A DNA stretch of 64,000 bases from Limisphaerales bacterium (GCA_965221075.1 OZ244865.1:33123-97122), one strand, 5' to 3'. Shown: positions 1-64,000, counted from the first letter of the stretch. Notes: generated from the letters alone by a model not told the origin. Translations and numbers: made by a program.

Positions 1-43
1 TCCGGTCCGCATGAGGCGCTTCACCCGTGGACGAGGAAACCGG

Positions 44-1072
44 TCAGGGCCGCCGCCGGGTGCTCACGCTGCGCAGCAGCCCGACATCCTCCAGGGTGCG
101 CCCGGTCCCCTCGGCCACCGCCACCATCGGATCGTCGGCGATGTGGACGGCCAGGCCGAACCGGTCGGCGATCAGGCGGTCGACGCCCTTCAGCAGGGCC
201 CCGCCCCCGGCCAGCACGATCCCGCGATCGACCAGGTCCCCGGCCAGCTCGGGCGGGCACCGGTCCAGGGTGAGGCTGATCGACTCCAGTATGTCCCTGA
301 GCGGATCCTCCAGGGCCTGACGGATCTCCTCCGAGCCGATGGTCATGGTGGTGGGAACGTTGCTGTTGATGTCCTTGCCCTTCACCTCCATGGACTGCTC
401 CTGCTCCAGCGGGAAGGCGGAGCCGATCCGCATCTTGATCCTCTCGGCGGTGGGCTGCCCGATGGCCAGGCCGTGCGAGCGCTTCAGGTGGGAGACGATG
501 TGCTCGTCGAACTGGTCGCCCCCCACCCGCAGGCTGCGGGCGGCCACGATCCCCGCCAGGGAGATGACCGCCATCTCGCAGGTGCCCCCGCCGATGTCCA
601 CGATCATGTTCCCCACCGGCTCCTCCACCGGAAGGCCCACCCCGATGGCCGAGGCCATGGGCTGGTCGATCAGGTAGACGTCCCGGGCACCGGCATGGGA
701 GACCGAGTCCTTGACCGCCCGCTTCTCCACCTCGGTGATGCCGGTGGGCACCGCCACCACCACCCGGGGGCTGACCATCTTGCGGGGGCTCACCTTCCGG
801 ATGAACTCCCGCAGCATCACCTCGGTGATCTCGAAGTCGGCGATCACCCCGTCCTTCATGGGGCGGATCGCGTCCTTGTTGACCGGGGTGCGGTTGAGCA
901 TCTCCTTGGCCCTGGTCCCGACCGCCAGCGCCTTCCTGGTCCCCCCGAGGACCGTCACCACCGAGGGCTCGCGCAGCACGATCCCCCGGTCCCGGACGTA
1001 GATCAGGCAGTTGGCCGTTCCGAGATCGATCCCGATGTCGTTCGAGAAGAGACCTTTGAGCAGTGGCCACAT
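44..1072 (-). CDS. mreB: Rod shape-determining actin-like protein MreB
   Basis: Minus ORF 44..1192. From the internal ATG at 1072 the product reads MWPLLKGLFSNDIGIDLGTANCLIYV...DQPMASAIGVGLP...VDIGGGTCEMAV...LAGGGALLKG, the typical MreB/actin-fold motifs. The 40 codons upstream are Ala/Arg/Pro-rich read-through. Confidence 0.9.
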   Translation of the reverse strand: MWPLLKGLFSNDIGIDLGTANCLIYVRDRGIVLREPSVVTVLGGTRKALAVGTRAKEMLNRTPVNKDAIRPMKDGVIADFEITEVMLREFIRKVSPRKMVSPRVVVAVPTGITEVEKRAVKDSVSHAGARDVYLIDQPMASAIGVGLPVEEPVGNMIVDIGGGTCEMAVISLAGIVAARSLRVGGDQFDEHIVSHLKRSHGLAIGQPTAERIKMRIGSAFPLEQEQSMEVKGKDINSNVPTTMTIGSEEIRQALEDPLRDILESISLTLDRCPPELAGDLVDRGIVLAGGGALLKGVDRLIADRFGLAVHIADDPMVAVAEGTGRTLEDVGLLRSVSTRRRP

Positions 1073-1184
1073 GGAGGCGGAGGCGCGGAGCGGGAGGCTA
1101 GCCGCAGGGACGGCCCGGGCAAGCCAAATCCTCTTGCCGCCGGCGTCATGCCCCCCTAGCATCCCCCCCTTCCGGCCCGGCCGC

Positions 1185-1260
1185 GGGGCCATAGCTCAGC
1201 TGGTAGAGCATCTCGTTCGCAATGAGAAGGTCAGGGGTTCGACTCCCCTTGGCTCCACCA
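1185..1260 (+). tRNA. tRNA-Ala (anticodon CGC), CCA encoded
   Basis: 76 nt GGGGCCATAGCTCAGCTGGTAGAGCATCTCGTTCGCAATGAGAAGGTCAGGGGTTCGACTCCCCTTGGCTCCACCA. It folds as a cloverleaf: 7-bp acceptor stem with G3:U70 (the Ala identity pair), D arm GCTC/GAGC, anticodon loop TTCGCAA, T arm CAGGGGTTCGACTCCCCTT. Confidence 0.9.
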
Positions 1261-1269
1261 CCCCGCTCC

Positions 1270-4200
1270 ATGGGGCTCTCCGGGCTCCTCGTCCTGTGCC
1301 TGCCGCTGGCCGCCCTGGAGAGGGAGCCCCTGGCCCCGCCCGGGGAGGGCCCTCCGGGCTTCTCCGCCCTGCCGGCCGAGCGCACCGGCATCCGCTTCGC
1401 CAACGCCCTGGGGACCCGGGCCGCCCTGGAGAACCGGATCCTGGAGAACGGCTCCGGAGTGGCCGCCGCCGACGTGGACTCCGACGGCCTCTGCGACCTG
1501 TACTTCTGCGGCATGGACGTCCCCAACGCCCTCTACCGCAACCTGGGGGGCCTGCGCTTCGAGGAGATCGCCGCCCGGGCGGGGGTGGCCTGCGAGGACC
1601 AGCGCTCCTCGGGAGCGGCCTTCGCCGACCTGGACGGCGACGGGGATCCCGACCTGCTGGTCACCGGGCCCTTCAGCGGCATCCGCTGCTTCGTCAACCA
1701 GGGCGGGGGCCGCTTCGAGGAGAGCGGGAGCTCCGGCCTGGACCGCCGGGCGGCCTCCACCTCCCTGGCCCTGGCCGACGCCGAGGGCGACGGGGACCTC
1801 GACCTCTACGCCGCCAGCTACCGGTCCCGCACCTGGAAGGACCTGCCCCCGGGGATCCGCCCCCGGACCACCTGGCGAGGAGGCCGCCCCGTGGCCTGGC
1901 CCGCCGACCGCTTCGTGGCCCGTCGGCGGGAGGACGGCTCGGCGGGGATCGTCGAGATCGGCCAGCCCGACGGCTTCTACCTCAACGACGGCCGGGGCCG
2001 CTTCGTCCGGGAGTCCTGGACCGGAGGGCGCTTCCTCGAGGCCGACGGCTCCCCCCTGGCCGCCCCGCCCCGCAACTGGGGGCTGGCGGCCGCCTTCCGG
2101 GACTTCGACGGCGACGCCCTGCCCGACCTCTACGTCTGCAACGACTTCCTGCACGGCGGCGACGACTTCTTCCTCAACCTGGGCGGCGGCCGCTTCGGCC
2201 GGGCCGCCCCCGAGGCGCTGCGCCACACCAGCTGGTCCTCCATGGCGGTGGACGTCTCCGACATCGACGCCGACGGAAGCCCCGACTTCCTGGTGGCGGA
2301 CATGCTCAGCCCCGATCCGGTCCGGCGGCTGCGCCAGCAGGCCAACCTGGAGACCGGCCGGCGGCTCCTCCCGCCGGGCCTGCGCCCGGACCGCCCCCAG
2401 GTCCAGCAGAACACCCTCTTCCTGGGCAGGGGCGACGGCACCTGGGCCGAGATCGCCCGCCTGGCGGGCCTGGACGCCTCGGGATGGTCCTGGTGCGTCG
2501 TGTTCCTCGACGTCGATCTCGACGGCTACGAGGACGTGCTGGTGGGCAACGGCCACGCCCACGACCTGCTCGACTCCGACGCCACCCGCCGGGCCGCCGA
2601 GGCGATGCGCCGGTCGCGGGGCCGGCGCACGCTCACCCTGGGCCACTACCCGCCCCTCCCCCTGGCCGACCGGGCCTGGCGCAACCGGGGGGACCTCTCC
2701 TTCGAGGAGGCGGGCCGGCTCTGGGGCTTCGACCGGACCGGGATCACCCAGGGGCTGGCCCGGGCCGATCTCGACAACGACGGCGACTGGGACCTGGCCC
2801 TCAACCTCCTGCGGGAGCGGGCGGTGGTGCTGGAGAACACCGGCGCCGCTCCCCGGATCCAGGTGGCGCTCTCGGGGGAGCCGCCCAACACCGCGGGAAT
2901 CGGGGCCCAGGCGCGGCTGCTCCCCGAGGGCCCCGGGCCCTTCCCCGTCCAGAGGCGGGAGATGGCCGCCGGGGGCCGCTACCTCTCCTCCGACCAGCCC
3001 CGGCTGGCCTTCGCCGGAGGGGATCCCTCGCGATCCTTCCGGCTCCAGGTGGACTGGCGGAGCGGCCGGCGCAGCGTGCTGCGGGGCGTCCGGCCGGGCT
3101 ACCGGTACACGGTGGCGGAGAGCGGGGCCGCCGAGGCCCCGGATCCGCCCGCTCCCCGGACCCCGCCCGCCTGGTTCGAGGACGCCACGGACCTGCTGGG
3201 CCACGTCCACCAGGAGGCGCCCTTCAACGATCTGCTCCGGCAGCCCCTCCTGCCCCGGCTCCACAGCCGCCCGGGCCCGGGACTGGCCTGGGCCGACGCC
3301 GACGGGGACGGCCGCGAGGACCTGCTGGTCTCGGGAGGGGCCGGGGGCCGGACCGCCCTCCTGCGCAACCGGGGCGCCGGGGGCTTCCGGGAGCGCGGCC
3401 TGTCCGCCGATCCCGGAGGGGCCGCCGGAATCCTCTGGCTGGAGAGCGGCTTCGAGGGCCTGGTCCTCTCCCCCTCCAACTACCGCGGCGGATCCCGCTC
3501 CCTGCCCTCCCTGCGCTTCCTGGCCGCCCCATCGCTGGACCCGGTCTCCATGGACATGGTCGGGCAGCGCGACAGCACCGGCCCGATCCTCTCCCTCGAC
3601 TACGACGGGGACGGGGATCTGGACCTGTTCGTGGGCGGACGGGTGGTTCCGGGCCGGTGGCCGGAAACACCCGTCTCCCGCCTCTACCGCAACCGCCAGG
3701 GCCGCTTCCGGCTGGACCGGGAGGCCGGCGCGGCCCTGGCCCGGGCCGGGATGGTGCAGGGGGCGGCCGCTCCCGACATCGACGGGGACGGGGACTGCGA
3801 TCTGGTGCTGGCCACCGACTGGGGCCGCCTGCAGCTCTGGCGCAACCAGGACGGAAGGTTCGAGGAGGTCCCCCCCGCCCGGGGCCTGGGCCCGGGAAGG
3901 GGCCTGTGGCAGGGCGTGGCCGCCGCCGACTTCGACGAGGACGGGCGGATCGACATCGCGGCGGCCAACCGGGGCCGCAACACCGGCTACCAGCGCTTCC
4001 TCTCCCATCCCCTGCGGGTGCGCCACGGGGACCTCGACGGCGACGGAAGCGTCGAGACCGTGGAGCTGGTCCGCGATCCGGCCCGCGGCCGCTGGGTCCC
4101 GCTGCAGGGGCTGGAGGCCCTCCAGGCCGCCATCCCCGCCCTGCGCCTGGCGGCCCCCTCGCACCAGGCCCTGGCCGAGAGGGGGCCGGCCCCGTTCCTG

Positions 4201-4875
4201 GGATCCGCCTGGGAGGAGATGGACACCCTGCAGGCCGGCATGCTCGAGAGCGTGGTGCTGCTCAACCGGGGGGACCGCTTCCTGGCCGTCCCCCTGCCCG
4301 CCGAGGCCCAGTTCGCTCCCGCCTGGGGCGTGGTGGCCGCCGACTTCACCGGGGACGGCCACGAGGACCTGTTCCTGGCGCAGAACTGCTTCGGATCCCG
4401 GCCCGCCGTGGTCCGGCACGACGCGGGCCTCGGCCTGCTGCTGGCCGGCGGAGGGGACGGCGCCTTCTCCCCCCTGCCCCCTTCCCGGAGCGGGATCCGG
4501 ATCTGGGGCGAGCAGCGGGGCGCGGCGGCAGCCGACTTCGACGCCGACGGCCGCCTCGACCTGGCGGTGGGGCAGAACGCCGCCCCCACCCGCCTGTTCC
4601 GCAACCGCGGGGCTCCGCCCGCCCACCGCGTCCGCCTCCAGGGCCCCCCCTCCAATCCCAGGGCCGTCGGCGCCCGGCTGCGCTGGGCCGACGGGACCGG
4701 CCCCCTGCGCCAGATCCTCGGCGGCTCGGGCCTCCTCTCCCAGGACAGCCCCGTCACCCTCTGGCCGGTCTCCCCCCGTCCCCGGGAGCTGGAGATCCTG
4801 TGGCCCGGAGGGAAGGCCTCCCGCCTGGCCCTGGAGGGAGCCGCCAGGGAATGGATCGCCGCCTTCCCGGAATAG
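1270..4875 (+). CDS. Large secreted FG-GAP/VCBS-repeat protein with two ASPIC/UnbV-like modules (CRTAC1-family-like)
   Basis: ATG 1270 gives a signal-like MGLSGLLVLCLPLAAL. Many DxDGDGxxD(L/I) repeats (DVDSDGLCDLYF, DLDGDGDPDLLV, DAEGDGDLDLY, DIDADGSPDFLV, DLDNDGDWDLAL...). Two ASPIC/UnbV-like segments (GIGAQARLL..GGRYLSSDQPRLAFA and AVGARLRW..GGSGLLSQDSPVTLW). Confidence 0.8.
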   Translation: MGLSGLLVLCLPLAALEREPLAPPGEGPPGFSALPAERTGIRFANALGTRAALENRILENGSGVAAADVDSDGLCDLYFCGMDVPNALYRNLGGLRFEEIAARAGVACEDQRSSGAAFADLDGDGDPDLLVTGPFSGIRCFVNQGGGRFEESGSSGLDRRAASTSLALADAEGDGDLDLYAASYRSRTWKDLPPGIRPRTTWRGGRPVAWPADRFVARRREDGSAGIVEIGQPDGFYLNDGRGRFVRESWTGGRFLEADGSPLAAPPRNWGLAAAFRDFDGDALPDLYVCNDFLHGGDDFFLNLGGGRFGRAAPEALRHTSWSSMAVDVSDIDADGSPDFLVADMLSPDPVRRLRQQANLETGRRLLPPGLRPDRPQVQQNTLFLGRGDGTWAEIARLAGLDASGWSWCVVFLDVDLDGYEDVLVGNGHAHDLLDSDATRRAAEAMRRSRGRRTLTLGHYPPLPLADRAWRNRGDLSFEEAGRLWGFDRTGITQGLARADLDNDGDWDLALNLLRERAVVLENTGAAPRIQVALSGEPPNTAGIGAQARLLPEGPGPFPVQRREMAAGGRYLSSDQPRLAFAGGDPSRSFRLQVDWRSGRRSVLRGVRPGYRYTVAESGAAEAPDPPAPRTPPAWFEDATDLLGHVHQEAPFNDLLRQPLLPRLHSRPGPGLAWADADGDGREDLLVSGGAGGRTALLRNRGAGGFRERGLSADPGGAAGILWLESGFEGLVLSPSNYRGGSRSLPSLRFLAAPSLDPVSMDMVGQRDSTGPILSLDYDGDGDLDLFVGGRVVPGRWPETPVSRLYRNRQGRFRLDREAGAALARAGMVQGAAAPDIDGDGDCDLVLATDWGRLQLWRNQDGRFEEVPPARGLGPGRGLWQGVAAADFDEDGRIDIAAANRGRNTGYQRFLSHPLRVRHGDLDGDGSVETVELVRDPARGRWVPLQGLEALQAAIPALRLAAPSHQALAERGPAPFLGSAWEEMDTLQAGMLESVVLLNRGDRFLAVPLPAEAQFAPAWGVVAADFTGDGHEDLFLAQNCFGSRPAVVRHDAGLGLLLAGGGDGAFSPLPPSRSGIRIWGEQRGAAAADFDADGRLDLAVGQNAAPTRLFRNRGAPPAHRVRLQGPPSNPRAVGARLRWADGTGPLRQILGGSGLLSQDSPVTLWPVSPRPRELEILWPGGKASRLALEGAAREWIAAFPE

Positions 4876-4983
4876 GGATCCGCCCCCGAGTTTCACGGTG
4901 GACTCGCCCCGCCGCGGCTGCTAGGGTGCCCTCCCCCTGGGAGGAGACAGACGAAGCGCCCCCACCTCTTGACTGCCCGACCG

Positions 4984-5952
4984 ATGAGACAGAGCCTGGC
5001 CCTGACCTGCGTGTTCCTTGGCGCCCTGCACGGGCTGGCCATCGAGAAGGAGGATCTTGAAGACGAGGTCGTCAAGACGAGCTACGGGCTGGGGGCCAAC
5101 TACGGCCGGTCCCTGGCCGGCTCCCCCCTGGAATTCGACATCGAAAGCTTCATCGAGGGGGTGCGCCATGGAGTGGCGGGCTCCTCCCTGCTCTCCGAGG
5201 AGGAGATCCGGACGGTGATGAGCCTGGTCACGACCAAGGTACGCGAGGCCCAGGAACGGAAGCGCAGCGAGCTCGCCGAGAAGAACCGCAGCGAGGGAGC
5301 CGCCTTCCTGGCGGCCAACAAGGAGCAGGAAGGCGTGGTCGTCCTGCCCAGCGGCCTGCAGTACCGGATCCTCGAGGAGGGGACCGGAACCTCCCCCAAC
5401 CCCGTGGACCAGGTCGAGGTCCACTACGAGGGCACCCTCATCGACGGGACCGTCTTCGACAGCTCCAGGAAGAGGGGGAGCCCCGCCACCTTCGCGGTGA
5501 CCCGGGTGATCAAGGGATGGACCGAGGCCCTGCTGCTCATGAAGGAGGGCGCCCGCTGGGAGCTGTACATACCCGCCGCCCTGGCCTACGGGCCCCGAGG
5601 CAGCGGCAGCCAGATCGGGCCCGAGGCGACCCTGATCTTCGACGTGGAGCTGCTCAAGGTGAAGGCCGCCGCGGCCCCCTCGCCACCCGCCAGGATCTCG
5701 CCTCCCGCCAGCAGCGACATCGTCCGGGTCCCCTCCAGGGAGGAGATGGAGCGGGGCGAGAAGATCGAGGTGATCCCGGCCGACAAGGTCGAGGAGTTCC
5801 GCCAGAAGCTCATCGAGGAGGAGAAGGCCCGCAAGGAGGAGGAGTCCGCCGGGGAGGACCAGCCGGAATCCGGGCCCGCCCCCGAGCAGGACGGCGCCGG
5901 GGAAGAGGAAGGCAGCGGCGAGGAAGGCGAGGATTCCGGCAGCGGTTCCTGA
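4984..5952 (+). CDS. FKBP-type peptidyl-prolyl cis-trans isomerase (FkpA/Mip-like) with acidic low-complexity C-terminal tail
   Basis: ORF 4969..5952 (TTG). ATG 4984 gives a signal-like MRQSLALTCVFLGALHGLA. FKBP core: LPSGLQYRILEEGTG..VEVHYEGTLIDGTVFDSS..VIKGWTEALLLMKEGARWELYIP..LAYGPRG..LIFDVELL. The last ~90 aa are Glu/Gly/Ser-rich. Confidence 0.85.
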   Translation: MRQSLALTCVFLGALHGLAIEKEDLEDEVVKTSYGLGANYGRSLAGSPLEFDIESFIEGVRHGVAGSSLLSEEEIRTVMSLVTTKVREAQERKRSELAEKNRSEGAAFLAANKEQEGVVVLPSGLQYRILEEGTGTSPNPVDQVEVHYEGTLIDGTVFDSSRKRGSPATFAVTRVIKGWTEALLLMKEGARWELYIPAALAYGPRGSGSQIGPEATLIFDVELLKVKAAAAPSPPARISPPASSDIVRVPSREEMERGEKIEVIPADKVEEFRQKLIEEEKARKEEESAGEDQPESGPAPEQDGAGEEEGSGEEGEDSGSGS

Positions 5953-6599
5953 CCGGCCCCCTCTCTCCATCATCCCGGGCCGCTTCCTCATGCCCCCGGT
6001 CCGGGGCGCCGCAGGGAGCCTTGCATCCGGTAGCGGAGCGGCATCCGGGAAGGCTGCCCGCAGCCCTTCCCGGGCAGCCGATCCGGATCTCCCTGCCGTG
6101 CGCTCCGCTCGAGGGCGCGCTCCGTTTCTGCCCGCCGGCAAGGAAGGAGGCGCGAGCACGGCCGGTTCCCCCGGCACGTCGTCCATGATCCCCAGGGCAA
6201 GGCGTCGGCGCGCACTTTCCGCATGCGCCTTCCGCCTTCCCTCTGATCTCCCGGCATCCGGAAGCACGTGCTCCGGCGCTGCCTGCAGCGATCTTCCGGG
6301 CGGTTTCCTTCAAGCTGCTCCGGGCTGATTCCCGATCGAGGAAGGAGAAGGCTCCTTCGGACCTGCCAGAGGCGATCGTCTCCCGCTGCCAGGGGAGAGG
6401 GCTTCCCGGAAGGGAAAGGCTGCCAGATCCCGTTTGCGCGGGCGGCAGCCGGGGAAGCCGTTCCAGTCCTTGTCCCCGGCAGGCCTCGGGCGCCGGGCGG
6501 CTGGACTTTCCTGCATGAGGCTGGAGGCCCAGCGGTCTTCGCCATGGCCGGCTTCGAAGTCGCGGAGGATCCGATCCAGGCTCCGGCATCCGGGCCGTT

Positions 6600-7047
6600 C
6601 GCACGGGTGGTCGATCCTTCGGCGCCGACGGCTCCAAGGCCTATCCTGGCTCCGGTGTTCGTGACGACCTTCTGGCGATAGTCCTTCGCCTTGGAGGGAG
6701 CGATCTTCCTGATGATCTCGAGCGCCGCAGTCTCCGGGTCCTTGAGGGCGTCCTTGCTCATCCTCAGGACGTGCGGCCGATCGGGCTTGCCGTCCCATTC
6801 CATCGCCAGGTGCGATAGGACGGCGGTCTTCCCGGCCCCGGGGGCGCCTTGGAGGACAATGGTGAGCCCGGCGGCAGCCGTATTTTCCCTAGCGCTCAGG
6901 AGCGCTTCCTGGCAGTTGGCCTCGATCAGCTCGAAGATGTCCTGGCGCCGAAGAAGGCGGGCGCCAGGCCTTCCTGTCGAAGGGGCGGCTGTACCTCCCC
7001 AGCAGTTCCCGGTCTTACTGTTCGAGGCGCTTCACGGCTGTAGGCAT
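6600..7047 (-). pseudogene. AAA+ ATPase paralog, copy 1 (5' fragment, nonsense plus frameshift)
   Basis: ATG at 7047 (MPTAVKRLEQ) is followed by TAA at 7015-7017, where copy 2 has TAC (Tyr). There is a +1 indel near 6975. Walker A and ..MEWDGKPDRPHVLRMSKDALKDPETAALEIIRKIAPSKAKDYRQKVVTNTGARIGLGAVGAEGSTTRA are still readable. Homology to the other copies stops near 6600. Confidence 0.8.
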
Positions 7048-7112
7048 CCTGCCATCGGTGGCGTCGTTCCACAAGAAGCCGCGCACCCTGGCCGGGGCGG
7101 GGAGGGAGCCCC

Positions 7113-8498
7113 CTACCGCTCCATCCCCCGGTCGTTCTGGGAGCGGGAGGGATCCTTGGCCTGGCGGCGCTCCTCGGCCGCCCTTTCCGCCGCCAGGGCC
7201 GCCTCCCACTGGACGAGGGCCTGGGCTAGCTTGCGCCGGGGGTCGGGTCTCTCCGCCTCCGGCCGGGGCCGGTCGATCAGCCAGGCGCGCAGGCTGGGGA
7301 TGGGACAGGCCAGCCTGTCTGCGTCGAAGGGCTGCATGGCGCCCTTCTGGATCAGATGCCCAAGGAACTGCCTGGCGGTCATGCCTTCCGGAAGTTCCCA
7401 TCCTGCGCCTCGGTCGGCTTTGGCATTTCCCTTGATGGCGCCCAGCACTTCGCTGCGGAGCAGGCCTCCGTCGGCCGGCAGCTCCTTCATGACCGCCGCC
7501 ACCAGGTGCAAGGCATCTTTCATTTCGTCGCTCTGGCGGGCTTCATAGCTCTTGTTCCGGTATTCGCTTGCGCACGCCATCATGGCTTCGACCTCGATGC
7601 GCTGGAGTTCGCCTTTGGCCAGGCCAAGAGCCCAGAAGAGAGCCGCCGCCTCGGTCCGGACATGCTGTGGCCACCCCTCGGAGCTCTCCACGATCCAGCC
7701 GGACAGGCAGTCCAGCACGTAGCCGGCGCCCAGGCCGATGCGGCAGTTGACCAGCATCTGCTTCACGCAGGTGCGCACCTCCTCGCCGGCCAGGGGTACC
7801 AGGGTGCGGACGTTGCCGATTTGCAGGCGGCTGAGGCCGGCCTCGGCCAGCGCAGTAGTGGAATTGGCAAGGCCGGCGTAGACGGGGACGATGGGGAGGC
7901 CGTGCTCCCCGAGGTGGAGGTGTGTCAGGACTTCCTCATGGATCTTCCCGACGTTCTGGATCTCGTCCACCAGGATGCAGAGGGGCTGCTTCCAGTTCCG
8001 GGGGGGCAGGACTTCCTTCAGGATGGAGAAGGAGGCGGCTTCCGGGTCGGTCGCCTGGGTGGTCGTTCCTTTCGTGCTGACGACTCCTAGGCTTATGCCG
8101 CCGCCGCTACTCGTGACGACCTTCTGGCGATAGTCCCTCGCCTTGGAGGGAGCGATCTTCCTGATGATCTCGAGCGCTGTCGTCTCCGGATCCTTGAGGG
8201 TGGTCTGGCTCATCCTCAGGATATGCGGCCGATCGGGCTTGCCGTCCCATTCCATCGCCAGGTGCGATAGGACGGCAGTCTTCCCGGCCCCGGGGGCGCC
8301 TTGGAGGACAATGGTGAGCCCTGCGGCAGCCGTATTTTCCCTAGCGCTCAGGAGCGCTTCCTGGCAGTTGGCCTCGATCAGCTCGAAGATGTCCTGGCGG
8401 CCGACGAAGGCGGGCGCGGCCTTCCTGTCGAATGGGCGGCTGTACCTCCCCAGCAGTTCCCGGTCGTACTGTTCGAGGCGCTTCACGGCTGTAGGCAT
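7113..8498 (-). CDS. AAA+ P-loop ATPase (ORC/Cdc6- or AAA_22-like) with C-terminal winged-helix-like region, paralog copy 2 (intact)
   Basis: ATG 8498. MPTAVKRLEQYDRELLGRYSRPFDRKAAPAFVGRQDIFELI..; Walker A GLTIVLQGAPGAGKTAVL; Walker B PLCILVDEIQNV; LPIVPVYAGLANST..GLSRLQIGNVRTLVPLAGEEVR; C-terminal LRSEVLGAIKG..QFLGHLIQKGAMQP..PIPSLRAWLI. The 579-aa ORF in the track is a read-through of the spacer. Confidence 0.8.
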   Translation of the reverse strand: MPTAVKRLEQYDRELLGRYSRPFDRKAAPAFVGRQDIFELIEANCQEALLSARENTAAAGLTIVLQGAPGAGKTAVLSHLAMEWDGKPDRPHILRMSQTTLKDPETTALEIIRKIAPSKARDYRQKVVTSSGGGISLGVVSTKGTTTQATDPEAASFSILKEVLPPRNWKQPLCILVDEIQNVGKIHEEVLTHLHLGEHGLPIVPVYAGLANSTTALAEAGLSRLQIGNVRTLVPLAGEEVRTCVKQMLVNCRIGLGAGYVLDCLSGWIVESSEGWPQHVRTEAAALFWALGLAKGELQRIEVEAMMACASEYRNKSYEARQSDEMKDALHLVAAVMKELPADGGLLRSEVLGAIKGNAKADRGAGWELPEGMTARQFLGHLIQKGAMQPFDADRLACPIPSLRAWLIDRPRPEAERPDPRRKLAQALVQWEAALAAERAAEERRQAKDPSRSQNDRGMER

Positions 8499-8611
8499 CC
8501 TGCCATCGGTGGCGTCGTTCCACAAGAAGCCGCGCACCCTGGCCGGGGCTCGTAGGGAGTTCCCTACCGCTCCATCCCCTGATCGTCCTGGGAGCGGGAG
8601 GGATCCTTTAC

Positions 8612-9950
8612 CTAGCGGCGCTTCTCGGCCGCCCTTTCCGCCGCCAGGGCCGCCTCCCACTGGACGAGGGCCTGGGCTAGCCTGCGCCGGGGGTCGGGTC
8701 TCTCCGCCTCCGGCCGGGGCCGGTCGATCAGCCAGGCGCGCAGGCTGGGGATGGGACAGGCCAGCCTGTCTGCGTCGAAGGGCTGCATGGCTCCCTTCTG
8801 GATCAGATGCCCAAGGAACTGCCTGGCGGTCATGCCTTCCGGAAGTTCCCATCCTGCGCCTCGGTCGGCTTTGGCATTCCCCTTGATGGCTCCCAGCACT
8901 TCGCTGCGGTCAAGGCCTCCGTCGGCCGGCAGGTCCTTCATGACCGCCGCCACCAGCTGCTTGGCCTCTTTCATTTCGTCGCTCTGGCGGGCTTCATAGC
9001 TCTCGTTCCGGTATTCGCTTGCGCGCTTCATCATGGCTTCGACCTCGATGTGCTGGAGTTCGCCCTTGGCCTGGCCGATCGCCCAGAAGAGGGCGGCCGC
9101 CTCGGTCCGGACATGCTGGGGCCATCCCTCGGAGCGCTCCACGATCCAGCCGGACAGGCAGTCCAGCACGTAGCCGGCTCCTAGGTCGATGCGGCAGTTG
9201 AGCAGCATCTGCTTCACACAGGAGCGCACCTCCTCGCCGGCCAGGGCGCCCAGGGTGCGGACGTTGCCGGTTTGCAGGCGGCTGAGGCCGGCCTCGGCTA
9301 GGGCGGCGGTGGAATTGGCCAGGCCCGCGTAGATGGGGACGATGGGGAGGCCGTGCTCCCCGAGGTGGAGGTCCGTCAGGACTTTTTCGTGGATCTTCCC
9401 GACGTTCTGGATCTCGTCCACCAGGACGCAGAGGGGCTGCTTCCAGTTCCGAGGGAGCAGGACTTCCTTCAGGATGGAGAAGGAGGCGGCTTCCGGGTCG
9501 GTCGAACGGGTGGTAGACCCTTCCGCGCCGACGGCTCCAAGGCCTATCCTGGCTCCGGTGTTGGTGACGGCCTTCTGGCGATAGTCCTTCGCCTTGGAGG
9601 GAGCGATCTTCCTGATGATCTCGAGCGCCGCCAGCCCCGGGTCCTCGAGGGCGGTCTGGCGCATTCTCAGGACATGAGGCCGATCGGGCTTCCCGTCCCA
9701 TTCCTTCGCCAGGTGCGATAGGACGGCGGTCTTGCCGGCCCCGGGGGCTTCCCTGGAGGACGATGGTGAGCCCAGCGGCGGGAGTATTGTCCCTAGAGCT
9801 CAGGAGCGCATCCTGGCAGTTGGCCTCGATCAGCTCGAGGATGTCCTGGCGGCCGACGAAGGCGGGGGCGGCAGTCCTGTCGAGGGGCCGGCTGTACCTC
9901 CCCAGCAGTCCCCGGTCGTACTGTTCGAGGCGCTTCACGGCTGCAGGCAT
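8612..9950 (-). pseudogene. AAA+ ATPase paralog, copy 3 (1-nt insertion inside the Walker A codons; premature TAG)
   Basis: ATG 9950 (MPAAVKRLEQYDRGLLGRYSRPLDR..FVGRQDILELI). At ~9746-9754 the sequence gggggcttccctgg replaces gggggcgccttgg of copy 2, so the frame reads GLTIVLQGSPRGRQDR instead of GAPGAGKT. The rest continues in the frame of ORF 8612..9664. TAG at 8612 replaces the CAG of copy 2. Confidence 0.8.
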
Positions 9951-10297
9951 CCTGCCATCGGTGGCGTCGTTCCACAAGGAAGGCCGGAGGCTGAACCTGT
10001 CGATGAGTTGATCGCGGCAGACGGGTCAGGGCGGGCCGGCAGGGCCAGCTTGGAGAGCAGCCGCCCCGCTCCAGCCTTCCTGGGGATGGCGAAAAGGAGC
10101 CCGCTCCTTCGTCCTCTTGCCACGAGAGATCGCTCCGTCTGTGCGATCCCCGGCTCAAGCAATTTGAGCATGGACTTGCTGGCAAGCTCGATGCCGAAGC
10201 GGCAGGCTTCCTCCTCTGTTCGAGGATCCCTGCCATACGCCAGTTCATGGCATTCTTTGCACCGGCTATCCCGGAGCTCGTCCATGGACTCTGCCAT
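9935..10297 (-). pseudogene. Thioredoxin-fold (TlpA-like) remnant upstream of ATPase copy 3
   Basis: MAESMDELRDSRCKECHELA..FGIELASKS..MLKLLEPG..ERSLVARGRRSGLLFAIPRKAGAGRLLSK aligns by eye with FWATWCPPCVAEI..FVGVSLDRG..VQKFYQDK..ENEIVKKYGGIRVIPTTFVIGKDGLVKSK of the gene at 11162..11680. It keeps a CxxC (CKEC) but lacks an N-terminus and signal peptide. Similarity is weak. Confidence 0.4.
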
Positions 10298-11161
10298 TCT
10301 CTTCCGCTCGATGCCTGTCGGACCGAAGCAATCCGGCCGGCGCTCCAGCCATCCAGGAGGGCATTTCCTCTATTTCCCGCATTACTGGCAGATTCTCTCC
10401 AGGACAAACAGCCGCGCTCGCGACGGACCGGACGGGAACTGGACCATCGCTCCCATTCCATGCCGATCAGGCGCAAGCCGCCGATGCTCCGGCGCCCGCC
10501 GGGGAGACCGGCCCGAAGGAGATCAGCGAGCCCCGTCCCAAGCAGGGGCGGATGCCGTACGGATCCGCCGGATCGGCACCATCCTCCCTGCCGAAACCGC
10601 CAGGAACCATTCCCGGATCCGGCCGGTTCCTTCAAGTTTCTGGAAAGGAGGCGATCCTCTCATGCCTCGGTGGCCAACGGCAGGAGGGGAAGCGGACAAG
10701 GGGAAAGCGCAGCGAAGACCGGCACGAGGCGCTCCGGGGGGCCGCCACCGCAGCCTTCGGCCGGCTCCCGAGCGCGCCGCCGCGCCGGGGCCGGCAGCCG
10801 CGAGGAGGACTCCCGGCGAGTAAGCCGCTGGCTGAAGCGGTCCTACAGCCAGAGGCTTGCTCCCGGCACTGGAGGCGGACCAGGAGCCGAGGCTGGCGGC
10901 AGCAAGGGCGGCAATCGCGCTTGCCAGGCCAGCCGCCCTGCTCGGCCTTGAACGGACAGCGGCGGATCCAGGACGCCCCGAGCCAGGGAGGCCCAAGGGA
11001 GCCTGCGCCGATGACTGGAGGGAGAGTCCTATCCCGGGCCGGGAAGACCGCGCCGTCCCGAGAGCGCCGGGGGAGGGCGGCCCATGGCCGTGGTAGGTCG
11101 AAGGGAGGATTCCCGGCCCGGACGATCCGCGTTGGGGAGCGGATCCGGAGGCAGGCCCGCC

Positions 11162-11680
11162 CTACAGCAGGGGCTTGATGCGGGCCAGCAGCTTGACGCG
11201 GCTGAGCATGCCCACGTCCTTGGACTTCACCAGCCCGTCCTTGCCGATCACGAAGGTGGTGGGGATGACCCTGATGCCTCCGTACTTCTTGACGATCTCG
11301 TTCTCCTCGTCCCCCATGACCACCAGGTAGTTCATCTTCTTGTCCTGGTAGAACTTCTGCACCTTCTCAACATTGCCGTTGCCCCGGTCCAGGGAGACGC
11401 CGACGAAGACCACGTCCTGCTCCTCGTACTCCTTTTGGACCTTGATGAAGTCGGGAATCTCGGCCACGCAGGGAGGGCACCAGGTGGCCCAGAAGTTGAG
11501 CACCACCACCTTGTCCTTGAACTTCCCGGACATGACCTTCTCCCCCTTCAGGTCGTTGAGCTCCCAGGCCGGGGCCTTGTCTCCCACCTCGACGGCTCCT
11601 AGGGGAACGGCGAAGGCTGCGAGGAAGACCCCAAGAAGCACGAGCGGATTGCGGACGTTCAGGCTGTTCATGGCTGGCAT
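11162..11680 (-). CDS. Secreted TlpA/ResA-like thiol-disulfide oxidoreductase (WCPPC)
   Basis: ATG 11680 (alternative 11671). Signal-like MPAMNSLNVRNPLVLLGVFLAAFAVPLGA. VGDKAPAWELNDLKGEKV..KDKVVVLNFWATWCPPCVAEIP..VVFVGVSLD..IPTTFVIGKDG. Confidence 0.8.
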   Translation of the reverse strand: MPAMNSLNVRNPLVLLGVFLAAFAVPLGAVEVGDKAPAWELNDLKGEKVMSGKFKDKVVVLNFWATWCPPCVAEIPDFIKVQKEYEEQDVVFVGVSLDRGNGNVEKVQKFYQDKKMNYLVVMGDEENEIVKKYGGIRVIPTTFVIGKDGLVKSKDVGMLSRVKLLARIKPLL

Positions 11681-11791
11681 ATGCTTGCGGACGCGCCTCG
11701 CCGCGCCAGCGGCGGAGGCTGCTTCCATCCTCCCTGCGTGTCGGAAGCTACGGGGCGCTTCCGGGGATGTAAAGGGCTTAGCGGAGAAAGC

Positions 11792-12024
11792 TCAGGCCAG
11801 CGCGCCGCCGCAGCTGCTGCCGGCCCCGGCGGAGCAGGCCAGGCAGTGGTCGCCCGTGGCGATGGGGCGCCCCTCCAGATGCTCCGGGACGGCCTCCCAG
11901 AGATAGGCGGCCTCGGGCTGCCCGCCGAGCTTCAGGCCCAGCATCTGGTTGAAGTCGTAGTCGTAGAGGCGCCCCTTCCAGTCCACGCTCAGGGTGTCCC
12001 GGCACATCAGGCCGATAGAACCGC
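11792..12024 (-). pseudogene. arsS-like radical SAM gene, 3' fragment only
   Basis: Encodes ..LMCRDTLSVDWKGRLYDYDFNQMLGLKLGGQPEAAYLWEAVPEHLEGRPIATGDHCLACSAGAGSSCGGALA, matching the C-terminus of the intact gene at 21779..22726. Upstream of 12024 the sequence switches to the IS21 istA interior. Confidence 0.85.
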
Positions 12025-12468
12025 AGCCACAGAAGCCGCGAGAATCCGAGCACCACCACCAGTGCATGGCGGCGTCCCCATGCCATCCCGAACGACGCGA
12101 AGTCCACCTTGCCCTGCCTTCCCGGCGGCGTTTCGAAGCGGAGCGCTTCCTCGGCCTTCTCCCGGGGTCTGATCTCCCGCACATGGTCACGAACACGGCC
12201 GTACCCGCCCTGGTATCCTGCCTTCCGGATCTCGCCGTACAGACGCCTTGCGCTCAGCTTTGGGTACTCCGCCAATCGAGCCTCGATTATCCCCTTGTAG
12301 GCGTCCAGCTTGTGCGTCTTCGGCTGCCTCGGTCCGTACTCTGCCTTCGCCTCCAGGCCCTGGCCCAGCTTGCCGCCTTCGATCCATCGGTGGATCGTCC
12401 TTCTGTCGACTCCCAGCTGCCGTGCCATCGCCGACTTCGTCATTCCCTGCTCCAGGCACTCTTTTGCC
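12025..12468 (-). mobile_element. IS21-family fragment, part 1 (istA codons ~1-130), interrupted by the IS4-like element
   Basis: Encodes MTKSAMARQLGVDRRTIHRWIEGGKLG..RKAGYQGGYGRVRDHVREI..VDFASFGMAWGRRHALVVVLGFSRLLWLRF, about 90 percent identical to the istA at 19208..20241. It is truncated at 12025 and split at 12468. Confidence 0.8.
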
Positions 12469-14561
12469 AGGTGCTCCCACTAGGGATTCCATGACGGGCC
12501 TGTGCTCGTCGGTTCCATCCAATCAGCGGAAATGAGAGGGATCGAGGTGGTTCCTCCGGTGAAAAACGGGCTTCAGCGGCGAGATCGGCGTCCCTGGGAG
12601 CCCCTTTTCTCGATCCAAATAAACGATGGGCACACCTATCCCGTTCCGGGCCTTTCATATTGAATGAAATGTCCGGAATTCCCAAGACACGGGCCGATGT
12701 CGAAGACATTCAGTCCATTGCTTCCATGATCAGCTTGAATTGCACGGCTTTAGCAAGTGCTTTGCCGCCACCACATCGAGACCACGGATAATGCAATTGT
12801 ACAGAGTTTCCCAGTCGTCATGGACGAACCAGTCGAATAGTCCGCGCACTTTCGATCGCAATTTAATCATTCTTTCCGTTTTCTTCAGCGCCTGGTCGAA
12901 CAGCTGGCAGCATCTCAGCTCCACTTGATCTACCAGAAATGCAAGCATCATCAGGATCCCAAGATTTGTGGACAGATGCTTCTTGCCATGGCCATAGCTG
13001 TGATCGAAATTGTATCCGTGGTTCTTGAGAGTGTTGAAGGTCTCGTTCTCGATCCTCCAGCGTGCACGCCCAGCACGCATGATCTTCACCAGAGTATCCT
13101 TGTTGACTGGCAGGTCCGTGACCCAGCAGAAATGCGTTGTCTTTCCCTTGTCGTCCGTCTCCCAGAATTCCAGAACGTTCACCTTGATTTCCGGGTTCGA
13201 GGCATTCAGCGAAGCGTTTTCGAGATATCTGTACTTGCGCGTGCCTTGTTCTCCATGCTCCGTCTCGAAACACTCCACATCGGGATTCGTTTCAAGCTGT
13301 TCATATAGCCATTTGTGATCGCCGCTTCTGGCGGTGATCACATACTTCATCCCGTGCTCTTCGAGATACTTGATGAATGGGGCATTGGAATAGAGGCCAT
13401 CGAGCACCAGAATGATCTTCATGTGAGGATGTTTTCTGCGGATGTCCTCCACCATCCTGCGGGCAGCGTTCAGTTCGCAGTCGTTCTTCGCCTGCCCAGC
13501 GTTCCTCTTGACCGGTACTGGAGGAAAGGGAAGCACAGCCTTGTGGTCCGGATGCAGGATCACGGCTCCCAACAGCTGGTGGTAGTAGGAGATCGTTCCG
13601 TCCCTGCGATGCTTCTCGCAGCAGTCTTCGCAGCGGATCTTGTCCGAATGGAACCATCCTGTTCCGTCGATGCCGATCAACAGGTAGCCTCCAATGTACT
13701 TGTACTCGTCGAGAACCTTGCCGCGTTGTAGCTGGGCCAGGATCGAGTGGAATGGTGCGGCCAGCATTTCCGGATCCACTAGATCGATGACTTTGCGAAT
13801 CGCCGTGTCGCAAGGAACCTTCACGACCTTGAACAGGTTGATCAGGTTTTGCTTGATGGTCTTCTCGTTGTGAGCCGCCTGGTCGAACTGCAGCAGCGAG
13901 GGGTATTTCAGCGAAAACATCGCAAATGCCGACATGAGATAGTCGGATAGAGAGTATTTCCGCCCTTTGACAGGGCTTTTGATCCGGTCAAAGCATTCCC
14001 GTATCAAGGAAATCAACCCTGGCTTGCCGAGCGTCTTTCGAAAAGCTGCCATTTCAGTCCTGAAATTCGACCGTGGAAAGGCCAGGGCTTGAACATCCGG
14101 CCCTCAGTTGCGTGCTTGGATACGCCACCTGGCCTTGCAGCCAGGTCCTACGGTACAACTTCTCGAATGGTCTACGACTCGTCTACCCTGCCACACTCTC
14201 GGCTGGAATCAAGTTTTTACGATCTCGAAGCCACGATGCGTCGAACATCATGCCACATGATCCCGCATGCGTCATTTTGCCACACCCTCTTCCTGCTGCC
14301 AGAACATGGAGGCAACTGGCGATGAAATGGTCCGTTTCCCACCCCACACCCAGCGTTCGACGACCATTCCTCCAGGCGATGGGACCGGATAGTGGCTGGA
14401 ATGGGCGAGAAACACGTTGGGGGGCTGCCCTGTTCCGGCAAACCGGAGCAGGGAGTCCTCCTACGGGCGCATTGGCCTCCCGAGCGTATCCCGAGTCCGC
14501 GAATGGGCTTTCGAGAATGTCGCGAAAACAAAGGGCTTTTGTGCTCTAGTGGGAACTGCTG
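12469..14561 (-). mobile_element. Complete IS4-like insertion sequence nested in IS21
   Basis: Imperfect terminal inverted repeats: aggtgctcccactaggg.. at 12469 and ..ctctagtgggaactgct(g) at 14561. Flanked by a 10-bp direct repeat ctcttttgcc (12459-12468 and 14562-14571). The intact IS21 copy has this site once (ctctttcgcc near 20207). GC is visibly lower than the surroundings. Confidence 0.75.
12730..14052 (-). CDS. DDE transposase, IS4-like
   Basis: 440-aa intact ORF: ..GGYLLIGIDGTGWFHS..KIILVLDGLYSNAPFIKYLEE..RARWRIENETFNTLKNHGYNFDHSYGHGKKHLS. These are D, D and the YREK-like RW.IEN block typical of IS4-type enzymes. The exact family is not resolved. Confidence 0.8.
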   Translation of the reverse strand: MAAFRKTLGKPGLISLIRECFDRIKSPVKGRKYSLSDYLMSAFAMFSLKYPSLLQFDQAAHNEKTIKQNLINLFKVVKVPCDTAIRKVIDLVDPEMLAAPFHSILAQLQRGKVLDEYKYIGGYLLIGIDGTGWFHSDKIRCEDCCEKHRRDGTISYYHQLLGAVILHPDHKAVLPFPPVPVKRNAGQAKNDCELNAARRMVEDIRRKHPHMKIILVLDGLYSNAPFIKYLEEHGMKYVITARSGDHKWLYEQLETNPDVECFETEHGEQGTRKYRYLENASLNASNPEIKVNVLEFWETDDKGKTTHFCWVTDLPVNKDTLVKIMRAGRARWRIENETFNTLKNHGYNFDHSYGHGKKHLSTNLGILMMLAFLVDQVELRCCQLFDQALKKTERMIKLRSKVRGLFDWFVHDDWETLYNCIIRGLDVVAAKHLLKPCNSS

Positions 14562-14571
14562 CTCTTTTGCC

Positions 14572-14719
14572 TTCAATCTCGTCTCCTTCCCGTGCATCGC
14601 TTCCTCTCTCCTTCCCGGCCCCAACGCCTCGGGAATGGAGAGTTCCGAACCTCTCCGCAACCCGAAATTGGGGCCATTTTCAGTTGACAGAAGTGCGACA
14701 TTTTCAATTGTCCCCAACA
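14572..14719 (-). mobile_element. IS21-family fragment, part 2 (left terminal region)
   Basis: ttcaatctcgtctccttcccgtgcatcgc...gaaattggggccattttcagttgacagaagtgcgacattttcaattgtccccaaca matches 20216..20363 of the complete copy. It ends with the same terminus TGTTGGGGACAATTGAAAATG (reverse complement). Confidence 0.8.
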
Positions 14720-15241
14720 TCCCGAGGATGTGGCCGCTCAGGCCCAGTATGGGCCGATCCTCTGCGGACATATCGTTGCGCTTCATGTAGTGATCCAGAT
14801 CCCCATCAACAAGATCATCGAGGTGATGAACTACTTCTTCAATGTCAAGCTGTCGGAGGGGACCGTGGTGAGGGTTTGCAGGAAGAAGGCGGAACTGCTG
14901 AAGAAAGTCGTCGATGTTCTCGAGAGGAAGATCTGCAAGGAGAGCAGGATCAAGCATCTCGACGAGACGGGATGTCCAGTTTCAGGAAAGCTGCACTGGC
15001 TCCATGTAGCATCGACTGGAAAGCTGACATGCTTCCGGGTCAGAAGGACGCGTGGCGAAGTGTTCGACAACCTGCGTGGAATAGTGGTTCACGATCATTT
15101 CTCCTCCTACTACAAGATCGAGGAGATCGAGCATGTAGTATGCAATGCCCATCACCTTCGGGAGCTCTATTCCATCATTGAGAACAATCCCGAGGAAGTC
15201 TGGGCAGATCAGCTAGTAAAGCTTCTGCTGGAGGCGCTGGT
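14720..15241 (+). pseudogene. IS66-family transposase fragment
   Basis: ..GPILCGHIVALHVV..IKHLDETGCPVSGKLHWLHVASTGKLTCFRV..RGIVVHDHFSSYYKIEEIEHVVCNAHHLREL.. shows the IS66-type DDE core. It is truncated on the left by the IS21 end (14719) and on the right by the MITE-like unit (15242). Confidence 0.7.
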
Positions 15242-15691
15242 GTTATTTGCGGCGATTATCCTGACAGTTTTTCCCAGATTGCTCCGGGCTGACATCCAAT
15301 CGAGGGGGAGCCATTGGCCTTGCAGGAGGCGATAGGCGCTTGCTGCCTGAGGAGAAGACTTCCTGGAAGGGAGAAGCTGCCTGATCCCGCTGGTGTGAGC
15401 GGCAGCCGATGGAGCAGCTCTACTTTCCGGGTACGTCATTCCAGTCATAGGCCCGACACAGGCCTCGGGCGTCGCGTCGGACGGCCGGATTGTCCCTGCA
15501 TGAGGCGGAAGACGTAGCAGTTTTCGCACTGGTCGCCATCGAAGACGCAGAGGATCCGCTTCAGGTTCCAGCTCCAAACCGTTCTGGGATGCGGAAGGAG
15601 GTTCCCGAGGTGGAGACGAAGATGGTGTCGCTTGCTGGGGGACAGTCGAAAAAAGATCTCCCGATTCACCGGAATATCTACGCAAATAACA
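15242..15691 (+). mobile_element. MITE-like ~450-bp unit with terminal inverted repeats, copy A
   Basis: Bounded by TGTTATTTGCGGCGATTATCC.. and ..GGAATATCTACGCAAATAACA (about 15 of 20 positions inverted-repeat). The whole unit recurs, inverted, at 43507..43950. Confidence 0.6.
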
Positions 15692-16041
15692 AAAGTGCCG
15701 CCAATATCGATCTGTGCGAAGAGGAGGGCATCGTGCCCTATATCGCCCAGAGGAGGGAGAAGCATCAAGAACCACTGGAGAAGCGGCTGGAACCGCCGCC
15801 GGAATGTCCCGGGAACGCCAGTGAGGTGGAACGGGCGCGTCACCGGCTCAAGACTCCGGAAGGCAAGGCAGTGTACTCGAAGCGGAAGTTCACGGTGGAA
15901 ACGGTGTTCGGCAACATCAAGGAGGCGCTCGGCTTCCGACGGTTCCACCTGCGAGGCAAGCAATCTGTCCAAGGAGAGTGGACCCTGGTGAGCCTGGCTT
16001 GGAATCTGAAGCGAATGCATTCGCTGACCAACGCAGCATGA
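15692..16041 (+). pseudogene. IS1182/IS5-like DDE transposase, C-terminal fragment
   Basis: ..SAANIDLCEEEGIVPYIAQRREKH..YSKRKFTVETVFGNIKEALGFRRFHLRGKQSVQGEWTLVSLAWNLKRM has a C-terminal signature common to IS1182/IS5-type transposases. There is no N-terminal two-thirds. Confidence 0.6.
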
Positions 16042-16066
16042 GGGGGAGGGACCGGGATCCCCTCTC

Positions 16067-16423
16067 TCATGGGGGCAGGCGCTTCCTGTGAGGGGCCGAT
16101 CCAGTCCCCATTTCACAACCCCACGCGATTATCCCGTCGATCGAGTCGCCTGAAGAGCCTCGAGAGCATGCTTGCCGGTCGGCAAGCACCCTGCAGACGA
16201 GTTGTTCAGGAACGCGATCCCGTTTTCCGACAGGCTCCTGGGCAGTTTTTCGTTTTCGCCTTCGTTTCTCCAGCAGGATCCTCTCCCTTTCCCTGCCGAA
16301 CAGGATCGCGCCGATCCGGTTCAGATTGGCCGCAAGAATCCCAAGCTTCACTGTGCGTTCGAATCCCTGCCTGTTTCTGTTGAGGACCCGGTCCAGGCCG
16401 CGCTGCTGCTCTCCCCGAAAGCA
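16067..16423 (-). pseudogene. Possible further DDE transposase C-terminal remnant
   Basis: The minus-strand frame reads ..RRIDALI*CFRGEQQRGLDRVLNRNRQGFERTVKLGILAANLNRIGAIL. This follows the pattern G-L-x-R..R-G...V...LAA-NL-x-R seen at IS5/IS1182-type transposase C-termini. It is preceded by a stop. Confidence 0.3.
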
Positions 16424-16573
16424 TCAGATGAGCGCATCGATTCGCCTGGCCGACTGACAAGCGAACTTACTTCATTGCTAGTTCGATCATTCGCATCTCT
16501 TCATGAGCCCACCGAGGGTGCAGGCTCACGGATTCAGGACATATGTTTCTGATACAAACCTGGTGGCATGAAA

Positions 16574-17782
16574 CTATCGTTTTTTCCAACAATACGCAGC
16601 CAAGCATAGCAAAACAATTATAACAACAGGCAACAGTAAGTACATTGATTTATCAGATCGCTTGATTTCCGCAATGCCTGCTTCAGGTTCTTTCTTGGTT
16701 AATCTTCCATCCGCATCCACATAAAAGTAGCCTGCTTGTGGATCTGTTAAATCCGTAACCTGCGTTGCAGGCTTAGTATACTCATCAATCAATGTATAGT
16801 TGATGTGTTCACTGAATCCAAACTCATACCGTTTTAACCTATATATTGCCTCGCCAACGCTATTTCCTGCTTCCTCTTTTGCTGCCACAATGCCTGGAAG
16901 CCATAGATCATGCTCGACATTATAAGAATAATCTTCAAAGCTAACCGTTCTTGCAATGGCTTTGCCGGAGTGAGAAGAATAAAAAACAGGCGCAAACCCG
17001 TAGCTGGGATCCAGATGAATCTCAATTGTGCGCATAGGTATTACTATCTGCAGATTCTTTAATTCAGCGATAATAGAATCAACAAAGTTTTCGCTTACTG
17101 GAACACCGATCGACTCATGGTCCCTAAACAGGTTGGGATAGTCAAGAATCTCGCATTTTACGACTATTGTATTATTTGATTCAAATATTTCGACATTTTT
17201 CCCATTCTTCAGAAGATATTCCGTCCTGGATCCGAAGTATGGTGCGTTTTCCATATAAGAAAAAGGACTGTAAATAGGTGTGTGCACACCTGCGTAATGA
17301 AGGTATTTAAATGAGAACAAATAATCCATATTAATATTATCTGCGTTATTGACTGGGTCGCGTATTGTTAATTTAGCTGGGATACCGTCGTCATCGAGAT
17401 CAGGCGTTCCGTTATAAAAAGCTTTCCCATCAAAAGATCCTTCATTTCGAAACACATCTCCTTCATGGTACATTATATAACTGACTCTGAATTTTTCGCG
17501 TTCTATCCAAACAATTACCTCAGTAGGTGCATCGAAGCTCTGAGCAACACGCCATCCAGTTCTAGAAGAAGACGTAACTTCCAGTTCAACCTTGGCATTA
17601 GCAAACGCTCTGGACACCTTTTTGTTCAAATTGTCCATTTCCTGATGGAACTGTTCGATAAGCGAGGTATCTGCATCAGCACTATCCTGAGTCTGACAAA
17701 TCTCGCTATTGCCCAGCAAGAGGAAAGCCATAAGCATCCACACTTTACTCAGAGGCTGTTTCTTGTCTTCTGTGATCTTCAT
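16574..17782 (-). CDS. Hypothetical membrane-anchored exported protein (strongly AT-rich orphan)
   Basis: Intact 402-codon ORF in a stretch that is visibly AT-rich (well under 45 percent GC by eye) inside a high-GC genome. N-terminal hydrophobic VWMLMAFLLLGNSEI. C-terminal TM plus basic tail MYLLLPVVIIVLLCLAAYCWKKR. I recognise no family motif. Confidence 0.7.
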   Translation of the reverse strand: MKITEDKKQPLSKVWMLMAFLLLGNSEICQTQDSADADTSLIEQFHQEMDNLNKKVSRAFANAKVELEVTSSSRTGWRVAQSFDAPTEVIVWIEREKFRVSYIMYHEGDVFRNEGSFDGKAFYNGTPDLDDDGIPAKLTIRDPVNNADNINMDYLFSFKYLHYAGVHTPIYSPFSYMENAPYFGSRTEYLLKNGKNVEIFESNNTIVVKCEILDYPNLFRDHESIGVPVSENFVDSIIAELKNLQIVIPMRTIEIHLDPSYGFAPVFYSSHSGKAIARTVSFEDYSYNVEHDLWLPGIVAAKEEAGNSVGEAIYRLKRYEFGFSEHINYTLIDEYTKPATQVTDLTDPQAGYFYVDADGRLTKKEPEAGIAEIKRSDKSMYLLLPVVIIVLLCLAAYCWKKR

Positions 17783-17812
17783 CGCATACCTTATTCAACC
17801 GGAACCCGTCAA

Positions 17813-18246
17813 TGACATTGAGACACTTGATCCGTCAATTACCAGACCGCCTCAGGCAGCTCCTTGGGCCTGGGGATAACGTGGACGAAGCGCTCCGGAT
17901 GGGCTCGCCAGGCGCCTTTCAAGGTGCGTCTGCGTCCTTTCAGGCAGGCAGGCGCCTTCCCGTAGTGGACGGTGTCCGGGGTGAGCATCGCGATGCCCGA
18001 GTGCCGGTGTTCTCCGTTGTACCAGGTGAAGAAGGACCGGCAGAACGTCCTGGCAGCGTTCAGGTCGGGGAAGTGCTGGGGAAAGCTGGCGTGGTACTTC
18101 AGGGTCTTGAACTGGGCTTCGGAGAAGGGATTGTCGTCGCTCACATGGGGCTGGCTCAGCGAACGGGTGACGCCGAGGTCGGCCAGAAGCTGGGTGGTGC
18201 ACTTGCTGGTCATGGGGGCGCCGCGGTCGGAATGCAGGGTGAGCTG
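17813..18246 (-). pseudogene. IS3-family transposase (OrfB, rve domain) 3' fragment with right end
   Basis: ..LTLHSDRGAPMTSKCTTQLLADLGVTRSLSQPHVSDDNPFSEAQFKTLKYH..FFTWYNGEHRHSGIAMLTPDTVHYG... Stop at 17839. Terminal ..caagtgtctcaatgtca ends at 17813. Truncated upstream by the IS21 right end. Confidence 0.75.
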
Positions 18247-18419
18247 AGGTGGTCGGGGTCGTTTGGACAAATTGGGAGCAGAACTAAGGATTGTCAATGT
18301 CAGATGATAATGTCCCACTTTTGGTGGCTTTGGCACCCCTTGATCATTGCGCTGCGCCACCGCGGCCCTTCGGGGCCGTACGGAGGGAGCGAAGCGACCG
18401 GAGTACGGACCGAAGGGCT

Positions 18420-19211
18420 TCATCCCGTACCTCCTCCGCTGCTCTCCTTCGCCCTCCCCATCAGGGCCTGATGCTCCCTCATCCGGTAGCTGTTTCCCCG
18501 GATGTTGACGATGTGGCTGTGGTGCACCAGGCGATCGAGCATCGCCGACGCCATCACCTCGTCGCCAAGCACGCCGCCCCATTCCTCGAACCCCTTGTTC
18601 GAGGCCGGGTCGTCGAAGCCCGCTCGTGGCGAGCGTTGATCAGCTGGAAGAAGAGCACTGCGCCATCCCGGCTCACGGGCAGGTAGCCGATCTCGTCCAC
18701 CACCAGGACTGCGGGATGGACGAGGACCCTCAAGCGATGGGCCAGCCTGCCAGCGGCTCGGGCTTCGGTCAACGACTCGACCAGACTGGAGAGCGTGCCG
18801 TAGTAGACCCGTCGGCCTGCCTCGGCCGCCGCGATGGCCAGGCTGATCGCCAGATGCGTCTTTCCGACTCCCGGAGGCCCCCAGGAAGATGACATTCTCC
18901 GAACGTCCCACGAAGCCGAGCTCGTGCAGGCTCTCGATCTGTTCGCGCCGTATGCTCGGCTGGAAGGAGAAATCGAACTGCTCCAGCGTCTTGACCGCTG
19001 GCAGCCGTGAAGACCGCATGGCGGTGAAGAGCCTCCGGTTGTTCCGAAGAGCGATCTGCGCGTCGAGCAGCTCCTCGATGGCCTCGGTAGCTGTCGCAGC
19101 CCCGCTGTCGGCCTTGGCCAGGATCCCGTCCACCGCTTCCAGAGCGCCAGGCATCTTCAGATCGACAAGCATCGAGCGCACCCGATCGCGCCGCTCCATC
19201 GCCTTCTTCAC
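18420..19211 (-). pseudogene. istB: IS21 helper ATPase IstB (two frameshifts)
   Basis: N-terminus MKKAMERRDRVRSMLVDLKMPGALEA.. and C-terminus ..NKGFEEWGGVLGDEVMASAMLDRLVHHSHIVNIRGNSYRMRE lie in one frame. Walker A GPPGVGKTHLA and Walker B VLVVDEIGYLP lie in another frame (18554..18895). Confidence 0.8.
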
Positions 19212-20241
19212 TGTGCCACCTCCGCGTAGGTTCGCAGGGGACGCCGTTCCACCTCGACGGCAGCCGGCGGCCGTGCCGCCTGGACCCTCTCTCGTGCCTT
19301 CAGAGCCGCCTCAGGGGCTCCCAAACGCCTGTATGGGCCTACAGCCAGGGGATGCAGGGCATGCCGCTCGGCTCGCTTGAAACGGTCTGCAGGGCGCTCC
19401 CCGGTCGTCCCGTGCACCCGCACGTTCGCAGTGTCTTCCAGCCAGTGGGCCGCCTGCTCGTTGAGGTCCTCGTCGTTGAGGAATTGGCGTCCGTAGCAGA
19501 AGCTCTCGCGCAGGTAGCGGATCGGCCGCTCCACCTTGCCCTTGGTCTGGGCACGGTAGGGGCGGCACGATCGTGCCGCAAATCCCCAGTGCGACGAGAA
19601 GCGCAGAACTCCTCGTTGAGCGTCAGCCGGCCTCCATCGGTCCGACGGTCCGAAACCACCACCGAGCGCATCTGGTCGAAGAGCATCTCCCGGGGAACGC
19701 CTCCGAAGTAGCCGAAGGCGCTCTCCAGGCCATCGAAGAGCGTCTCCATCGTCTGCCGCCGATTGAACCGCAGCCACAGAAGCCGCGAGAATCCGAGCAC
19801 CACCACCAGTGCATGGCGGCGTCCCCATGCCATCCCGAACGACGCGAAGTCCACCTGCCCCTGCCTTCCCGGCGGCGTCTCGAAGCGGACCGCTTCCTCT
19901 TCCATCTCCCGGGGTCTGATCTCCCGCACATGGTCACGAACACGGCCGTACCCGCCCTGGTATCCTGCCTTCCGGATCTCGTCGTACAGACGCATTGCGC
20001 TCAGCTTTGGGTACTCCGCCAATCGAGCCTCGATTATCCCCTTGTAGGCGTCCAGCTTGTGCGCCTTCGGCTGCCTCGGTCCGTACTCTGCCTTCGCCTC
20101 CAGGCCCTGGCCCAGCTTGCCGCCTTCGATCCATCGGTGAATCGTCCGTCTGTCGACTCCCAGCTGCCGCGCCATCGCCGTCTTCGTCATTCCCTGCTCC
20201 AGGCACTCTTTCGCCTTCAATCTCGTCTCCTTCCCGTGCAT
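19208..20241 (-). pseudogene. istA: IS21 transposase IstA (frameshift near 19600)
   Basis: MHGKETRLKAKECLEQGMTKTAMARQLGVDRRTIHRW..VDFASFGMAWGRR..FDQMRSVVV.. in the frame of 19339..20364. It continues as ..WGFAARSCRPYRAQTKGKVERPIRYLRESF..VHGTTGERP.. in the frame of 19208..19828. Confidence 0.8.
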
Positions 20242-20363
20242 CGCTTCCTCTCTCCTTCCCGGCCCCAACGCCTCGGGAATGGAGGGTTCCGAACCTCTCC
20301 GCAACCCGAAATTGGGGCCATTTTCAGTTGACAGAAGTGAGACATTTTCAATTGTCCCCAACA

Positions 20364-22001
20364 ATTCCCTGCATTACTGGCAAATCCTCTCCAGGACAAC
20401 GGCCGCGCCCGCTCGTGCAGCGGCGGCGGCGACGGACCGGACGGGAACTGGACCATCTCTCCCATTCCATGCCGATCAGGCGCAAGCCGCCGATGCTCCG
20501 GCGCCAGCCGGGGAGACCGGCCCTATGGAGATCAGCGAACCCCGCCCCAAGCAGGGCGGATGCCGTCCGGATCCGCCGGATCGGAACCATCCTCCCTGCC
20601 GGAACCGCCAGGAACCTTTCCCGGATCCGGCCGACTCCTTCAAGTTTCTGGAAAGGAGGCGATCCTCTCATGCCTCGGTGGCCAACGGCAGGAGGGGAAG
20701 CGGACAAGGGGAAAGCGCAGCGAAGACCGGCACGAGGCGCTCCGGCGGGCCGCCACCGCAGCCTTCGGCCGGCCTCCGAGCGCGCCGCCGCGCCGGGGCC
20801 GGCAGCCGCGAGGAGGACTCCCGGCGAGAAAGCCGCTGGCTGAAGCGGTCCTACAGCCAGAGGCTGGCTCCCGGCACTGGAGGCGGACCAGGAGCCGAGG
20901 CTGGCGGCAGCAAGGGCGGCAATCGCGCTTGCCAGGCCAGCCGCCCTGCTCGGCCTTGAACGGACAGCGGCGGATTCAGGACGCCCCGAGCCAGGGAGGC
21001 CCAAGGGAGCCTGCGCCGATGACTGGAGGGAGAGTCCTATCCCGGGCCGGGAAGACCGCTCCGTCCCGAGAGCGCCGTGGGGGTCGAAGGGAGGATTCCC
21101 GGCCCGGACGATCCGCTTTGGGGAGCGGATCCGGGAGGCAGGCCCGCCCTACAGCAGGGGCTTGATGCGGGCCAGCAGCTTGACGCGGCTGAGCTTTCCA
21201 TAGTCCTTGGACTTCACCAGCCCGTCCTTGCCGATCACGAAGGTGGTGGGGATGCCCTTGATGCCTCCGTACTTCTTGACGATCTCGTACTCCTCGTCCC
21301 CCATGACCACCAGGTAGTTCATCTTCTTGTCCTGGTAGAACTTCTGCACCTTCTCAACATTGCCGTCGCCCCAGTCCAGGGAGACGCCGACGAAGACCAC
21401 GTCCTGCTCCTCGTACTCCTTTTGGACCTTGATGAAGTCGGGAATCTCGGCCACGCAAGGAAGGCACGAGGTGGCCCAGAAGTTGAGCACCACCACCTTG
21501 TCCTTGAACTTCCCGGATATGACCTTCTCCCCCTTCAGGTCGTTGAGCTCCCAGGCCGGGGCCTTGTCTCCCACCTCGACGGCTCCTAGGGGAACGGCGA
21601 AGGCTGCGAGGAGGACCCCAAGAAGCACGAGCGGATTGCGGACGATCAGGCTGTTCATGGCTGGCATATGCTTGCGGACGCGCCTCGCCGCGCCAGCGGC
21701 GGAGGCGGCTTCCATCCTCCCTGCGTGCCGGAAGCTACGGGGCGCTTCCGGGGATGTAAAGGGCTTAGCGGAGAAAGCTCAGGCCAGCGCGCCGCCGCAG
21801 CTGCTGCCGGCCCCGGCGGAGCAGGCCAGGCAGTGGTCGCCCGTGGCGATGGGGCGCCCCTCCAGATGCTCCGGGACGGCCTCCCAGAGATAGGCGGCCT
21901 CGGGCTGCCCGCCGAGCTTCAGGCCCAGCATCTGGTTGAAGTCGCAGTCGTAGAGGCGCCCCTTCCAGTCAACGCTCAGGGTGTCCCGGCACATCAGGCC
22001 G
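20364..22001. repeat. Segmental duplication, copy B (matches 10372..12024)
   Basis: Starts exactly at the IS21 terminus (20363|20364) with attccctgcattactggca... Continues colinear with copy A through the TlpA-like gene into arsS. Confidence 0.9.
21149..21667 (-). CDS. Secreted TlpA/ResA-like thiol-disulfide oxidoreductase, duplicate with altered active site (SCLPC)
   Basis: Same length and context as 11162..11680. There are 12 amino-acid differences, including FWATSCLPCVAE versus FWATWCPPCVAE. Confidence 0.75.
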   Translation of the reverse strand: MPAMNSLIVRNPLVLLGVLLAAFAVPLGAVEVGDKAPAWELNDLKGEKVISGKFKDKVVVLNFWATSCLPCVAEIPDFIKVQKEYEEQDVVFVGVSLDWGDGNVEKVQKFYQDKKMNYLVVMGDEEYEIVKKYGGIKGIPTTFVIGKDGLVKSKDYGKLSRVKLLARIKPLL

Positions 22002-22726
22002 GGCAGGGCTGCGGGGTTGAAGCTGTCGAGCAGCAGATCCATGTAGGCCTGCAGGCTCCCCTGGCGCCGAAGGTCCTCGGCGAACCGGGCGATGGGCTGG
22101 TTGGCCAGGGCCAGGAGACGGTCGAACTCGATTCCATGGTGCTCACGCAGAGCCTGGCGGTAGTCCTCCTCCAGCTCCTCCTGGGGGCCCGGCAGGCTGG
22201 CTCCCAGGGGGTTGTGTACCAGATGGAGGATCAGTCCCGAGCCGTAGCCCACCTGGTTGAGCTTCCTGAGGGCGCGGATGCTTCGCTCGAAGACCGAGTT
22301 TCCCCTCTGCCGGTTGACGGTCCCGGGCGAGTAGCATGGCAGCGAGGCGACGATCTCCACCCGGCGGGAGGAAAGGAACAGGTGGAGGTCCTCGAAACCG
22401 GGCTCCTCCAGGATGGTCAGGTTGCTGCGGTCGATCACCCGCAGCCCCGCATCGCGGGACAAGTCCACGAAGTAGCGGAAATGGTCGCTGAGCTCCGGGG
22501 CCCCGCCGGTGATGTCCACCACCCCGGGGCGGTGCCTGCGGATCCATCCGCCGATCCGCAGGGCGGTCTCCGAGTCCATCATTTCGGTGCGCCATGGCGC
22601 CGCGTCGACATGGCAGTGCCGGCAGGCCTGGTTGCACTTCCTGCCCACGTTGATCTGGAGCGTCGAGAGGGAGCTCCGGAAGAGTCCCGGCTGGTGGAGA
22701 CGCAGCTGTCGGTCGAACCGGTTCAT
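21779..22726 (-). CDS. arsS: Radical SAM/Cys-rich protein of the ArsS type (arsenosugar-biosynthesis radical SAM family)
   Basis: MNRFDRQLR..LQINVGRKCNQACRHCH (CxxxCxxC). ..ITGGAPEL.. The C-terminus ..MCRDTLSVDWKGRLYDCDFNQML..TGDHCLACSAGAGSSCGGALA is the Cys-rich tail typical of this family. Alternative starts at 22786/22774. Confidence 0.75.
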   Translation of the reverse strand: MNRFDRQLRLHQPGLFRSSLSTLQINVGRKCNQACRHCHVDAAPWRTEMMDSETALRIGGWIRRHRPGVVDITGGAPELSDHFRYFVDLSRDAGLRVIDRSNLTILEEPGFEDLHLFLSSRRVEIVASLPCYSPGTVNRQRGNSVFERSIRALRKLNQVGYGSGLILHLVHNPLGASLPGPQEELEEDYRQALREHHGIEFDRLLALANQPIARFAEDLRRQGSLQAYMDLLLDSFNPAALPGLMCRDTLSVDWKGRLYDCDFNQMLGLKLGGQPEAAYLWEAVPEHLEGRPIATGDHCLACSAGAGSSCGGALA

Positions 22727-22894
22727 CGGGTCCGCGGCAGGACGCCCGGCCCGAGGAGCCGGTTTGCCATCCATCGCCGAGGGCATCCTACCCCGGGGCG
22801 CGGCCGTTCCCAGAGGATTCCATCCGTCCGGCGGCTCGGGAATCCGGCGCTCGGGGATTGCCCCCCCTCGGGGCTTGCCGCTAGAACTGGCCCC

Positions 22895-23485
22895 ATGGAA
22901 CCGGAGGAGGTCATGGGCATCCTGCGCGAATCGGACGCCCTGCTCGAGGGCCACTTCGTCCTGCGGAGCGGACGGCACAGCCGCCAGTACTTCCAGTGCG
23001 CCCTGGCCCTCCAGCGCATGTCCGTGGTGGAACGCCTGGCGAGGGCTCTGGTGGAGCGGATCCGCCACCACGAGGCCTCCACCCTCCTGGCTCCCGCCAT
23101 GGGGGGCCTGGTCATCGGGCAGGAGATCGCCCGGCAGCTTGGGCTGCGGTTCATCTACGCCGAGAAGGACGGCGGAGGTGCGCTGGCGCTGAGGCGCGGG
23201 TTCCGGATCTCGTGCGGGGAACGGATCCTGATCGCCGAGGATGTGGTCACGAGGGGCGGGCGCATCCAGGAATCCATCGCCATCGTGGAGGATGCCGGAG
23301 GAGAGGTGGCAGCCGTCGCCGCCCTGGTCGACCGGTCCGAGGAGCCCCTGCCCTTCCAGCGCCCCTTCTACAGCCTACTCCAGCTCACCCCGGAGACCTA
23401 CGGTCCCGGCGACCTGCCTCCCGACCTGGAGGCGGTTCCCGCATGCCGGCCCGGCAGCCGGCCTTCCGGCGGGAAGGCGGCCTGA
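22895..23485 (+). CDS. pyrE: Orotate phosphoribosyltransferase
   Basis: ATG 22895. MEPEEVMGILRESDALLEGHFVLRSGRHS..YFQCA..; PRPP loop ILIAEDVVTRGGRIQESI. The 605-aa ORF in the track is an artefact that runs antisense through arsS. Confidence 0.85.
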   Translation: MEPEEVMGILRESDALLEGHFVLRSGRHSRQYFQCALALQRMSVVERLARALVERIRHHEASTLLAPAMGGLVIGQEIARQLGLRFIYAEKDGGGALALRRGFRISCGERILIAEDVVTRGGRIQESIAIVEDAGGEVAAVAALVDRSEEPLPFQRPFYSLLQLTPETYGPGDLPPDLEAVPACRPGSRPSGGKAA

Positions 23486-23504
23486 GATCCGTCCCCGGGG
23501 CGGT

Positions 23505-23933
23505 TCATTCCTTCCTGCCGGGAACCGCCACCGGCAGCTCGGCCTCGACCCAGCCCCGGTAGCCGTCCTCGATGTGGTAGACGATCGGGAAGCCATGCTC
23601 CTTGAAGATCTTCATCGACCGGCCCGAGCGGCCTCCCGAGGCGCAGTGGACCAGGTAGGCCTGTTCCTTGTCCAGCTTGGCGACCTGCTCGGAGAAGTCC
23701 TTGGCATGGTAGTCGAGGTTCCTCGCCTTCTTCAGGTGCCCCTTCTTGAACTCCCCGGCAGTGCGGATATCCAGGATCACGATCCGGGGATACTTCCGGA
23801 GCAGCGTCGCGGCCTGGCGCGACTTGATGTCGAAGAAGCCCTTCGGGGGCAGGGGCTCCTTCTCGCCGCCCAGCGGAGCGGGGAGCATGACCAGGGCCAG
23901 GAGCAGGCAGAGCGCCAGCGGGTTCGCTTTCAT
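23505..23933 (-). CDS. Exported single-domain rhodanese (sulfurtransferase)
   Basis: ATG 23933. Signal MKANPLALCLLLALVMLPAPLGG. ..VILDIRTAGEFKKGHLKKARNLD..; active-site loop LVHCASGGRSGRS. Confidence 0.8.
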   Translation of the reverse strand: MKANPLALCLLLALVMLPAPLGGEKEPLPPKGFFDIKSRQAATLLRKYPRIVILDIRTAGEFKKGHLKKARNLDYHAKDFSEQVAKLDKEQAYLVHCASGGRSGRSMKIFKEHGFPIVYHIEDGYRGWVEAELPVAVPGRKE

Positions 23934-24337
23934 GGGGAGGAGCGATTGTCCGTTCGTGCCGGGAGGATTGTCAATCGCCGGATCGTTCCGGAACAGGCCG
24001 GTCCTGCGCAGGCATGGCCGGCTGGCGAAGGAACGGGCGGCCTCCACGCTGGCCGACGGCTTTTTCTCCGGCAATTCGGACGGTTTCTTCCGAACCGCGC
24101 TTGAGACCGGCTTCCGATCGGGGGAAGCGCCATGGGGCCTGGAGGAGCCGGCCGGCCGCCTGCAAGAGGAACGCTCCCGGATCCCCGAAGAATGGGCGGC
24201 AGCGGGCGGAGCGGCCACGGCTTCCCGGGGAAGCCGTGGCAGTCCTGCCCTGCCTGTCCGTCAGGGACGGCGATCGTGAGCGGCAGCGGGCCGGACAGGT
24301 CCTCCATGCCGATGCAGGCCTCTCATGGCGGTCTTCC

Positions 24338-25190
24338 ATGAGAAATCCGAAGCACGCCCTCTCCCTCTTCCTGTCCCTGCTGCCCCCGTTCCTGGCGAAG
24401 CAAGAGCATGGGATGCCCAGGCGCTGTTCCCGATGCTCGATGGAAAGGCCGTTGAGCGGAAACTGTCGTCAAGCGGCTCGAAGCCGATCTCCATGGAAGA
24501 CGATCCCTCTCCCGGGAATACCGGGCATGCAAGCGGGATCGACGAAGCCCATCCTCCTGCCTTTCACGCCCTGCGCAGTTCATCTCTGGCAAGAGGCGTG
24601 GAACGCGTGCCAGGCATGGCCTCGAAGATTGCTGCGCCCGACATGGAGGAAACCTTCAAGGCAAGGCCGCCAGGGACGGCTGTCTGTTTAAGAACAGCAG
24701 CGGCAGCGAGGTTTTGGCCGGGGCGGAGATCGAAATCCAGCTGGAACCGGCTTCCGATGCGATCGGCAAGCTCGACGGAAGGAGCCGGGGAGAATGCGTC
24801 CTGTGGCTGGACCCTGCCATGGGGATGGCCGAAGCTGGGGCCTGCGACAAGCCGCAATCACGGAACCAGTCACGGCCGGAGACACTGCGATGAATCAGCC
24901 GGCCGGCCACATGGAACGCCTTCGCCGTGGAAAGGGGCTGCATCCGAACGCTGCCCTGGCCCGCCCTGCCGGAGACAGTCCTTCCTGGAACATGTGGCCG
25001 TGGCGCCTGACGATCCCGTCGGGATCGATCTGGCGGCATCCCAGACAACAGAGGCCTGGAACCGGCACCGCCCCGCTGCGAAAGGATTCCTCAGGGCGGC
25101 CCATGCCGGTCTGCGATATCGCCAGCCGCAGGCTGGAAGACGTGGAGCTCCTCGGGATCGTCGGCAAACTGGCCAACGCCTTCGGCGTTA
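24338..25190 (+). pseudogene. Decayed paralog of the 27353..29212 TlpA-fusion gene (at least 3 frame changes, CxxC lost)
   Basis: MRNPKHALSLFLSLLPPFLAKQE (compare MRAPKHILSLSLLFALLPLAQEE). In shifted frames: AQALFPMLDGKAVERKLSSSGSKPISMEDDPS; VERVPGMASKIAAPDMEETFK (compare VEGMLELASKLDLPDEEGAFQVK); GAEIEIQLEPASDAIGKLDG..GECVLW (compare GADIEIRLELDPDAIEKLDVKYQGEYVLY); FLEHVAVAPDDP in place of LEFWATWCGPC. Confidence 0.6.
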
Positions 25191-25301
25191 TTGACTGCTT
25201 CGGGCCTGCCGGCTCGAGCAGAGAAAGTCAGGCTGTCGGAGCCATCGCTCCCCTCGCGCCAACCCCAGGCGCCCTTGCAGAATGACGCCATAGACGGCAG
25301 G

Positions 25302-26639
25302 ATGCCTACAGCCATGAAGCGCGGTGAACAGTACGACCAGGAACTGCTGGAAGAATACAGCAAGCCCTTGGTCAGGCAGGCCGCGCCCGCCTTCGTTGGC
25401 CGCCAGGACATCCTCGAGCTGATCCGGGACAACTGCCGCGTTGCGATGCGGGCCATCGGAAGGAACGAGCCCGCCGCCGGGCTCACCATCGTCCTCCAGG
25501 GCGCCCCCGGGGCCGGGAAGACCGCTGTCCTCTCGCACCTGGAGAAGGAATGGGACGGGAAGAAGGACCGCCCTCATATCCTGCCAGTGGACCAGACCAC
25601 CCTCGAAGACCCGGAGACTGCGGCGCTCGAGATCATCAGGAAGATCGCTCCCTCCAAGGCGAAGGACTACCGCCAGAAGGTCGTCACGAGCTCCGGAGCC
25701 AGGATAGGCATTGGAGGCCTCGGCGCGGAAGGCTCGACCACCCGTGCGACCGACCCGGAAGCCGCCTCCTTCTCCATCCTGAAGGAAGCCCTTCCCCCGC
25801 AGGACTGGAAGCAGCCCCTCTGCATCCTGGTGGACGAGATCCAGAACATTGAAAAGATCCACAAGAGCACACTGCAGTCCCTCCACCTAGGGAACCACCG
25901 CCTCCCCATCGTTCCCATCTACGCCGGCCTCGCCAATTCCACTGCTGCGCTGGCCGATGCCGGCCTCAGCCGCCTGCAAATCGGCAACGTCCGCACCCTG
26001 GGACCCCTGGTCGGCGAGGAGGTGCGCTCCTGCGTGAAGCAGATGCTGGTCAACTGCCGCATCGGCCTGGGCGCCGGCTACGTGCTGGATTGCCTGTCCG
26101 GCTGGATCGTGGAGAGCTCCGAGGGGTGGCCCCAGCATGTCCGGACCGAGGCGGCCGCTCTCTTCTGGGCTCTCGGCCTGGCCAAAGGCGAACTCCAGCG
26201 CATCGAGGTCGAAGCCATGATGGAGCGCGCAAGCGAATACCGGAACGAGAGCTATGAAGCCCGCCAAAGCGACGAAATGGCGAGCGCCGACCACCTGGTG
26301 GCGGCGGTCATGAAGGAGCTGCCTGCCGACGGCGGCCTGCGCCGCAGCAGGGTGCTGGACGCCATCAAGGGGAACGCCAAAGCCGGCCACGGCACCGGAT
26401 GGGAGCTTCCAAAAGGAATGGACGCGGATCTGTTCCTTGACCATCTGATCCAGAAGGGAGCCCTGCAGCCCGTCAACGCAGACACGCTGGCCTTCCCCAT
26501 CCCCAGCCTGCGCGCCTGGCTGATCGACCGGACCCGTCCGGAGGCGGAGAAAGCCGACCCCCGGCGCAAGCTCGCCCAGGCCCTCGTCCAGTGGGAAGCG
26601 GCCCTGGCGGCGGAATGGGCGGCCGAGGAGCTCAGCTAG
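25302..26639 (+). CDS. AAA+ P-loop ATPase paralog, copy 4 (intact; ends at a TAG that replaces Gln of copy 2)
   Basis: ATG 25302. MPTAMKRGEQYDQELLEEYSKPLVRQAAPAFVGRQDILELI..GLTIVLQGAPGAGKTAVL..PLCILVDEIQNI..LPIVPIYAGLANST..PIPSLRAWLIDR.. Confidence 0.8.
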   Translation: MPTAMKRGEQYDQELLEEYSKPLVRQAAPAFVGRQDILELIRDNCRVAMRAIGRNEPAAGLTIVLQGAPGAGKTAVLSHLEKEWDGKKDRPHILPVDQTTLEDPETAALEIIRKIAPSKAKDYRQKVVTSSGARIGIGGLGAEGSTTRATDPEAASFSILKEALPPQDWKQPLCILVDEIQNIEKIHKSTLQSLHLGNHRLPIVPIYAGLANSTAALADAGLSRLQIGNVRTLGPLVGEEVRSCVKQMLVNCRIGLGAGYVLDCLSGWIVESSEGWPQHVRTEAAALFWALGLAKGELQRIEVEAMMERASEYRNESYEARQSDEMASADHLVAAVMKELPADGGLRRSRVLDAIKGNAKAGHGTGWELPKGMDADLFLDHLIQKGALQPVNADTLAFPIPSLRAWLIDRTRPEAEKADPRRKLAQALVQWEAALAAEWAAEELS

Positions 26640-26847
26640 GCCAGGGATTCCTCCCGCTCCCAGGACGGCCAGGGGATGGATCAGGGCCGGCCGACTGCCG
26701 CCTGACCACCTCCAGGCTTCCGGACGGCTGCCCAGCGGCGTCGGCGCCTGGCATGGCCAGTCAACAATACGGACGTTATTCTGTCGGGATATCGTGCCAG
26801 GAAAACGGCAGGTCGACATGCCATGATGATTGACGAAATAAGCCATT

Positions 26848-27300
26848 ATGGCGCTTTCATGGCGCCCCCACCAGGAATGGGCCCATCCGAGGTTCTCCGC
26901 AGCTGGACAGGACACCGCCGATCGGCGCCTGGACGGGCTGGAATCGGCCCGGCAGAAAAGCGCCCAGACCGGCCAGTTCCTCGAAGTCTCCGTCCCAGCC
27001 GTCTCCGCGGGATGGATCGCAGGACTGCCCGGCCGCTTGACTGAAGAGAGGAAACCGCTTGATCGCCATATGGGAGAAAAACCGGATTGACTGGCGGCAG
27101 GACATCCGGACCAGGGCTATGGCCACCCTCTTCGCCCCTGTTTGCGGAGGCAGAGCGGGATCTGGCTTCAGAACGGACCAGGGAGGGCTTGGCCTGCCCT
27201 TCTGCCGCATGTCCTGCTTGCCGCCTTGACATGCATCCCGCAGCGCTTCATTCACCTCTGCACATGCGTGGACATCGCCTCTTGTCCAGCCATCGGTTAG
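26848..27300 (+). pseudogene. Small serine recombinase (resolvase/invertase type), decayed
   Basis: MALSWRPHQEWAHPRFSAAGQDTADRRLDGLESARQKSAQTGQFLEVSV. In shifted frames: LIAIWEKNRIDWRQDIRTRAMATLFAP and FAEAERDLASERTREGLA. These match VVYPRFSSTSQDTASQRL..IDQFIEVSA, FVAIMENIRINGKQDMQTKVMTALFALFAEIERDLIPERTREGMA of the copy at 44595..45156. Confidence 0.6.
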
Positions 27301-27352
27301 CCCGGCGCGCTCCCGTCCGGACTGCCGCCTTGCGCCCAGCCATGCATCTGCC

Positions 27353-29212
27353 ATGAGAGCTCCGAAGCACATCCTCTCCCTCTCCTTGCTCTTCGCCCTG
27401 CTTCCCCTGGCCCAGGAAGAGGAAGGGGATGCGCAGGCGCTGTTCTCGAAGCTCGCGGGAATGGCCGTCGAACTGGGACTGGAATCAAGCGGCTCGAAGT
27501 CGATCTCCTTGGAGGACGATCCCTATCTCGGGAAGCTGGGAGAGGATATCCTGAAGCTTCTGGTGGAAAGGGACGCCGAGGACTACCTGGACTCCAGCGT
27601 GGCTACTCCCGAGATGTACAGGCTTTGGAACAAGGTCAGAGAAACCGAAACACACCGTGCCCAGGCCATTTCTTCTCCCTTTTCTGCTCTCAAGCACGGA
27701 GTGGAAGGCGTGCTGGACCTGGCCGCGAAGCTCGCCTTGCCCGACGAGGAGGGAGCCTTCCAGGTGAAGTCGATCCGGGTCGGCAGCCTGAACAGCATCT
27801 CCAGAGAGATCCTGTGGGGGAGCGGGATCGAGATCCAGCTGGCCCTGGCTCCCGATGCGATTGGCGAGCCCGACAGGAAGTACCAGGGGGAATATGTCCT
27901 GTACGTCGCAAGTGCCATACGCTCGGTCGACGGCTGGGGCCTCGTCCCTAACCGCATGGGATGGACAGGCCTCCCCGATGCCTTGCTGGGGGAGCATGAA
28001 AGGACTGCCCTGTCCTTCAATGCCCTATGGAAGGAGGAGGATTATGCAAGGCTCGCCGAACCCGGCGCCACAGTTGTCGGGACAGAGGGAAGCGGCTCGG
28101 ATTCCCCGGATTCGATCACCATGGAGGACGATCCCTCTCTCGGACGGCTGGGGAAGGACATCCTGCGGCTTCTGGTCGAAAGGGACGCTTCGGCCTACCT
28201 GGACTCCAGCGTGGCATCGCCCGAGTCTCTCGGGCATGCGATCGGGATCGGGGAAGCCGCCATAACTGCCGCTCGTGCCCAGATCATTTCAGCTCTCGAG
28301 GACGACGTGGAAGGCATGCTGGAACTGGCCTCGAAGCTCGACTTGCCCGACGAGGAGGGCGCCTTCCAGGTGAAGTCGATCAAGGTCGGCACGCTGCTCG
28401 ACAGGAACAGGAGCGGCGGCGAGAGACTTGATGGAGCGGATATCGAGATCCGGCTGGAGCTGGATCCCGATGCGATCGAGAAGCTCGACGTGAAGTACCA
28501 GGGGGAATATGTCCTGTACGCCGACGGTGCCATGCGCTCGGCCGACGGCTGGGGCCTGTTCGGTAGAAAGATCAGGTGGATCAGCCTCCCCGAGGCGCTG
28601 CTGGGGGAGGAGGACAAGACTGCTCTTCTCGCCGAGGCGTACCTGAAGGAGCATGGAACCTTGATGCCCGGGACTGCGGCTCCCGAGTTCGCCTTCTACG
28701 GATTGGAGGAAGGCGGCGAGTTCCACAGCAAGGCGGAACTGAAGGGCAAGGTGGTGGTGCTGGAGTTCTGGGCGACCTGGTGCGGTCCCTGCCAGGAGCC
28801 CATGGCCAAGCTGCAGGCATACGTGGATCGGAATCCTGGATGGAAGGGCAGGGTCGAAGTGCTGGCGCTGAGCATCGACTCGGCTCCCGAGAAGGCCCTG
28901 GCGCATCTGGAGAGGAACGGCTGGACCTCCACCCGGAATGTCTGGAGCGGTCCCGGGGAATGGAACGCCGGCGCAGCCCAGGCCTTCAAGCTAGAATCAA
29001 TCCCCACCATGTACGTGATCGGCGCCAACGGGATGATCGCCGAAGCCGGGAGTCCCAATCTCATCGATGTGCCCGCGCTAGTCGAGCATCTCCTCGACAA
29101 TCCAGGCTACACTGCCCCCAGACCGTCCAGAGTGTCGCCCGTGCGCGTCTACACCCTTCCTCCAGGAGTCCTTCCTTCCAGCGCGGCCGAGGCCTCCCCC
29201 CTTCTCCGCTGA
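27353..29212 (+). CDS. Exported protein: two copies of an unassigned ~175-aa domain fused to a C-terminal TlpA-like thioredoxin domain (WCGPC)
   Basis: Signal MRAPKHILSLSLLFALLPLA. Internal repeat aa ~46-220 versus ~247-425 (SI(S/T)(L/M)EDDP.LG.LG.DIL.LLVERDA..YLDSSVA..VEG.L.LA.KL.LPDEEGAFQVKSI.VG..IEI.L.L.PDAI...D.KYQGEYVLY..A.RS.DGWGL). C-terminal GTAAPEFAFYGLEEGGEF..LKGKVVVLEFWATWCGPCQEP..IPTMYVIGANG. Confidence 0.8.
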   Translation: MRAPKHILSLSLLFALLPLAQEEEGDAQALFSKLAGMAVELGLESSGSKSISLEDDPYLGKLGEDILKLLVERDAEDYLDSSVATPEMYRLWNKVRETETHRAQAISSPFSALKHGVEGVLDLAAKLALPDEEGAFQVKSIRVGSLNSISREILWGSGIEIQLALAPDAIGEPDRKYQGEYVLYVASAIRSVDGWGLVPNRMGWTGLPDALLGEHERTALSFNALWKEEDYARLAEPGATVVGTEGSGSDSPDSITMEDDPSLGRLGKDILRLLVERDASAYLDSSVASPESLGHAIGIGEAAITAARAQIISALEDDVEGMLELASKLDLPDEEGAFQVKSIKVGTLLDRNRSGGERLDGADIEIRLELDPDAIEKLDVKYQGEYVLYADGAMRSADGWGLFGRKIRWISLPEALLGEEDKTALLAEAYLKEHGTLMPGTAAPEFAFYGLEEGGEFHSKAELKGKVVVLEFWATWCGPCQEPMAKLQAYVDRNPGWKGRVEVLALSIDSAPEKALAHLERNGWTSTRNVWSGPGEWNAGAAQAFKLESIPTMYVIGANGMIAEAGSPNLIDVPALVEHLLDNPGYTAPRPSRVSPVRVYTLPPGVLPSSAAEASPLLR

Positions 29213-29647
29213 GCGGGAACGACGTCTCGCCATCTCTCGAGAGCCCGGAGGTTCGGATCTTCCCGTCGCCATTGCTCCGCCGGGAGGCTGGCGCGTCCCG
29301 CTGATGAAGCGGATGGAGGCCTCCCCGTCCCTGCATGATGGCCGCCTGGGCTGAACGCGCCGCGTCCTGTCCGTTCCATCCATTCCGGGGATCCAGGGGG
29401 ACAGAGCCCCCAGCGGCAAGCAGGACGCAGGGCCGGGCCCCTGCTCTGACCAAGCTCCGTTCCACCCTCCGGCGCCCCCATGGACTGCTTCCTTGCCGAT
29501 CCAGGGCCGAGGCGGCCTGCGGAGGCTTCAAGCACAGGTACGAAGGCCTGCATGATGGGCATGGGATTGGCCTGCGGGAGCCGTTCCCGCTTGCCATGGA
29601 GCCCGTTCCGTGACACGCTGGAGGCTGAACCGTCTGTTCTGCTTGGG

Positions 29648-30586
29648 ATGAAGCGCCGCCTGCCGATCTCCGCCCTGGCCGTATTGGTGCCGGTCCTGGC
29701 CCTGCCGGGCGTCCAGGGAGGCGAGCCGGTGATCTTCCGCGGCTCCCCCGATCGGGCCGGATCCCCCCGGAAGGGCGGAGAGCCGGCGATCTTCTGCAAC
29801 TCCCCCGATCAGGGCGGATCCCCCCGGAAGGACGGCGGTAGCCTAGGAGGCGATCCGGCCGGAATCGACCTCCAGAGCGGCTCGGTGGAGGGGGTGACGG
29901 TCGCCTGGAAGAGCGGGGAGTCCAAGGATGAGGCAGAGCTGAGCCCCCGCCAGATCGAGCAGCTGATCGAGTTCTTCAAGATCGGGGACGGCTGGAAGTC
30001 CGGGGAGCCCGAGGCGGAGAGGTACGGCGGCCAGGATACGGGCCTGGTCATGGACGGCTACGGCTCCATGCCGATCCAGGAGCTGGAGGAGCTGTCCGGG
30101 AAGGACCGGAAGGAGGCCGGCCGGACGAGGGAGCCGAGCACGGACCAGTCCGGCGAACGGGCGGATCTGGAGATCGACGCGGTTCTCGAAGCCTTCGCAA
30201 GGGCCGAGAACTTCGAGGCGAGGAGAGCGGAGATCGGCAATCCCCAGCTCGACATGTTCAAGTTCCGCTTCGACGAGGATCCGCTCTCCTCCGAAGGCCG
30301 GGACAATTCCGCGCCGTTCGCTGTAACGCCCGACTTCGGCTCCTTCCTCAACCGCATCCAGTTCGGCGATCCCGGCTCTGCCGCAGCCTCCATGCCGGGC
30401 CTGGAGTCCTCCTCCTCCCTGCCCCAGCACGGCAGCGGGCCAGGCCGGCTTCTGGATTCTCCCAGGGCCGCCGCCCCGCCCTTCGCCCCCCCGTCGGCCT
30501 CCCCCGGCGAGGGCCTCGGATCTCCCCGCCTGCCCGACGTCAACCGGATCCCGGCCATCTTCGAGCCGCCGCGCCGATCCTTCTAG
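29648..30586 (+). CDS. Hypothetical secreted acidic/low-complexity protein
   Basis: ATG 29648. Signal MKRRLPISALAVLVPVLALPGVQG. Tandem 19-aa repeat GGEP(V/A)IF..SPD..GSPRK. No recognisable domain. Confidence 0.5.
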   Translation: MKRRLPISALAVLVPVLALPGVQGGEPVIFRGSPDRAGSPRKGGEPAIFCNSPDQGGSPRKDGGSLGGDPAGIDLQSGSVEGVTVAWKSGESKDEAELSPRQIEQLIEFFKIGDGWKSGEPEAERYGGQDTGLVMDGYGSMPIQELEELSGKDRKEAGRTREPSTDQSGERADLEIDAVLEAFARAENFEARRAEIGNPQLDMFKFRFDEDPLSSEGRDNSAPFAVTPDFGSFLNRIQFGDPGSAAASMPGLESSSSLPQHGSGPGRLLDSPRAAAPPFAPPSASPGEGLGSPRLPDVNRIPAIFEPPRRSF

Positions 30587-31209
30587 GCCTGCTCCAGGGC
30601 CTCCAGCAGCGAGGGGTAGTCCCGGATCTCCGGGAACTGGGGGTGGTCCGCGGCGATCTCCGGGGGCGGCCGGAACAGGAAACCCCTGTGGGCCTCCTCG
30701 AGCATGGAGAGGTCGTTGAAGGAGTCCCCCGCCGCCAGCACGCGGTAGCCGAGCGAGCGGAAGGCCGCCACCGCCCTTCGCTTCTGATCGCTCTGCCTGA
30801 GCCTGTAGCCGGCGATGCGGTCCCCCCTGATCTCCAGGCGGTGGCAGAAGATGGCGGGCCAGCCCAGCTGCCTCATCAGGGGGCGGGCGAACTCCTCGAA
30901 GGTGTCCGAGAGGATGATCACCTGCATCCGGCTCCTCAGCCGGTCCAGGAAGTCCCGGGCCCCCTCCAGCGGCCCCAGGCCGGCGATCACCTCCTGGACG
31001 GCCTGCAGGCCCAGATCCTCCCGCTCCAGGATGGCCAGCCGTCCCCGCATCAGCTGGTCGTAGTCGGGGATGTCCCGGGTGGTGAGCTTGAGATCCTCGG
31101 CCCCGATCCGCTCGGCCACCGCGACCCAGATCTCGGGAACCAGCACGCCCTCCAGATCCAGGGTGGCCAGGGTCTGGCAAGATGGCGGAGAGTCCATGTC
31201 CGGAGTCAT
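30583..31209 (-). CDS. thrH: HAD-family phosphoserine phosphatase/homoserine phosphotransferase (ThrH-like)
   Basis: ..LATLDLEGVLVPEIWVAVAE..GAEDLKLTTRDIPDYDQLM..RL..L..VIILSDTFEEFA.PLMRQLGWP.IFCH.L......I.GY.LRQ.DQKR..V......Y.V.AAGDSFND..ML. The whole length resembles ThrH. Confidence 0.7.
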   Translation of the reverse strand: MTPDMDSPPSCQTLATLDLEGVLVPEIWVAVAERIGAEDLKLTTRDIPDYDQLMRGRLAILEREDLGLQAVQEVIAGLGPLEGARDFLDRLRSRMQVIILSDTFEEFARPLMRQLGWPAIFCHRLEIRGDRIAGYRLRQSDQKRRAVAAFRSLGYRVLAAGDSFNDLSMLEEAHRGFLFRPPPEIAADHPQFPEIRDYPSLLEALEQA

Positions 31210-31258
31210 GCTCCCAGGGACTCTACGGGGGAGGATCCCCGCTCCGCAATCCCGGGAC

Positions 31259-32464
31259 CTATCCCTCCAGGAGCACCACCGAAACCGGACTCCCCGCGGG
31301 CAGCTCGCCTCCGGCAGGAACCCGCACCCACCCGTCGGCGCCGGAGAGGCCGTGAAGGGCGTGGGAGGCCTGCATTCCCACCCCCTCCACGCCTCCCTGC
31401 CCGTCGAACCTGACCCTCAGGTAGTGAGGGCGGTCCCCCCGGTTGGCCAGGCCGGAGACCAGGGTTCCGGGCCGGCGGCGGCTGCCGGTGTCGAGGGCGC
31501 CCTGGAGCCGAAGCAGGGCGGGACGGACCAGCATCGTGAAGACGGTGACGGCCGAGACCGGATTGCCGGGGAGGCCGAAGAGCGGCACGTCCCCCACCTG
31601 GGCGAACAGGAACGGCTTGCCCGGCTGCATGCGGACCCGCCAGAAGCGGATCGCTCCTCCCAGGGACTCGATCGCCGGACGGACCAGATCGTGGTCCCCC
31701 ACCGACACCCCTCCGCAGGTGATCACCGCGTCGCTGCCGCCGGCCGCCCGCTCCAGGGCCTCCGCCAGATCCTCGATCCGGTCGGCCACCGGGGGGCCGG
31801 AAGCGGCCGGCTCCGCCCCGGCCTGGCGGCACAGGGCCTCCAGCGCCACGCAGTTGCTCTCGTAGATGGCTCCAGGCCGCAGGGGCCGCCCCGGAGGCTG
31901 GAGCTCCCGCCCGGTAGCCAGTACGGAGACCCGGGGCCGGGCCGCGACCCGGACCCGGGCATGGCCGCTGGCCGCCAGGACCCCCAGGTGCCTCGCCCCG
32001 GCCCGCTCCCCCCGGGACATGAGGAGGGCGCCCCGTTCCACATCCTCGCCCCGCAGCCGGACATGCTCCCAGGGCCGGAGCCGCTCTCGGACCACCAGGG
32101 ACCGGCCCCTAAGCTCGGCATCCTCCTGCATCAGCACCGCGTCGGCCCCGGACGGCAGGAACGATCCGGTGAAGATGCGCAGCGCGGTCCCGGGGGCCAG
32201 GGCCCTCTGCGGGGCCTGTCCGGCCGGAAGGCTTCCAGCCAGGTCCAGGACGCAGGGGGACCCGTCGCCGGCCCGGCGGACGTCCTGGGAGCGCAGGGCG
32301 TAGCCGTCCACTGCCGAGTTGTCGGTCGGCGGCAGATCGATCCCGGCATGGAGATCCTCGGCCAAGATCCGGCCGCAGAGAGCGCCCAGCCCGACGCTCT
32401 CCTCCCGGGGCAGGGGGGAGAGCGCGGCCAGGATCCTGGCCCTGGCCTCCTCTTCCTCGATCAT
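31259..32464 (-). CDS. moeA: Molybdopterin molybdotransferase MoeA
   Basis: ATG 32464 (GTG 32473 is possible). ..LPPTDNSAVDGYALRS..IFTGSFLPSGADAV..; ..ITCGGVSVGDHDLV..; MQPGKPFLFA..GLPGNPVS. Confidence 0.85.
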   Translation of the reverse strand: MIEEEEARARILAALSPLPREESVGLGALCGRILAEDLHAGIDLPPTDNSAVDGYALRSQDVRRAGDGSPCVLDLAGSLPAGQAPQRALAPGTALRIFTGSFLPSGADAVLMQEDAELRGRSLVVRERLRPWEHVRLRGEDVERGALLMSRGERAGARHLGVLAASGHARVRVAARPRVSVLATGRELQPPGRPLRPGAIYESNCVALEALCRQAGAEPAASGPPVADRIEDLAEALERAAGGSDAVITCGGVSVGDHDLVRPAIESLGGAIRFWRVRMQPGKPFLFAQVGDVPLFGLPGNPVSAVTVFTMLVRPALLRLQGALDTGSRRRPGTLVSGLANRGDRPHYLRVRFDGQGGVEGVGMQASHALHGLSGADGWVRVPAGGELPAGSPVSVVLLEG

Positions 32465-32538
32465 GGCCGCCACTCCTTCGGTTCTAGCCTCCGTCTCCGA
32501 TCCATGCCAGCCTGCCCGGGGCCCGTTCCCCGGAAAGG

Positions 32539-33294
32539 ATGCCTCCGATCGATCGAGACCGTAGCGAGGGCGAGGGGGAAGGATCGGCGAGGATCAGGAG
32601 CCTCTTCGACCGGATCGCCTCCCGCTACGATCTGCTCAACGACCTCCAGAGCCTGGGCCTGCACCGGCGCCTCAAGCGGCGCCTGGTCGAGAGGGCCCTC
32701 GCAGGCGGGGGACGCCGGGTGCTGGACGTCTGCTGCGGAACCGGCGACGTAGCCCTGGCGCTGGCCGCCGCCGGGGCCGAGGCCACGGGACTCGACTTCT
32801 CGCCCCGCATGGTGGAGCTGGCCCGCCGCAGGCCGGGAGCGGAGCGGGTGCGGGAATTCGTGGTCGGCGACGCCCTGGCGCTCCCCTTTCCCCCGGAGAG
32901 CTTCGATGCGGTCACCATCTCCTTCGGCCTGAGGAACCTGACCGACATCCCGGCGGCCCTGGAAGAGATGATCCGGGTGCTCAAGCCGGAGGGCCGCTTG
33001 CTTATCCTGGAGTTCGGGAAGCCCCCCAGCGCCCTCTGGCGCTTCCTCTGGTACCAGTGGCTCCGGAGCGTGCCCCCCCTGCTGGGACGCCTCTTCGGAG
33101 GCGAGGCCGCCGCCTGGAGGTACATCCTTTCCAGCCTGGAGCGCTATCCCGGGCAGGAGGGCGTCGGGAGGCTGCTGGAGTCCCGCCTGGAGGGGCCTGT
33201 CCAGCTCTCCAACCTGGCGGGAGGCGCCATCTCCCTTCAATGCGCCCGAAGGAAGGCCCGCCCGGAATCCGCATCGGGCGGATGCCGCCCATGA
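32539..33294 (+). CDS. ubiE: Demethylmenaquinone/ubiquinone C-methyltransferase UbiE/MenG
   Basis: ..IRSLFDRIASRYDLLNDLQSLGLHR.LKR..; SAM motif RVLDVCCGTGDVAL; ..ISFGLRNLTD....L.EM.RVLKPEGRLLILEF.KP. Confidence 0.85.
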   Translation: MPPIDRDRSEGEGEGSARIRSLFDRIASRYDLLNDLQSLGLHRRLKRRLVERALAGGGRRVLDVCCGTGDVALALAAAGAEATGLDFSPRMVELARRRPGAERVREFVVGDALALPFPPESFDAVTISFGLRNLTDIPAALEEMIRVLKPEGRLLILEFGKPPSALWRFLWYQWLRSVPPLLGRLFGGEAAAWRYILSSLERYPGQEGVGRLLESRLEGPVQLSNLAGGAISLQCARRKARPESASGGCRP

Positions 33295-34414
33295 AGCGGC
33301 AGGCGCGCGCCGCCCGATCGACCGGTGGGCGGGACGAAGCCGGCCGGGAATCGGCCGCCTGGCGCAGAGAGCCGTCCCAGACAACGACGGCGAGAGAGGA
33401 CGGCGCATTGCCGGCCCATGGGACGAGGAGCGGAGCGACGATCCCCCTGTGCGGTCGCCGGCGATTCTCCGGGAGCGTTCTCCCGTATTGCGCCTGGCGC
33501 TTTCCAGGCGCGGGAAGGCGCCTGCGTGCTTGCCGGATTCAGGACGCTGCTGGCCGGCCGAGGAGCCGACAGTCTGGAAAGGAATGCGCCGCCGTGTCCT
33601 GGTGGCTCCCGCCATGCGGGATCGCCGCGGCCAGGCACGATGGCAGGAGACGGCCAGGATGGAACCGGACCTGCCCGAAGAAGGGCTGGCCGGTTCGCCG
33701 GCATGTCCGCTCATGCTCCAGCCTGGCGAATCCCCGCGCTGGTTCGAGCTGCAAGGAGGCCGGCGCGGCCGGAGCCGCGGGATTGACTGGATTGCCGTAT
33801 TCGGCCAGGCTGGGGTCCCGCGGAGGGACAGCTCGATGGAACCGGAGAAAAGCACGGGCAGGACTTCGGGAAGCGATGGCGCGCCAAGCCTGATCACGCC
33901 TTCGACTGCCTTGCTCAATCGGAGGCTGGGCATCTCGCCCGCTCCCCGGATGCTGACGCGATCCGAGATCGACTTGCTGCGGCAGAGCGCCAGGGAGATC
34001 GCTCAGGCGACTCGGGAAGCGTTGGGGAGCAGAGGCTCCAAATCAAGCAGCTGAGGCTTCCAGGACGCCTGTCGCCGGCACGGGCGCGACACGCCGTTCC
34101 CGGCCGGCGCATGGCCATGCTGGATCCCGGGATCGGCCCGACAGCGAGGCTGCAGAGCCTGCGAATGCAGTGCGGAAGAGTCCCGCTTCCAGCGGCTCCT
34201 GGGCCATTGCGCTGCGCCACCGCGGCCCTTGGGACTGGTGCCGTATACAGGCTCCGCCTGCAAGCAGCAGGCTCCCCGCGCAGCATCGGCGCTGGCTGAT
34301 CATGGATGGATTCGCCAGCCCTTCCTGGCGGGCGATCCACCGCGCTCGCTCTCGCTTCCATCGCCCCTCCCCTCCCGGGTAATTCCTTTGCTTTCGCCCC
34401 CGGCGGTTGCTCAA

Positions 34415-34864
34415 ATGCCCCCTCCTATGAGTGAGCTGCTCGACCGCTTCCTGGAAAGCCGCAGGATCCTGATCCAGGAACGGGAACAGATCGTCAGTCG
34501 CATGGATCGGATCGAGGAAGCGCTCCGGATCGGCGAGAGGCCGCCCCTGCCCCCGATGGAGGAAATACCTCTCCCCCCTCCCCCTCTTCCCTCCCGCAAG
34601 GCCTGGCGCAGGGAGGCGCCCCCCGCCCCCGAGGAGGATCCCGCTCCCGATCCCGCTCCCTCCGGACCGCGCAACACCATGACCCTCAAGGAAGCCGTGC
34701 TGAAGGTGCTCGAGGAGAAGCCGCTGGGAAAGAAGGAGATCCTCGAGGGGGTGCTGGCCCTCGGCTACCGCTTCCGCACCGACAGCCCGGAGAACACCCT
34801 CAACACCGTCCTCTACAACAAGAAGCACTTCTCCCGCGACAAGGGGCTCTTCGGGCCCGCCTGA
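34415..34864 (+). CDS. Small protein with Pro-rich linker and C-terminal HARE-HTH-like winged helix
   Basis: ATG 34415. [37 protein letters not shown].. The C-terminus is [57 protein letters not shown]. It lies 10 nt upstream of hisF. Confidence 0.5.
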
Positions 34865-34874
34865 ACCGCCCCGC

Positions 34875-35663
34875 ATGCTGGCCCGCCGCATCATCCCCTG
34901 TCTCGACGTGCACGACGGGAAGGTGACCCGGGGGGTGCAGTTCGGAAAGGCGGAGGCCGGGGAGCTGCGCGACGTGGGCGATCCGGTGGAGCTGGCCATC
35001 CGCTACAACCGGCAGGGCGCCGACGAGATGGTCTTCTTCGACATCACCGCCACCGCCCACGGACGCCGCAGCATGGTCGAGGTGATCGAGCGGACCGCCG
35101 ACCAGTGCTTCATGCCCTTGACCGTTGGCGGGGGCATCCGTTCGGTGGACGACATGCAGGCCATGCTCAGGGCCGGCGCCGACAAGATCAGCATCAATTC
35201 CTCGGCCCTGGCCGATCCCGGCCTGATCCGCAAGGGGGCCGAGAAGTTCGGCAGCCAGTGCATCGTGGTGAGCATCGACGCCCGCCGCGACGGCCCGGGC
35301 CGGTGGCGGGTCCGCTCGCACGGAGGACGCAGGGACGCCGGACGTGAGGCCCTCGAGTGGGCCCGGGAGGCGGTCCGGCTGGGGGCCGGGGAGATCGTGC
35401 TCAACAGCATCGACGCCGACGGAACCCGGGACGGCTACGACCTGGAGATCACCCGTCTGTGCAGCGAGGGCGTCCCGGTCCCGGTGGTGGCCAGCGGCGG
35501 CGCCGGCTCCCTGGAGCACATGGTCCAGGTGCTCCAGGAGGGCAGGGCCGACGCGGCGCTGGCGGCCAGCCTGTTCCACGATGGCGACTGCACCGTGGGG
35601 GAGGCGAAGGCCTTCCTGGCCCGCCACGGAGTTCCGGTCCGCCTGGTTCCCCCCTCGCCGTGA
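34875..35663 (+). CDS. hisF: Imidazole glycerol phosphate synthase cyclase subunit HisF
   Basis: [23 protein letters not shown]...[12 protein letters not shown]...[19 protein letters not shown]...[18 protein letters not shown]. Confidence 0.95.
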
Positions 35664-35959
35664 ATCCGTGCGCCGCAGCCGGGCTTCCGGAGCGGGCGGG
35701 CTATTCTCCCCAGGGCCTGGCTCCCGCCATCGTCCAGGACCACGGCAGCGGGCGGGCGCAGGCCATGCGCCGAGCCGAGCTGGACCGCGATGGCGACGCC
35801 TTCCTGATCCATGCGGACCGGGAGGGGAGCGCCTGCCACGGCGAACTCAGATCCTGCCTCCAGCATGCGACGGATCCGGAGGGCCGGGCGGCCGTCGCCG
35901 GGAAGCAGCTGCGCCCCCCCAGGGAGATCTGCGGCGAAGGCGGCCAGGGGGACCGATGA
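35660..35959 (+). pseudogene. hisI-like remnant (phosphoribosyl-AMP cyclohydrolase) with internal deletion
   Basis: GTG overlaps the hisF stop (GTGA). GLAPAIVQDHGSGR...LDRDGDAFLIHADREGSACHGELRSC matches the ends of HisI (G.vPaivQD...g.vLM......DCDgDalL..v.q.G.ACHtG..SCF). About 38 residues of the centre (SRSR..LW.KGE.SG) are absent. Confidence 0.5.
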
Positions 35960-37662
35960 GGGGCGGCGCTCTCCTCCTGGGCCTCCTGTTCCTGGTCGAC
36001 GCCAGGGGCCAGGGCCCGTCGGGAACGGTCGCGGGAGGCTGGGAGCTGCCCATCCTGGAGGAGGGGCGCCTTTCCACCCTCCTGACGGGACAGGAGGCCG
36101 AGATCCGGGAGGGGGCTCCCGCCCGGATCTCCCAGGCGGCCCTGCAGTTCTTCCAGCCGGACTCGCCCGAAAGCCCCTACCTGCGGATCGAGGCGCCCGA
36201 ATGCTACTTCGAGCCCCGAGGGCGGACGGTCTACTCCCCCGGCCCTCTCTCCCTCCGGGAGTCCGGCGGGCGCTACACCGTCGAGGGGAAGGGCTTCCTG
36301 TGGGATCCCGGGCCCTCCACCCTCTACATCTCCAACGAAGTCCGGACGGTATGGGGCCGGCCAGGCCCGGGAGAGGAGGAGGCCTCCATCGGAATCCGGT
36401 CCGGAACCTTCCGCTTCCACCGCGGCTCCGGCTCGGGAATCTACTCGCGCGACGTGCGGGCCGAACGGGGCGAGGCCCTCCGGATGGAATGCCGGGAACT
36501 GGAATTCCAGCTGGACCGGGAGCAGAGCGGCGACCAGCTCCTGACGGCCCGGGGAGAGGTGCGGATCCAGCTCCAGCCGGACATCCTGCTGCGCTGCGGC
36601 CAGGCCAGCTACCGCTCCGATGCCCAGGGACGCCAGTCCCTCTCGCTGAGCGGGGATCCGTCCTGGGAGTCCCCCGAGGCCTCGGGCCGGGGCGAAGCCA
36701 TCGAGGCGTCCGGCCTGGAGGCCTCTCCCCTGTTCTCCGTCACCGGACAGGCACGGATGGAAGCGGCGGCGCCCGGGAGCCACGGCGGAAGGATCCGGAT
36801 CCGCTCCGAGAGCTACCAGCTGGCCGGATCCAGAGCCGGGTTCCGGGGCGGCGTGCAGGCCGAGGGAGAGGGGATCGCCCTCCGGAGCCGGGAGCTGGAC
36901 GCCTTCCTGGACCCCGGCGGCCAGGGGCTGGAGAGGATCCATGCCCGGGGGGACGCCCGGGCCGAGATCGGAGGCGGGGACTCCCTCCTGCGGCTGAGCG
37001 GCCGGGAGATGGTCCTGGAGCCCGGAGAGCCGGACCGGATCCGGTTCGAGGGCCGGGCCGTGGCCGAGACGGAAGGAAGGACGGCCAGGGGGGAAGCGAT
37101 CTCCATCGAGATGGCCGAGGGCGGATACCGGGTCCGGATCGAGGACGGGGCGGAGGTCCTGCTGCCGCCGTCGGCTCTTCCCCAGGGGCTGCTCCCGGGA
37201 CTGGCCTCTCCGCCCGGGGAGGCGCTGGATCGGGAGCTGCGAATCGTCTCCCGGGAAGCGTCGCTGCAGCCGGAGAGGGCGCGCTTCGACGGGGACGTCT
37301 CCGCCTTCCACCTGGGGGGATCGCTGGCCTGCGGCTCCCTCGTCCTGGACCTGGGGGAGGAAGGCCGGTCCCTGGACAGGCTCGAGGCGCTCGAAGGGGT
37401 CCGCCTGGAGCAGGGAGGGGGCCTGATCCTCTGCCACCGGCTCGAAGGACGCTTCGCGGAGGGCGGAGGCCGGCTCGAGAGCCTGGAGGCCACGGGAGGC
37501 TCGGCGTCCGGGGAGGACGCCTCGGTCCGGCTTCCCCTGGCCACCGCCCGCGGCAGCGGCGCCGTGCACACCACGGCGAGGGCCCTCCTCTGGAACCCCT
37601 CCGCCCAGGCCTTCGAGGCCAGGGGCCCCTACCTGAGCCGCTTCCTTCCCTCGGACCCATGA
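35956..37662 (+). CDS. Exported OstA/LptA/LptC-like protein (long, repetitive beta-rich)
   Basis: ATG 35956. Signal MRGGALLLGLLFLVDARG. Repeated ..A.G.V.i......l.....a.y.. segments. Its stop overlaps the lptB start (ATGA at 37659-37662). The assignment rests mainly on its position upstream of lptB. Confidence 0.45.
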   Translation: MRGGALLLGLLFLVDARGQGPSGTVAGGWELPILEEGRLSTLLTGQEAEIREGAPARISQAALQFFQPDSPESPYLRIEAPECYFEPRGRTVYSPGPLSLRESGGRYTVEGKGFLWDPGPSTLYISNEVRTVWGRPGPGEEEASIGIRSGTFRFHRGSGSGIYSRDVRAERGEALRMECRELEFQLDREQSGDQLLTARGEVRIQLQPDILLRCGQASYRSDAQGRQSLSLSGDPSWESPEASGRGEAIEASGLEASPLFSVTGQARMEAAAPGSHGGRIRIRSESYQLAGSRAGFRGGVQAEGEGIALRSRELDAFLDPGGQGLERIHARGDARAEIGGGDSLLRLSGREMVLEPGEPDRIRFEGRAVAETEGRTARGEAISIEMAEGGYRVRIEDGAEVLLPPSALPQGLLPGLASPPGEALDRELRIVSREASLQPERARFDGDVSAFHLGGSLACGSLVLDLGEEGRSLDRLEALEGVRLEQGGGLILCHRLEGRFAEGGGRLESLEATGGSASGEDASVRLPLATARGSGAVHTTARALLWNPSAQAFEARGPYLSRFLPSDP

Positions 37663-38402
37663 GCGGGAAGGAAGGCTCCCCCCCCCTGCTCTCGGCCCGG
37701 GGACTGGTCCGCGGCTTCCGGGGCAGGAGGGTGGTGGACCAGGTGGACCTGCGGGTGGACGCGGGGGAGATCGTGGGGCTGCTGGGCCCCAACGGAGCCG
37801 GAAAGACCACCTCCTTCAACCTGGTGGTGGGGCTGCTGCGCCCCGAGCGGGGGGAGGTGGTCTTCCAGGGACGCGACGTCACCCGGCTGCCGATGCACAG
37901 GAGGGCCCGCCTGGGGATCGGCTACCTGACCCAGGAACCCTCGGTGTTCCGCAAGCTCACCGTGGCCCAGAACGTGATGGCGATCCTGGAGCTGACCGGG
38001 CTGGACGCCCGCCAGCGGCGCAGCCGCCTGGAGTCGCTCCTGGAGGAGCTCGACCTGTCCTCCCTGGCCGGCCACCGGGCCTACACCCTGAGCGGGGGCG
38101 AGAAGCGGCGCCTGGAGATCACCAGGGCGCTGGTCACCTCCCCCCGCCTGCTGATGCTCGACGAGCCGTTCGGAGGAGTCGACCCCCTGGCCATCCTCGA
38201 GGTGCAGGGGATCCTGCGCCGCCTCAGGGAGCGCGGCCTGGGGATCCTGATCACCGACCACAACGTCCGGGAGACCCTGAGCCTGGTGGACCGGGCCTAC
38301 CTGATCCACCGGGGACGGGTGGTCTGCCAGGGCAGCGGCCGCTTCCTGGCCGGCGATCCCCGCGCCCGGGAGATCTACCTCGGCCCGGAATTCCGCCTCT
38401 AG
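37659..38402 (+). CDS. lptB: LPS export ABC transporter ATP-binding protein LptB
   Basis: Walker A GLLGPNGAGKTT; ..GIGYLTQEPSVFRKLTV..N; signature YTLSGGEKRRLEITRAL; Walker B LLMLDEPF.GVDP; ..ILITDHNVRETL. Confidence 0.9.
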   Translation: MSGKEGSPPLLSARGLVRGFRGRRVVDQVDLRVDAGEIVGLLGPNGAGKTTSFNLVVGLLRPERGEVVFQGRDVTRLPMHRRARLGIGYLTQEPSVFRKLTVAQNVMAILELTGLDARQRRSRLESLLEELDLSSLAGHRAYTLSGGEKRRLEITRALVTSPRLLMLDEPFGGVDPLAILEVQGILRRLRERGLGILITDHNVRETLSLVDRAYLIHRGRVVCQGSGRFLAGDPRAREIYLGPEFRL

Positions 38403-38415
38403 GCCCCCCTCCCCC

Positions 38416-39375
38416 ATGAAGAAGCCCAGCATCACGGTCGAGAGGTTCTACCAGGAGCACGCCGAGGAGCTCGGGCTGAAGCTGATCGCCGGGGAGCCGG
38501 GCCTGGACCGGACCATCCTGGAACCCACCGTCAACCGCCCCGGCCTGGCCATCGCCGGCTTCACCCGGCACTTCGCCTGGAAGCGGATCCAGGCCCTGGG
38601 CAGCGCCGAGACCGCCTACCTCAAGGCCCTCCCGGGCCAGGACCGGCGGGACCGCTACCGGCTCCTCTTCTCCCACAACTTCCCCTGCGTGGTCTTCGCC
38701 CGCAGCCTCAAGCCCGACGGCGACTTCCTGGCCGCGGCCGGGAAGGCCGGCGTGCCGGTGTTCAAGACCCCGCTGATCACCATGCGCTTCATCAACCGGG
38801 CCACCCTCGCCCTGGACATGGTCTTCGCCCCCAGGGGGCTGGAGATGGGCAGCATGGTGGACATCCTGGGCGTGGGGGTGATCCTCCGGGGAGAGAGCGG
38901 CATCGGGAAGAGCGAGTGCGTGCTGGCGCTGATCGAGCGGGGCTACAGCCTGGTCTCCGACGACGCCACCTGCGTCTGGCTGCTCGACAACCACTACGTC
39001 ATGGGCACCAGCAAGGACATCTTCCGGGGCCACATGGAGGTGCGGGGCATCGGCATCATCAACGTGGGGGCCATGTTCGGGGTGAAGAGCCTGCGCCGGG
39101 AGAAGCAGGTGGACCTGGTTGTCACCCTCAAGCACTGGGAGAACGACCAGGATCTGGACCGGCTGGGGATGGAGTCGGAGTACGTGGAGATTCTGGGAGT
39201 GAAGATACCCCACATCACCATCCCGGTCCGCTCCGGAAGGGACCTGGCCCGGCTGGTGGAGGTGGCCGCCTTCCAGACCAAGCTCAAGTCGGCCGGCTAC
39301 AACTCGGCCAAGGAGCTCAACGAGCGGCTCATCTCGCGGATGGCGGGCTCCCCCTCCCCGGCCGAGGACCGGTGA
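38416..39375 (+). CDS. hprK: HPr kinase/phosphorylase
   Basis: ..VNRPGLAIAGF......RIQ.LG..E..YL; P-loop GVILRGESGIGKSECVLALIERGYSLVSDD; ..HMEVRGIGIINV..MFG. Confidence 0.9.
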   Translation: MKKPSITVERFYQEHAEELGLKLIAGEPGLDRTILEPTVNRPGLAIAGFTRHFAWKRIQALGSAETAYLKALPGQDRRDRYRLLFSHNFPCVVFARSLKPDGDFLAAAGKAGVPVFKTPLITMRFINRATLALDMVFAPRGLEMGSMVDILGVGVILRGESGIGKSECVLALIERGYSLVSDDATCVWLLDNHYVMGTSKDIFRGHMEVRGIGIINVGAMFGVKSLRREKQVDLVVTLKHWENDQDLDRLGMESEYVEILGVKIPHITIPVRSGRDLARLVEVAAFQTKLKSAGYNSAKELNERLISRMAGSPSPAEDR

Positions 39376-39428
39376 GCGTTTTGCCTAGTCAATCCTTCCC
39401 CGTCCTTCCTAGACTCCTATCCGCAGAT

Positions 39429-39719
39429 ATGACAGGAGGCTCCGATTCCTCGACCGCCTCGAGGGAATTCAAGGTCACCAACAAGCTCGGAATCCACGCC
39501 CGCCCCGCCGCCATGTTCGTCAAGGCCGCCAACCAGTTCCAGTCCGATGTCTATGTCGAGAAGAACGGGGAGAGAGTCAACGGAAAGAGCATCATGGGGC
39601 TGATGATGCTGGCGGCAGGCCAGGGCTCGGTCATCCGGGTGGAGGCCTCGGGGCCCGACGCCGAGAGCGTGCTGGAGGAGCTGGCCGGCCTGATCACCCG
39701 GAAGTTCAACGAGGACTAG
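39429..39719 (+). CDS. ptsH: Phosphocarrier protein HPr
   Basis: ..EFKVTNKLGIHARPAAMFVKAA (His-15 motif); ..NGKSIMGLMMLAAGQG (Ser-46 motif). Confidence 0.9.
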   Translation: MTGGSDSSTASREFKVTNKLGIHARPAAMFVKAANQFQSDVYVEKNGERVNGKSIMGLMMLAAGQGSVIRVEASGPDAESVLEELAGLITRKFNED

Positions 39720-40378
39720 GGGCTGCGGAGACCAGCCTGCGGAACCGGTCCAGGGAGGCGTACTGAGGGCCCGGCAGCGGCTCCGTCCCGGGCCTTCCAG
39801 CGCAGCTGCCGTGAAAGCCGGCTCCTCGATCGGCCCCGGACCGGCAGGGCCTGGAATCCGGCGGCCGGTTCCTCGTGCATGCGGAGCCCGGCTCCATCGG
39901 CCGGATGCCGGCGACGGAGGAGAAGGCGGGCTTCCGCTTCCGCCAGGTCCTGGCCAAGCGCAGCCCGTTCTCGCTGGAGCTGCCTGCGGCTCCGCGGTGC
40001 GGAAGATCCCCCTCCAGGCTTCGTCCGGCGGGGAGCCGAACTGGCGGAAGGTCTCGGCAGCCGCCCGGATCGGGCATTCATGGCGGGCTCCGGTCGCGGC
40101 GGGGCTCCGCTTGACTCGAGCCGCTCCCCGTAACCGCCGGACGCATCGGCCAGGAACGGATCTTCAGGGCGATCTCCGGAGGAGGGGGCAGCCCAGGGAA
40201 CCGGAGGCCGAAGGCTGGAGCAGAGGGATCGCAACGCACGGGCTCCCGGCGGGAAAGGCGACCCTGCCATGAGCACGGCTTCCTGCTTTCCCGGCACCTG
40301 ACATTGACCGCAGGGCCGGACGGAACCGGAAGCAGCGCGCCGTCCTCACCGGGCTACCGGCAGGCAGCCGGCGTCTCT

Positions 40379-40873
40379 TCACTGGCCCCCCGACTGGAGC
40401 TTCCGGATGAGGGAGGTGGTCGACTCCCCCTCTACCAGGGGAAGCATCCTGATGAGCCCTCCCTGGCTCTCCACCTGCTCGCGCTCGCCGGGATCCAGGG
40501 AGTCCAGAGAGTAGTCCCCTCCCTTGGCGTAGATGTCGGGAGCCGCCTCCGACAGGAAGCGGCGTGCCCTGGTCTCGGCGAAGACGCATACCGCGTCCAC
40601 GCACCCCAGCGACGCCAGCACCAGGGCCCGATCCCGCTCCTGGCGGACAGGGCGGCCAGGGCCCTTGAGCGTGCGCACCGACTGGTCCCCGTTGAGCCCC
40701 ACCAGAAGGAGATCCCCCAGGTTGCGCGCCGCCTCCAAATAGCGCACATGCCCCGAATGGAGCAGGTCGAAGCAGCCGTTGGTCGCCACCACCCGGAGCC
40801 CCTTCCGGCGCTGCTCGCGGCGCCACGGCCCGAGCCCCCGGGGCTCGAGAATCTTCGCCTCGGCTCGGAACAT
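40379..40873 (-). CDS. D-glycero-beta-D-manno-heptose 1-phosphate adenylyltransferase (RfaE domain II type cytidylyltransferase)
   Basis: ATG 40873. ..RVVATNGCFDLLHSGHVRYLEAAR.LGD.LLVGLN.D.SV..LKG..RP...E.DRA..LA.L..VD.V..F...T. The 673-aa ORF in the track is upstream read-through. Confidence 0.8.
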   Translation of the reverse strand: MFRAEAKILEPRGLGPWRREQRRKGLRVVATNGCFDLLHSGHVRYLEAARNLGDLLLVGLNGDQSVRTLKGPGRPVRQERDRALVLASLGCVDAVCVFAETRARRFLSEAAPDIYAKGGDYSLDSLDPGEREQVESQGGLIRMLPLVEGESTTSLIRKLQSGGQ

Positions 40874-41806
40874 CTCCTGTCGGACGGCCAGCGTCGGCCA
40901 TTCCTCCGGCCAAGGCAAGGAGCATCGGAATGCGCCGCCGGGAGAAAGGAGCGGCCTGGAGCAGGCCGTGAGCCTGCCAGTTTTCGGGCAGGGCGACGGA
41001 GAACAGGCAGGCCTTCTTTTCTGGAGCGGGACCGGCCCTGATCCGCCGGCTCGTCGGCACGAGATCCGGTCATGACAAGCCGCCGGTCCGCCCGACTCGC
41101 TTCCGATGCCATTGGCAGGCGACGGAAGAGATCCCTCCGCAGTGGAAGGGCGCAGGGCTCCCGGGATTTCGACGACTTCGCCTGTCCCTGCGCGTAATGC
41201 TTCAGCCGATCTTCCTCTTGACTTGAAGACGGGAACCGACAGCCTGGAGCCGATGGCCGCAGGGCTCGAGGAAATGACGGGCGAGCCTTTCCTGCGCGCC
41301 GTCGCTCTCTCCGTGGAGACTGGCCTGGAGCCGATATCCGGAGAGAGAGCGATCCGCCTCCTGCCGGTTTTCCCGATTGCGTGGCCTTCCGCATCCCGGT
41401 GGCGCCGCCCTGTCCGGCATGCAAGAATCGGTTGGCCGGAATGGTCCTGATGGAGGAGCCCGGCGCCTCCCCTGCGAGGGCTGCGCTGCTCGCCGATCCC
41501 GGCAGCATGATCGCCCGGGATGCGAAAGGCCGGTTGCCCTTTGCCGTTGCAAGCGGCCGGCTCCAGCAGCCGAACAACCCTGCCCCAGCGGATACTGGCC
41601 TCGCACATTCCCGTTCCCGGAGATCGAGGGCTTGGGCCGAATCCTTTCCAGCTGGTCTCGCTGAAGATTCTTCGATGCGATCCCCGAAAGCCTAGATGCC
41701 GATCCACATGCGCATTCCAAAGCCCCAAGGCGGCATCGTCTTGGATCGTCGTTTTCCGCTCGATGGACTGGCGCAGCAGGGAAGGAAGAAGTCCTCGACA
41801 CGAGCC

Positions 41807-43057
41807 ATGACGCGATGGGTCTGCATCCTCCTGGCGCTCTTCGCAACGACGGCTTGCCAAGAGAAGGTCCACCGAAAGGAGACCCTCCTCTACACGTTCG
41901 TCTCCCAGGGAGAGGGCCCGACCAGGGAGGCGGCGATCGAAGAGGCCAAGATCCGGGCCCTCCTGGAAGCCATGGAGACCTTCAGGAGGACGATCCCCGA
42001 TCGGGAGAGGGAGAGAGATCTTTCGGAGCAGGAGGCCCGCTCCCTCTTCGAGCGGGATATCCGGAGAGGGCCTCTGGGGGCCTTGCGTTCCTTCGATGTC
42101 CTGGAAAGCGAAGCGGACCCGGAGGGCGCGGAATGGACCTGCCGCATCGAGGCGAGGATCGAAGAGAGCTACATCAGGAATCTCTTCCTGACCGATGCCC
42201 ACATCCTCGGCATCCTGCCTTTCCGGGTCCAGGAGGACGCCTATGCGGGCACGGCCAGCAGGCGGCCCCAGGGGCGGCTGGGCGAACAGCTGCATCAGGC
42301 TCTGGTCGAGATCCTGGTGCGCTCGCGCAGGTTCCGGGTGCTGGAGAGGCAGGACATGGAGGAACTGGAGGCCGAGCTGGATAGAATCTCCGACTGGCAT
42401 GGCGCAAACGAGGCCTCCTTCGAGGAACTGGGCCGTCTGGGACGGAGGCTGGGGGCCGATTCCCTGCTGACGGGGACGGTCGTGGGCTTCTCCCTCGACA
42501 GCTTCAGGAACGTTTCGGCCTTGACCGGAGAGACATCGGAGGGGGCGAGACTGGACGCCAAGATCTCCTACCGGCTCCTGGATGTGCCCACCGGCGAGAT
42601 CCGCTGGGCCGACACCATCGAATACCGGCAGGACCTTCCCCTTTCCGCCGGCGGGGACCGTCTAGCCGACCTGGCGATCGAGCGAGCGGCCAGGGAGTGC
42701 GCTCTGGATGTCGTCGGCGAGACGTCTCCCATTCGCGTTCTGGCCAGCAGGGGGGATGGCGAAATCCTGATCGACCAGGGTGGCGACCTGCTGGAAAAGG
42801 GAGACCTGCTGTCGATCCATGCCAAGAAGGAGTCCACCAGGGATTCGTCCGGTGGCGGCACTCTCCGCGTGGCGGGCGAGTTGCTGGGGCATCTGCGGGT
42901 GGATCGGGTTGGAGAAGCAAGAAGCTGGTGCTCCTTCCTGGACGATTCCGGCCTGGAGATGGTGATGGAAGGCTGCCTGGTAAGACGCAGCAGCAGCAAG
43001 GAGGAGCCTGAAGCCCCGGCTCAGAGGACCCGTTCTGGAAGCCGCTTCCAGCTCTGA
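41807..43057 (+). CDS. CsgG/HfaB-like lipoprotein
   Basis: ATG 41807. Lipobox-like MTRWVCILLALFATTAC. ..ILGILPFRVQ..LGEQLHQALVEILVRSRRFRVLERQDMEELEAEL......LGRRLGADSLLTGTVVGFSLD, the CsgG-type pattern. Confidence 0.6.
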   Translation: MTRWVCILLALFATTACQEKVHRKETLLYTFVSQGEGPTREAAIEEAKIRALLEAMETFRRTIPDRERERDLSEQEARSLFERDIRRGPLGALRSFDVLESEADPEGAEWTCRIEARIEESYIRNLFLTDAHILGILPFRVQEDAYAGTASRRPQGRLGEQLHQALVEILVRSRRFRVLERQDMEELEAELDRISDWHGANEASFEELGRLGRRLGADSLLTGTVVGFSLDSFRNVSALTGETSEGARLDAKISYRLLDVPTGEIRWADTIEYRQDLPLSAGGDRLADLAIERAARECALDVVGETSPIRVLASRGDGEILIDQGGDLLEKGDLLSIHAKKESTRDSSGGGTLRVAGELLGHLRVDRVGEARSWCSFLDDSGLEMVMEGCLVRRSSSKEEPEAPAQRTRSGSRFQL

Positions 43058-43506
43058 ACCATGAGACGGCCTCCCCTCCTGGCCAGTTGCCATGCTGCGC
43101 AGGCGCTTCTATCGCAGACAGGAGCGGTCGACAAAAGCTGCAGTCCACTCCTCATCGATATTCACCCGGTGCGACATGGCTCCCCCGCTCCCGGCTGGAC
43201 TTCCGCCCGATACCCGGATGCCTCCGTGGCCAGACAGGCTGTCCGGCATGGGAAGATGTCTTTGAAACGCCTCGAACATGCAGAGTCCAGGAGGCGGCAG
43301 CCTGTCCGGCACGCCCGCCCCCTCCGAGCATTTCAAGTCCAGCACGCACGGATGCGCCGCCATGAGAGCTGGAGTGTCGTCGGGTCGCTGCCTGACTTGC
43401 CGCCTCCGATCACCCACAGGCCGCCATCCTCGCGGTCGGCGCTCTCCACTGCCGCTACTGTCAGTCCTCCCAGCAAAACAGCTTCGGCTTCGGTCTCGCT
43501 ATCGGG

Positions 43507-43950
43507 TGTTATTTGCGTAGATATTCCGGTGAATCGAGAGATCTTTTTTCGGCTGTCCCCCAGCAAGCGACACCATCTTCGTCTCCACCTCGGGAACCTC
43601 CTTCCGCATCCCCGAAAGGTTTGAAGCTGGAACCTGAAGCCGATCCTCTGCGTCTTCGATGGCGACCAGTGCGAAAACTGCTACGTCTTCTGCCTCATGC
43701 AGGGACAATCCGGCCGTCCGACGCCCGAGGCCTGTGTCGGGCCTATGACTGGAGACGTACCCGGAAAGTAGAGCTGCTCCATCGGCTGCCGCTCAAACCA
43801 GCGGGATCAGGCAGCTTCTCCCTTCCAGGAAGTCTTCTCCTCAGGCAGCAAGCGCCAATCGCCTCCTGCAAGGCCAATGGCCCCTCCTCGATTGGATGTC
43901 AGCCCGGAGCAATCTGGGAAAAACCGTCAGGATAATCGCTGCAAATAACA
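43507..43950 (-). mobile_element. MITE-like unit, copy B (inverted relative to 15242..15691)
   Basis: TGTTATTTGCGTAGATATTCC ... GGATAATCGCTGCAAATAACA. The interior is about 90 percent identical to copy A. It abuts the truncated 3' end of the lpoB-like gene. Confidence 0.6.
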
Positions 43951-44464
43951 GCAGGTGGACTGCCGGATCCGTCCGTCCCTCACGCTCGTCTCGATGATCT
44001 TGCCGCTCAGGCTGTAGTCCGGAGCGACCTTCTGGCCCGCCTGGGCGACGGTGGACTGGTCGAACTCCAGGGAGTTCCTCAGGTCCGCCAGGGCCAGCGA
44101 GGACGGATCCTCGGGACCGTCCAGGCCCACGGCGATGGTGGTCACGAACCTGCCGCTCTCCAGCAGGGCCACGCGAATCTTCTTGGTGAGCAGATCGGTG
44201 TCGATCCTGGCGCTGGTGGCGTTCTGCACCCGCCCGGCGATAATCGCCATCCGGCGCCCGTCGGCGGCACCGAGATCCTCCCTGCGCAGGAGGGACTGGA
44301 TCATGTCGTCGGCGGCCAGGCCCCAGTCCTGGGTGTTGATATCTCCGACGGTGGCGATGCCCTGACCGGCGCAGGGATCCATGTACCGGGGTGGAGATGG
44401 TGGTGGCGCAGCCCGACGCAAAGCCCAGGGCCAGCGCAGCGGAAAACAGGCGGATCTCGTTCAT
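43951..44464 (-). pseudogene. LpoB-like (penicillin-binding protein activator) lipoprotein gene, frameshifted and 3'-disrupted
   Basis: The signal and lipobox MNEIRLFSAALALGFASGC are in one frame. The body ..YMDPCAGQGIATVGDINTQDWGLAADDMIQSLL..IIAGRVQNATSARIDTDLLTKKIRVALLESGRF..DYSLSGKIIETSVRDGRIRQST is in another frame. The reading frame then runs into the MITE-like unit. Confidence 0.6.
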
Positions 44465-44594
44465 GGCTGGCGTCTCTAGTCGGTGATGTGCAGGCGGCCC
44501 GTCTCCGCCTCGGCGTGGGTGGAGGCGATGCGGAGCTCGAAGGTCTGCCGGGTCCTGACCAGGCAGACGGAAGCGAGAGGCGGATCGGGGGGCG

Positions 44595-45156
44595 TCATAA
44601 TTGCTTCATCCGAGCCCGGATGAAGTGGGCCAGAGTGTGCGGCGCACATCCGCAGATGCGAGCGATGGAGGCCTTCGCTACGCCCATGTCGAGGTAGTGG
44701 CGGATCTCCGCCTCGCGGCCGTCCAGCTTGCATTTCCCTGTCTTCCCTCTGGGACGGCCGATGCGCTTCCCCGCCGCCCTGGCCTTGGCCATCCCCTCCC
44801 TGGTCCTTTCCGGAATCAGGTCGCGCTCGATCTCGGCGAACAACGCGAAAAGGGCGGTCATCACCTTGGTCTGCATGTCCTGCTTCCCGTTGATCCGGAT
44901 GTTCTCCATGATGGCGACGAAGCGGATTCCGGAACTCGCCAGGCGATCGAGCAGGGCGATGATCTGGCCGATGGAGTATCGAGCAGGTCGGGGATCTTGC
45001 GAGCCGCCTCGCGCCGGGAGGCGGATGCGGAGACTTCGATGAACTGGTCGATCATCTCCCGGCGGGCGAAGTCAAGCAGGGCCAAGCGCTGGCTGGCGGT
45101 GTCCTGGGAGGTGCTGGAGAACCTCGGATAGACGACTGTTCCTGGTCTGGGTGTCA
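44595..45156 (-). pseudogene. Small serine recombinase (resolvase/invertase type), frameshifted and lacking the DRLGR segment
   Basis: Possible TTG start at 45156. ..VVYPRFSSTSQDTASQRLALLDFARREMIDQFIEVSASASRREAARKIPDLLD, then a frame change to ..SIGQIIALLDRLASSGIRFVAIMENIRINGKQDMQTKVMTALFALFAEIERDLIPERTREGMAKARAAGKRIGRPRG..GVAKASIARICGCAPHTLAHFI (C-terminal HTH). Confidence 0.7.
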
Positions 45157-45183
45157 AAAAGGCCGTTCTGGACTTTTTTTGAC
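45151..45183. promoter_or_regulatory. Inverted repeat TGTCAAAAA-N15-TTTTTGACA overlapping the recombinase start; candidate recombinase binding (res/hix-like) site
   Basis: tgtcaaaaaggccgttctggactttttttgaca. A third half-site lies in cggtcgtttttttgaccg at 45235-45252. This AT-rich island sits in GC-rich DNA. The TGTC core is shared with classical resolvase half-sites. Confidence 0.35.
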
Positions 45184-45322
45184 ATGCAGAAAGAATAATA
45201 CCGCCCTTATAGCCGCAAGATACGCTACGGGGAAACGGTCGTTTTTTTGACCGAACCAAGCTCCCCTTCCGCCTCGGTTCGGGCGTCTGGGCCCCGGCGG
45301 CGGGGCAGGGCTCCCGGGAGCC

Positions 45323-46624
45323 CTACCGCTCCCTCCCCTGCTCGACCCGGTCGAGGAGAGAATCCTTGGTTTGGGGCCGCTCCGCGGCCATCGCCTCGAC
45401 AACCTTGGACGCCTCCCACCTGGCCGCCGCCAGGCGATCCTCGTCCGTAGGGCCGGAATCCGCCATCTCCCCTTGCGCACGTGGCCGGTCGATCAACCAT
45501 GTGCGCAAGCTGGGGATGGGGCAGACCAGCGCGTCTCCGGAGCCGGGCTGCAAGGCTCCCCTATGGATCAGATGCCCAAGGAACTGGCCGGCGGACATTC
45601 CTTCCGGAAGTTCCCATTCTGTGCCTTGGCCGTTTGCAATCTTCCCTTTGATGGCGTTCAGCACCCTGCTGCGGGATAGACCTCCGTTGGACGGCACCTC
45701 CTCCATGACCGCCGCCACCAGGTCTTTGGCCTCCTTCATTTCTTTGCTCTGGCGGGCTTCATAGCTCCTTTGCCGGTATTTGCGTGCGAGAGCACGCATG
45801 GGGAGGATCTCGATGTCCTTGATTTCGCCTTTCTTCTGTCCGATGGCCCGGAAGGCTGCGGCGGCCTCGGTCCGGACATGCTGTGGCCAGCCTTCGGAGC
45901 TCCTTGCGATCTCGTCGGCCAGTTGCTGCACCAGCACTCCCGCTCCAGGGTCGATGCGGCAGTTGGCGATCATCCGCTTGACGCAGTCACGCACCTCCTC
46001 GGAGGCGAGGGGTCCCAGTGTGCGGACGTTGTCGGTTTGCAGGCGGCTGACGCCGGCCTGGGCGAGGGAGTCGGTGGAATTGGCCAGCCCGGCGTAGATA
46101 GGGACGATGGGGAGGCGGTGAGTTCCTAGGTGGAGGGGAGTCAGGACTTCTCCATGGCTCTCCCTAACGTTCTGGATCTCGTCGACGAGGATGCAGAGGG
46201 GATGCTTCCAGTCCTGCGGGGGAAGGAGTTCCTTCAGAAGAGAGAAGGCGATGTTCTCCGGAGAGGCCTTGGAGGGGTCGAGCTTCCTTACGATCGCCAG
46301 CGCCATCGTCGCCGGATCTTCGAGGTAGGCTTGGCGTATCTCCAGGACATGAGGCCGATCGGGTTTGCCGTCCCATTCCTCTTCAAGGTGCGAGAGGATA
46401 GCAGTCTTCCCGGCCCCGGGTGCACCCTGGAGGACGATGGTGTGCCCGGCGGCGCGCTGGTTCCTTCCTAAGGCCCGCATCGCTCCGCGGCAGTTGGCCT
46501 GGATCAGCTCGAGGATGTCCTGGCGGCCGACGAAGACGGGAGCGGGCTGCCTGTCGAGAGGGCGGCTGTACTCTTCCAGCAGCTCCCGGTCGTACTGCTC
46601 GCGGCTCTCCATGGCTGTAAGCAT
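45323..46624 (-). CDS. AAA+ P-loop ATPase paralog, copy 5 (intact, most divergent, lacks the ~31-aa Gly/Ser/Thr loop)
   Basis: ATG 46624. MLTAMESREQYDRELLEEYSRPLDRQPAPVFVGRQDILELI..GHTIVLQGAPGAGKTAIL..PLCILVDEIQNV..LPIVPIYAGLANST..PIPSLRTWLIDR.. Confidence 0.8.
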   Translation of the reverse strand: MLTAMESREQYDRELLEEYSRPLDRQPAPVFVGRQDILELIQANCRGAMRALGRNQRAAGHTIVLQGAPGAGKTAILSHLEEEWDGKPDRPHVLEIRQAYLEDPATMALAIVRKLDPSKASPENIAFSLLKELLPPQDWKHPLCILVDEIQNVRESHGEVLTPLHLGTHRLPIVPIYAGLANSTDSLAQAGVSRLQTDNVRTLGPLASEEVRDCVKRMIANCRIDPGAGVLVQQLADEIARSSEGWPQHVRTEAAAAFRAIGQKKGEIKDIEILPMRALARKYRQRSYEARQSKEMKEAKDLVAAVMEEVPSNGGLSRSRVLNAIKGKIANGQGTEWELPEGMSAGQFLGHLIHRGALQPGSGDALVCPIPSLRTWLIDRPRAQGEMADSGPTDEDRLAAARWEASKVVEAMAAERPQTKDSLLDRVEQGRER

Positions 46625-46676
46625 CCTGCCACCGATGGCGTCCCGACTCAAGGAAGGCCTGAGGCGGGAGAAGTTG

Positions 46677-48215
46677 GGCCTCTACTGAAAATCGTGCGGG
46701 TTGATGCTGTCCAGACAGCCGTGGCTGGCACTAGCCATGGCAACTCGGCTCCAGAGGCACAGACAGGCTGCGCCATATGGTTTGGCTCCATTATTCTACC
46801 CCATGTGGTCCCGGGGATGCCGGGGGCAGCGTCCCCTGCAGCAAGAGGGCCAGTGGCCTCGGCTTCAGCGGAACGCTGAGGGGGCATCTGTCCCCTGGAC
46901 AGCACAGCCATGCGCAGGATTGCTCCATTAATCGGAACGTCCCGCGTTCGGATGCCGTCGAGGTTCCGGACAATCGGCCGGAGCGCCGATGGCGGGCGTT
47001 CGACCGGCATAGCGGGATCTTGACGCCCCAGCGCCGGCGAACACACCGAGGCCGGGCGCAAGCTGATCGTGCGTGTCGGTTGCCGCCGGGGTGCGCGCTT
47101 TGCGCATGGCGATGCCGGGTGCGTCCATCCGGTGCATGGCACGCTGACCAGGAACTTCCGCCACCCGAGCTTCTTCCAGCACGAGTGCGAACTCGTGGCC
47201 CGCGTTCCGCGCGTGCGCCTGCCGGACGGGCGAGCGGCGCTGGTGGAGCCGGCCTGGGCGGGCCGTCGCTCCGGCTTCACGCTCCTCTTCGAGGCGCTTG
47301 TTGCCGCCCTGTGCCAGCAGATGTCCTTTGCGGCGGCAGCGAGGCTGTCGCCGCAAAGGGCCCAGCCGATCTGCGCATGCTGAGTCTACATGGCCGTCGC
47401 ACAGACCAAACTCTCCGAAACCAGAGCCGTTGCCATCGACGAAACCTCCGGGCGCGCGGGCACGGCTACGCCGCCGTCGCTGCAGACGCCGACGCACGCC
47501 GCGTCGTCTTCGTCGGCAAGGGGCGCAGCGCCAGGACCGTCGGAGAGTTCGACGACGCGCTGGCTGCGCACGGCGGCGACCCCAAGGCGGTCGGATCGGT
47601 CTCCATCGACATGTCGCACGCCTTCATCCGCGGCGTCGCCGAGCATCTGCCCAACGCAGGGATCACCTTCGGCAAGTTCCACGCAGTTGCCCAAGCCTCC
47701 AAGGCGCTCGACACGACCCGGCGCATCGAACAGCGGCTCGCCCCGGAGCTCAAGGGCCTGAGATGGACGCTGCTCAAGGATCCTGGCCGTCTCGGTCCCG
47801 TTCAGCCGGCCGGCCTCGACTCGCTCCTGGCCAACCTCGCCGGCGAGCGCACCGCGCGGGCCCGGATGTACCGGGAGCAGCTGCGGGAGATCCTCGACCG
47901 CAAGCAGATCCCCGAAGCCGGGGGCATGCTCCACCAATGGCACTCCAGCGTGAACCGCTCCAAGGCCGAGCCCATGAAGGCCGTCGCCAGGATGATCCGG
48001 AAGCGCATCCACGGAATCGCAGCCTGGGCCGGAACCCTCCGCACCAACGGCTTCATCGAGGTGATCAACGGACTGTTCCAGTCCGCCAAGCGACGCGCCA
48101 GAGGCTGCCGCTGCTTCGAGACCATCCGCACCGTCTTCTTCCTCATCGCTGGAACGCTCGACTTCGCCAAGTCCAGCCCCCATGCCGCTTGACCCGCAAG
48201 TTTTTCGGCAGAGCC
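46677..48215 (+). mobile_element. ISL3-family insertion sequence (transposase frameshifted)
   Basis: Terminal inverted repeats: ggcctctactgaaaatcgtgcggg (46677) and ggctctgccgaaaaacttgcggg (reverse complement of 48193-48215). No matching 8-bp target duplication (agaagttg versus tgattttc). Confidence 0.75.
47069..48192 (+). pseudogene. ISL3 transposase, at least two frameshifts
   Basis: C..G....HG..TRNFRHPSFFQHECELVARVPRVRLPDGRAALVEPAWAGRRSGFTLLFEAL..; ..AVAIDETSGR..; ..DARRVVFVGKGRSARTV..SIDMSHAFIRGV..ITFGKFH...LKGLRWTLLK..TNGFIEVINGLFQSAKRRARG. Confidence 0.75.
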
Positions 48216-48510
48216 TGATTTTCTTGGACGCCGTGGAGCCCGTTCGAGCCTCGCCGTTGCGGCACGCCCGGTGCTGTCTTCGACCGGGAACACAGTCTCG
48301 GCACTCCGGACGATATCCATTTCGACTCCCGATAGCCCCGAACACACGCGCCGCTGCCGACGCTTCGTCTCCGCCCTCTCGAACGGCGGCGCACGGCTCT
48401 CCGGGAAACGCGGACTGGCTCATCCTTCGTTCCAGAAGACTTCCGCCTCCTGTCCGGCCGCCGGCCAGCCTGGCGCACGTTCCCTCCGGGTTCTCGAGAA
48501 GGAACGGCGA
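48216..48510 (-). pseudogene. Thioredoxin-fold (TlpA-like) remnant upstream of ATPase copy 5, separated from it by ISL3
   Basis: SPFLLENPEGTCARLAGGRTGGGSLLE..FPGEPCAAVRE..ARVFGAIGSRNG resembles aPaWELNDLKGEKV..KDKVVVLNFWATWCPPCVAE..VVFVGVSLDRGNG. It is decayed and the second Cys is lost. Weak. Confidence 0.35.
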
Positions 48511-48641
48511 CCGGGCGGCTCCTCCCGGCGGATCCCGCAAGCAGGATCGGGGGGGCGAACTTGAACAGCGATTCCTGGAGGCGGTAGGATGGCTATGGGA
48601 ATGGACGGAGCGGCGGGAGAAACGGACGGAGCGGCGGGGCG

Positions 48642-50033
48642 ATGCGCACCCTGATCCGGGAGATGCCCGCCGGACCGGGCCCGCTGGCCCTGGCCCAGGG
48701 CCTGGGCCGCCAGCCGGGAGTCGCCCTGCTCCATTCCGCCCTCCCCTCCTCGGACGAGAGCCGCTTCTCCTTCCTGGCCTGCCGCCCCTTCGCCCGCCTG
48801 GAGGCCCGGGGCCACCTGTGCCGCCTGAGCGCAGGGAGCCGGACCGCGGTGCTCTACGCCAACCCCTGGCGTCTAGCCAGCTCCCTGATGCTCCGCTACG
48901 AGCTCCTGGAGGAGCGCGACCTGCCCTTTCCTCTGGGCGCGGCCATAGGCTTCTGGGGCTACGAGATGGGACGGATCGCGAGCGACTCCCCCTGGCCCGA
49001 CCTCTCCCTTGGCTTCTACGACAGCCTCTGCGCCTTCGACCACCGCCTGGACCGCTGCTGGGCGGTCTCGACCGGGATGCGCTTCGACGGCTCGCGCTGC
49101 GCGGGCCTGGCCCGCCGCCGCATGGAGTCCTGGCGCCGCCGCATGGAGGAGGATCCAGCGGAGGGGGGCCCTAGGGAAGAGTTCTGGACGGGCCCGGCCC
49201 GGAGCAGCCTCCAGGAGGAAGGCTTCCTGCGCAGGGTGGAGCGGGCCCTCGGCTACATCGGGGCGGGCGACATCTACCAGGTGAACCTCTCGCGCCGCAT
49301 CGAACTCCCCTTCGGCGGGGACCCCATGGACCTGTACTCCCGGCTGGCGGAGGTCTCGCCGGCCCCCTTCTCGGCCTGGCTGGACTGCGGGGAAACCGCG
49401 CTCGCCAGCGCCTCGCCCGAGTCCTTCCTGAGGATGGCCGGACGCCACGTCCGGACCCGGCCGATCAAGGGGACCCGGCCCCGGCATGCCGATCCCCGGA
49501 GGGACGCCCTCCTGGCCCGGGAGCTGGAGCGCAGCCCCAAGGAGCGGGCCGAGCTGGTGATGATCACCGACCTGATGCGCAGCGATCTGGGGCGGATCTG
49601 CGAGTACGGCTCGGTGGAGGCGCCCTCCTCCTTCGCCCTGGAGTCCTTCCCCCAGGTCCACCACCAGGTGGCCACCGTCGAGGGGATGCTCCGGGAGGGG
49701 ACCAGCCACCTGGAGGCCCTGGAGGCATGCTTCCCGCCTGGCAGCGTCACCGGCGCGCCCAAGGCCAGGGCCATGGAGATCATCGGCGAGCTGGAGCCGG
49801 TGGAGAGGGGACCCTACACCGGAGCGGTCGGCTACCTGGGCTTCAACCAGATCTCCCACCTCTCGGTGGCCATCCGCACCGCCTTCCTCCGGGAGGGCCG
49901 GGCGTCCTTCTCCACCGGGGCCGGCATCGTGGCCGATTCCGATCCCCGGTCCGAATGGCGGGAGACGGAGGACAAGGCCTCGGGCTTCCTCCGGGCGGCG
50001 CGTTCCGAGGAAGCCCCCCTCCCGCAGGCGTGA
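48642..50033 (+). CDS. pabB: Aminodeoxychorismate synthase component I
   Basis: ..GDIYQVNLSRR..SPAPFSAWL..ASASPESFL..RPIKGTRPR.....D......L..S.KERAEL.MI.DL.R.DL.R....GSV....F..E.....HH.V..V.G.L......L.AL.A.FP.GSVTGAPK.RAMEII.ELE...RG.YTGAVGYL. Confidence 0.85.
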   Translation: MRTLIREMPAGPGPLALAQGLGRQPGVALLHSALPSSDESRFSFLACRPFARLEARGHLCRLSAGSRTAVLYANPWRLASSLMLRYELLEERDLPFPLGAAIGFWGYEMGRIASDSPWPDLSLGFYDSLCAFDHRLDRCWAVSTGMRFDGSRCAGLARRRMESWRRRMEEDPAEGGPREEFWTGPARSSLQEEGFLRRVERALGYIGAGDIYQVNLSRRIELPFGGDPMDLYSRLAEVSPAPFSAWLDCGETALASASPESFLRMAGRHVRTRPIKGTRPRHADPRRDALLARELERSPKERAELVMITDLMRSDLGRICEYGSVEAPSSFALESFPQVHHQVATVEGMLREGTSHLEALEACFPPGSVTGAPKARAMEIIGELEPVERGPYTGAVGYLGFNQISHLSVAIRTAFLREGRASFSTGAGIVADSDPRSEWRETEDKASGFLRAARSEEAPLPQA

Positions 50034-50869
50034 ACACCGCCTACGTCAACGGGCGCTTCCTTCCCCTGGAGGTGGCCACCGTCCCGGTGCTGGACCGGGG
50101 CTTCCTCTACGGGGACGGCTGCTTCGAGACGCTGCGCGTCGAGCAGGGGCGGCCCGGCTTCTGGCGGGAGCACCTGCGGCGCCTCTGGAGCACCCTGGAA
50201 TGGCTGCGCATCCCCCCGCCACGCACCCCCGAGCAGCTCGCCATGCTGGTCGGGAGCCTGATCCGCCGCAACCGGTCCGGCCAGTCGCTGCTCCGCCTGC
50301 AAGTGACGCGGGGGAAGGGGCCCCGCGGCGACTCGATCGGGAAGGCCCGCAGCCCCTCCCTGGCTCTCACCCAGCATCCGCTGCCCGAGCCGTCCCGGGG
50401 CCGGGCCCTGGCCCTGGCCAGCCTGCGCCTGGATCCCGCCTCGGGGCTGGGCGCCCGCAAGCTCTGCGGACGGGCCCTCTGGATCCTGGGGCGCGCCGAG
50501 GCCGAGGACGGGGGCGCCGACGAGCCCCTCTTCCTGACCTGCCAGGGGGAGGTGGCCTGCGCCGGCAGCGGCAACGTCTTCTGGCAGGAGCGGGACCGGC
50601 TCCACACCCCGCCCCTCTCCCTGGGCATCCTGCCGGGCATCACCCGGCAGGCGGTGATCGCCCTCTGCCGCCAGGAAGGCGTCCCCTGCGAGGAGACCCG
50701 GGCCGCTCCGCAGCGGATCCAGCAGGGCCGCGGAGCCTTCCTGACCCGGAGCAGCGAGGGGCTGGTGCCGGTGGCGTCCCTGGAGGGCCGGAGCCTGCCG
50801 CCCTGCCCCCTCCTGCAGCGCCTCAAGCCCGGATACGACCGCATCGCCCTGCAGACCCCCTTCCCCTGA
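50030..50869 (+). CDS. pabC: Aminodeoxychorismate lyase (class IV aminotransferase fold)
   Basis: GTG overlaps the pabB stop (GTGA). VNGRFLPLEVATVPVLDRGFLYGDGCFETLRV..G.......HL.RL......L..P......; ..LRLQVTRG.G.RG; ..GILPGITR..V. Confidence 0.7.
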   Translation: MNTAYVNGRFLPLEVATVPVLDRGFLYGDGCFETLRVEQGRPGFWREHLRRLWSTLEWLRIPPPRTPEQLAMLVGSLIRRNRSGQSLLRLQVTRGKGPRGDSIGKARSPSLALTQHPLPEPSRGRALALASLRLDPASGLGARKLCGRALWILGRAEAEDGGADEPLFLTCQGEVACAGSGNVFWQERDRLHTPPLSLGILPGITRQAVIALCRQEGVPCEETRAAPQRIQQGRGAFLTRSSEGLVPVASLEGRSLPPCPLLQRLKPGYDRIALQTPFP

Positions 50870-50873
50870 AACC

Positions 50874-51443
50874 GTGAGGATCCTCGTCGCAATCACCGGA
50901 GCCAGCGGAGCCCTCTACGCCCAGCGCCTGCTGGACCGGCTCGACCCGGACCGGCTCGAGGTCCACCTGATCCTCTCCCGCTACGCCCGGCAGGTGGTGC
51001 AGCAGGAGCTGGACCAGGGGCTGGCGCTGGCTCCCGGAGTGGTGCAGCACTCGATCCGCTCCATGAACGCCCCCTTCGCCAGCGGCTCCAACCCCTTCGA
51101 CGCCATGGTGGCGATCCCCTGCAGCATGGGCACCCTCGGGCGCATCGCCCAGGGGCTGGGAAGCGACCTGATCCTCAGGGCCGCCGACGTGATGCTCAAG
51201 GAGGGCAGGAAGCTGATCCTGGTTCCCCGAGAGACGCCCTACAGCCTGATCCACGTCCGAAACATGGAGCAGCTGCTCCTGGCCGGGGCCACGCTGATCC
51301 CGGCCAGCCCCTCCTTCTACTCCCGCCCGGCCTCCATTGCCCAGCTGGCGGACACGGTGGTGGCCCGGGTGCTCGACCACCTGGGACTGCCCCCGGACTG
51401 GGCCCCACGATGGAAGGATCGGGAGGGGGAGTCCCCTGCCTGA
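50874..51443 (+). CDS. ubiX: Flavin prenyltransferase UbiX
   Basis: GTG start. MRILVAITGASGALYAQRLL..; ..MVAIPCSMGTLGRIA.G...DLI.RAADV.LKE.RKLILVPRETP....H..NM..L...GA...PASP.FY. Confidence 0.9.
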   Translation: MRILVAITGASGALYAQRLLDRLDPDRLEVHLILSRYARQVVQQELDQGLALAPGVVQHSIRSMNAPFASGSNPFDAMVAIPCSMGTLGRIAQGLGSDLILRAADVMLKEGRKLILVPRETPYSLIHVRNMEQLLLAGATLIPASPSFYSRPASIAQLADTVVARVLDHLGLPPDWAPRWKDREGESPA

Positions 51444-51690
51444 CCGGACATGGGCCGGCCGGGCCCGCTCCAGAGGGCCCCAGCCGACCGGGATCCGGCC
51501 GCCACGGCCGAAGCGGTCCGGACGGCTCCCGGAGGGAACGCCTCCCCGGGCGGGGAAGCGGACAGGGAAGGCTCTCCCGGCGCAGGCGGCCGAGGCGCGG
51601 GGCGGGCAGAAGAGCCGGGCTGCCGTGGAAGGACATCCAGGGACAGCCCCGATGCTTCGGGCATCGCCATCGCCCCGCCGGGCCGGCGCG

Positions 51691-53733
51691 TCAGGAAGAG
51701 GAGGGAGAGCCGATCCCGAGGGACTCCAGGAACGGAGCCAGGGAGCGGGGCCGGCCCAGGAAGCGCTCGACGGACTGGACTGGATCGCGGGAGTCGCCCA
51801 CTTCCAGGATCTCCTCCCGCAGGCGGCGCCCCAGCGCGGGATCGCGCCGCGCCCGGGAGCTCCCGCCGAAGACGGTGTCGAGGTCGGCCACGATGGCGTC
51901 GGACCAGGCGTAGCCGTAGTAGCCGGCGTCGTAGCCGTTGAGATGCCCGAATCCGGCCACGAAGGCGCCGCCGGGGGGAGGCGGCAGGAAGATGCGGGAG
52001 AGGATCTCCCTGGAGAGCGCCAGCGGATCGGCGGGCGCCTCGGGGCCGTGGAAGGCCAGATCGAGAAGGCCGAAGGCCGCCTGCCGGCGGTAGTGGGTGC
52101 CCACCGAGGCCAGGCGGGCCCGGTGCAGCCGTTCTATGGTTCCGGGCTCCATGGGACGGCCCGGCTCCCTCCAGTGGGCCGCGAAGCCCTCCAGCGTCTC
52201 CTGGTCCCAGGCCCAGCGCTCCATCAGCTGCGAGGGCACTTCGACGAAGTCGCGGGGCACCGAGGTCCCGGAGAACTCCGAGAACTCGCTCCTGGCCAGC
52301 AGCGAGTGCAGAGCGTGCCCGAACTCGTGGAACAGGGTGAGCACCTCGTCGTGGGAGAGCAGCGAGGGGCGGCCGGAGGAGGGCGGGGGGAAGTTGCAGA
52401 CCAGAGCCGCGCAGGGGCACTGGTAGCCGCCCCCGGAGAGGCGCCGCCCCCCGATCAGGCCGAACTGGGCGAAGTGGCGGAACTTCCCCTCCCGGGGGAA
52501 CATGTCCAGGTAGAGGACGCCCAGGGGGGGGCCGCCGGCATCGGACACCAGCCAGGCCTCCACCCCCTCCGCCCAGCTGGGCGCCCCGGCCAGGGGGGCC
52601 GCCTCCAGGGAGAATAGCTGCTCGGCCAGCGAGAACAGCCCGTCCCGGACCGCTTCGTAGGGGAACCAGGCCCGCAGAGCCTCCTTGTCCACGTCGAGCC
52701 TCTCCCTGACTTCCCGGCGGGCGTAGTAGCGCCAGTCCCAGGACCGGACGGCCGCTCCGGGATCCCCGGAGTCGGCGGCCTTCATCCGGCGCCACCCCTC
52801 CAGCTCCTGGCGGAACTTCCCCTCCAGGCCCGAGGAGAGCTCCTTCAGGAAGCCCGCGGCGGCCTCGCCGCGGCCGGCCATGCGCACTTCGGTGCGGTAG
52901 TCGGCCCAGGAGGCGTATCCCAGGCGGCCGGCGATCTCCCGCCTCAGGCGCAGCATCCGCCCGAGGATCCCGATGTTGCTGCCTGCGGCCAGCCCGTGGC
53001 GGGCCTCCTCCATCCGGCGTCGGGAGTCCTCGCGGCGGGCGTTCTCCATCACCGCCAGGTAGTGCCAGGCGATCTCGGCGCGGACCCGGTAGCGGCCCTC
53101 CCCGTCGCGCAGGGACTCCTGGGCCAGGAAGGCCTCCGGCACTCCCTCGAGCTCCTCGGCGGCGTACTCCACCACCGCCGTCGCCCGGGTGATGTTGGCG
53201 TCGAAGTCGGTGCCCGCCGCGGCCAGCTGCTTGCGGAGGGCCTCCACCTTCCCGCGCTCCCCGGGAGGGAGGCCGAGCCCGGCCCGGCGGTAGCTGCGCA
53301 GGACATGCTCCAGCAGCCGCTTCCGCTCCCCCTCCAGGGCCGGTCCGCTCTCGGCGTAGGCCCCGATGGCGCGGTAGACGTCCTCGCGGTACTCCAGGGA
53401 GACGGCCCAGTCCTGGTAGCGCTTGATCAGGTCCCTGGCCCTGTCGCGCAGGGCGGGATCGGGGGAGGCCTCCTGGAGCAGGTGGATGCGGGCGGCCACC
53501 TGGCCGGTATCGTGCCCCACCCGGTCCAGCGCTCCGAGGGAGCTGTCGAAGTCCAGGGAGCCCCGCTTGCGGGAGACCAGCCCGTCGAGCTGCCGGCCGG
53601 CCTCGGCAAGGGCCTCCTCCAGGGCCCCGCCGAGGCGATCGGGATCGGTCTCGAAGGAGGGAAGCTGCAGCCGCCGTCCCGCTCTCCGGGCCCGGCCGGC
53701 CGCCCGCTCCAGATCCTGGGGTTCTCTCGCCAT
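51691..53733 (-). CDS. M3-family zinc metallopeptidase (oligopeptidase A / Dcp-like)
   Basis: ATG 53733 (TTG 53784 is possible). Zinc motif TLFHEFGHALHSLL; ..EVPSQLME.W......L; ..GYDAGYYGY.WS. Confidence 0.85.
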   Translation of the reverse strand: MAREPQDLERAAGRARRAGRRLQLPSFETDPDRLGGALEEALAEAGRQLDGLVSRKRGSLDFDSSLGALDRVGHDTGQVAARIHLLQEASPDPALRDRARDLIKRYQDWAVSLEYREDVYRAIGAYAESGPALEGERKRLLEHVLRSYRRAGLGLPPGERGKVEALRKQLAAAGTDFDANITRATAVVEYAAEELEGVPEAFLAQESLRDGEGRYRVRAEIAWHYLAVMENARREDSRRRMEEARHGLAAGSNIGILGRMLRLRREIAGRLGYASWADYRTEVRMAGRGEAAAGFLKELSSGLEGKFRQELEGWRRMKAADSGDPGAAVRSWDWRYYARREVRERLDVDKEALRAWFPYEAVRDGLFSLAEQLFSLEAAPLAGAPSWAEGVEAWLVSDAGGPPLGVLYLDMFPREGKFRHFAQFGLIGGRRLSGGGYQCPCAALVCNFPPPSSGRPSLLSHDEVLTLFHEFGHALHSLLARSEFSEFSGTSVPRDFVEVPSQLMERWAWDQETLEGFAAHWREPGRPMEPGTIERLHRARLASVGTHYRRQAAFGLLDLAFHGPEAPADPLALSREILSRIFLPPPPGGAFVAGFGHLNGYDAGYYGYAWSDAIVADLDTVFGGSSRARRDPALGRRLREEILEVGDSRDPVQSVERFLGRPRSLAPFLESLGIGSPSSS

Positions 53734-53897
53734 CCGCGAAGGGAGGGGCAGTTCTAGCGGCTTGGAACGGATCGTCCACGCCAATTCGGTTCCCGGGGGG
53801 CGACACGGGCCGCGCTCCCCGCGCCGGGAGCCGATCCGGAGCCGGATCCCGGAGGGCGGCGATCCAGGCTGGAAGGCAGGGGAGCGTTCCGGCGAGG

Positions 53898-55337
53898 ATG
53901 GGGACCTCCCCGATGAGATCCCTGCTGCCGATCCTCCTCTGCCTGCCGGGAGCGGTCCCGGCCCCTGCCGAAACGCCCAGCTTCGTGGTGATTCTCGCCG
54001 ACGACCTGGGCTACGGCGACATCGGCCCCTTCGGCTCCGCCATCAACCGGACGCCCGCCCTGGACCGGATGGCCCGGGAGGGCATGCGCCTGACCTCCTT
54101 CTACATGGCGGCGCCGGTTTGCACCCCGTCCCGCGCCGCCCTCATGACCGGCTGCTACCCCATGCGGGTGGGCCTGGCCCGGGGCTCCCGCCACGCGGTG
54201 CTCTTCCCCGGGGACCCCCACGGCCTGCACCCCCAGGAGATCACGGTCGCCGAGGCGCTGCGCGACGCGGGATACGCGACCGGCTGCTTCGGCAAGTGGC
54301 ACCTGGGAGACCAGCCGGGATTCCTCCCCGTCGACCAGGGATTCGACACCTGGCGCGGCATCCCCTACTCCAACGACATGTGGCCCCGGAACCGCAGCTG
54401 GCAGTTCCCTCCCCTCCCCCTGATGCGCGACCGGATGGTGGCCGCAACGGTGGACACCGGCCAGGAGCAGGCCGACCTGTGCCGGCGGTTCACCGAGGAG
54501 GCCGTCCGCTTCATCCGGCGGAACAGGGAGCGCCCCTTCTTCGCCTACCTTCCCCACGCCTTCGTGCACCATCCCCGCTTCGCCCGCCCCCGGTTCCTGG
54601 AGAGGGAGGGCGTTCCCGGGGACGAGACGCCGGAGCGGCGCGCCGCCCGCGCCCAGATCGAGGAGGTGGACTGGAGCGTCGGAGAGATCCTCCGCGCCCT
54701 GGAGGAATGCGGCCTCGCCTCGAAAACCCTGGTCCTGTTCGCCTCGGACAACGGAGGGGCCCGCGGCTGCGTCAACGCTCCCCTGCGCGGGGGCAAGGGG
54801 AGCACGTACGAAGGGGGCATGAGGGTCCCCGCCCTGGTCCGCTGGCCCGGCTCCGTCCCGGCGGGCTCCGAGTCCGGCGCCCTGCTCACCGCCATGGACA
54901 TACTCCCCACCTTCGTCTCCCTGGCGCGGGGGAAGCTCCCGGCCGGCCGCATCCTCGACGGGAGGGACGTCTCCGAGGTGCTTCGGGGCGGGGCATTCAG
55001 CGATCCGGCTCCCCGGACCTTCTACTACTACCGCCAGAAGCAGCTTCGGGCGGTGCGCCACGGCCCCTGGAAGCTCCATGCCGGCGGGGAGCTCTACCAC
55101 CTGGAGGAGGATGCCGGGGAGCAGCGTAACCGGGCCGCCGGAGAAGCACAGGTGGTCCGGCGGCTCCAGGCCCTGCTGGAGGCGGCCCGCAAGGACCTGG
55201 GCGACGGGGAGCTGGAGGGAAGCGGCGTCCGCCCCCCAGGCGTCCGCTCCCATTCCCGCACCCTGCTGCCCCGGGCCGGAGCCCGTGGAGAGGCCGCCTA
55301 CGCCCCCACCCTGAACCTGCCCCGCAGCGCCCGGTAG
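53898..55337 (+). CDS. Arylsulfatase-family sulfatase (formylglycine type)
   Basis: Signal ..MRSLLPILLCLPGAVPAPA. PSFVVILADDLGYGDIGPFGS; FGly motif APVCTPSRAALMTGCYP; ..GKWHLG..; ..SDNGG. Confidence 0.85.
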   Translation: MGTSPMRSLLPILLCLPGAVPAPAETPSFVVILADDLGYGDIGPFGSAINRTPALDRMAREGMRLTSFYMAAPVCTPSRAALMTGCYPMRVGLARGSRHAVLFPGDPHGLHPQEITVAEALRDAGYATGCFGKWHLGDQPGFLPVDQGFDTWRGIPYSNDMWPRNRSWQFPPLPLMRDRMVAATVDTGQEQADLCRRFTEEAVRFIRRNRERPFFAYLPHAFVHHPRFARPRFLEREGVPGDETPERRAARAQIEEVDWSVGEILRALEECGLASKTLVLFASDNGGARGCVNAPLRGGKGSTYEGGMRVPALVRWPGSVPAGSESGALLTAMDILPTFVSLARGKLPAGRILDGRDVSEVLRGGAFSDPAPRTFYYYRQKQLRAVRHGPWKLHAGGELYHLEEDAGEQRNRAAGEAQVVRRLQALLEAARKDLGDGELEGSGVRPPGVRSHSRTLLPRAGARGEAAYAPTLNLPRSAR

Positions 55338-55520
55338 TCCTTCCAGCAGCGAGGCTCTCCCGGCCGGATGGATCTTCCGGGCCCGGAGGGATCTTCCGGG
55401 CCCGGAGGGCGCCCTGAGGGCGTCGCGGCGGAAGCAGGAGGCCCCGGAATGCGGATTATGGCCTTGACCGGCGGAGGCCGGATCCTAGCCTTCCCGCGTC
55501 CCCCTTCCGTAGCACCTGCG

Positions 55521-57584
55521 ATGAAGACGCGCTGCCGGCTCCTCGGAGCCCTCCTGTTCCTGGCCTCCCTCCCTCTGGACGCCGCGGTGCTGGTCGAGCT
55601 GGACGCCACCGATCTTCCCGAGGGGCCGCTCCCGGTGTGGGCCAACACCGGCGAGCTGGAGGGGGACTTCGAGGCCAACCCGGAGCATGTCCCCTCGGTG
55701 ATCGTCGTGGACGGGGTGAAGGGAGTGGACTTCGACGGGGACAACGACTGGTACGTGGGCCCCTCGGCCTGGGAGCTCACTCCGGATGTCGCCCACACCG
55801 TGGAGGCATGGGTCCACAACCCGTCGATCGCCAACGAGGAGGCGGTGTTCGCCTGGGGCAGGCGGGGAGGCCCCGACGGCTCCAACGTGTCATTCAACCA
55901 CGGAGCCAGCGGCGCCTTCGGAGCGGTGGGGCACTGGGGATCCCCGGACATCGGCTGGGACGGCGCCCAGGTGGAGAACAGGTGGACCTACATCGCCTAC
56001 GCCTACGACTACGCGAATCCCACCACCCGGGTGTACTCCGACGGCGCGCTGGCCAATTTCGAGGAGATCGGCTTCCTGGCCACTCACGGCTTGGCCGACA
56101 ACGGCGACGAACTGCCCTTCCGGGTGGGCGCCCAGAACCTGGCCGACGGTTCCGCCGACAACGGGCGCTTCGCCTCGATGACCATCGCCCGCATCCGGGT
56201 GCACAACGTGACCCTCTCGGACGAGGAGATCGAGGAGCGGTACAACGCCGAGGCCGAGGAGTTCGGCCTCCTCACCAGGGGCGACTCGGACAACGACGGG
56301 ATCCCCAACAACGTCGAGTCCCAGTACGGATTCCTCGATCCGGACGATCCCTCCGACGCCGGGGCCGACCAGGACGGCGACGGGCTGACCAACCTCGAGG
56401 AGTACCGGGCGGGACTGGACATGGAGCTGGCCGACGGGGACTACGACGGGCTCGGCGACAAGCAGGAGCTCGACCAGGGCAGCGATCCCCTCGTGGCCGA
56501 CACCGACCAGGACGGCCTGCTCGACGGGGCCGAAGCCGGCCACGGCACCGGCTTCGGCGATCCCGACTCGGACGGGGACGGCTACCTGGACGGGCAGGAG
56601 GTCTTCCGGGGATCCGATCCCGGCTCGGAATCGAGCACGCCCGGCTTCGATCAGGTGGTCGCCATCGTCGATCTCGACGCCGGAACGCTGGAGGCGGGCC
56701 CGGTCGAGATCTGGGAGAACGACGGAGCGATGGGAGGGGTGTTCTACTCCGAGGCGGCGGCCGCCGAGCTGGGAGCCGCCGGCGGCGTGCCCGGAGTGGT
56801 GTTCGCCGGCGGGAGCTGGTATGTCGGGCCCCCGGCCCCCCTGTTCGTCGCCGAGGACAGCTCGCGCTCCATCGACGCCTGGATATGGAACCCCGAGATC
56901 GCCAGCGAGGAGACCATCTTCGCCTGGGGCCGCCGGGGCGGGCCGGAGGGCACCAACGTGTCCTTCATGCACGGCACCCACGACGCCTTCGGCGCGGTGG
57001 GCCACTGGGGCAACGACGCCGATGTGGGCTGGCACCCCGATCTGACCGCCGGCGACGCGGGGGAGCCGGGGGAGGAAGTGGCCGGGGCCTGGACCCATGT
57101 GGCCTACACCTACGACTGGCAGGCGAACGAGACCTGCGTCTACACCGACGGGCAGCTGACCAAGTGCGAGGCCCACGACGTGGAAGTCTCCGCCCATGCC
57201 TCGGATCCCAGCGGCAATCCGCTTCCCTTCGTTCTGGCCAACCAGAACGAGGGCGGCGGCGGGCGGACCCCGGCCCTGGCCGCCACCATGACCATCGGAC
57301 GGGTGCGGGTCTACGACACCCCCCTCACGGCCGGCTACATCGCCGGCCTCTACGACCGGGAGAAGGCCTCCTACGAATCCCGCCTGGGAGTGGCGCTGGC
57401 CGTCTCCAGGGAGGGCGAGGACATCGTTCTCTCCTGGCCCGCCGGGGGAGTCTCGTGGAACGTCGAGGTGTCCTCCGACCTGGCCGCCTGGACCCGGCTG
57501 CAGGAAGGCAACGCCTCGGGCTCCTACACCGACGCCAGTCCTTTCGGCGAGAACGCGACGCGCTTCTACCGCGTCGTCCCGTAG
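55521..57584 (+). CDS. Secreted protein with two LamG/concanavalin-like domains separated by thrombospondin type-3-like Asp-rich repeats
   Basis: Signal MKTRCRLLGALLFLASLPLDA. Two copies of ..VEAW(V/I)(H/W)NP.IA.EE..FAWGRRGGP.G(S/T)NVSF.HG...FGAVGHWG... Middle region DSDNDGIPNN..DQDGDGLTNLEEY..DTDQDGLLDG..DSDGDGYLDGQE. Confidence 0.75.
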   Translation: MKTRCRLLGALLFLASLPLDAAVLVELDATDLPEGPLPVWANTGELEGDFEANPEHVPSVIVVDGVKGVDFDGDNDWYVGPSAWELTPDVAHTVEAWVHNPSIANEEAVFAWGRRGGPDGSNVSFNHGASGAFGAVGHWGSPDIGWDGAQVENRWTYIAYAYDYANPTTRVYSDGALANFEEIGFLATHGLADNGDELPFRVGAQNLADGSADNGRFASMTIARIRVHNVTLSDEEIEERYNAEAEEFGLLTRGDSDNDGIPNNVESQYGFLDPDDPSDAGADQDGDGLTNLEEYRAGLDMELADGDYDGLGDKQELDQGSDPLVADTDQDGLLDGAEAGHGTGFGDPDSDGDGYLDGQEVFRGSDPGSESSTPGFDQVVAIVDLDAGTLEAGPVEIWENDGAMGGVFYSEAAAAELGAAGGVPGVVFAGGSWYVGPPAPLFVAEDSSRSIDAWIWNPEIASEETIFAWGRRGGPEGTNVSFMHGTHDAFGAVGHWGNDADVGWHPDLTAGDAGEPGEEVAGAWTHVAYTYDWQANETCVYTDGQLTKCEAHDVEVSAHASDPSGNPLPFVLANQNEGGGGRTPALAATMTIGRVRVYDTPLTAGYIAGLYDREKASYESRLGVALAVSREGEDIVLSWPAGGVSWNVEVSSDLAAWTRLQEGNASGSYTDASPFGENATRFYRVVP

Positions 57585-57825
57585 CTCCCGGCATTCCGCT
57601 CCGGCAGGGGGAAGGGCCGGCGGCTCCAGGCATTGCTGGAGACGAGCGGCTTCCGTCCGGCCTCCCGGCAGGATGGCTTGAAGGGCGGATCTCCCGGGCC
57701 CGGGCCGGGCGGAGAACCGCATGCGTCTTGGCGGCGGCGGGATTGCCCGGAACGCGGCTTTTCGGCTTGATCTGCGGAGGCGGGGCCCTAGCCTTGCGCC
57801 GAGTACCCCTTCTGTAGTACCTGCC

Positions 57826-58779
57826 ATGAAGACGTTACGCTGGCTCCTCGGAGCCCCCCTGTTCCTGGCCTCTCTCCCCCTGGACGCCGCGGTGCTGGTC
57901 AGGCTGGACGCCACCGATCTCCCCGAGGGGCCGCTCGAGATCTGGGAGAACACCGGCGAGCAGGAAGGGGACTTCGAGGCCAACCCGGACCATGTCCCCT
58001 CGGTGATCACCGTGGACGGGGTCAAGGGAGTGGACTTCGACGGGGACAACGACTGGTACGTGGGCCCGACGGCCTGGAAAGTCGCCGCGGATGTCGCACG
58101 CTCCGTGGAGGCCTGGGTCCACAACCCGTCCTTCGTCGGCGAGGAGACGGTGTTCGCCTGGGGCAGGAGGGGAGGCCCCGAAGGCACCAACGTGGCCTTC
58201 AACCATGGAAACCATGCCGGTTTCGGCGCGGTGGGCCACTGGGGATCCCCCGACATCGGCTGGGGCGGCACCCAGGTGGAGAACCAGTGGACCTACATCG
58301 TCTACACCTACGACTCCGAGAATCCCACCACCCGGGTGTACACCGACGGAGCGCTGGCCAATTCGGAGGAGATCAACGCCCTGGCCACGCACGAGTATGA
58401 CAACAACGACGAGGAACTGCCCTTCCGGATAGGAGCCCAGAACCTGGCCGACGGCTCCGCCGACAACGGGCGCTTCGCCTCGTTGACCATCGCCCGCATC
58501 CGGGTGCACGACGCCACCCTCTCGGACGAGGAGATCGCCACCGCCTACGAGCAGGAGAAGGAATTCTTCACGCCCCCCGCGGCCGTGGAGCTGTCCATCG
58601 CCATGGAGGGCGAGGACATCGTGCTCTCCTGGCCCGCCGGGGGAAGCACGTGGAACGTGGAGGTGTCCTCCGACCTGGCCGCCTGGACCCGGCTGCAGGA
58701 AGGCAACGCCTCGGGCTCCTACACCGACTCGAGTCCGTTCGGCGAGAACGCGGCGCGCTTCTACCGCGTCGTCCCGTAG
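57826..58779 (+). CDS. Secreted single-LamG paralog of the preceding gene
   Basis: Signal MKTLRWLLGAPLFLASLPLDA. About 75 percent identical to the first LamG domain of 55521..57584. The last ~60 aa (..GEDIVLSWPAGG..WNVEVSSDLAAWTRLQEGNASGSYTD.SPFGENA.RFYRVVP) are near-identical at nucleotide level. Confidence 0.75.
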   Translation: MKTLRWLLGAPLFLASLPLDAAVLVRLDATDLPEGPLEIWENTGEQEGDFEANPDHVPSVITVDGVKGVDFDGDNDWYVGPTAWKVAADVARSVEAWVHNPSFVGEETVFAWGRRGGPEGTNVAFNHGNHAGFGAVGHWGSPDIGWGGTQVENQWTYIVYTYDSENPTTRVYTDGALANSEEINALATHEYDNNDEELPFRIGAQNLADGSADNGRFASLTIARIRVHDATLSDEEIATAYEQEKEFFTPPAAVELSIAMEGEDIVLSWPAGGSTWNVEVSSDLAAWTRLQEGNASGSYTDSSPFGENAARFYRVVP

Positions 58780-58835
58780 CTCCCCTCGTCCGCTCCGCCA
58801 GGGGGGAGGGAAGGACCGGCGTCCCGTCCCTTCCC

Positions 58836-61800
58836 ATGCGATCGATGGATATCCGCCGGAGGATCCTCCCTGCGGCTCTGGCCGCGGCGGCCCTTTCCCT
58901 CCTGCCGGGCCAGTGCCGGGCCGGCGGCCAGCTGGAGAAGGTGCGCGATCTGGCCGATCGTCCCCGGCTTGGCGGGGCCGCCTTCCGGCTGCACGCCCCC
59001 GAGGAGACCGGGGTGGACCATGTCCTCCCGATCGACACCTCCCACCGGCTCAAGCGGCTCTACACCAGCGCCTACGCCTGCGGAGGGGTGGGCATCGCCG
59101 ACTTCGACGGCGACGGGCGCCTCGACCTGTTCTTCGCCAGCGGCCCCGGCCCCAACCGGCTCTATCTCCAGGCCGGTCCCTGGAGGTTCGAGGAGGGGAC
59201 CGAGGCGGCCGGGGTGGACGGAGGCGGGAGCTGGTCGGCCGGGGTGGCGGTGGTGGACATCGACGCCGATGGAGATCCCGACATCTACGTCTGCAACTAC
59301 GAGAGCCCCAACCAGCTCTTCGTCAACCTGGGCGGCGGACGCTTCGCCGAGCGGGCCCGGGACTTCGGCCTGGACCTCTCCGGCGCCTGGCTGATGGCCG
59401 GGTTCGCCGACTACGACCGGGACGGGGACCTCGACGTCCACCTGCTCGGGCACCGCTTCTACCGGGAGGGGGGCCGCCCGGAGGAGGCCCCCTCGCTGAT
59501 CAAGGACGGCAGGCCCGTGATCCTCCCGGAATACGAGCGCTACTACCGGGTGGACGCCAGGGGCGGCGGACGCTACGAGGTCAACAACTGCGGGGCGGCC
59601 GACATGCTGCTGCGCAACGACGGCCGCCCCGGCGCCCCCCGCTACTCCGACGTCACCGTGGAGGCCGGAATCGAGCCCGGCCGCTGGCAGGGCAACTCGG
59701 CGCTGTGGTTCGACTACGACCGTGACGGCTGGCCCGACCTCTACGTGGCCAGCGACTTCGAGGATCCCGACCGCCTCTACCGCAACAACCGCAACGGGAC
59801 CTTCAGCGACGTGACCAGGCAGGCCCTGGCCCACACCACCTGGTTCTCCATGGGCACCGACATCGCCGACATCGACAACGACGGCTGGATCGACCTGCTC
59901 TCCCTCGACATGGCCGGCACCTCCCACTACAAGTCCAAGACCACCATGGGGGCCATGGGGGCCAGCCGGCACTTCATGCTCACCGCCGATCCCCCGCAGC
60001 ACATGCGCAACTGCCTCTACCGGAACACCGGGACCGGCCGCTTCGTGGACGTCGCCTTCATGGCCGGGCTGGCCTACTCCGACTGGTCCTGGACCGCCAA
60101 GTTCGCCGACTTCGACGAGGACGGCCTGGCCGACCTGTTCGTCTCCAACGGGGTGACCCGCAGCTTCAACGACTCCGACCACCCGCTCGACATCTCCCGG
60201 CTGGTGGGCGGCACCGAATGGGATCTCTACGAGAGCCTCCCCCCCCGCCGCGAGCGGAACCTGGCCTTCCGCAACCTGGGCGATCTGGCCTTCGAGGAGA
60301 CCTCCCGCAGCTGGGGCCTGGACCTGGACTCCATGAGCTACGGCGCGGCCGCCGGGGATCTGGACGGCGACGGCGATCTGGATCTGGTGGTGGCCAACCT
60401 GGAGGACGAGCCCTTCCTCCACGAGAACCTGGTCTCGGGCCGCTCGAGGCTGGCGCTCGAGCTGGTGGGCGCCGGATTCAACCCCGGGGCGCTGGGCGCC
60501 ACCGTGACGGTGCGCTCCGCCCTGGGCCTGCAGACCCGCCAGGCGCATCCCTCCCGCGGCTTCCTCTCCAGCGACGCCCCGGCGATCCACTTCGGGCTGG
60601 GGGAGGAGAGCCGTGCGGCCGAGATCGCCGTCCTCTGGCCCGACGGCAGCCGCGATTCCTGGACCGATGTCCCGGCCAACGCCCTGTGGCGGATCCGCCA
60701 GGGCGGGGAGGGATCCCGCCCCGCTCCGCCCGCTCCCCCCGTCCGGACCCTCTACCACGCCTCCCGGGCCCTGCCTCCGTGGCGGCACTGGGAGGAGCCC
60801 TTCGACGACTTCAAGCTCCAGCCCCTGCTCCCCAGCCGCCTCTCCCGGCTGGGGCCGGGCCTGGCCAGCGCCGACATCGACGGCGACGGGGACATCGACC
60901 ACTTCGTGGGCAACGGGGTCGGCCAGCCCGGCCGCCTGCTGGTCCTCCAGGAGGGAGGGCGCTACCAGGCCCGGGCTTTTCCTCACCATCCCGGGCGAGA
61001 GGACATGGGGGCCCTCTTCCTGGACGCGGACCGGGACGGGGATCCCGACCTCTACGTGGCCAGCGGCTCCAACGAGTTCCCTCCCGGCGATCCCCGATAC
61101 CTCGACCGCCTCTACCTCAACGACGGCAGCGGCGGATTCCGGCCCGCTCCCGAGGGAGCCCTTCCCGGCGACCGCTTCAGCAGCGGCCCGGTGGCCGCCG
61201 CCGACTTCGACCGGGACGGCGACCTGGACCTGGTGGTCGGCGGCCGATCCCTCCCGGGCCGCTTCCCCCAGGCCGCCTCCAGCCGCCTCTACCGCAACGA
61301 GGGGCGGCCGGGCGCCCCGGCCTTCGCCGACGCCACCCGGGAGGCGGCCCCGATGCTGGAGGAAGCGGGCCTGGTCACCGGAGCCCTCTGGTCCGACGCC
61401 GACGGCGACGGCTGGCCCGATCTGCTGCTCTCCCTGGAGTGGGGGCCGGTGCGCCTCCTGCTCAACCGGAAGGGGAAGCTCGAGGAGGCCACCCGGGCCT
61501 CGGGCCTGGCCGCGCGCCAGGGCTGGTGGACCGGGATCCAGGGAGGCGATCTGGACCGCGACGGCGACATCGACTACGTGGCCACCAACTTCGGCCTCAA
61601 CACCAAGTACAAGGCCAGCGCCGAGGCTCCCGAGGTCCTCTACTACGGACGCTTCGGCGGCCAGCAGGAGCCCCGGATCATCGAGGCCTGCCTGGAGGAC
61701 GGGAAGCTCTTCCCCCACCGGGGCTTCAGCTGCTCCAGCTCGGCCATCCCCTCCCTGGGGCCCCGGCTGGGCTCCTACCACCGCTTCGCCCTGGCCACCC

Positions 61801-62498
61801 TCCCCGAGCTCTACAGCGAGGAGCGCCTGGCCCGGGCGGACCGCTACAGCGCCGACACCCTGGAGAGCGGGGTGTGGATCAACGACGGATCGGCCCGCTT
61901 CCGCTGGAGCCCCCTGCCCCGCGCCGCCCAGACCGCCCCCTCGTTCGGATCGGCGCTTGTCGACGCCGACGCCGACGGGCGCCTCGATCTCTACCTGGTC
62001 CAGAACTTCTTCGGCCCCCAGATCGAGACCCGCCCGATGGACGGCGGCCTGAGCCTGCTCCTCGAGGGAGACGGGACGGGCCGCTTCGATCCGGTCCCGG
62101 CCCGCCGCAGCGGCCTGATCGCCCCCGGCGACTCCAAGAGCCTGGTGGTGCTCGACGCCAACCAGGATCTCCGCCCCGACTTCCTGGTGGGGGTCAACGA
62201 CGCCCCGCTGCTGCTCTTCGAGCGCGACGGCGGCCAGGAGGGCCGGTGGATCTCCGTCCGGCTGGAGGGCCCCCCGGGCAACCCCACGGGGGTGGGCGCC
62301 CGCCTCGCCCTGCTCACCGATCCCCCCCAGATCCGGGAGATCGCCGCCGGCGGCGGCTACCTCTCCCAGTCCCCGGCCCAGGCCTGGTTCGCCCGCCCTC
62401 CGGACGGAACGTCCCTGGAGGTCCGCTGGCCCGACGGCCTCGTGCGGATCCATCCCCTGCCTCCCGGCCGGGACCGGATCGTCCTCTCCCGGCCATGA
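58836..62498 (+). CDS. Large secreted FG-GAP/VCBS-repeat protein with two ASPIC/UnbV-like modules (CRTAC1-family-like)
   Basis: Signal-like MRSMDIRRRILPAALAAAALSLLPG. Many FG-GAP motifs (DFDGDGRLDLFF, DIDADGDPDIYV, DYDRDGDLDV, DIDNDGWIDLL, DLDGDGDLDLVV..). ASPIC-like ALGATVTV..GFLSSDAPAIHFGLG and GVGARLAL..GGGYLSQSPAQAWF. Confidence 0.8.
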   Translation: MRSMDIRRRILPAALAAAALSLLPGQCRAGGQLEKVRDLADRPRLGGAAFRLHAPEETGVDHVLPIDTSHRLKRLYTSAYACGGVGIADFDGDGRLDLFFASGPGPNRLYLQAGPWRFEEGTEAAGVDGGGSWSAGVAVVDIDADGDPDIYVCNYESPNQLFVNLGGGRFAERARDFGLDLSGAWLMAGFADYDRDGDLDVHLLGHRFYREGGRPEEAPSLIKDGRPVILPEYERYYRVDARGGGRYEVNNCGAADMLLRNDGRPGAPRYSDVTVEAGIEPGRWQGNSALWFDYDRDGWPDLYVASDFEDPDRLYRNNRNGTFSDVTRQALAHTTWFSMGTDIADIDNDGWIDLLSLDMAGTSHYKSKTTMGAMGASRHFMLTADPPQHMRNCLYRNTGTGRFVDVAFMAGLAYSDWSWTAKFADFDEDGLADLFVSNGVTRSFNDSDHPLDISRLVGGTEWDLYESLPPRRERNLAFRNLGDLAFEETSRSWGLDLDSMSYGAAAGDLDGDGDLDLVVANLEDEPFLHENLVSGRSRLALELVGAGFNPGALGATVTVRSALGLQTRQAHPSRGFLSSDAPAIHFGLGEESRAAEIAVLWPDGSRDSWTDVPANALWRIRQGGEGSRPAPPAPPVRTLYHASRALPPWRHWEEPFDDFKLQPLLPSRLSRLGPGLASADIDGDGDIDHFVGNGVGQPGRLLVLQEGGRYQARAFPHHPGREDMGALFLDADRDGDPDLYVASGSNEFPPGDPRYLDRLYLNDGSGGFRPAPEGALPGDRFSSGPVAAADFDRDGDLDLVVGGRSLPGRFPQAASSRLYRNEGRPGAPAFADATREAAPMLEEAGLVTGALWSDADGDGWPDLLLSLEWGPVRLLLNRKGKLEEATRASGLAARQGWWTGIQGGDLDRDGDIDYVATNFGLNTKYKASAEAPEVLYYGRFGGQQEPRIIEACLEDGKLFPHRGFSCSSSAIPSLGPRLGSYHRFALATLPELYSEERLARADRYSADTLESGVWINDGSARFRWSPLPRAAQTAPSFGSALVDADADGRLDLYLVQNFFGPQIETRPMDGGLSLLLEGDGTGRFDPVPARRSGLIAPGDSKSLVVLDANQDLRPDFLVGVNDAPLLLFERDGGQEGRWISVRLEGPPGNPTGVGARLALLTDPPQIREIAAGGGYLSQSPAQAWFARPPDGTSLEVRWPDGLVRIHPLPPGRDRIVLSRP

Positions 62499-64000
62499 GG
62501 CCGCCCGCGCCGGCCGCCAGGCCGCTGCCCGCCGCTCTCCTCCTCCTCCCCTGGGCCCTGGCCGCGGCGGCCGGAGCGGACCTCCGGGAGGAGACCCTCT
62601 TCGAACGGGTGGATCCCCGGGAGGCGGGCATCGTCTTCGAGTACCGGTGGAACCCGCCGGAGCGCTACGAGCACGAGCTGGTCAACGGGATCACCGGAGG
62701 TGGGGCGGCGGCAGGCGACTACGACGGCGACGGGCTGGCGGACCTGTTCCTCACCCAGCCCTTCGGGGGGAACCACCTCTACCGCAACCTGGGGGGCTTC
62801 CGCTTCGAGCTCGACGAGGCCGTCTCCGACACGCTCTGGGGCACCGGCCCCAGCTTCGTGGACATCGACGGCGACGGCGACCTCGACCTCTTCGTCTGCG
62901 GCTACGACTGCCCCAACCGCCTCTACCTCAACCAGGGGGACGGAACCTTCGCCGAGTCGGCCGGGAAGGCGGGCCTGGCCCTGCCCGGCGCCAACGTGAT
63001 GATGGCCTTCGCCGACTACGACCGGGACGGGGATCTCGACGCCTACCTGCTGGCCAACCGGATCGCCCCCCGGGAGCCTCCCCTCTGGGAGTACTCCACC
63101 CGGGCCTCCGACGGCATGCCCATCCTTCCCGACTCCCTGAAGGGCTCCGCCAAGGTCCTCTACCGGCCCGACATCCGGGAGGGCAGGCTGGTGGCCGCCG
63201 GGGAGCCCGACCGCCTGCTGCGCAACGAGGGAGCCGGTCCCGGCGGCGTGCCGAGGTTCGTCGACGCCACCGGGGAGAGCGGCATCTCCGACCAGGACTT
63301 CGGCCTGGGGGTGGTCTGGCTGGACTTCGACGGGGACCTGTGGCCCGACATCTACACGGCCAACGACTTCTGGGGACAGGACCGCCTCTACCGCAACCGG
63401 GGGGACGGCACCTTCGAGGACGTGGCCGCCGCCGCCCTGCCCCACACCCCGTGGTTCTCCATGGGGACCGACTCGGCCGACATCGACAACGACGGCCTGC
63501 CCGACCTGATGGCCAGCGACATGTCCAGCGCCACCCACTACCGGGAGAAGCTCTCCATGGGCGACATGCAGGGCTGGTTCCTGGAGGCCTCCGTGCCCCG
63601 CCAGTACATGCGCAACGCCCTCTACGTCAACACCGGAACCTCGCGGTTCATGGAGTCGGCCCATCTCTCGGGGGTGGCCTCCACCGACTGGACCTGGTCG
63701 GTGCGCTTCGCCGACCTGGACGGGGACGGCAGGCAGGACCTCTTCGTCACCAACGGGGCCGAGCGGTTCTGGGACAACAGCGACCTGATGAGGGAGGCGG
63801 GAGGGGTCCAGCGCATCGACACCGAGGAGCTCAGGGCCCTCTGGCTGTCGAGCCCGCCCCGCAGGGATCCCAACTACGCCTTCCGCAACATGGGGGACCT
63901 GCGCTTCGAGGAGACCGGAGCCTCCTGGGGGCTCAGGGAGGAGGCGGTCAGCTACGGAGTGGTGGTGGAGGACCTGGACGGGGACGGGGACCCCGACATC
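62495..64000 (+). CDS. Third FG-GAP/VCBS-repeat (CRTAC1-family-like) protein, 3'-partial at the window end
   Basis: ATG overlaps the previous stop (ATGA, 62495-62498). My translation reads MRPPAPAARPLPAALLLLPWALAAAAGADLREETLFERVDPREAGIVFEYRWNPPERYEHELVNGITGGGAAAGDYDGDGLADLFLT..LYRNLGGFRFE. The frame stays open to 64000, so it is not listed in the ORF track. Confidence 0.75.
   Translation, partial: MRPPAPAARPLPAALLLLPWALAAAAGADLREETLFERVDPREAGIVFEYRWNPPERYEHELVNGITGGGAAAGDYDGDGLADLFLTQPFGGNHLYRNLGGFRFELDEAVSDTLWGTGPSFVDIDGDGDLDLFVCGYDCPNRLYLNQGDGTFAESAGKAGLALPGANVMMAFADYDRDGDLDAYLLANRIAPREPPLWEYSTRASDGMPILPDSLKGSAKVLYRPDIREGRLVAAGEPDRLLRNEGAGPGGVPRFVDATGESGISDQDFGLGVVWLDFDGDLWPDIYTANDFWGQDRLYRNRGDGTFEDVAAAALPHTPWFSMGTDSADIDNDGLPDLMASDMSSATHYREKLSMGDMQGWFLEASVPRQYMRNALYVNTGTSRFMESAHLSGVASTDWTWSVRFADLDGDGRQDLFVTNGAERFWDNSDLMREAGGVQRIDTEELRALWLSSPPRRDPNYAFRNMGDLRFEETGASWGLREEAVSYGVVVEDLDGDGDPDI

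Follow-up and report, generated by a model that had tools for sequence, protein, structure and literature searches.

The closest described counterparts of the ATPases analysed here are Orc1/Cdc6 and the archaeal Arch_ATPase proteins (SSO1545, PDB 2fna), with which they share an AAA+ base, a helical lid and a winged helix; Arch_ATPase proteins are stand-alone and multi-copy, and their function is unknown. The same NTPase-helical-winged-helix core is present in the NB-ARC modules of plant NLRs, members of the STAND group (NB-ARC, NACHT, Avs-type). Regarding gene order, the Tn5053/Tn402 elements also carry an AAA+ ATPase gene followed by a site and a small serine resolvase gene on one strand (tniB...res-tniR). 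Mpi from Bacteroides fragilis, as well as Hin, Gin and Pin, has a resolvase domain and a C-terminal helix-turn-helix, as does the recombinase encoded by a relative of our locus. The layout in relatives of this locus also bears a formal likeness to integrons, in that one site (S′) belongs to the recombinase gene itself, the same core recurs in free-standing sites (S), segments of one or a few genes lie between direct sites, and arms are exchanged among loci.

A preliminary description of a 64,000-nucleotide stretch from a Limisphaerales bacterium (GCA_965221075.1, OZ244865.1:33123-97122; hereafter, the window) proposed that a cassette consisting of a TlpA-like thioredoxin gene, an ORC/AAA_22-like ATPase gene, an AT-rich spacer and a small serine recombinase gene occurs at three loci (i, 24338-27300; ii, 48510-44595; and iii, 10297 to about 5990) in the same order and orientation. 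The ATPase is indeed present at the three loci, but the recombinase was found at two of them and the thioredoxin gene at only one. The repeated element is a multi-copy, still-selected ATPase family, two copies of which adjoin dead recombinases, and not a three-gene cassette.

The ATPase copies and their family

The window contains three intact ATPase copies, one copy with a frameshift of 1 nt and one truncated copy. Copy i (25302-26639, + strand, 445 aa), copy ii (46624-45323, − strand, 433 aa) and copy iii-b (7113-8498, − strand, 461 aa) conserve Walker A and Walker B, and their lengths agree with the surviving reading frames of 433-461 codons reported initially. The triplicate ATPase of locus iii is a tandem array as proposed (6584-9979, period of 1452 bp); however, only its middle unit, iii-b, is intact. 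The reading frame of copy iii-a (8612-9950, − strand), which is 91.7% identical to iii-b at the nucleotide level, is broken by a single extra base near position 9750, within the C-run of the Walker A codons; iii-a could be a genuine pseudogene, or the extra base could stem from misassembly of the homopolymer. Copy iii-c (6576-7047, − strand) retains residues 1-157 and ends at the start of a dispersed repeat of approximately 320-450 nt (6284-6600), further copies of which are located at 15237-15691 and 43507-43954. The paralogs of the three loci are 76-92% identical by blastn (tblastn E values from 0 to 1e-167), and the ATPases of copies i and ii are 61% identical. Copy ii does not have the disordered insert (residues ~136-160, copy i numbering), and in copy i a premature TAG eliminates about 16 residues of the C-terminal tail, which is retained by the other paralogs.

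Homology among the copies begins upstream of the ATG, as had been noticed, but across all of them it comprises ~45-60 nt instead of 55-95 nt. This conserved leader and a 3′ flank of ~90-125 nt define an ATPase unit of ~1.5 kb, the boundaries of which are equally sharp at five dispersed loci. The 3′ flank of copy i (26640-26762, + strand) is conserved and holds a GC-rich imperfect hairpin; it is also present, up to an A-rich half-site, in L001, a recombinase-less paralog located elsewhere in the same genome. A TTG found 27 nt before the ATG in nine of nine copies (position 25275 for copy i) may be the codon at which translation actually begins. Scans for promoters and terminators gave no useful information. 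At least 9-10 ATPase copies are present in this genome, five of them inside the window, and additional paralogs were found on the same 3.31-Mb contig. Tandem arrays of the ATPase are present in many other MAGs, and the copies multiply by tandem duplication and dispersal. Many of the MAGs carrying the ATPase belong to taxa with names that point to sponge symbionts.

The AlphaFold2 model of the ATPase (pLDDT 91.4, pTM 0.88) and the Foldseek comparison revealed an alpha/beta NTPase base, a helical lid and a C-terminal winged helix in a single chain. The best Foldseek matches were Orc1/Cdc6, the archaeal AAA+ protein SSO1545 and the NB-ARC domains of plant NLRs, the top ones with E values of 7e-9 to 1e-7, 410-450 aligned columns and TM scores of 0.4-0.5. 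Walker A (GAPGAGKT) and Walker B (LVDEIQ), which identify it as an AAA+/P-loop protein, were invariant in alignments of 20 and 82 sequences, and the motifs GWPQH and CPIPS were also invariant in the family alignments. The model and the Foldseek matches agree with the ORC/AAA_22/AAA_16-like character assigned previously, as does Pfam, although the matches to AAA_22, AAA_16, KAP, NACHT and nSTAND were only weak. Copy ii passed the threshold of AAA_22 (30.4 versus 27), a generic P-loop model that defines no specific family, copy i passed only that of KAP_NTPase (27.4 versus 20), also a generic P-loop model, and AAA_16 scored below the Pfam gathering threshold in all the copies. The scores obtained with TIGR02928, the model for the ORC/Cdc6 replication initiator, were 11.5-16.5 bits, versus a cut-off of 181.3. 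Profile searches against PDB sequences retrieved only generic P-loop matches, the PHROGs search gave no significant match, and PADLOC-DB v2 yielded nothing significant (best E values of 0.001-0.06, in the P-loop region only), in agreement with the earlier statement that the ATPase matches no described defence system.

Compared with Orc1/Cdc6 and Arch_ATPase, the identity is only 11-14% and no Pfam or NCBIfam model of these proteins reaches its cut-off. GWPQH and CPIPSxR are specific to the new family and absent from both groups; its members are bacterial, and nothing connecting them to replication origins was seen. These ATPases are ORC/Cdc6-like, STAND-type AAA+ NTPases of ~430 aa with a C-terminal winged helix, and they form an uncharacterised, unnamed family that includes at least 876 clusters at 50% identity (E ≤ 1e-30). 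Longer relatives have C-terminal ankyrin or TPR-like repeats in the same place as the repeats of STAND sensors; ankyrin repeats were present in seven of the ten long members tested. Other likenesses to STAND proteins are the multi-copy nature of the family and the fast evolution of its non-catalytic surfaces. In contrast, the ATPases of the window lack both a repeat sensor and an effector domain, and they match no PADLOC model. The ATPase might work as an ATP-driven switch that binds DNA or a ligand, like those of systems for conflict or interaction with a host; a role in defence or sensing is proposed by analogy only, because the minimal ATPase does not have a recognisable effector or sensor domain.

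The pairwise dN/dS values for seven intact paralogs ranged from 0.52 to 0.67. When the parts of the protein were considered separately, the values were 0.16-0.4 for the NTPase core and 0.8-1.2 for the helical and winged-helix parts. The low value of the core, compared with ~1 elsewhere, indicates that selection acts on the ATPase, as had been suggested. According to these substitution patterns, the NTPase core is under purifying selection, and the helical and winged-helix surfaces evolve fast. Nevertheless, a dN/dS of ~0.6 could also result from selection being weak in a symbiont with a small population.

The recombinase unit and its core site

The spacer and the recombinase gene constitute a single unit of ~0.76 kb encoding an Mpi-like small serine recombinase. 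The left end of this unit is a recombination site with the 12-bp palindromic core AAACG-NN-CGTTT, and the 5′ region of the recombinase gene is conserved across the copies compared; the left boundary is sharp in five unrelated contexts, and the right boundary is located 0-35 nt past the stop codon. The "AT-rich spacer" is therefore shared by loci i and ii, as stated, but it is actually the core site plus the 5′ region of the recombinase gene. At locus ii (45140-45248, − strand), the core is a perfect palindrome (AAACG-AC-CGTTT, 45233-45244) and is accompanied by the L-arm (GGTTCGGTCAAAAAAACG) and the 5′ region of the recombinase gene, whereas at locus i (26763-26857, + strand) a degenerate core (AATACG-GA-CGTTAT, 26763-26780) accompanies the conserved 5′ control region. 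A short palindromic core with ACG/CGT half-sites is probably shared with the Mpi system, the repeat consensus of which this core may resemble.

The recombinase remnants previously described at loci i and ii were recovered by tblastn using the intact recombinase of a relative (27044-27260, E = 2e-7, and 45139-44610, E = 5e-54, respectively), and homology to the family was also detected with PF00239 (4e-8) and NF009949 (2.5e-21). The remnant of locus i (26858-27300, + strand), Mpi-like, is heavily deleted and frameshifted, with detectable residues ~94-175 and a short N-terminal trace at 26880-26898. The one at locus ii (44595-45139, − strand), also Mpi-like, is split in two frames and keeps residues 7-61 and 81-202; residues 62-80 are missing, which in the intact recombinase hold the S-R-L-G-R-S motif. 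Both copies are pseudogenes, and neither qualifies as a small serine recombinase, which is defined by a resolvase catalytic domain with the catalytic serine and the D/S-R-L-G-R motif plus a C-terminal helix-turn-helix. The very weak recombinase-like trace suspected at locus iii was undetectable by tblastn with the same query. The continuous homology from the ATPase through the 3′ flank and the spacer into the recombinase holds between loci i and ii.

The intact recombinase (from the related locus L041) matched the Mpi model NF009949 with 175 bits (E = 1.5e-51, positions 3-200 of 203), below the equivalog cut-off of 272 bits, which makes it Mpi-related and not an equivalog; the recombinase also matches the phage DNA-invertase family phrog_125. 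Exact cores were found 10 times in 254 kb of Verrucomicrobia-type loci versus none in 1.22 Mb of control loci. Moreover, the haplotypes of relatives with an intact recombinase break exactly at the core: L086 and L041 are 99.6% identical as far as the core and divergent beyond it, and L083, L084 and L085 are 99.9% identical to its right and have unrelated left sides. Free-standing core sites exist in relatives, and in L003 the ATPase is flanked by two sites in direct repeat, 2277 nt apart. L003 and L083 may represent one conserved arrangement, not two independent events, and the direct repeats of L003 could be the remnant of a tandem duplication. A search of the JGI metagenome collection with a 19-nt S-site core gave 19 matches with no matching flanks, recombinase or ATPase, and these were ascribed to chance.

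In the window, no free-standing core site was found upstream of any ATPase copy or between the tandem copies; for this reason, the idea that ATPase cassettes were moved by the recombinase is unsupported in this genome. The recombinase adjoins the ATPase at loci i and ii of the window and in L041, L087, L088 and L081. This adjacency was observed at 5 of 13 Verrucomicrobia-type ATPase loci versus 0 of 74 proteobacterial ones, and its non-random character in this lineage is supported; neither a site nor a recombinase was found at 8 of the 13 Verrucomicrobia-type loci and at all 74 proteobacterial loci. The order of the parts, said to be invariant, varies among relatives, in which the recombinase may be upstream of the ATPase (L087, L088 and L081), downstream, or on the opposite strand (L041). 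The upstream position fits a single cassette model only with added assumptions.

Thioredoxin genes and other neighbours of the ATPase

The decayed TlpA-fusion paralog described at locus i was confirmed (24332-25040, + strand, in several frames). It matches the N-terminal repeat region of an intact TlpA/ResA-like thioredoxin fusion gene (27353-29212, + strand, 619 aa, WCGPC motif; E = 7e-10), and the ATPase-recombinase pair is located between these two tandem paralogs. No ATPase copy in the window other than copy i is immediately preceded by a real remnant of a thioredoxin gene, and the intact gene is a neighbour that lies outside the repeated unit. What had been taken for a thioredoxin-fold remnant at locus ii is a fragment (D1-D4) of a group II intron (48219-48443, − strand; Rfam RF02005, 110.7 bits), and the region ~48200-48510 (− strand) had no Pfam match even at E ≤ 1. 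An ISL3-family transposase gene (46735-48192, + strand) lies between this fragment and ATPase copy ii; terminal inverted repeats were not detected for this element. The "CKEC" ORF of locus iii (9935-10297), also proposed as a thioredoxin-fold remnant, matches no family (no Pfam match at E ≤ 1, no significant TlpA similarity). A comparison of the upstream regions of the three loci in the three frames of the ATPase strand gave a significant result for locus i only.

No neighbour of the ATPase was conserved across 78 loci, contrary to the three-gene adjacency proposed; when every ORF of 80 loci was clustered de novo, only the ATPase itself, ORFs antisense to it and the housekeeping synteny of one alphaproteobacterial group emerged. 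In several alphaproteobacterial genomes, the ATPase stands by itself among metabolic genes, at one syntenic position, and for P0011, the ATPase of a relative, a single genomic context without core sites was found.

Origin and meaning of the arrangement

The idea of a recurrent operon or mobile module formed by the thioredoxin, ATPase and recombinase genes, in which only the ATPase is functional, is largely refuted, and we consider it extremely unlikely. The three parts are in order at locus i, a TlpA/AhpC-type gene (11162-11791, − strand) shares the strand of array iii and lies 1.2 kb upstream of it, and in the relative L005 two TlpA-fusion genes precede the ATPase on the same strand. Nevertheless, apart from the intron fragment at locus ii and the unmatched ORF at locus iii, the gene near array iii belongs to a segmental duplication (94-96% identical) whose other copy, near locus i, has the TlpA gene divergent to the ATPase. 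In addition, L001 and L002, other ATPase loci of the same genome, have no thioredoxin gene, and among 78 related loci such a gene was found within 8 kb of the ATPase in only one. Outside one lineage-specific neighbourhood, the thioredoxin gene was never colinear with the ATPase, an outcome that the preliminary description itself regarded as contrary to its proposal. It is also very improbable that the ATPase is a TniB/TnsC/IstB/MuB-like helper of a transposase-less transposon, with the recombinase as cointegrate resolvase, as in Tn5053. The order of ATPase, site and resolvase on one strand, the abundance of IS elements in the region and a distant fold match to a cyanobacterial TnsC structure (rank 48 in Foldseek) would agree with it. 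However, TniB, IstB and TnsC were unmatched in Pfam and NCBIfam, neither a DDE transposase nor TniQ is a regular neighbour of the ATPase in 78 to ~90 loci, and the Orc1/Cdc6 and NB-ARC folds match better, winged helix included; the solitary alphaproteobacterial ATPases also argue against this role. As noted before, TniA and TniQ are absent near the ATPase. Terminal inverted repeats like those of Tn5053/Tn402 are also absent, and the ATPase is ~130 aa longer, with a winged helix.

The similarity of the recombinase to Mpi and phrog_125, and its variable orientation relative to the ATPase (opposite strand in L041), could suggest a phase-variation invertase that switches an adjacent defence or host-interaction ATPase by inverting a promoter or a gene segment. 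This seems improbable, since no inverted pair of core sites brackets a promoter or the ATPase in the window or in L041; the search for inverted repeats bounding an invertible segment near the ATPase genes gave only weak pairs, at the chance level for GC-rich DNA. The paired sites of L003 and L041 are direct repeats, which would lead to deletion or excision and not to inversion, and the haplotype differences are flank replacements. In this respect the system differs from Mpi, as it does in that both recombinase copies of the window are dead. An incidental adjacency, produced by a pile-up in recombination-prone, decaying DNA and by a segmental duplication that copied the ATPase-recombinase pair once, is somewhat easier to accept, but still unlikely. 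The window contains an IS nest (12000-20400), the ISL3 element, the group II intron fragment, a 2-kb segmental duplication and dispersed repeats, and one duplication of the pair could have yielded loci i and ii. On the other hand, the two genes are also side by side on other contigs, where the flanks and the order differ (L041, L087, L088 and L081), the core site is lineage-specific and placed at exact haplotype breakpoints, and the ATPase units have the same sharp boundaries at their five dispersed loci.

We lean towards the explanation that three separate things are superimposed: a selected ATPase family, a spacer-recombinase unit, and a thioredoxin gene that is outside the unit. The ATPase units would be cargo or neighbours of a site-specific recombination system, and excision, integration or exchange at the core would place the recombinase beside ATPase genes in varying order. 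This genome, in which decay has affected one site and the two copies of the recombinase, would then carry the fossil of a defunct system. A more specific proposal, which we put forward tentatively and with considerable doubt, is that in the Verrucomicrobia-type lineage the Mpi-like recombinase runs a cassette exchange that spreads minimal STAND/ORC-like ATPases among its cassettes. The primary site (S′) would be at the recombinase's own gene, the free-standing secondary sites (S) would share the core AAACG-AG-CGTTT, and members of the ATPase family would be captured, excised and dispersed; the window would represent a fossil with a dead recombinase and a cargo on which selection still acts. 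Such a system would not be an integron, given that it has a serine recombinase and not the tyrosine recombinase IntI; its sites are double-stranded palindromes instead of folded attC hairpins, no long cassette array was seen, and cassette movement by the recombinase is putative. If true, cassette exchange would be a serine-recombinase analogue of the integron, and the natural breakpoints at a defined 12-bp core make it directly testable.

For annotation, these results indicate that a "three-gene cassette" should not be propagated, considering that one of its supposed parts comes from a group II intron and another is no remnant of a gene at all. The ATPases, in turn, represent a sizeable unnamed family (at least 876 clusters at 50% identity) of minimal ORC/STAND-like proteins that is expanding in tandem arrays. 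This tandem expansion, the sponge-symbiont carriers and the ankyrin fusions make the family a candidate player in conflicts with phages or with hosts.

ATPase copies, selection and family

Self-comparison of the window and tblastn searches revealed five copies of one ATPase gene, confirming the paralogy that the preliminary description had claimed at three loci. Locus i contains an intact copy encoding 445 amino acids (25302-26639, plus strand), and locus ii another (46624-45323, minus strand), whose product of 433 amino acids shows 61% identity to copy i. At locus iii, three copies are arranged head-to-tail on the minus strand with a period of 1452 bp (6584-9979). Copy iii-b (8498-7113, 461 codons) is intact, and copy iii-c (7047-6576) ends after residue 157, at the start of a dispersed repeat. 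The sole lesion of copy iii-a (9950-8612) is one extra base relative to iii-b, at about 9750, where the Walker A codons contain a run of C; this copy is either a very young pseudogene or the product of a homopolymer error. Since such errors could occur in a long-read assembly, copy iii-a may be intact. At least five further ATPase paralogs, likewise in tandem pairs, are present on the 3.31-Mb contig beyond the window. The alignment of all the copies available from this genome (those of the window plus L001 and L002, two further ATPase loci) showed that a leader of ~45-60 nt, with a conserved TTG 27 nt before the ATG, is common to all nine. The dispersed repeat (320-450 nt, 68-95% identity), possibly an IS end or a MITE, is found at 6284-6600, 15237-15691 and 43507-43954; one copy abuts the truncation point of iii-c and another lies beside an LpoB-like gene, just past locus ii.

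Pairwise comparison of the seven intact paralogs of the genome yielded dS values of 0.10-0.48 and dN/dS values of 0.52-0.67. The ratio was 0.16-0.4 in the NTPase core, which bears out the earlier proposal that selection acts on the ATPase alone, and it reached 0.8-1.2 in the helix before the P-loop, the lid end, the helical domain and the winged helix. This is the pattern of working genes with fast-evolving surfaces and not of drifting pseudogenes; the elevated dN/dS could result in part from weak selection in a symbiont.

Searches against Pfam returned weak, generic P-loop matches (AAA_22, AAA_16, KAP_NTPase and NACHT), and no specific match was obtained in NCBIfam, PADLOC or PHROGs; the ATPase is a member of none of the curated families tested. 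An AlphaFold2 model based on 82 homologs (pLDDT 91.4, pTM 0.88) predicts an alpha/beta NTPase base followed by a helical lid and a C-terminal winged helix. Its top structural matches were eukaryotic and archaeal Orc1/Cdc6, the archaeal AAA+ protein SSO1545 and the NB-ARC modules of plant NLRs, and the ATPase would function in the manner of an ORC/Cdc6- or STAND-type switch. The family proved to be real and sizeable: at E<=1e-30, its profile matches at least 876 clusters defined at 50% identity, with FVGR, GAPGAGKT, DEIQ, GWPQH and a C-terminal CPIPS motif as invariant elements. C-terminal ankyrin repeats were found in seven of the ten long members tested, and TPR-like C-terminal repeats in one close relative; the domain order of these proteins is the same as that of STAND sensors. 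An ATPase of a relative with C-terminal TPR-like repeats (588 aa; L089, 1-9767) is encoded beside a defence-island-like cluster that includes genes for an AAA_15/AAA_21 ATPase, a DUF1156 protein and a PLD-SNF2 helicase.

More than 500 relatives were retrieved from a set with one genome for each species, and the best 78 loci were analysed. They belong to MAGs of Verrucomicrobiae, Alphaproteobacteria and Gammaproteobacteria, including Arenicellales and 'Candidatus Poriferihabitaceae', a family with genera named for sponges; these taxon names suggest that the carriers may be associated with sponges. Many of these MAGs contain five to eight copies, and tandem arrays that include frameshifted genes are frequent. 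Clustering of the ORFs at 80 ATPase loci revealed no common neighbour outside one alphaproteobacterial group, indicating that the ATPase needs no fixed partner. In that group, the ATPase gene stands alone between genes whose translations read as a family III CoA-transferase-like protein and a MaoC-like dehydratase. The same position (~8001-9200) is occupied in eight or nine alphaproteobacterial MAGs (L006-L011, L019, L022 and L059), which points to stable vertical inheritance. The ATPase genes constitute a family of ORC/STAND-like NTPases that expands independently and is under selection.

Thioredoxin genes and insertion sequences near the ATPase loci

The preliminary description placed a thioredoxin-like gene ahead of the ATPase, in the same order and orientation, at the three loci. 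The sole genuine thioredoxin remnant is that of locus i (24332-25040), a decayed paralog of the intact TlpA-fusion gene located at 27353-29212, so that the ATPase-recombinase pair of this locus lies between tandem TlpA-fusion paralogs. The supposed thioredoxin-fold remnant of locus ii had no Pfam match at E<=1, and corresponds instead to a D1-D4 fragment of a group II intron (48219-48443, minus strand; RF02005, 110.7 bits against a gathering score of 49). No D5/D6 match or reverse-transcriptase ORF was detected for this fragment, which appears to be truncated beside the adjoining ISL3 transposase gene (46735-48192). At locus iii, the 'CKEC' ORF, also described as a thioredoxin-fold remnant, had no match. 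A genuine AhpC/TSA-Redoxin gene (11162-11791, minus strand) is located 1.2 kb upstream of the ATPase array, within a segmental duplication (10372-12468 and 19758-22001, 94-96% identity) whose second copy is near locus i and divergent to the ATPase. With a real remnant at locus i alone and a divergent duplication copy, the threefold repetition of order and orientation does not hold, and the thioredoxin gene is not part of the ATPase unit.

This duplication of ~2 kb includes the TlpA/AhpC-type gene, a portion of a radical-SAM/DUF3641 gene and the 5' portion of an IS21-like istA. The two copies have these pieces in a different order, a permutation like that at a tandem-duplication junction. The TlpA-fusion gene itself contains an internal duplication ahead of the thioredoxin domain (27500-28011 and 28112-28626, 74% nucleotide identity), and this N-terminal repeat region had no Pfam match. 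The window has a GC content of ~0.68, with a low-GC stretch at 12-19 kb. The region 12000-20400 (GC 0.45-0.58) is a nest of insertion sequences, comprising an IS21-like pair (a frameshifted istA, 19339-20373, and an IstB-like ORF, 18420-19211), a DDE-type transposase-like ORF of 440 aa (12730-14052), a low-GC ORF of 402 aa with no assigned function (16574-17782) and further transposase fragments; istA was assigned by Pfam and the others were read from translations. Paralogous stretches (55357-56232 and 57662-58537) and repeats (1500-4600 and 59000-64000), with 65-84% identity, occur at either end of the window, within long ORFs of very high GC content. The only tRNA gene of the window is tRNA-Ala (CGC), at 1185-1260 on the plus strand.

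The recombinase unit and its core site

Recombinase remnants were found at two of the three loci. Using an intact relative as the query, tblastn detected remnants at locus ii (45139-44610, E 5e-54) and locus i (27044-27260, E 2e-7), and none at locus iii. Both copies are dead: that of locus ii is split in two frames and lacks residues 62-80, the S-R-L-G-R-S motif region of the intact protein, and that of locus i has large internal deletions. None of the best 120 recombinase homologs is on the 3.31-Mb contig, which makes an intact close copy in this genome unlikely. The intact recombinase aligned end to end with the family model of the Mpi invertases, with a score under the cut-off.

The AT-rich spacer of the window aligns with the upstream region of intact recombinase genes on unrelated contigs. 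In five different contexts, this homology has an abrupt left edge at the palindrome AAACG-AG-CGTTT, ~95 nt ahead of the ATG, and it stops 0-35 nt past the stop codon; on the basis of these alignments, the spacer and the recombinase gene are one unit. The exact core, AAACGNNCGTTT, was counted 10 times in 254 kb of Verrucomicrobia-type loci and was absent from 1.22 Mb of proteobacterial loci. Nearly all of its occurrences have AG at the centre and conserved arms. In the window, the core is perfect at locus ii (45233-45244) and degenerate at locus i (26763-26780). At L001, a paralog of the same genome that has no recombinase, the 3' flank of the ATPase is common up to the A-rich left half-site and divergent beyond it.

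Two kinds of site were distinguished. The S' site consists of a left arm, the core and a right arm running into the recombinase gene; the free-standing S site has a left arm of the same kind, the core and the right arm TTCCGGTTCGCCCGA. The combinations of arms differ between loci, and in three comparisons of relatives the breakpoints were exactly at the core. L086 and L041, two loci of related genomes, show 99.6% identity over 841 nt as far as the core, beyond which L086 continues into the recombinase and L041 into a segment of 3.5 kb with directly oriented S and S' sites at its ends. The related loci L083, L084 and L085 show 99.9% identity to the right of the core and no relationship on its left side. 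The genome that encodes the intact recombinase of L041 also contains L003, where two S sites 2277 nt apart form direct repeats on either side of an ATPase gene. Directly past the second of these sites (10056) there is an ankyrin-repeat gene (10641-11501, minus strand). Sequences homologous to it come after S sites in L083, L041 and L086 as well, suggesting that a second segment delimited by S sites is recurrent. The recombinase unit is separate from the ATPase and has a defined core site, at which natural recombinants break.

Association of the two units and proposed working

We examined 13 ATPase-anchored Verrucomicrobia/PVC-type loci (i, ii and iii of the window, L001-L005, L041, L087, L088, L089 and L109), and a recombinase or its remnant was located within 2.5 kb of the ATPase in five of them; none of 74 proteobacterial loci had a recombinase within 8 kb. 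When the recombinase was used as the anchor, L081 and L082 showed an ATPase remnant directly downstream, and L083 showed one ~6 kb upstream, immediately to the left of an S site. In the window, the recombinase follows the ATPase on the same strand; in L087 and L088 it directly precedes the ATPase, and in L041 it is on the opposite strand at a distance of 1.9 kb. The association in the Verrucomicrobia-type lineage is real, and it is neither obligatory nor of fixed layout.

The analogy with Tn5053 was ruled out, given that TniA and TniQ are missing and the ATPase has no similarity to TniB. The recombinase is related to Mpi-type invertases, yet the rearrangements observed are not inversions. The layout in the relatives resembles an integron in logic only, and differs from it in having a serine recombinase and palindromic double-stranded sites. 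We found no description in the literature of such a recombinase-site system or of the ATPase family.

We propose that the recombinase acts on S and S' sites to exchange DNA, and that this exchange would bring ATPase units, among other segments, beside the recombinase gene and to new places, where tandem duplication would then multiply them. In this genome, the recombinase would since have been lost and its cargo retained. Within the window there is no S site upstream of or between the ATPase copies, which counts against movement as a cassette. The arrangements of L003 and L083 may be a single inherited one, and the order with the recombinase upstream of the ATPase needs extra assumptions to fit. 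Judging by its fold, its fusions and its evolutionary pattern, the ATPase itself is probably a switch driven by ATP, which would bind DNA or a ligand by way of the variable surfaces of its helical and winged-helix domains and have a role in conflict or host interaction.
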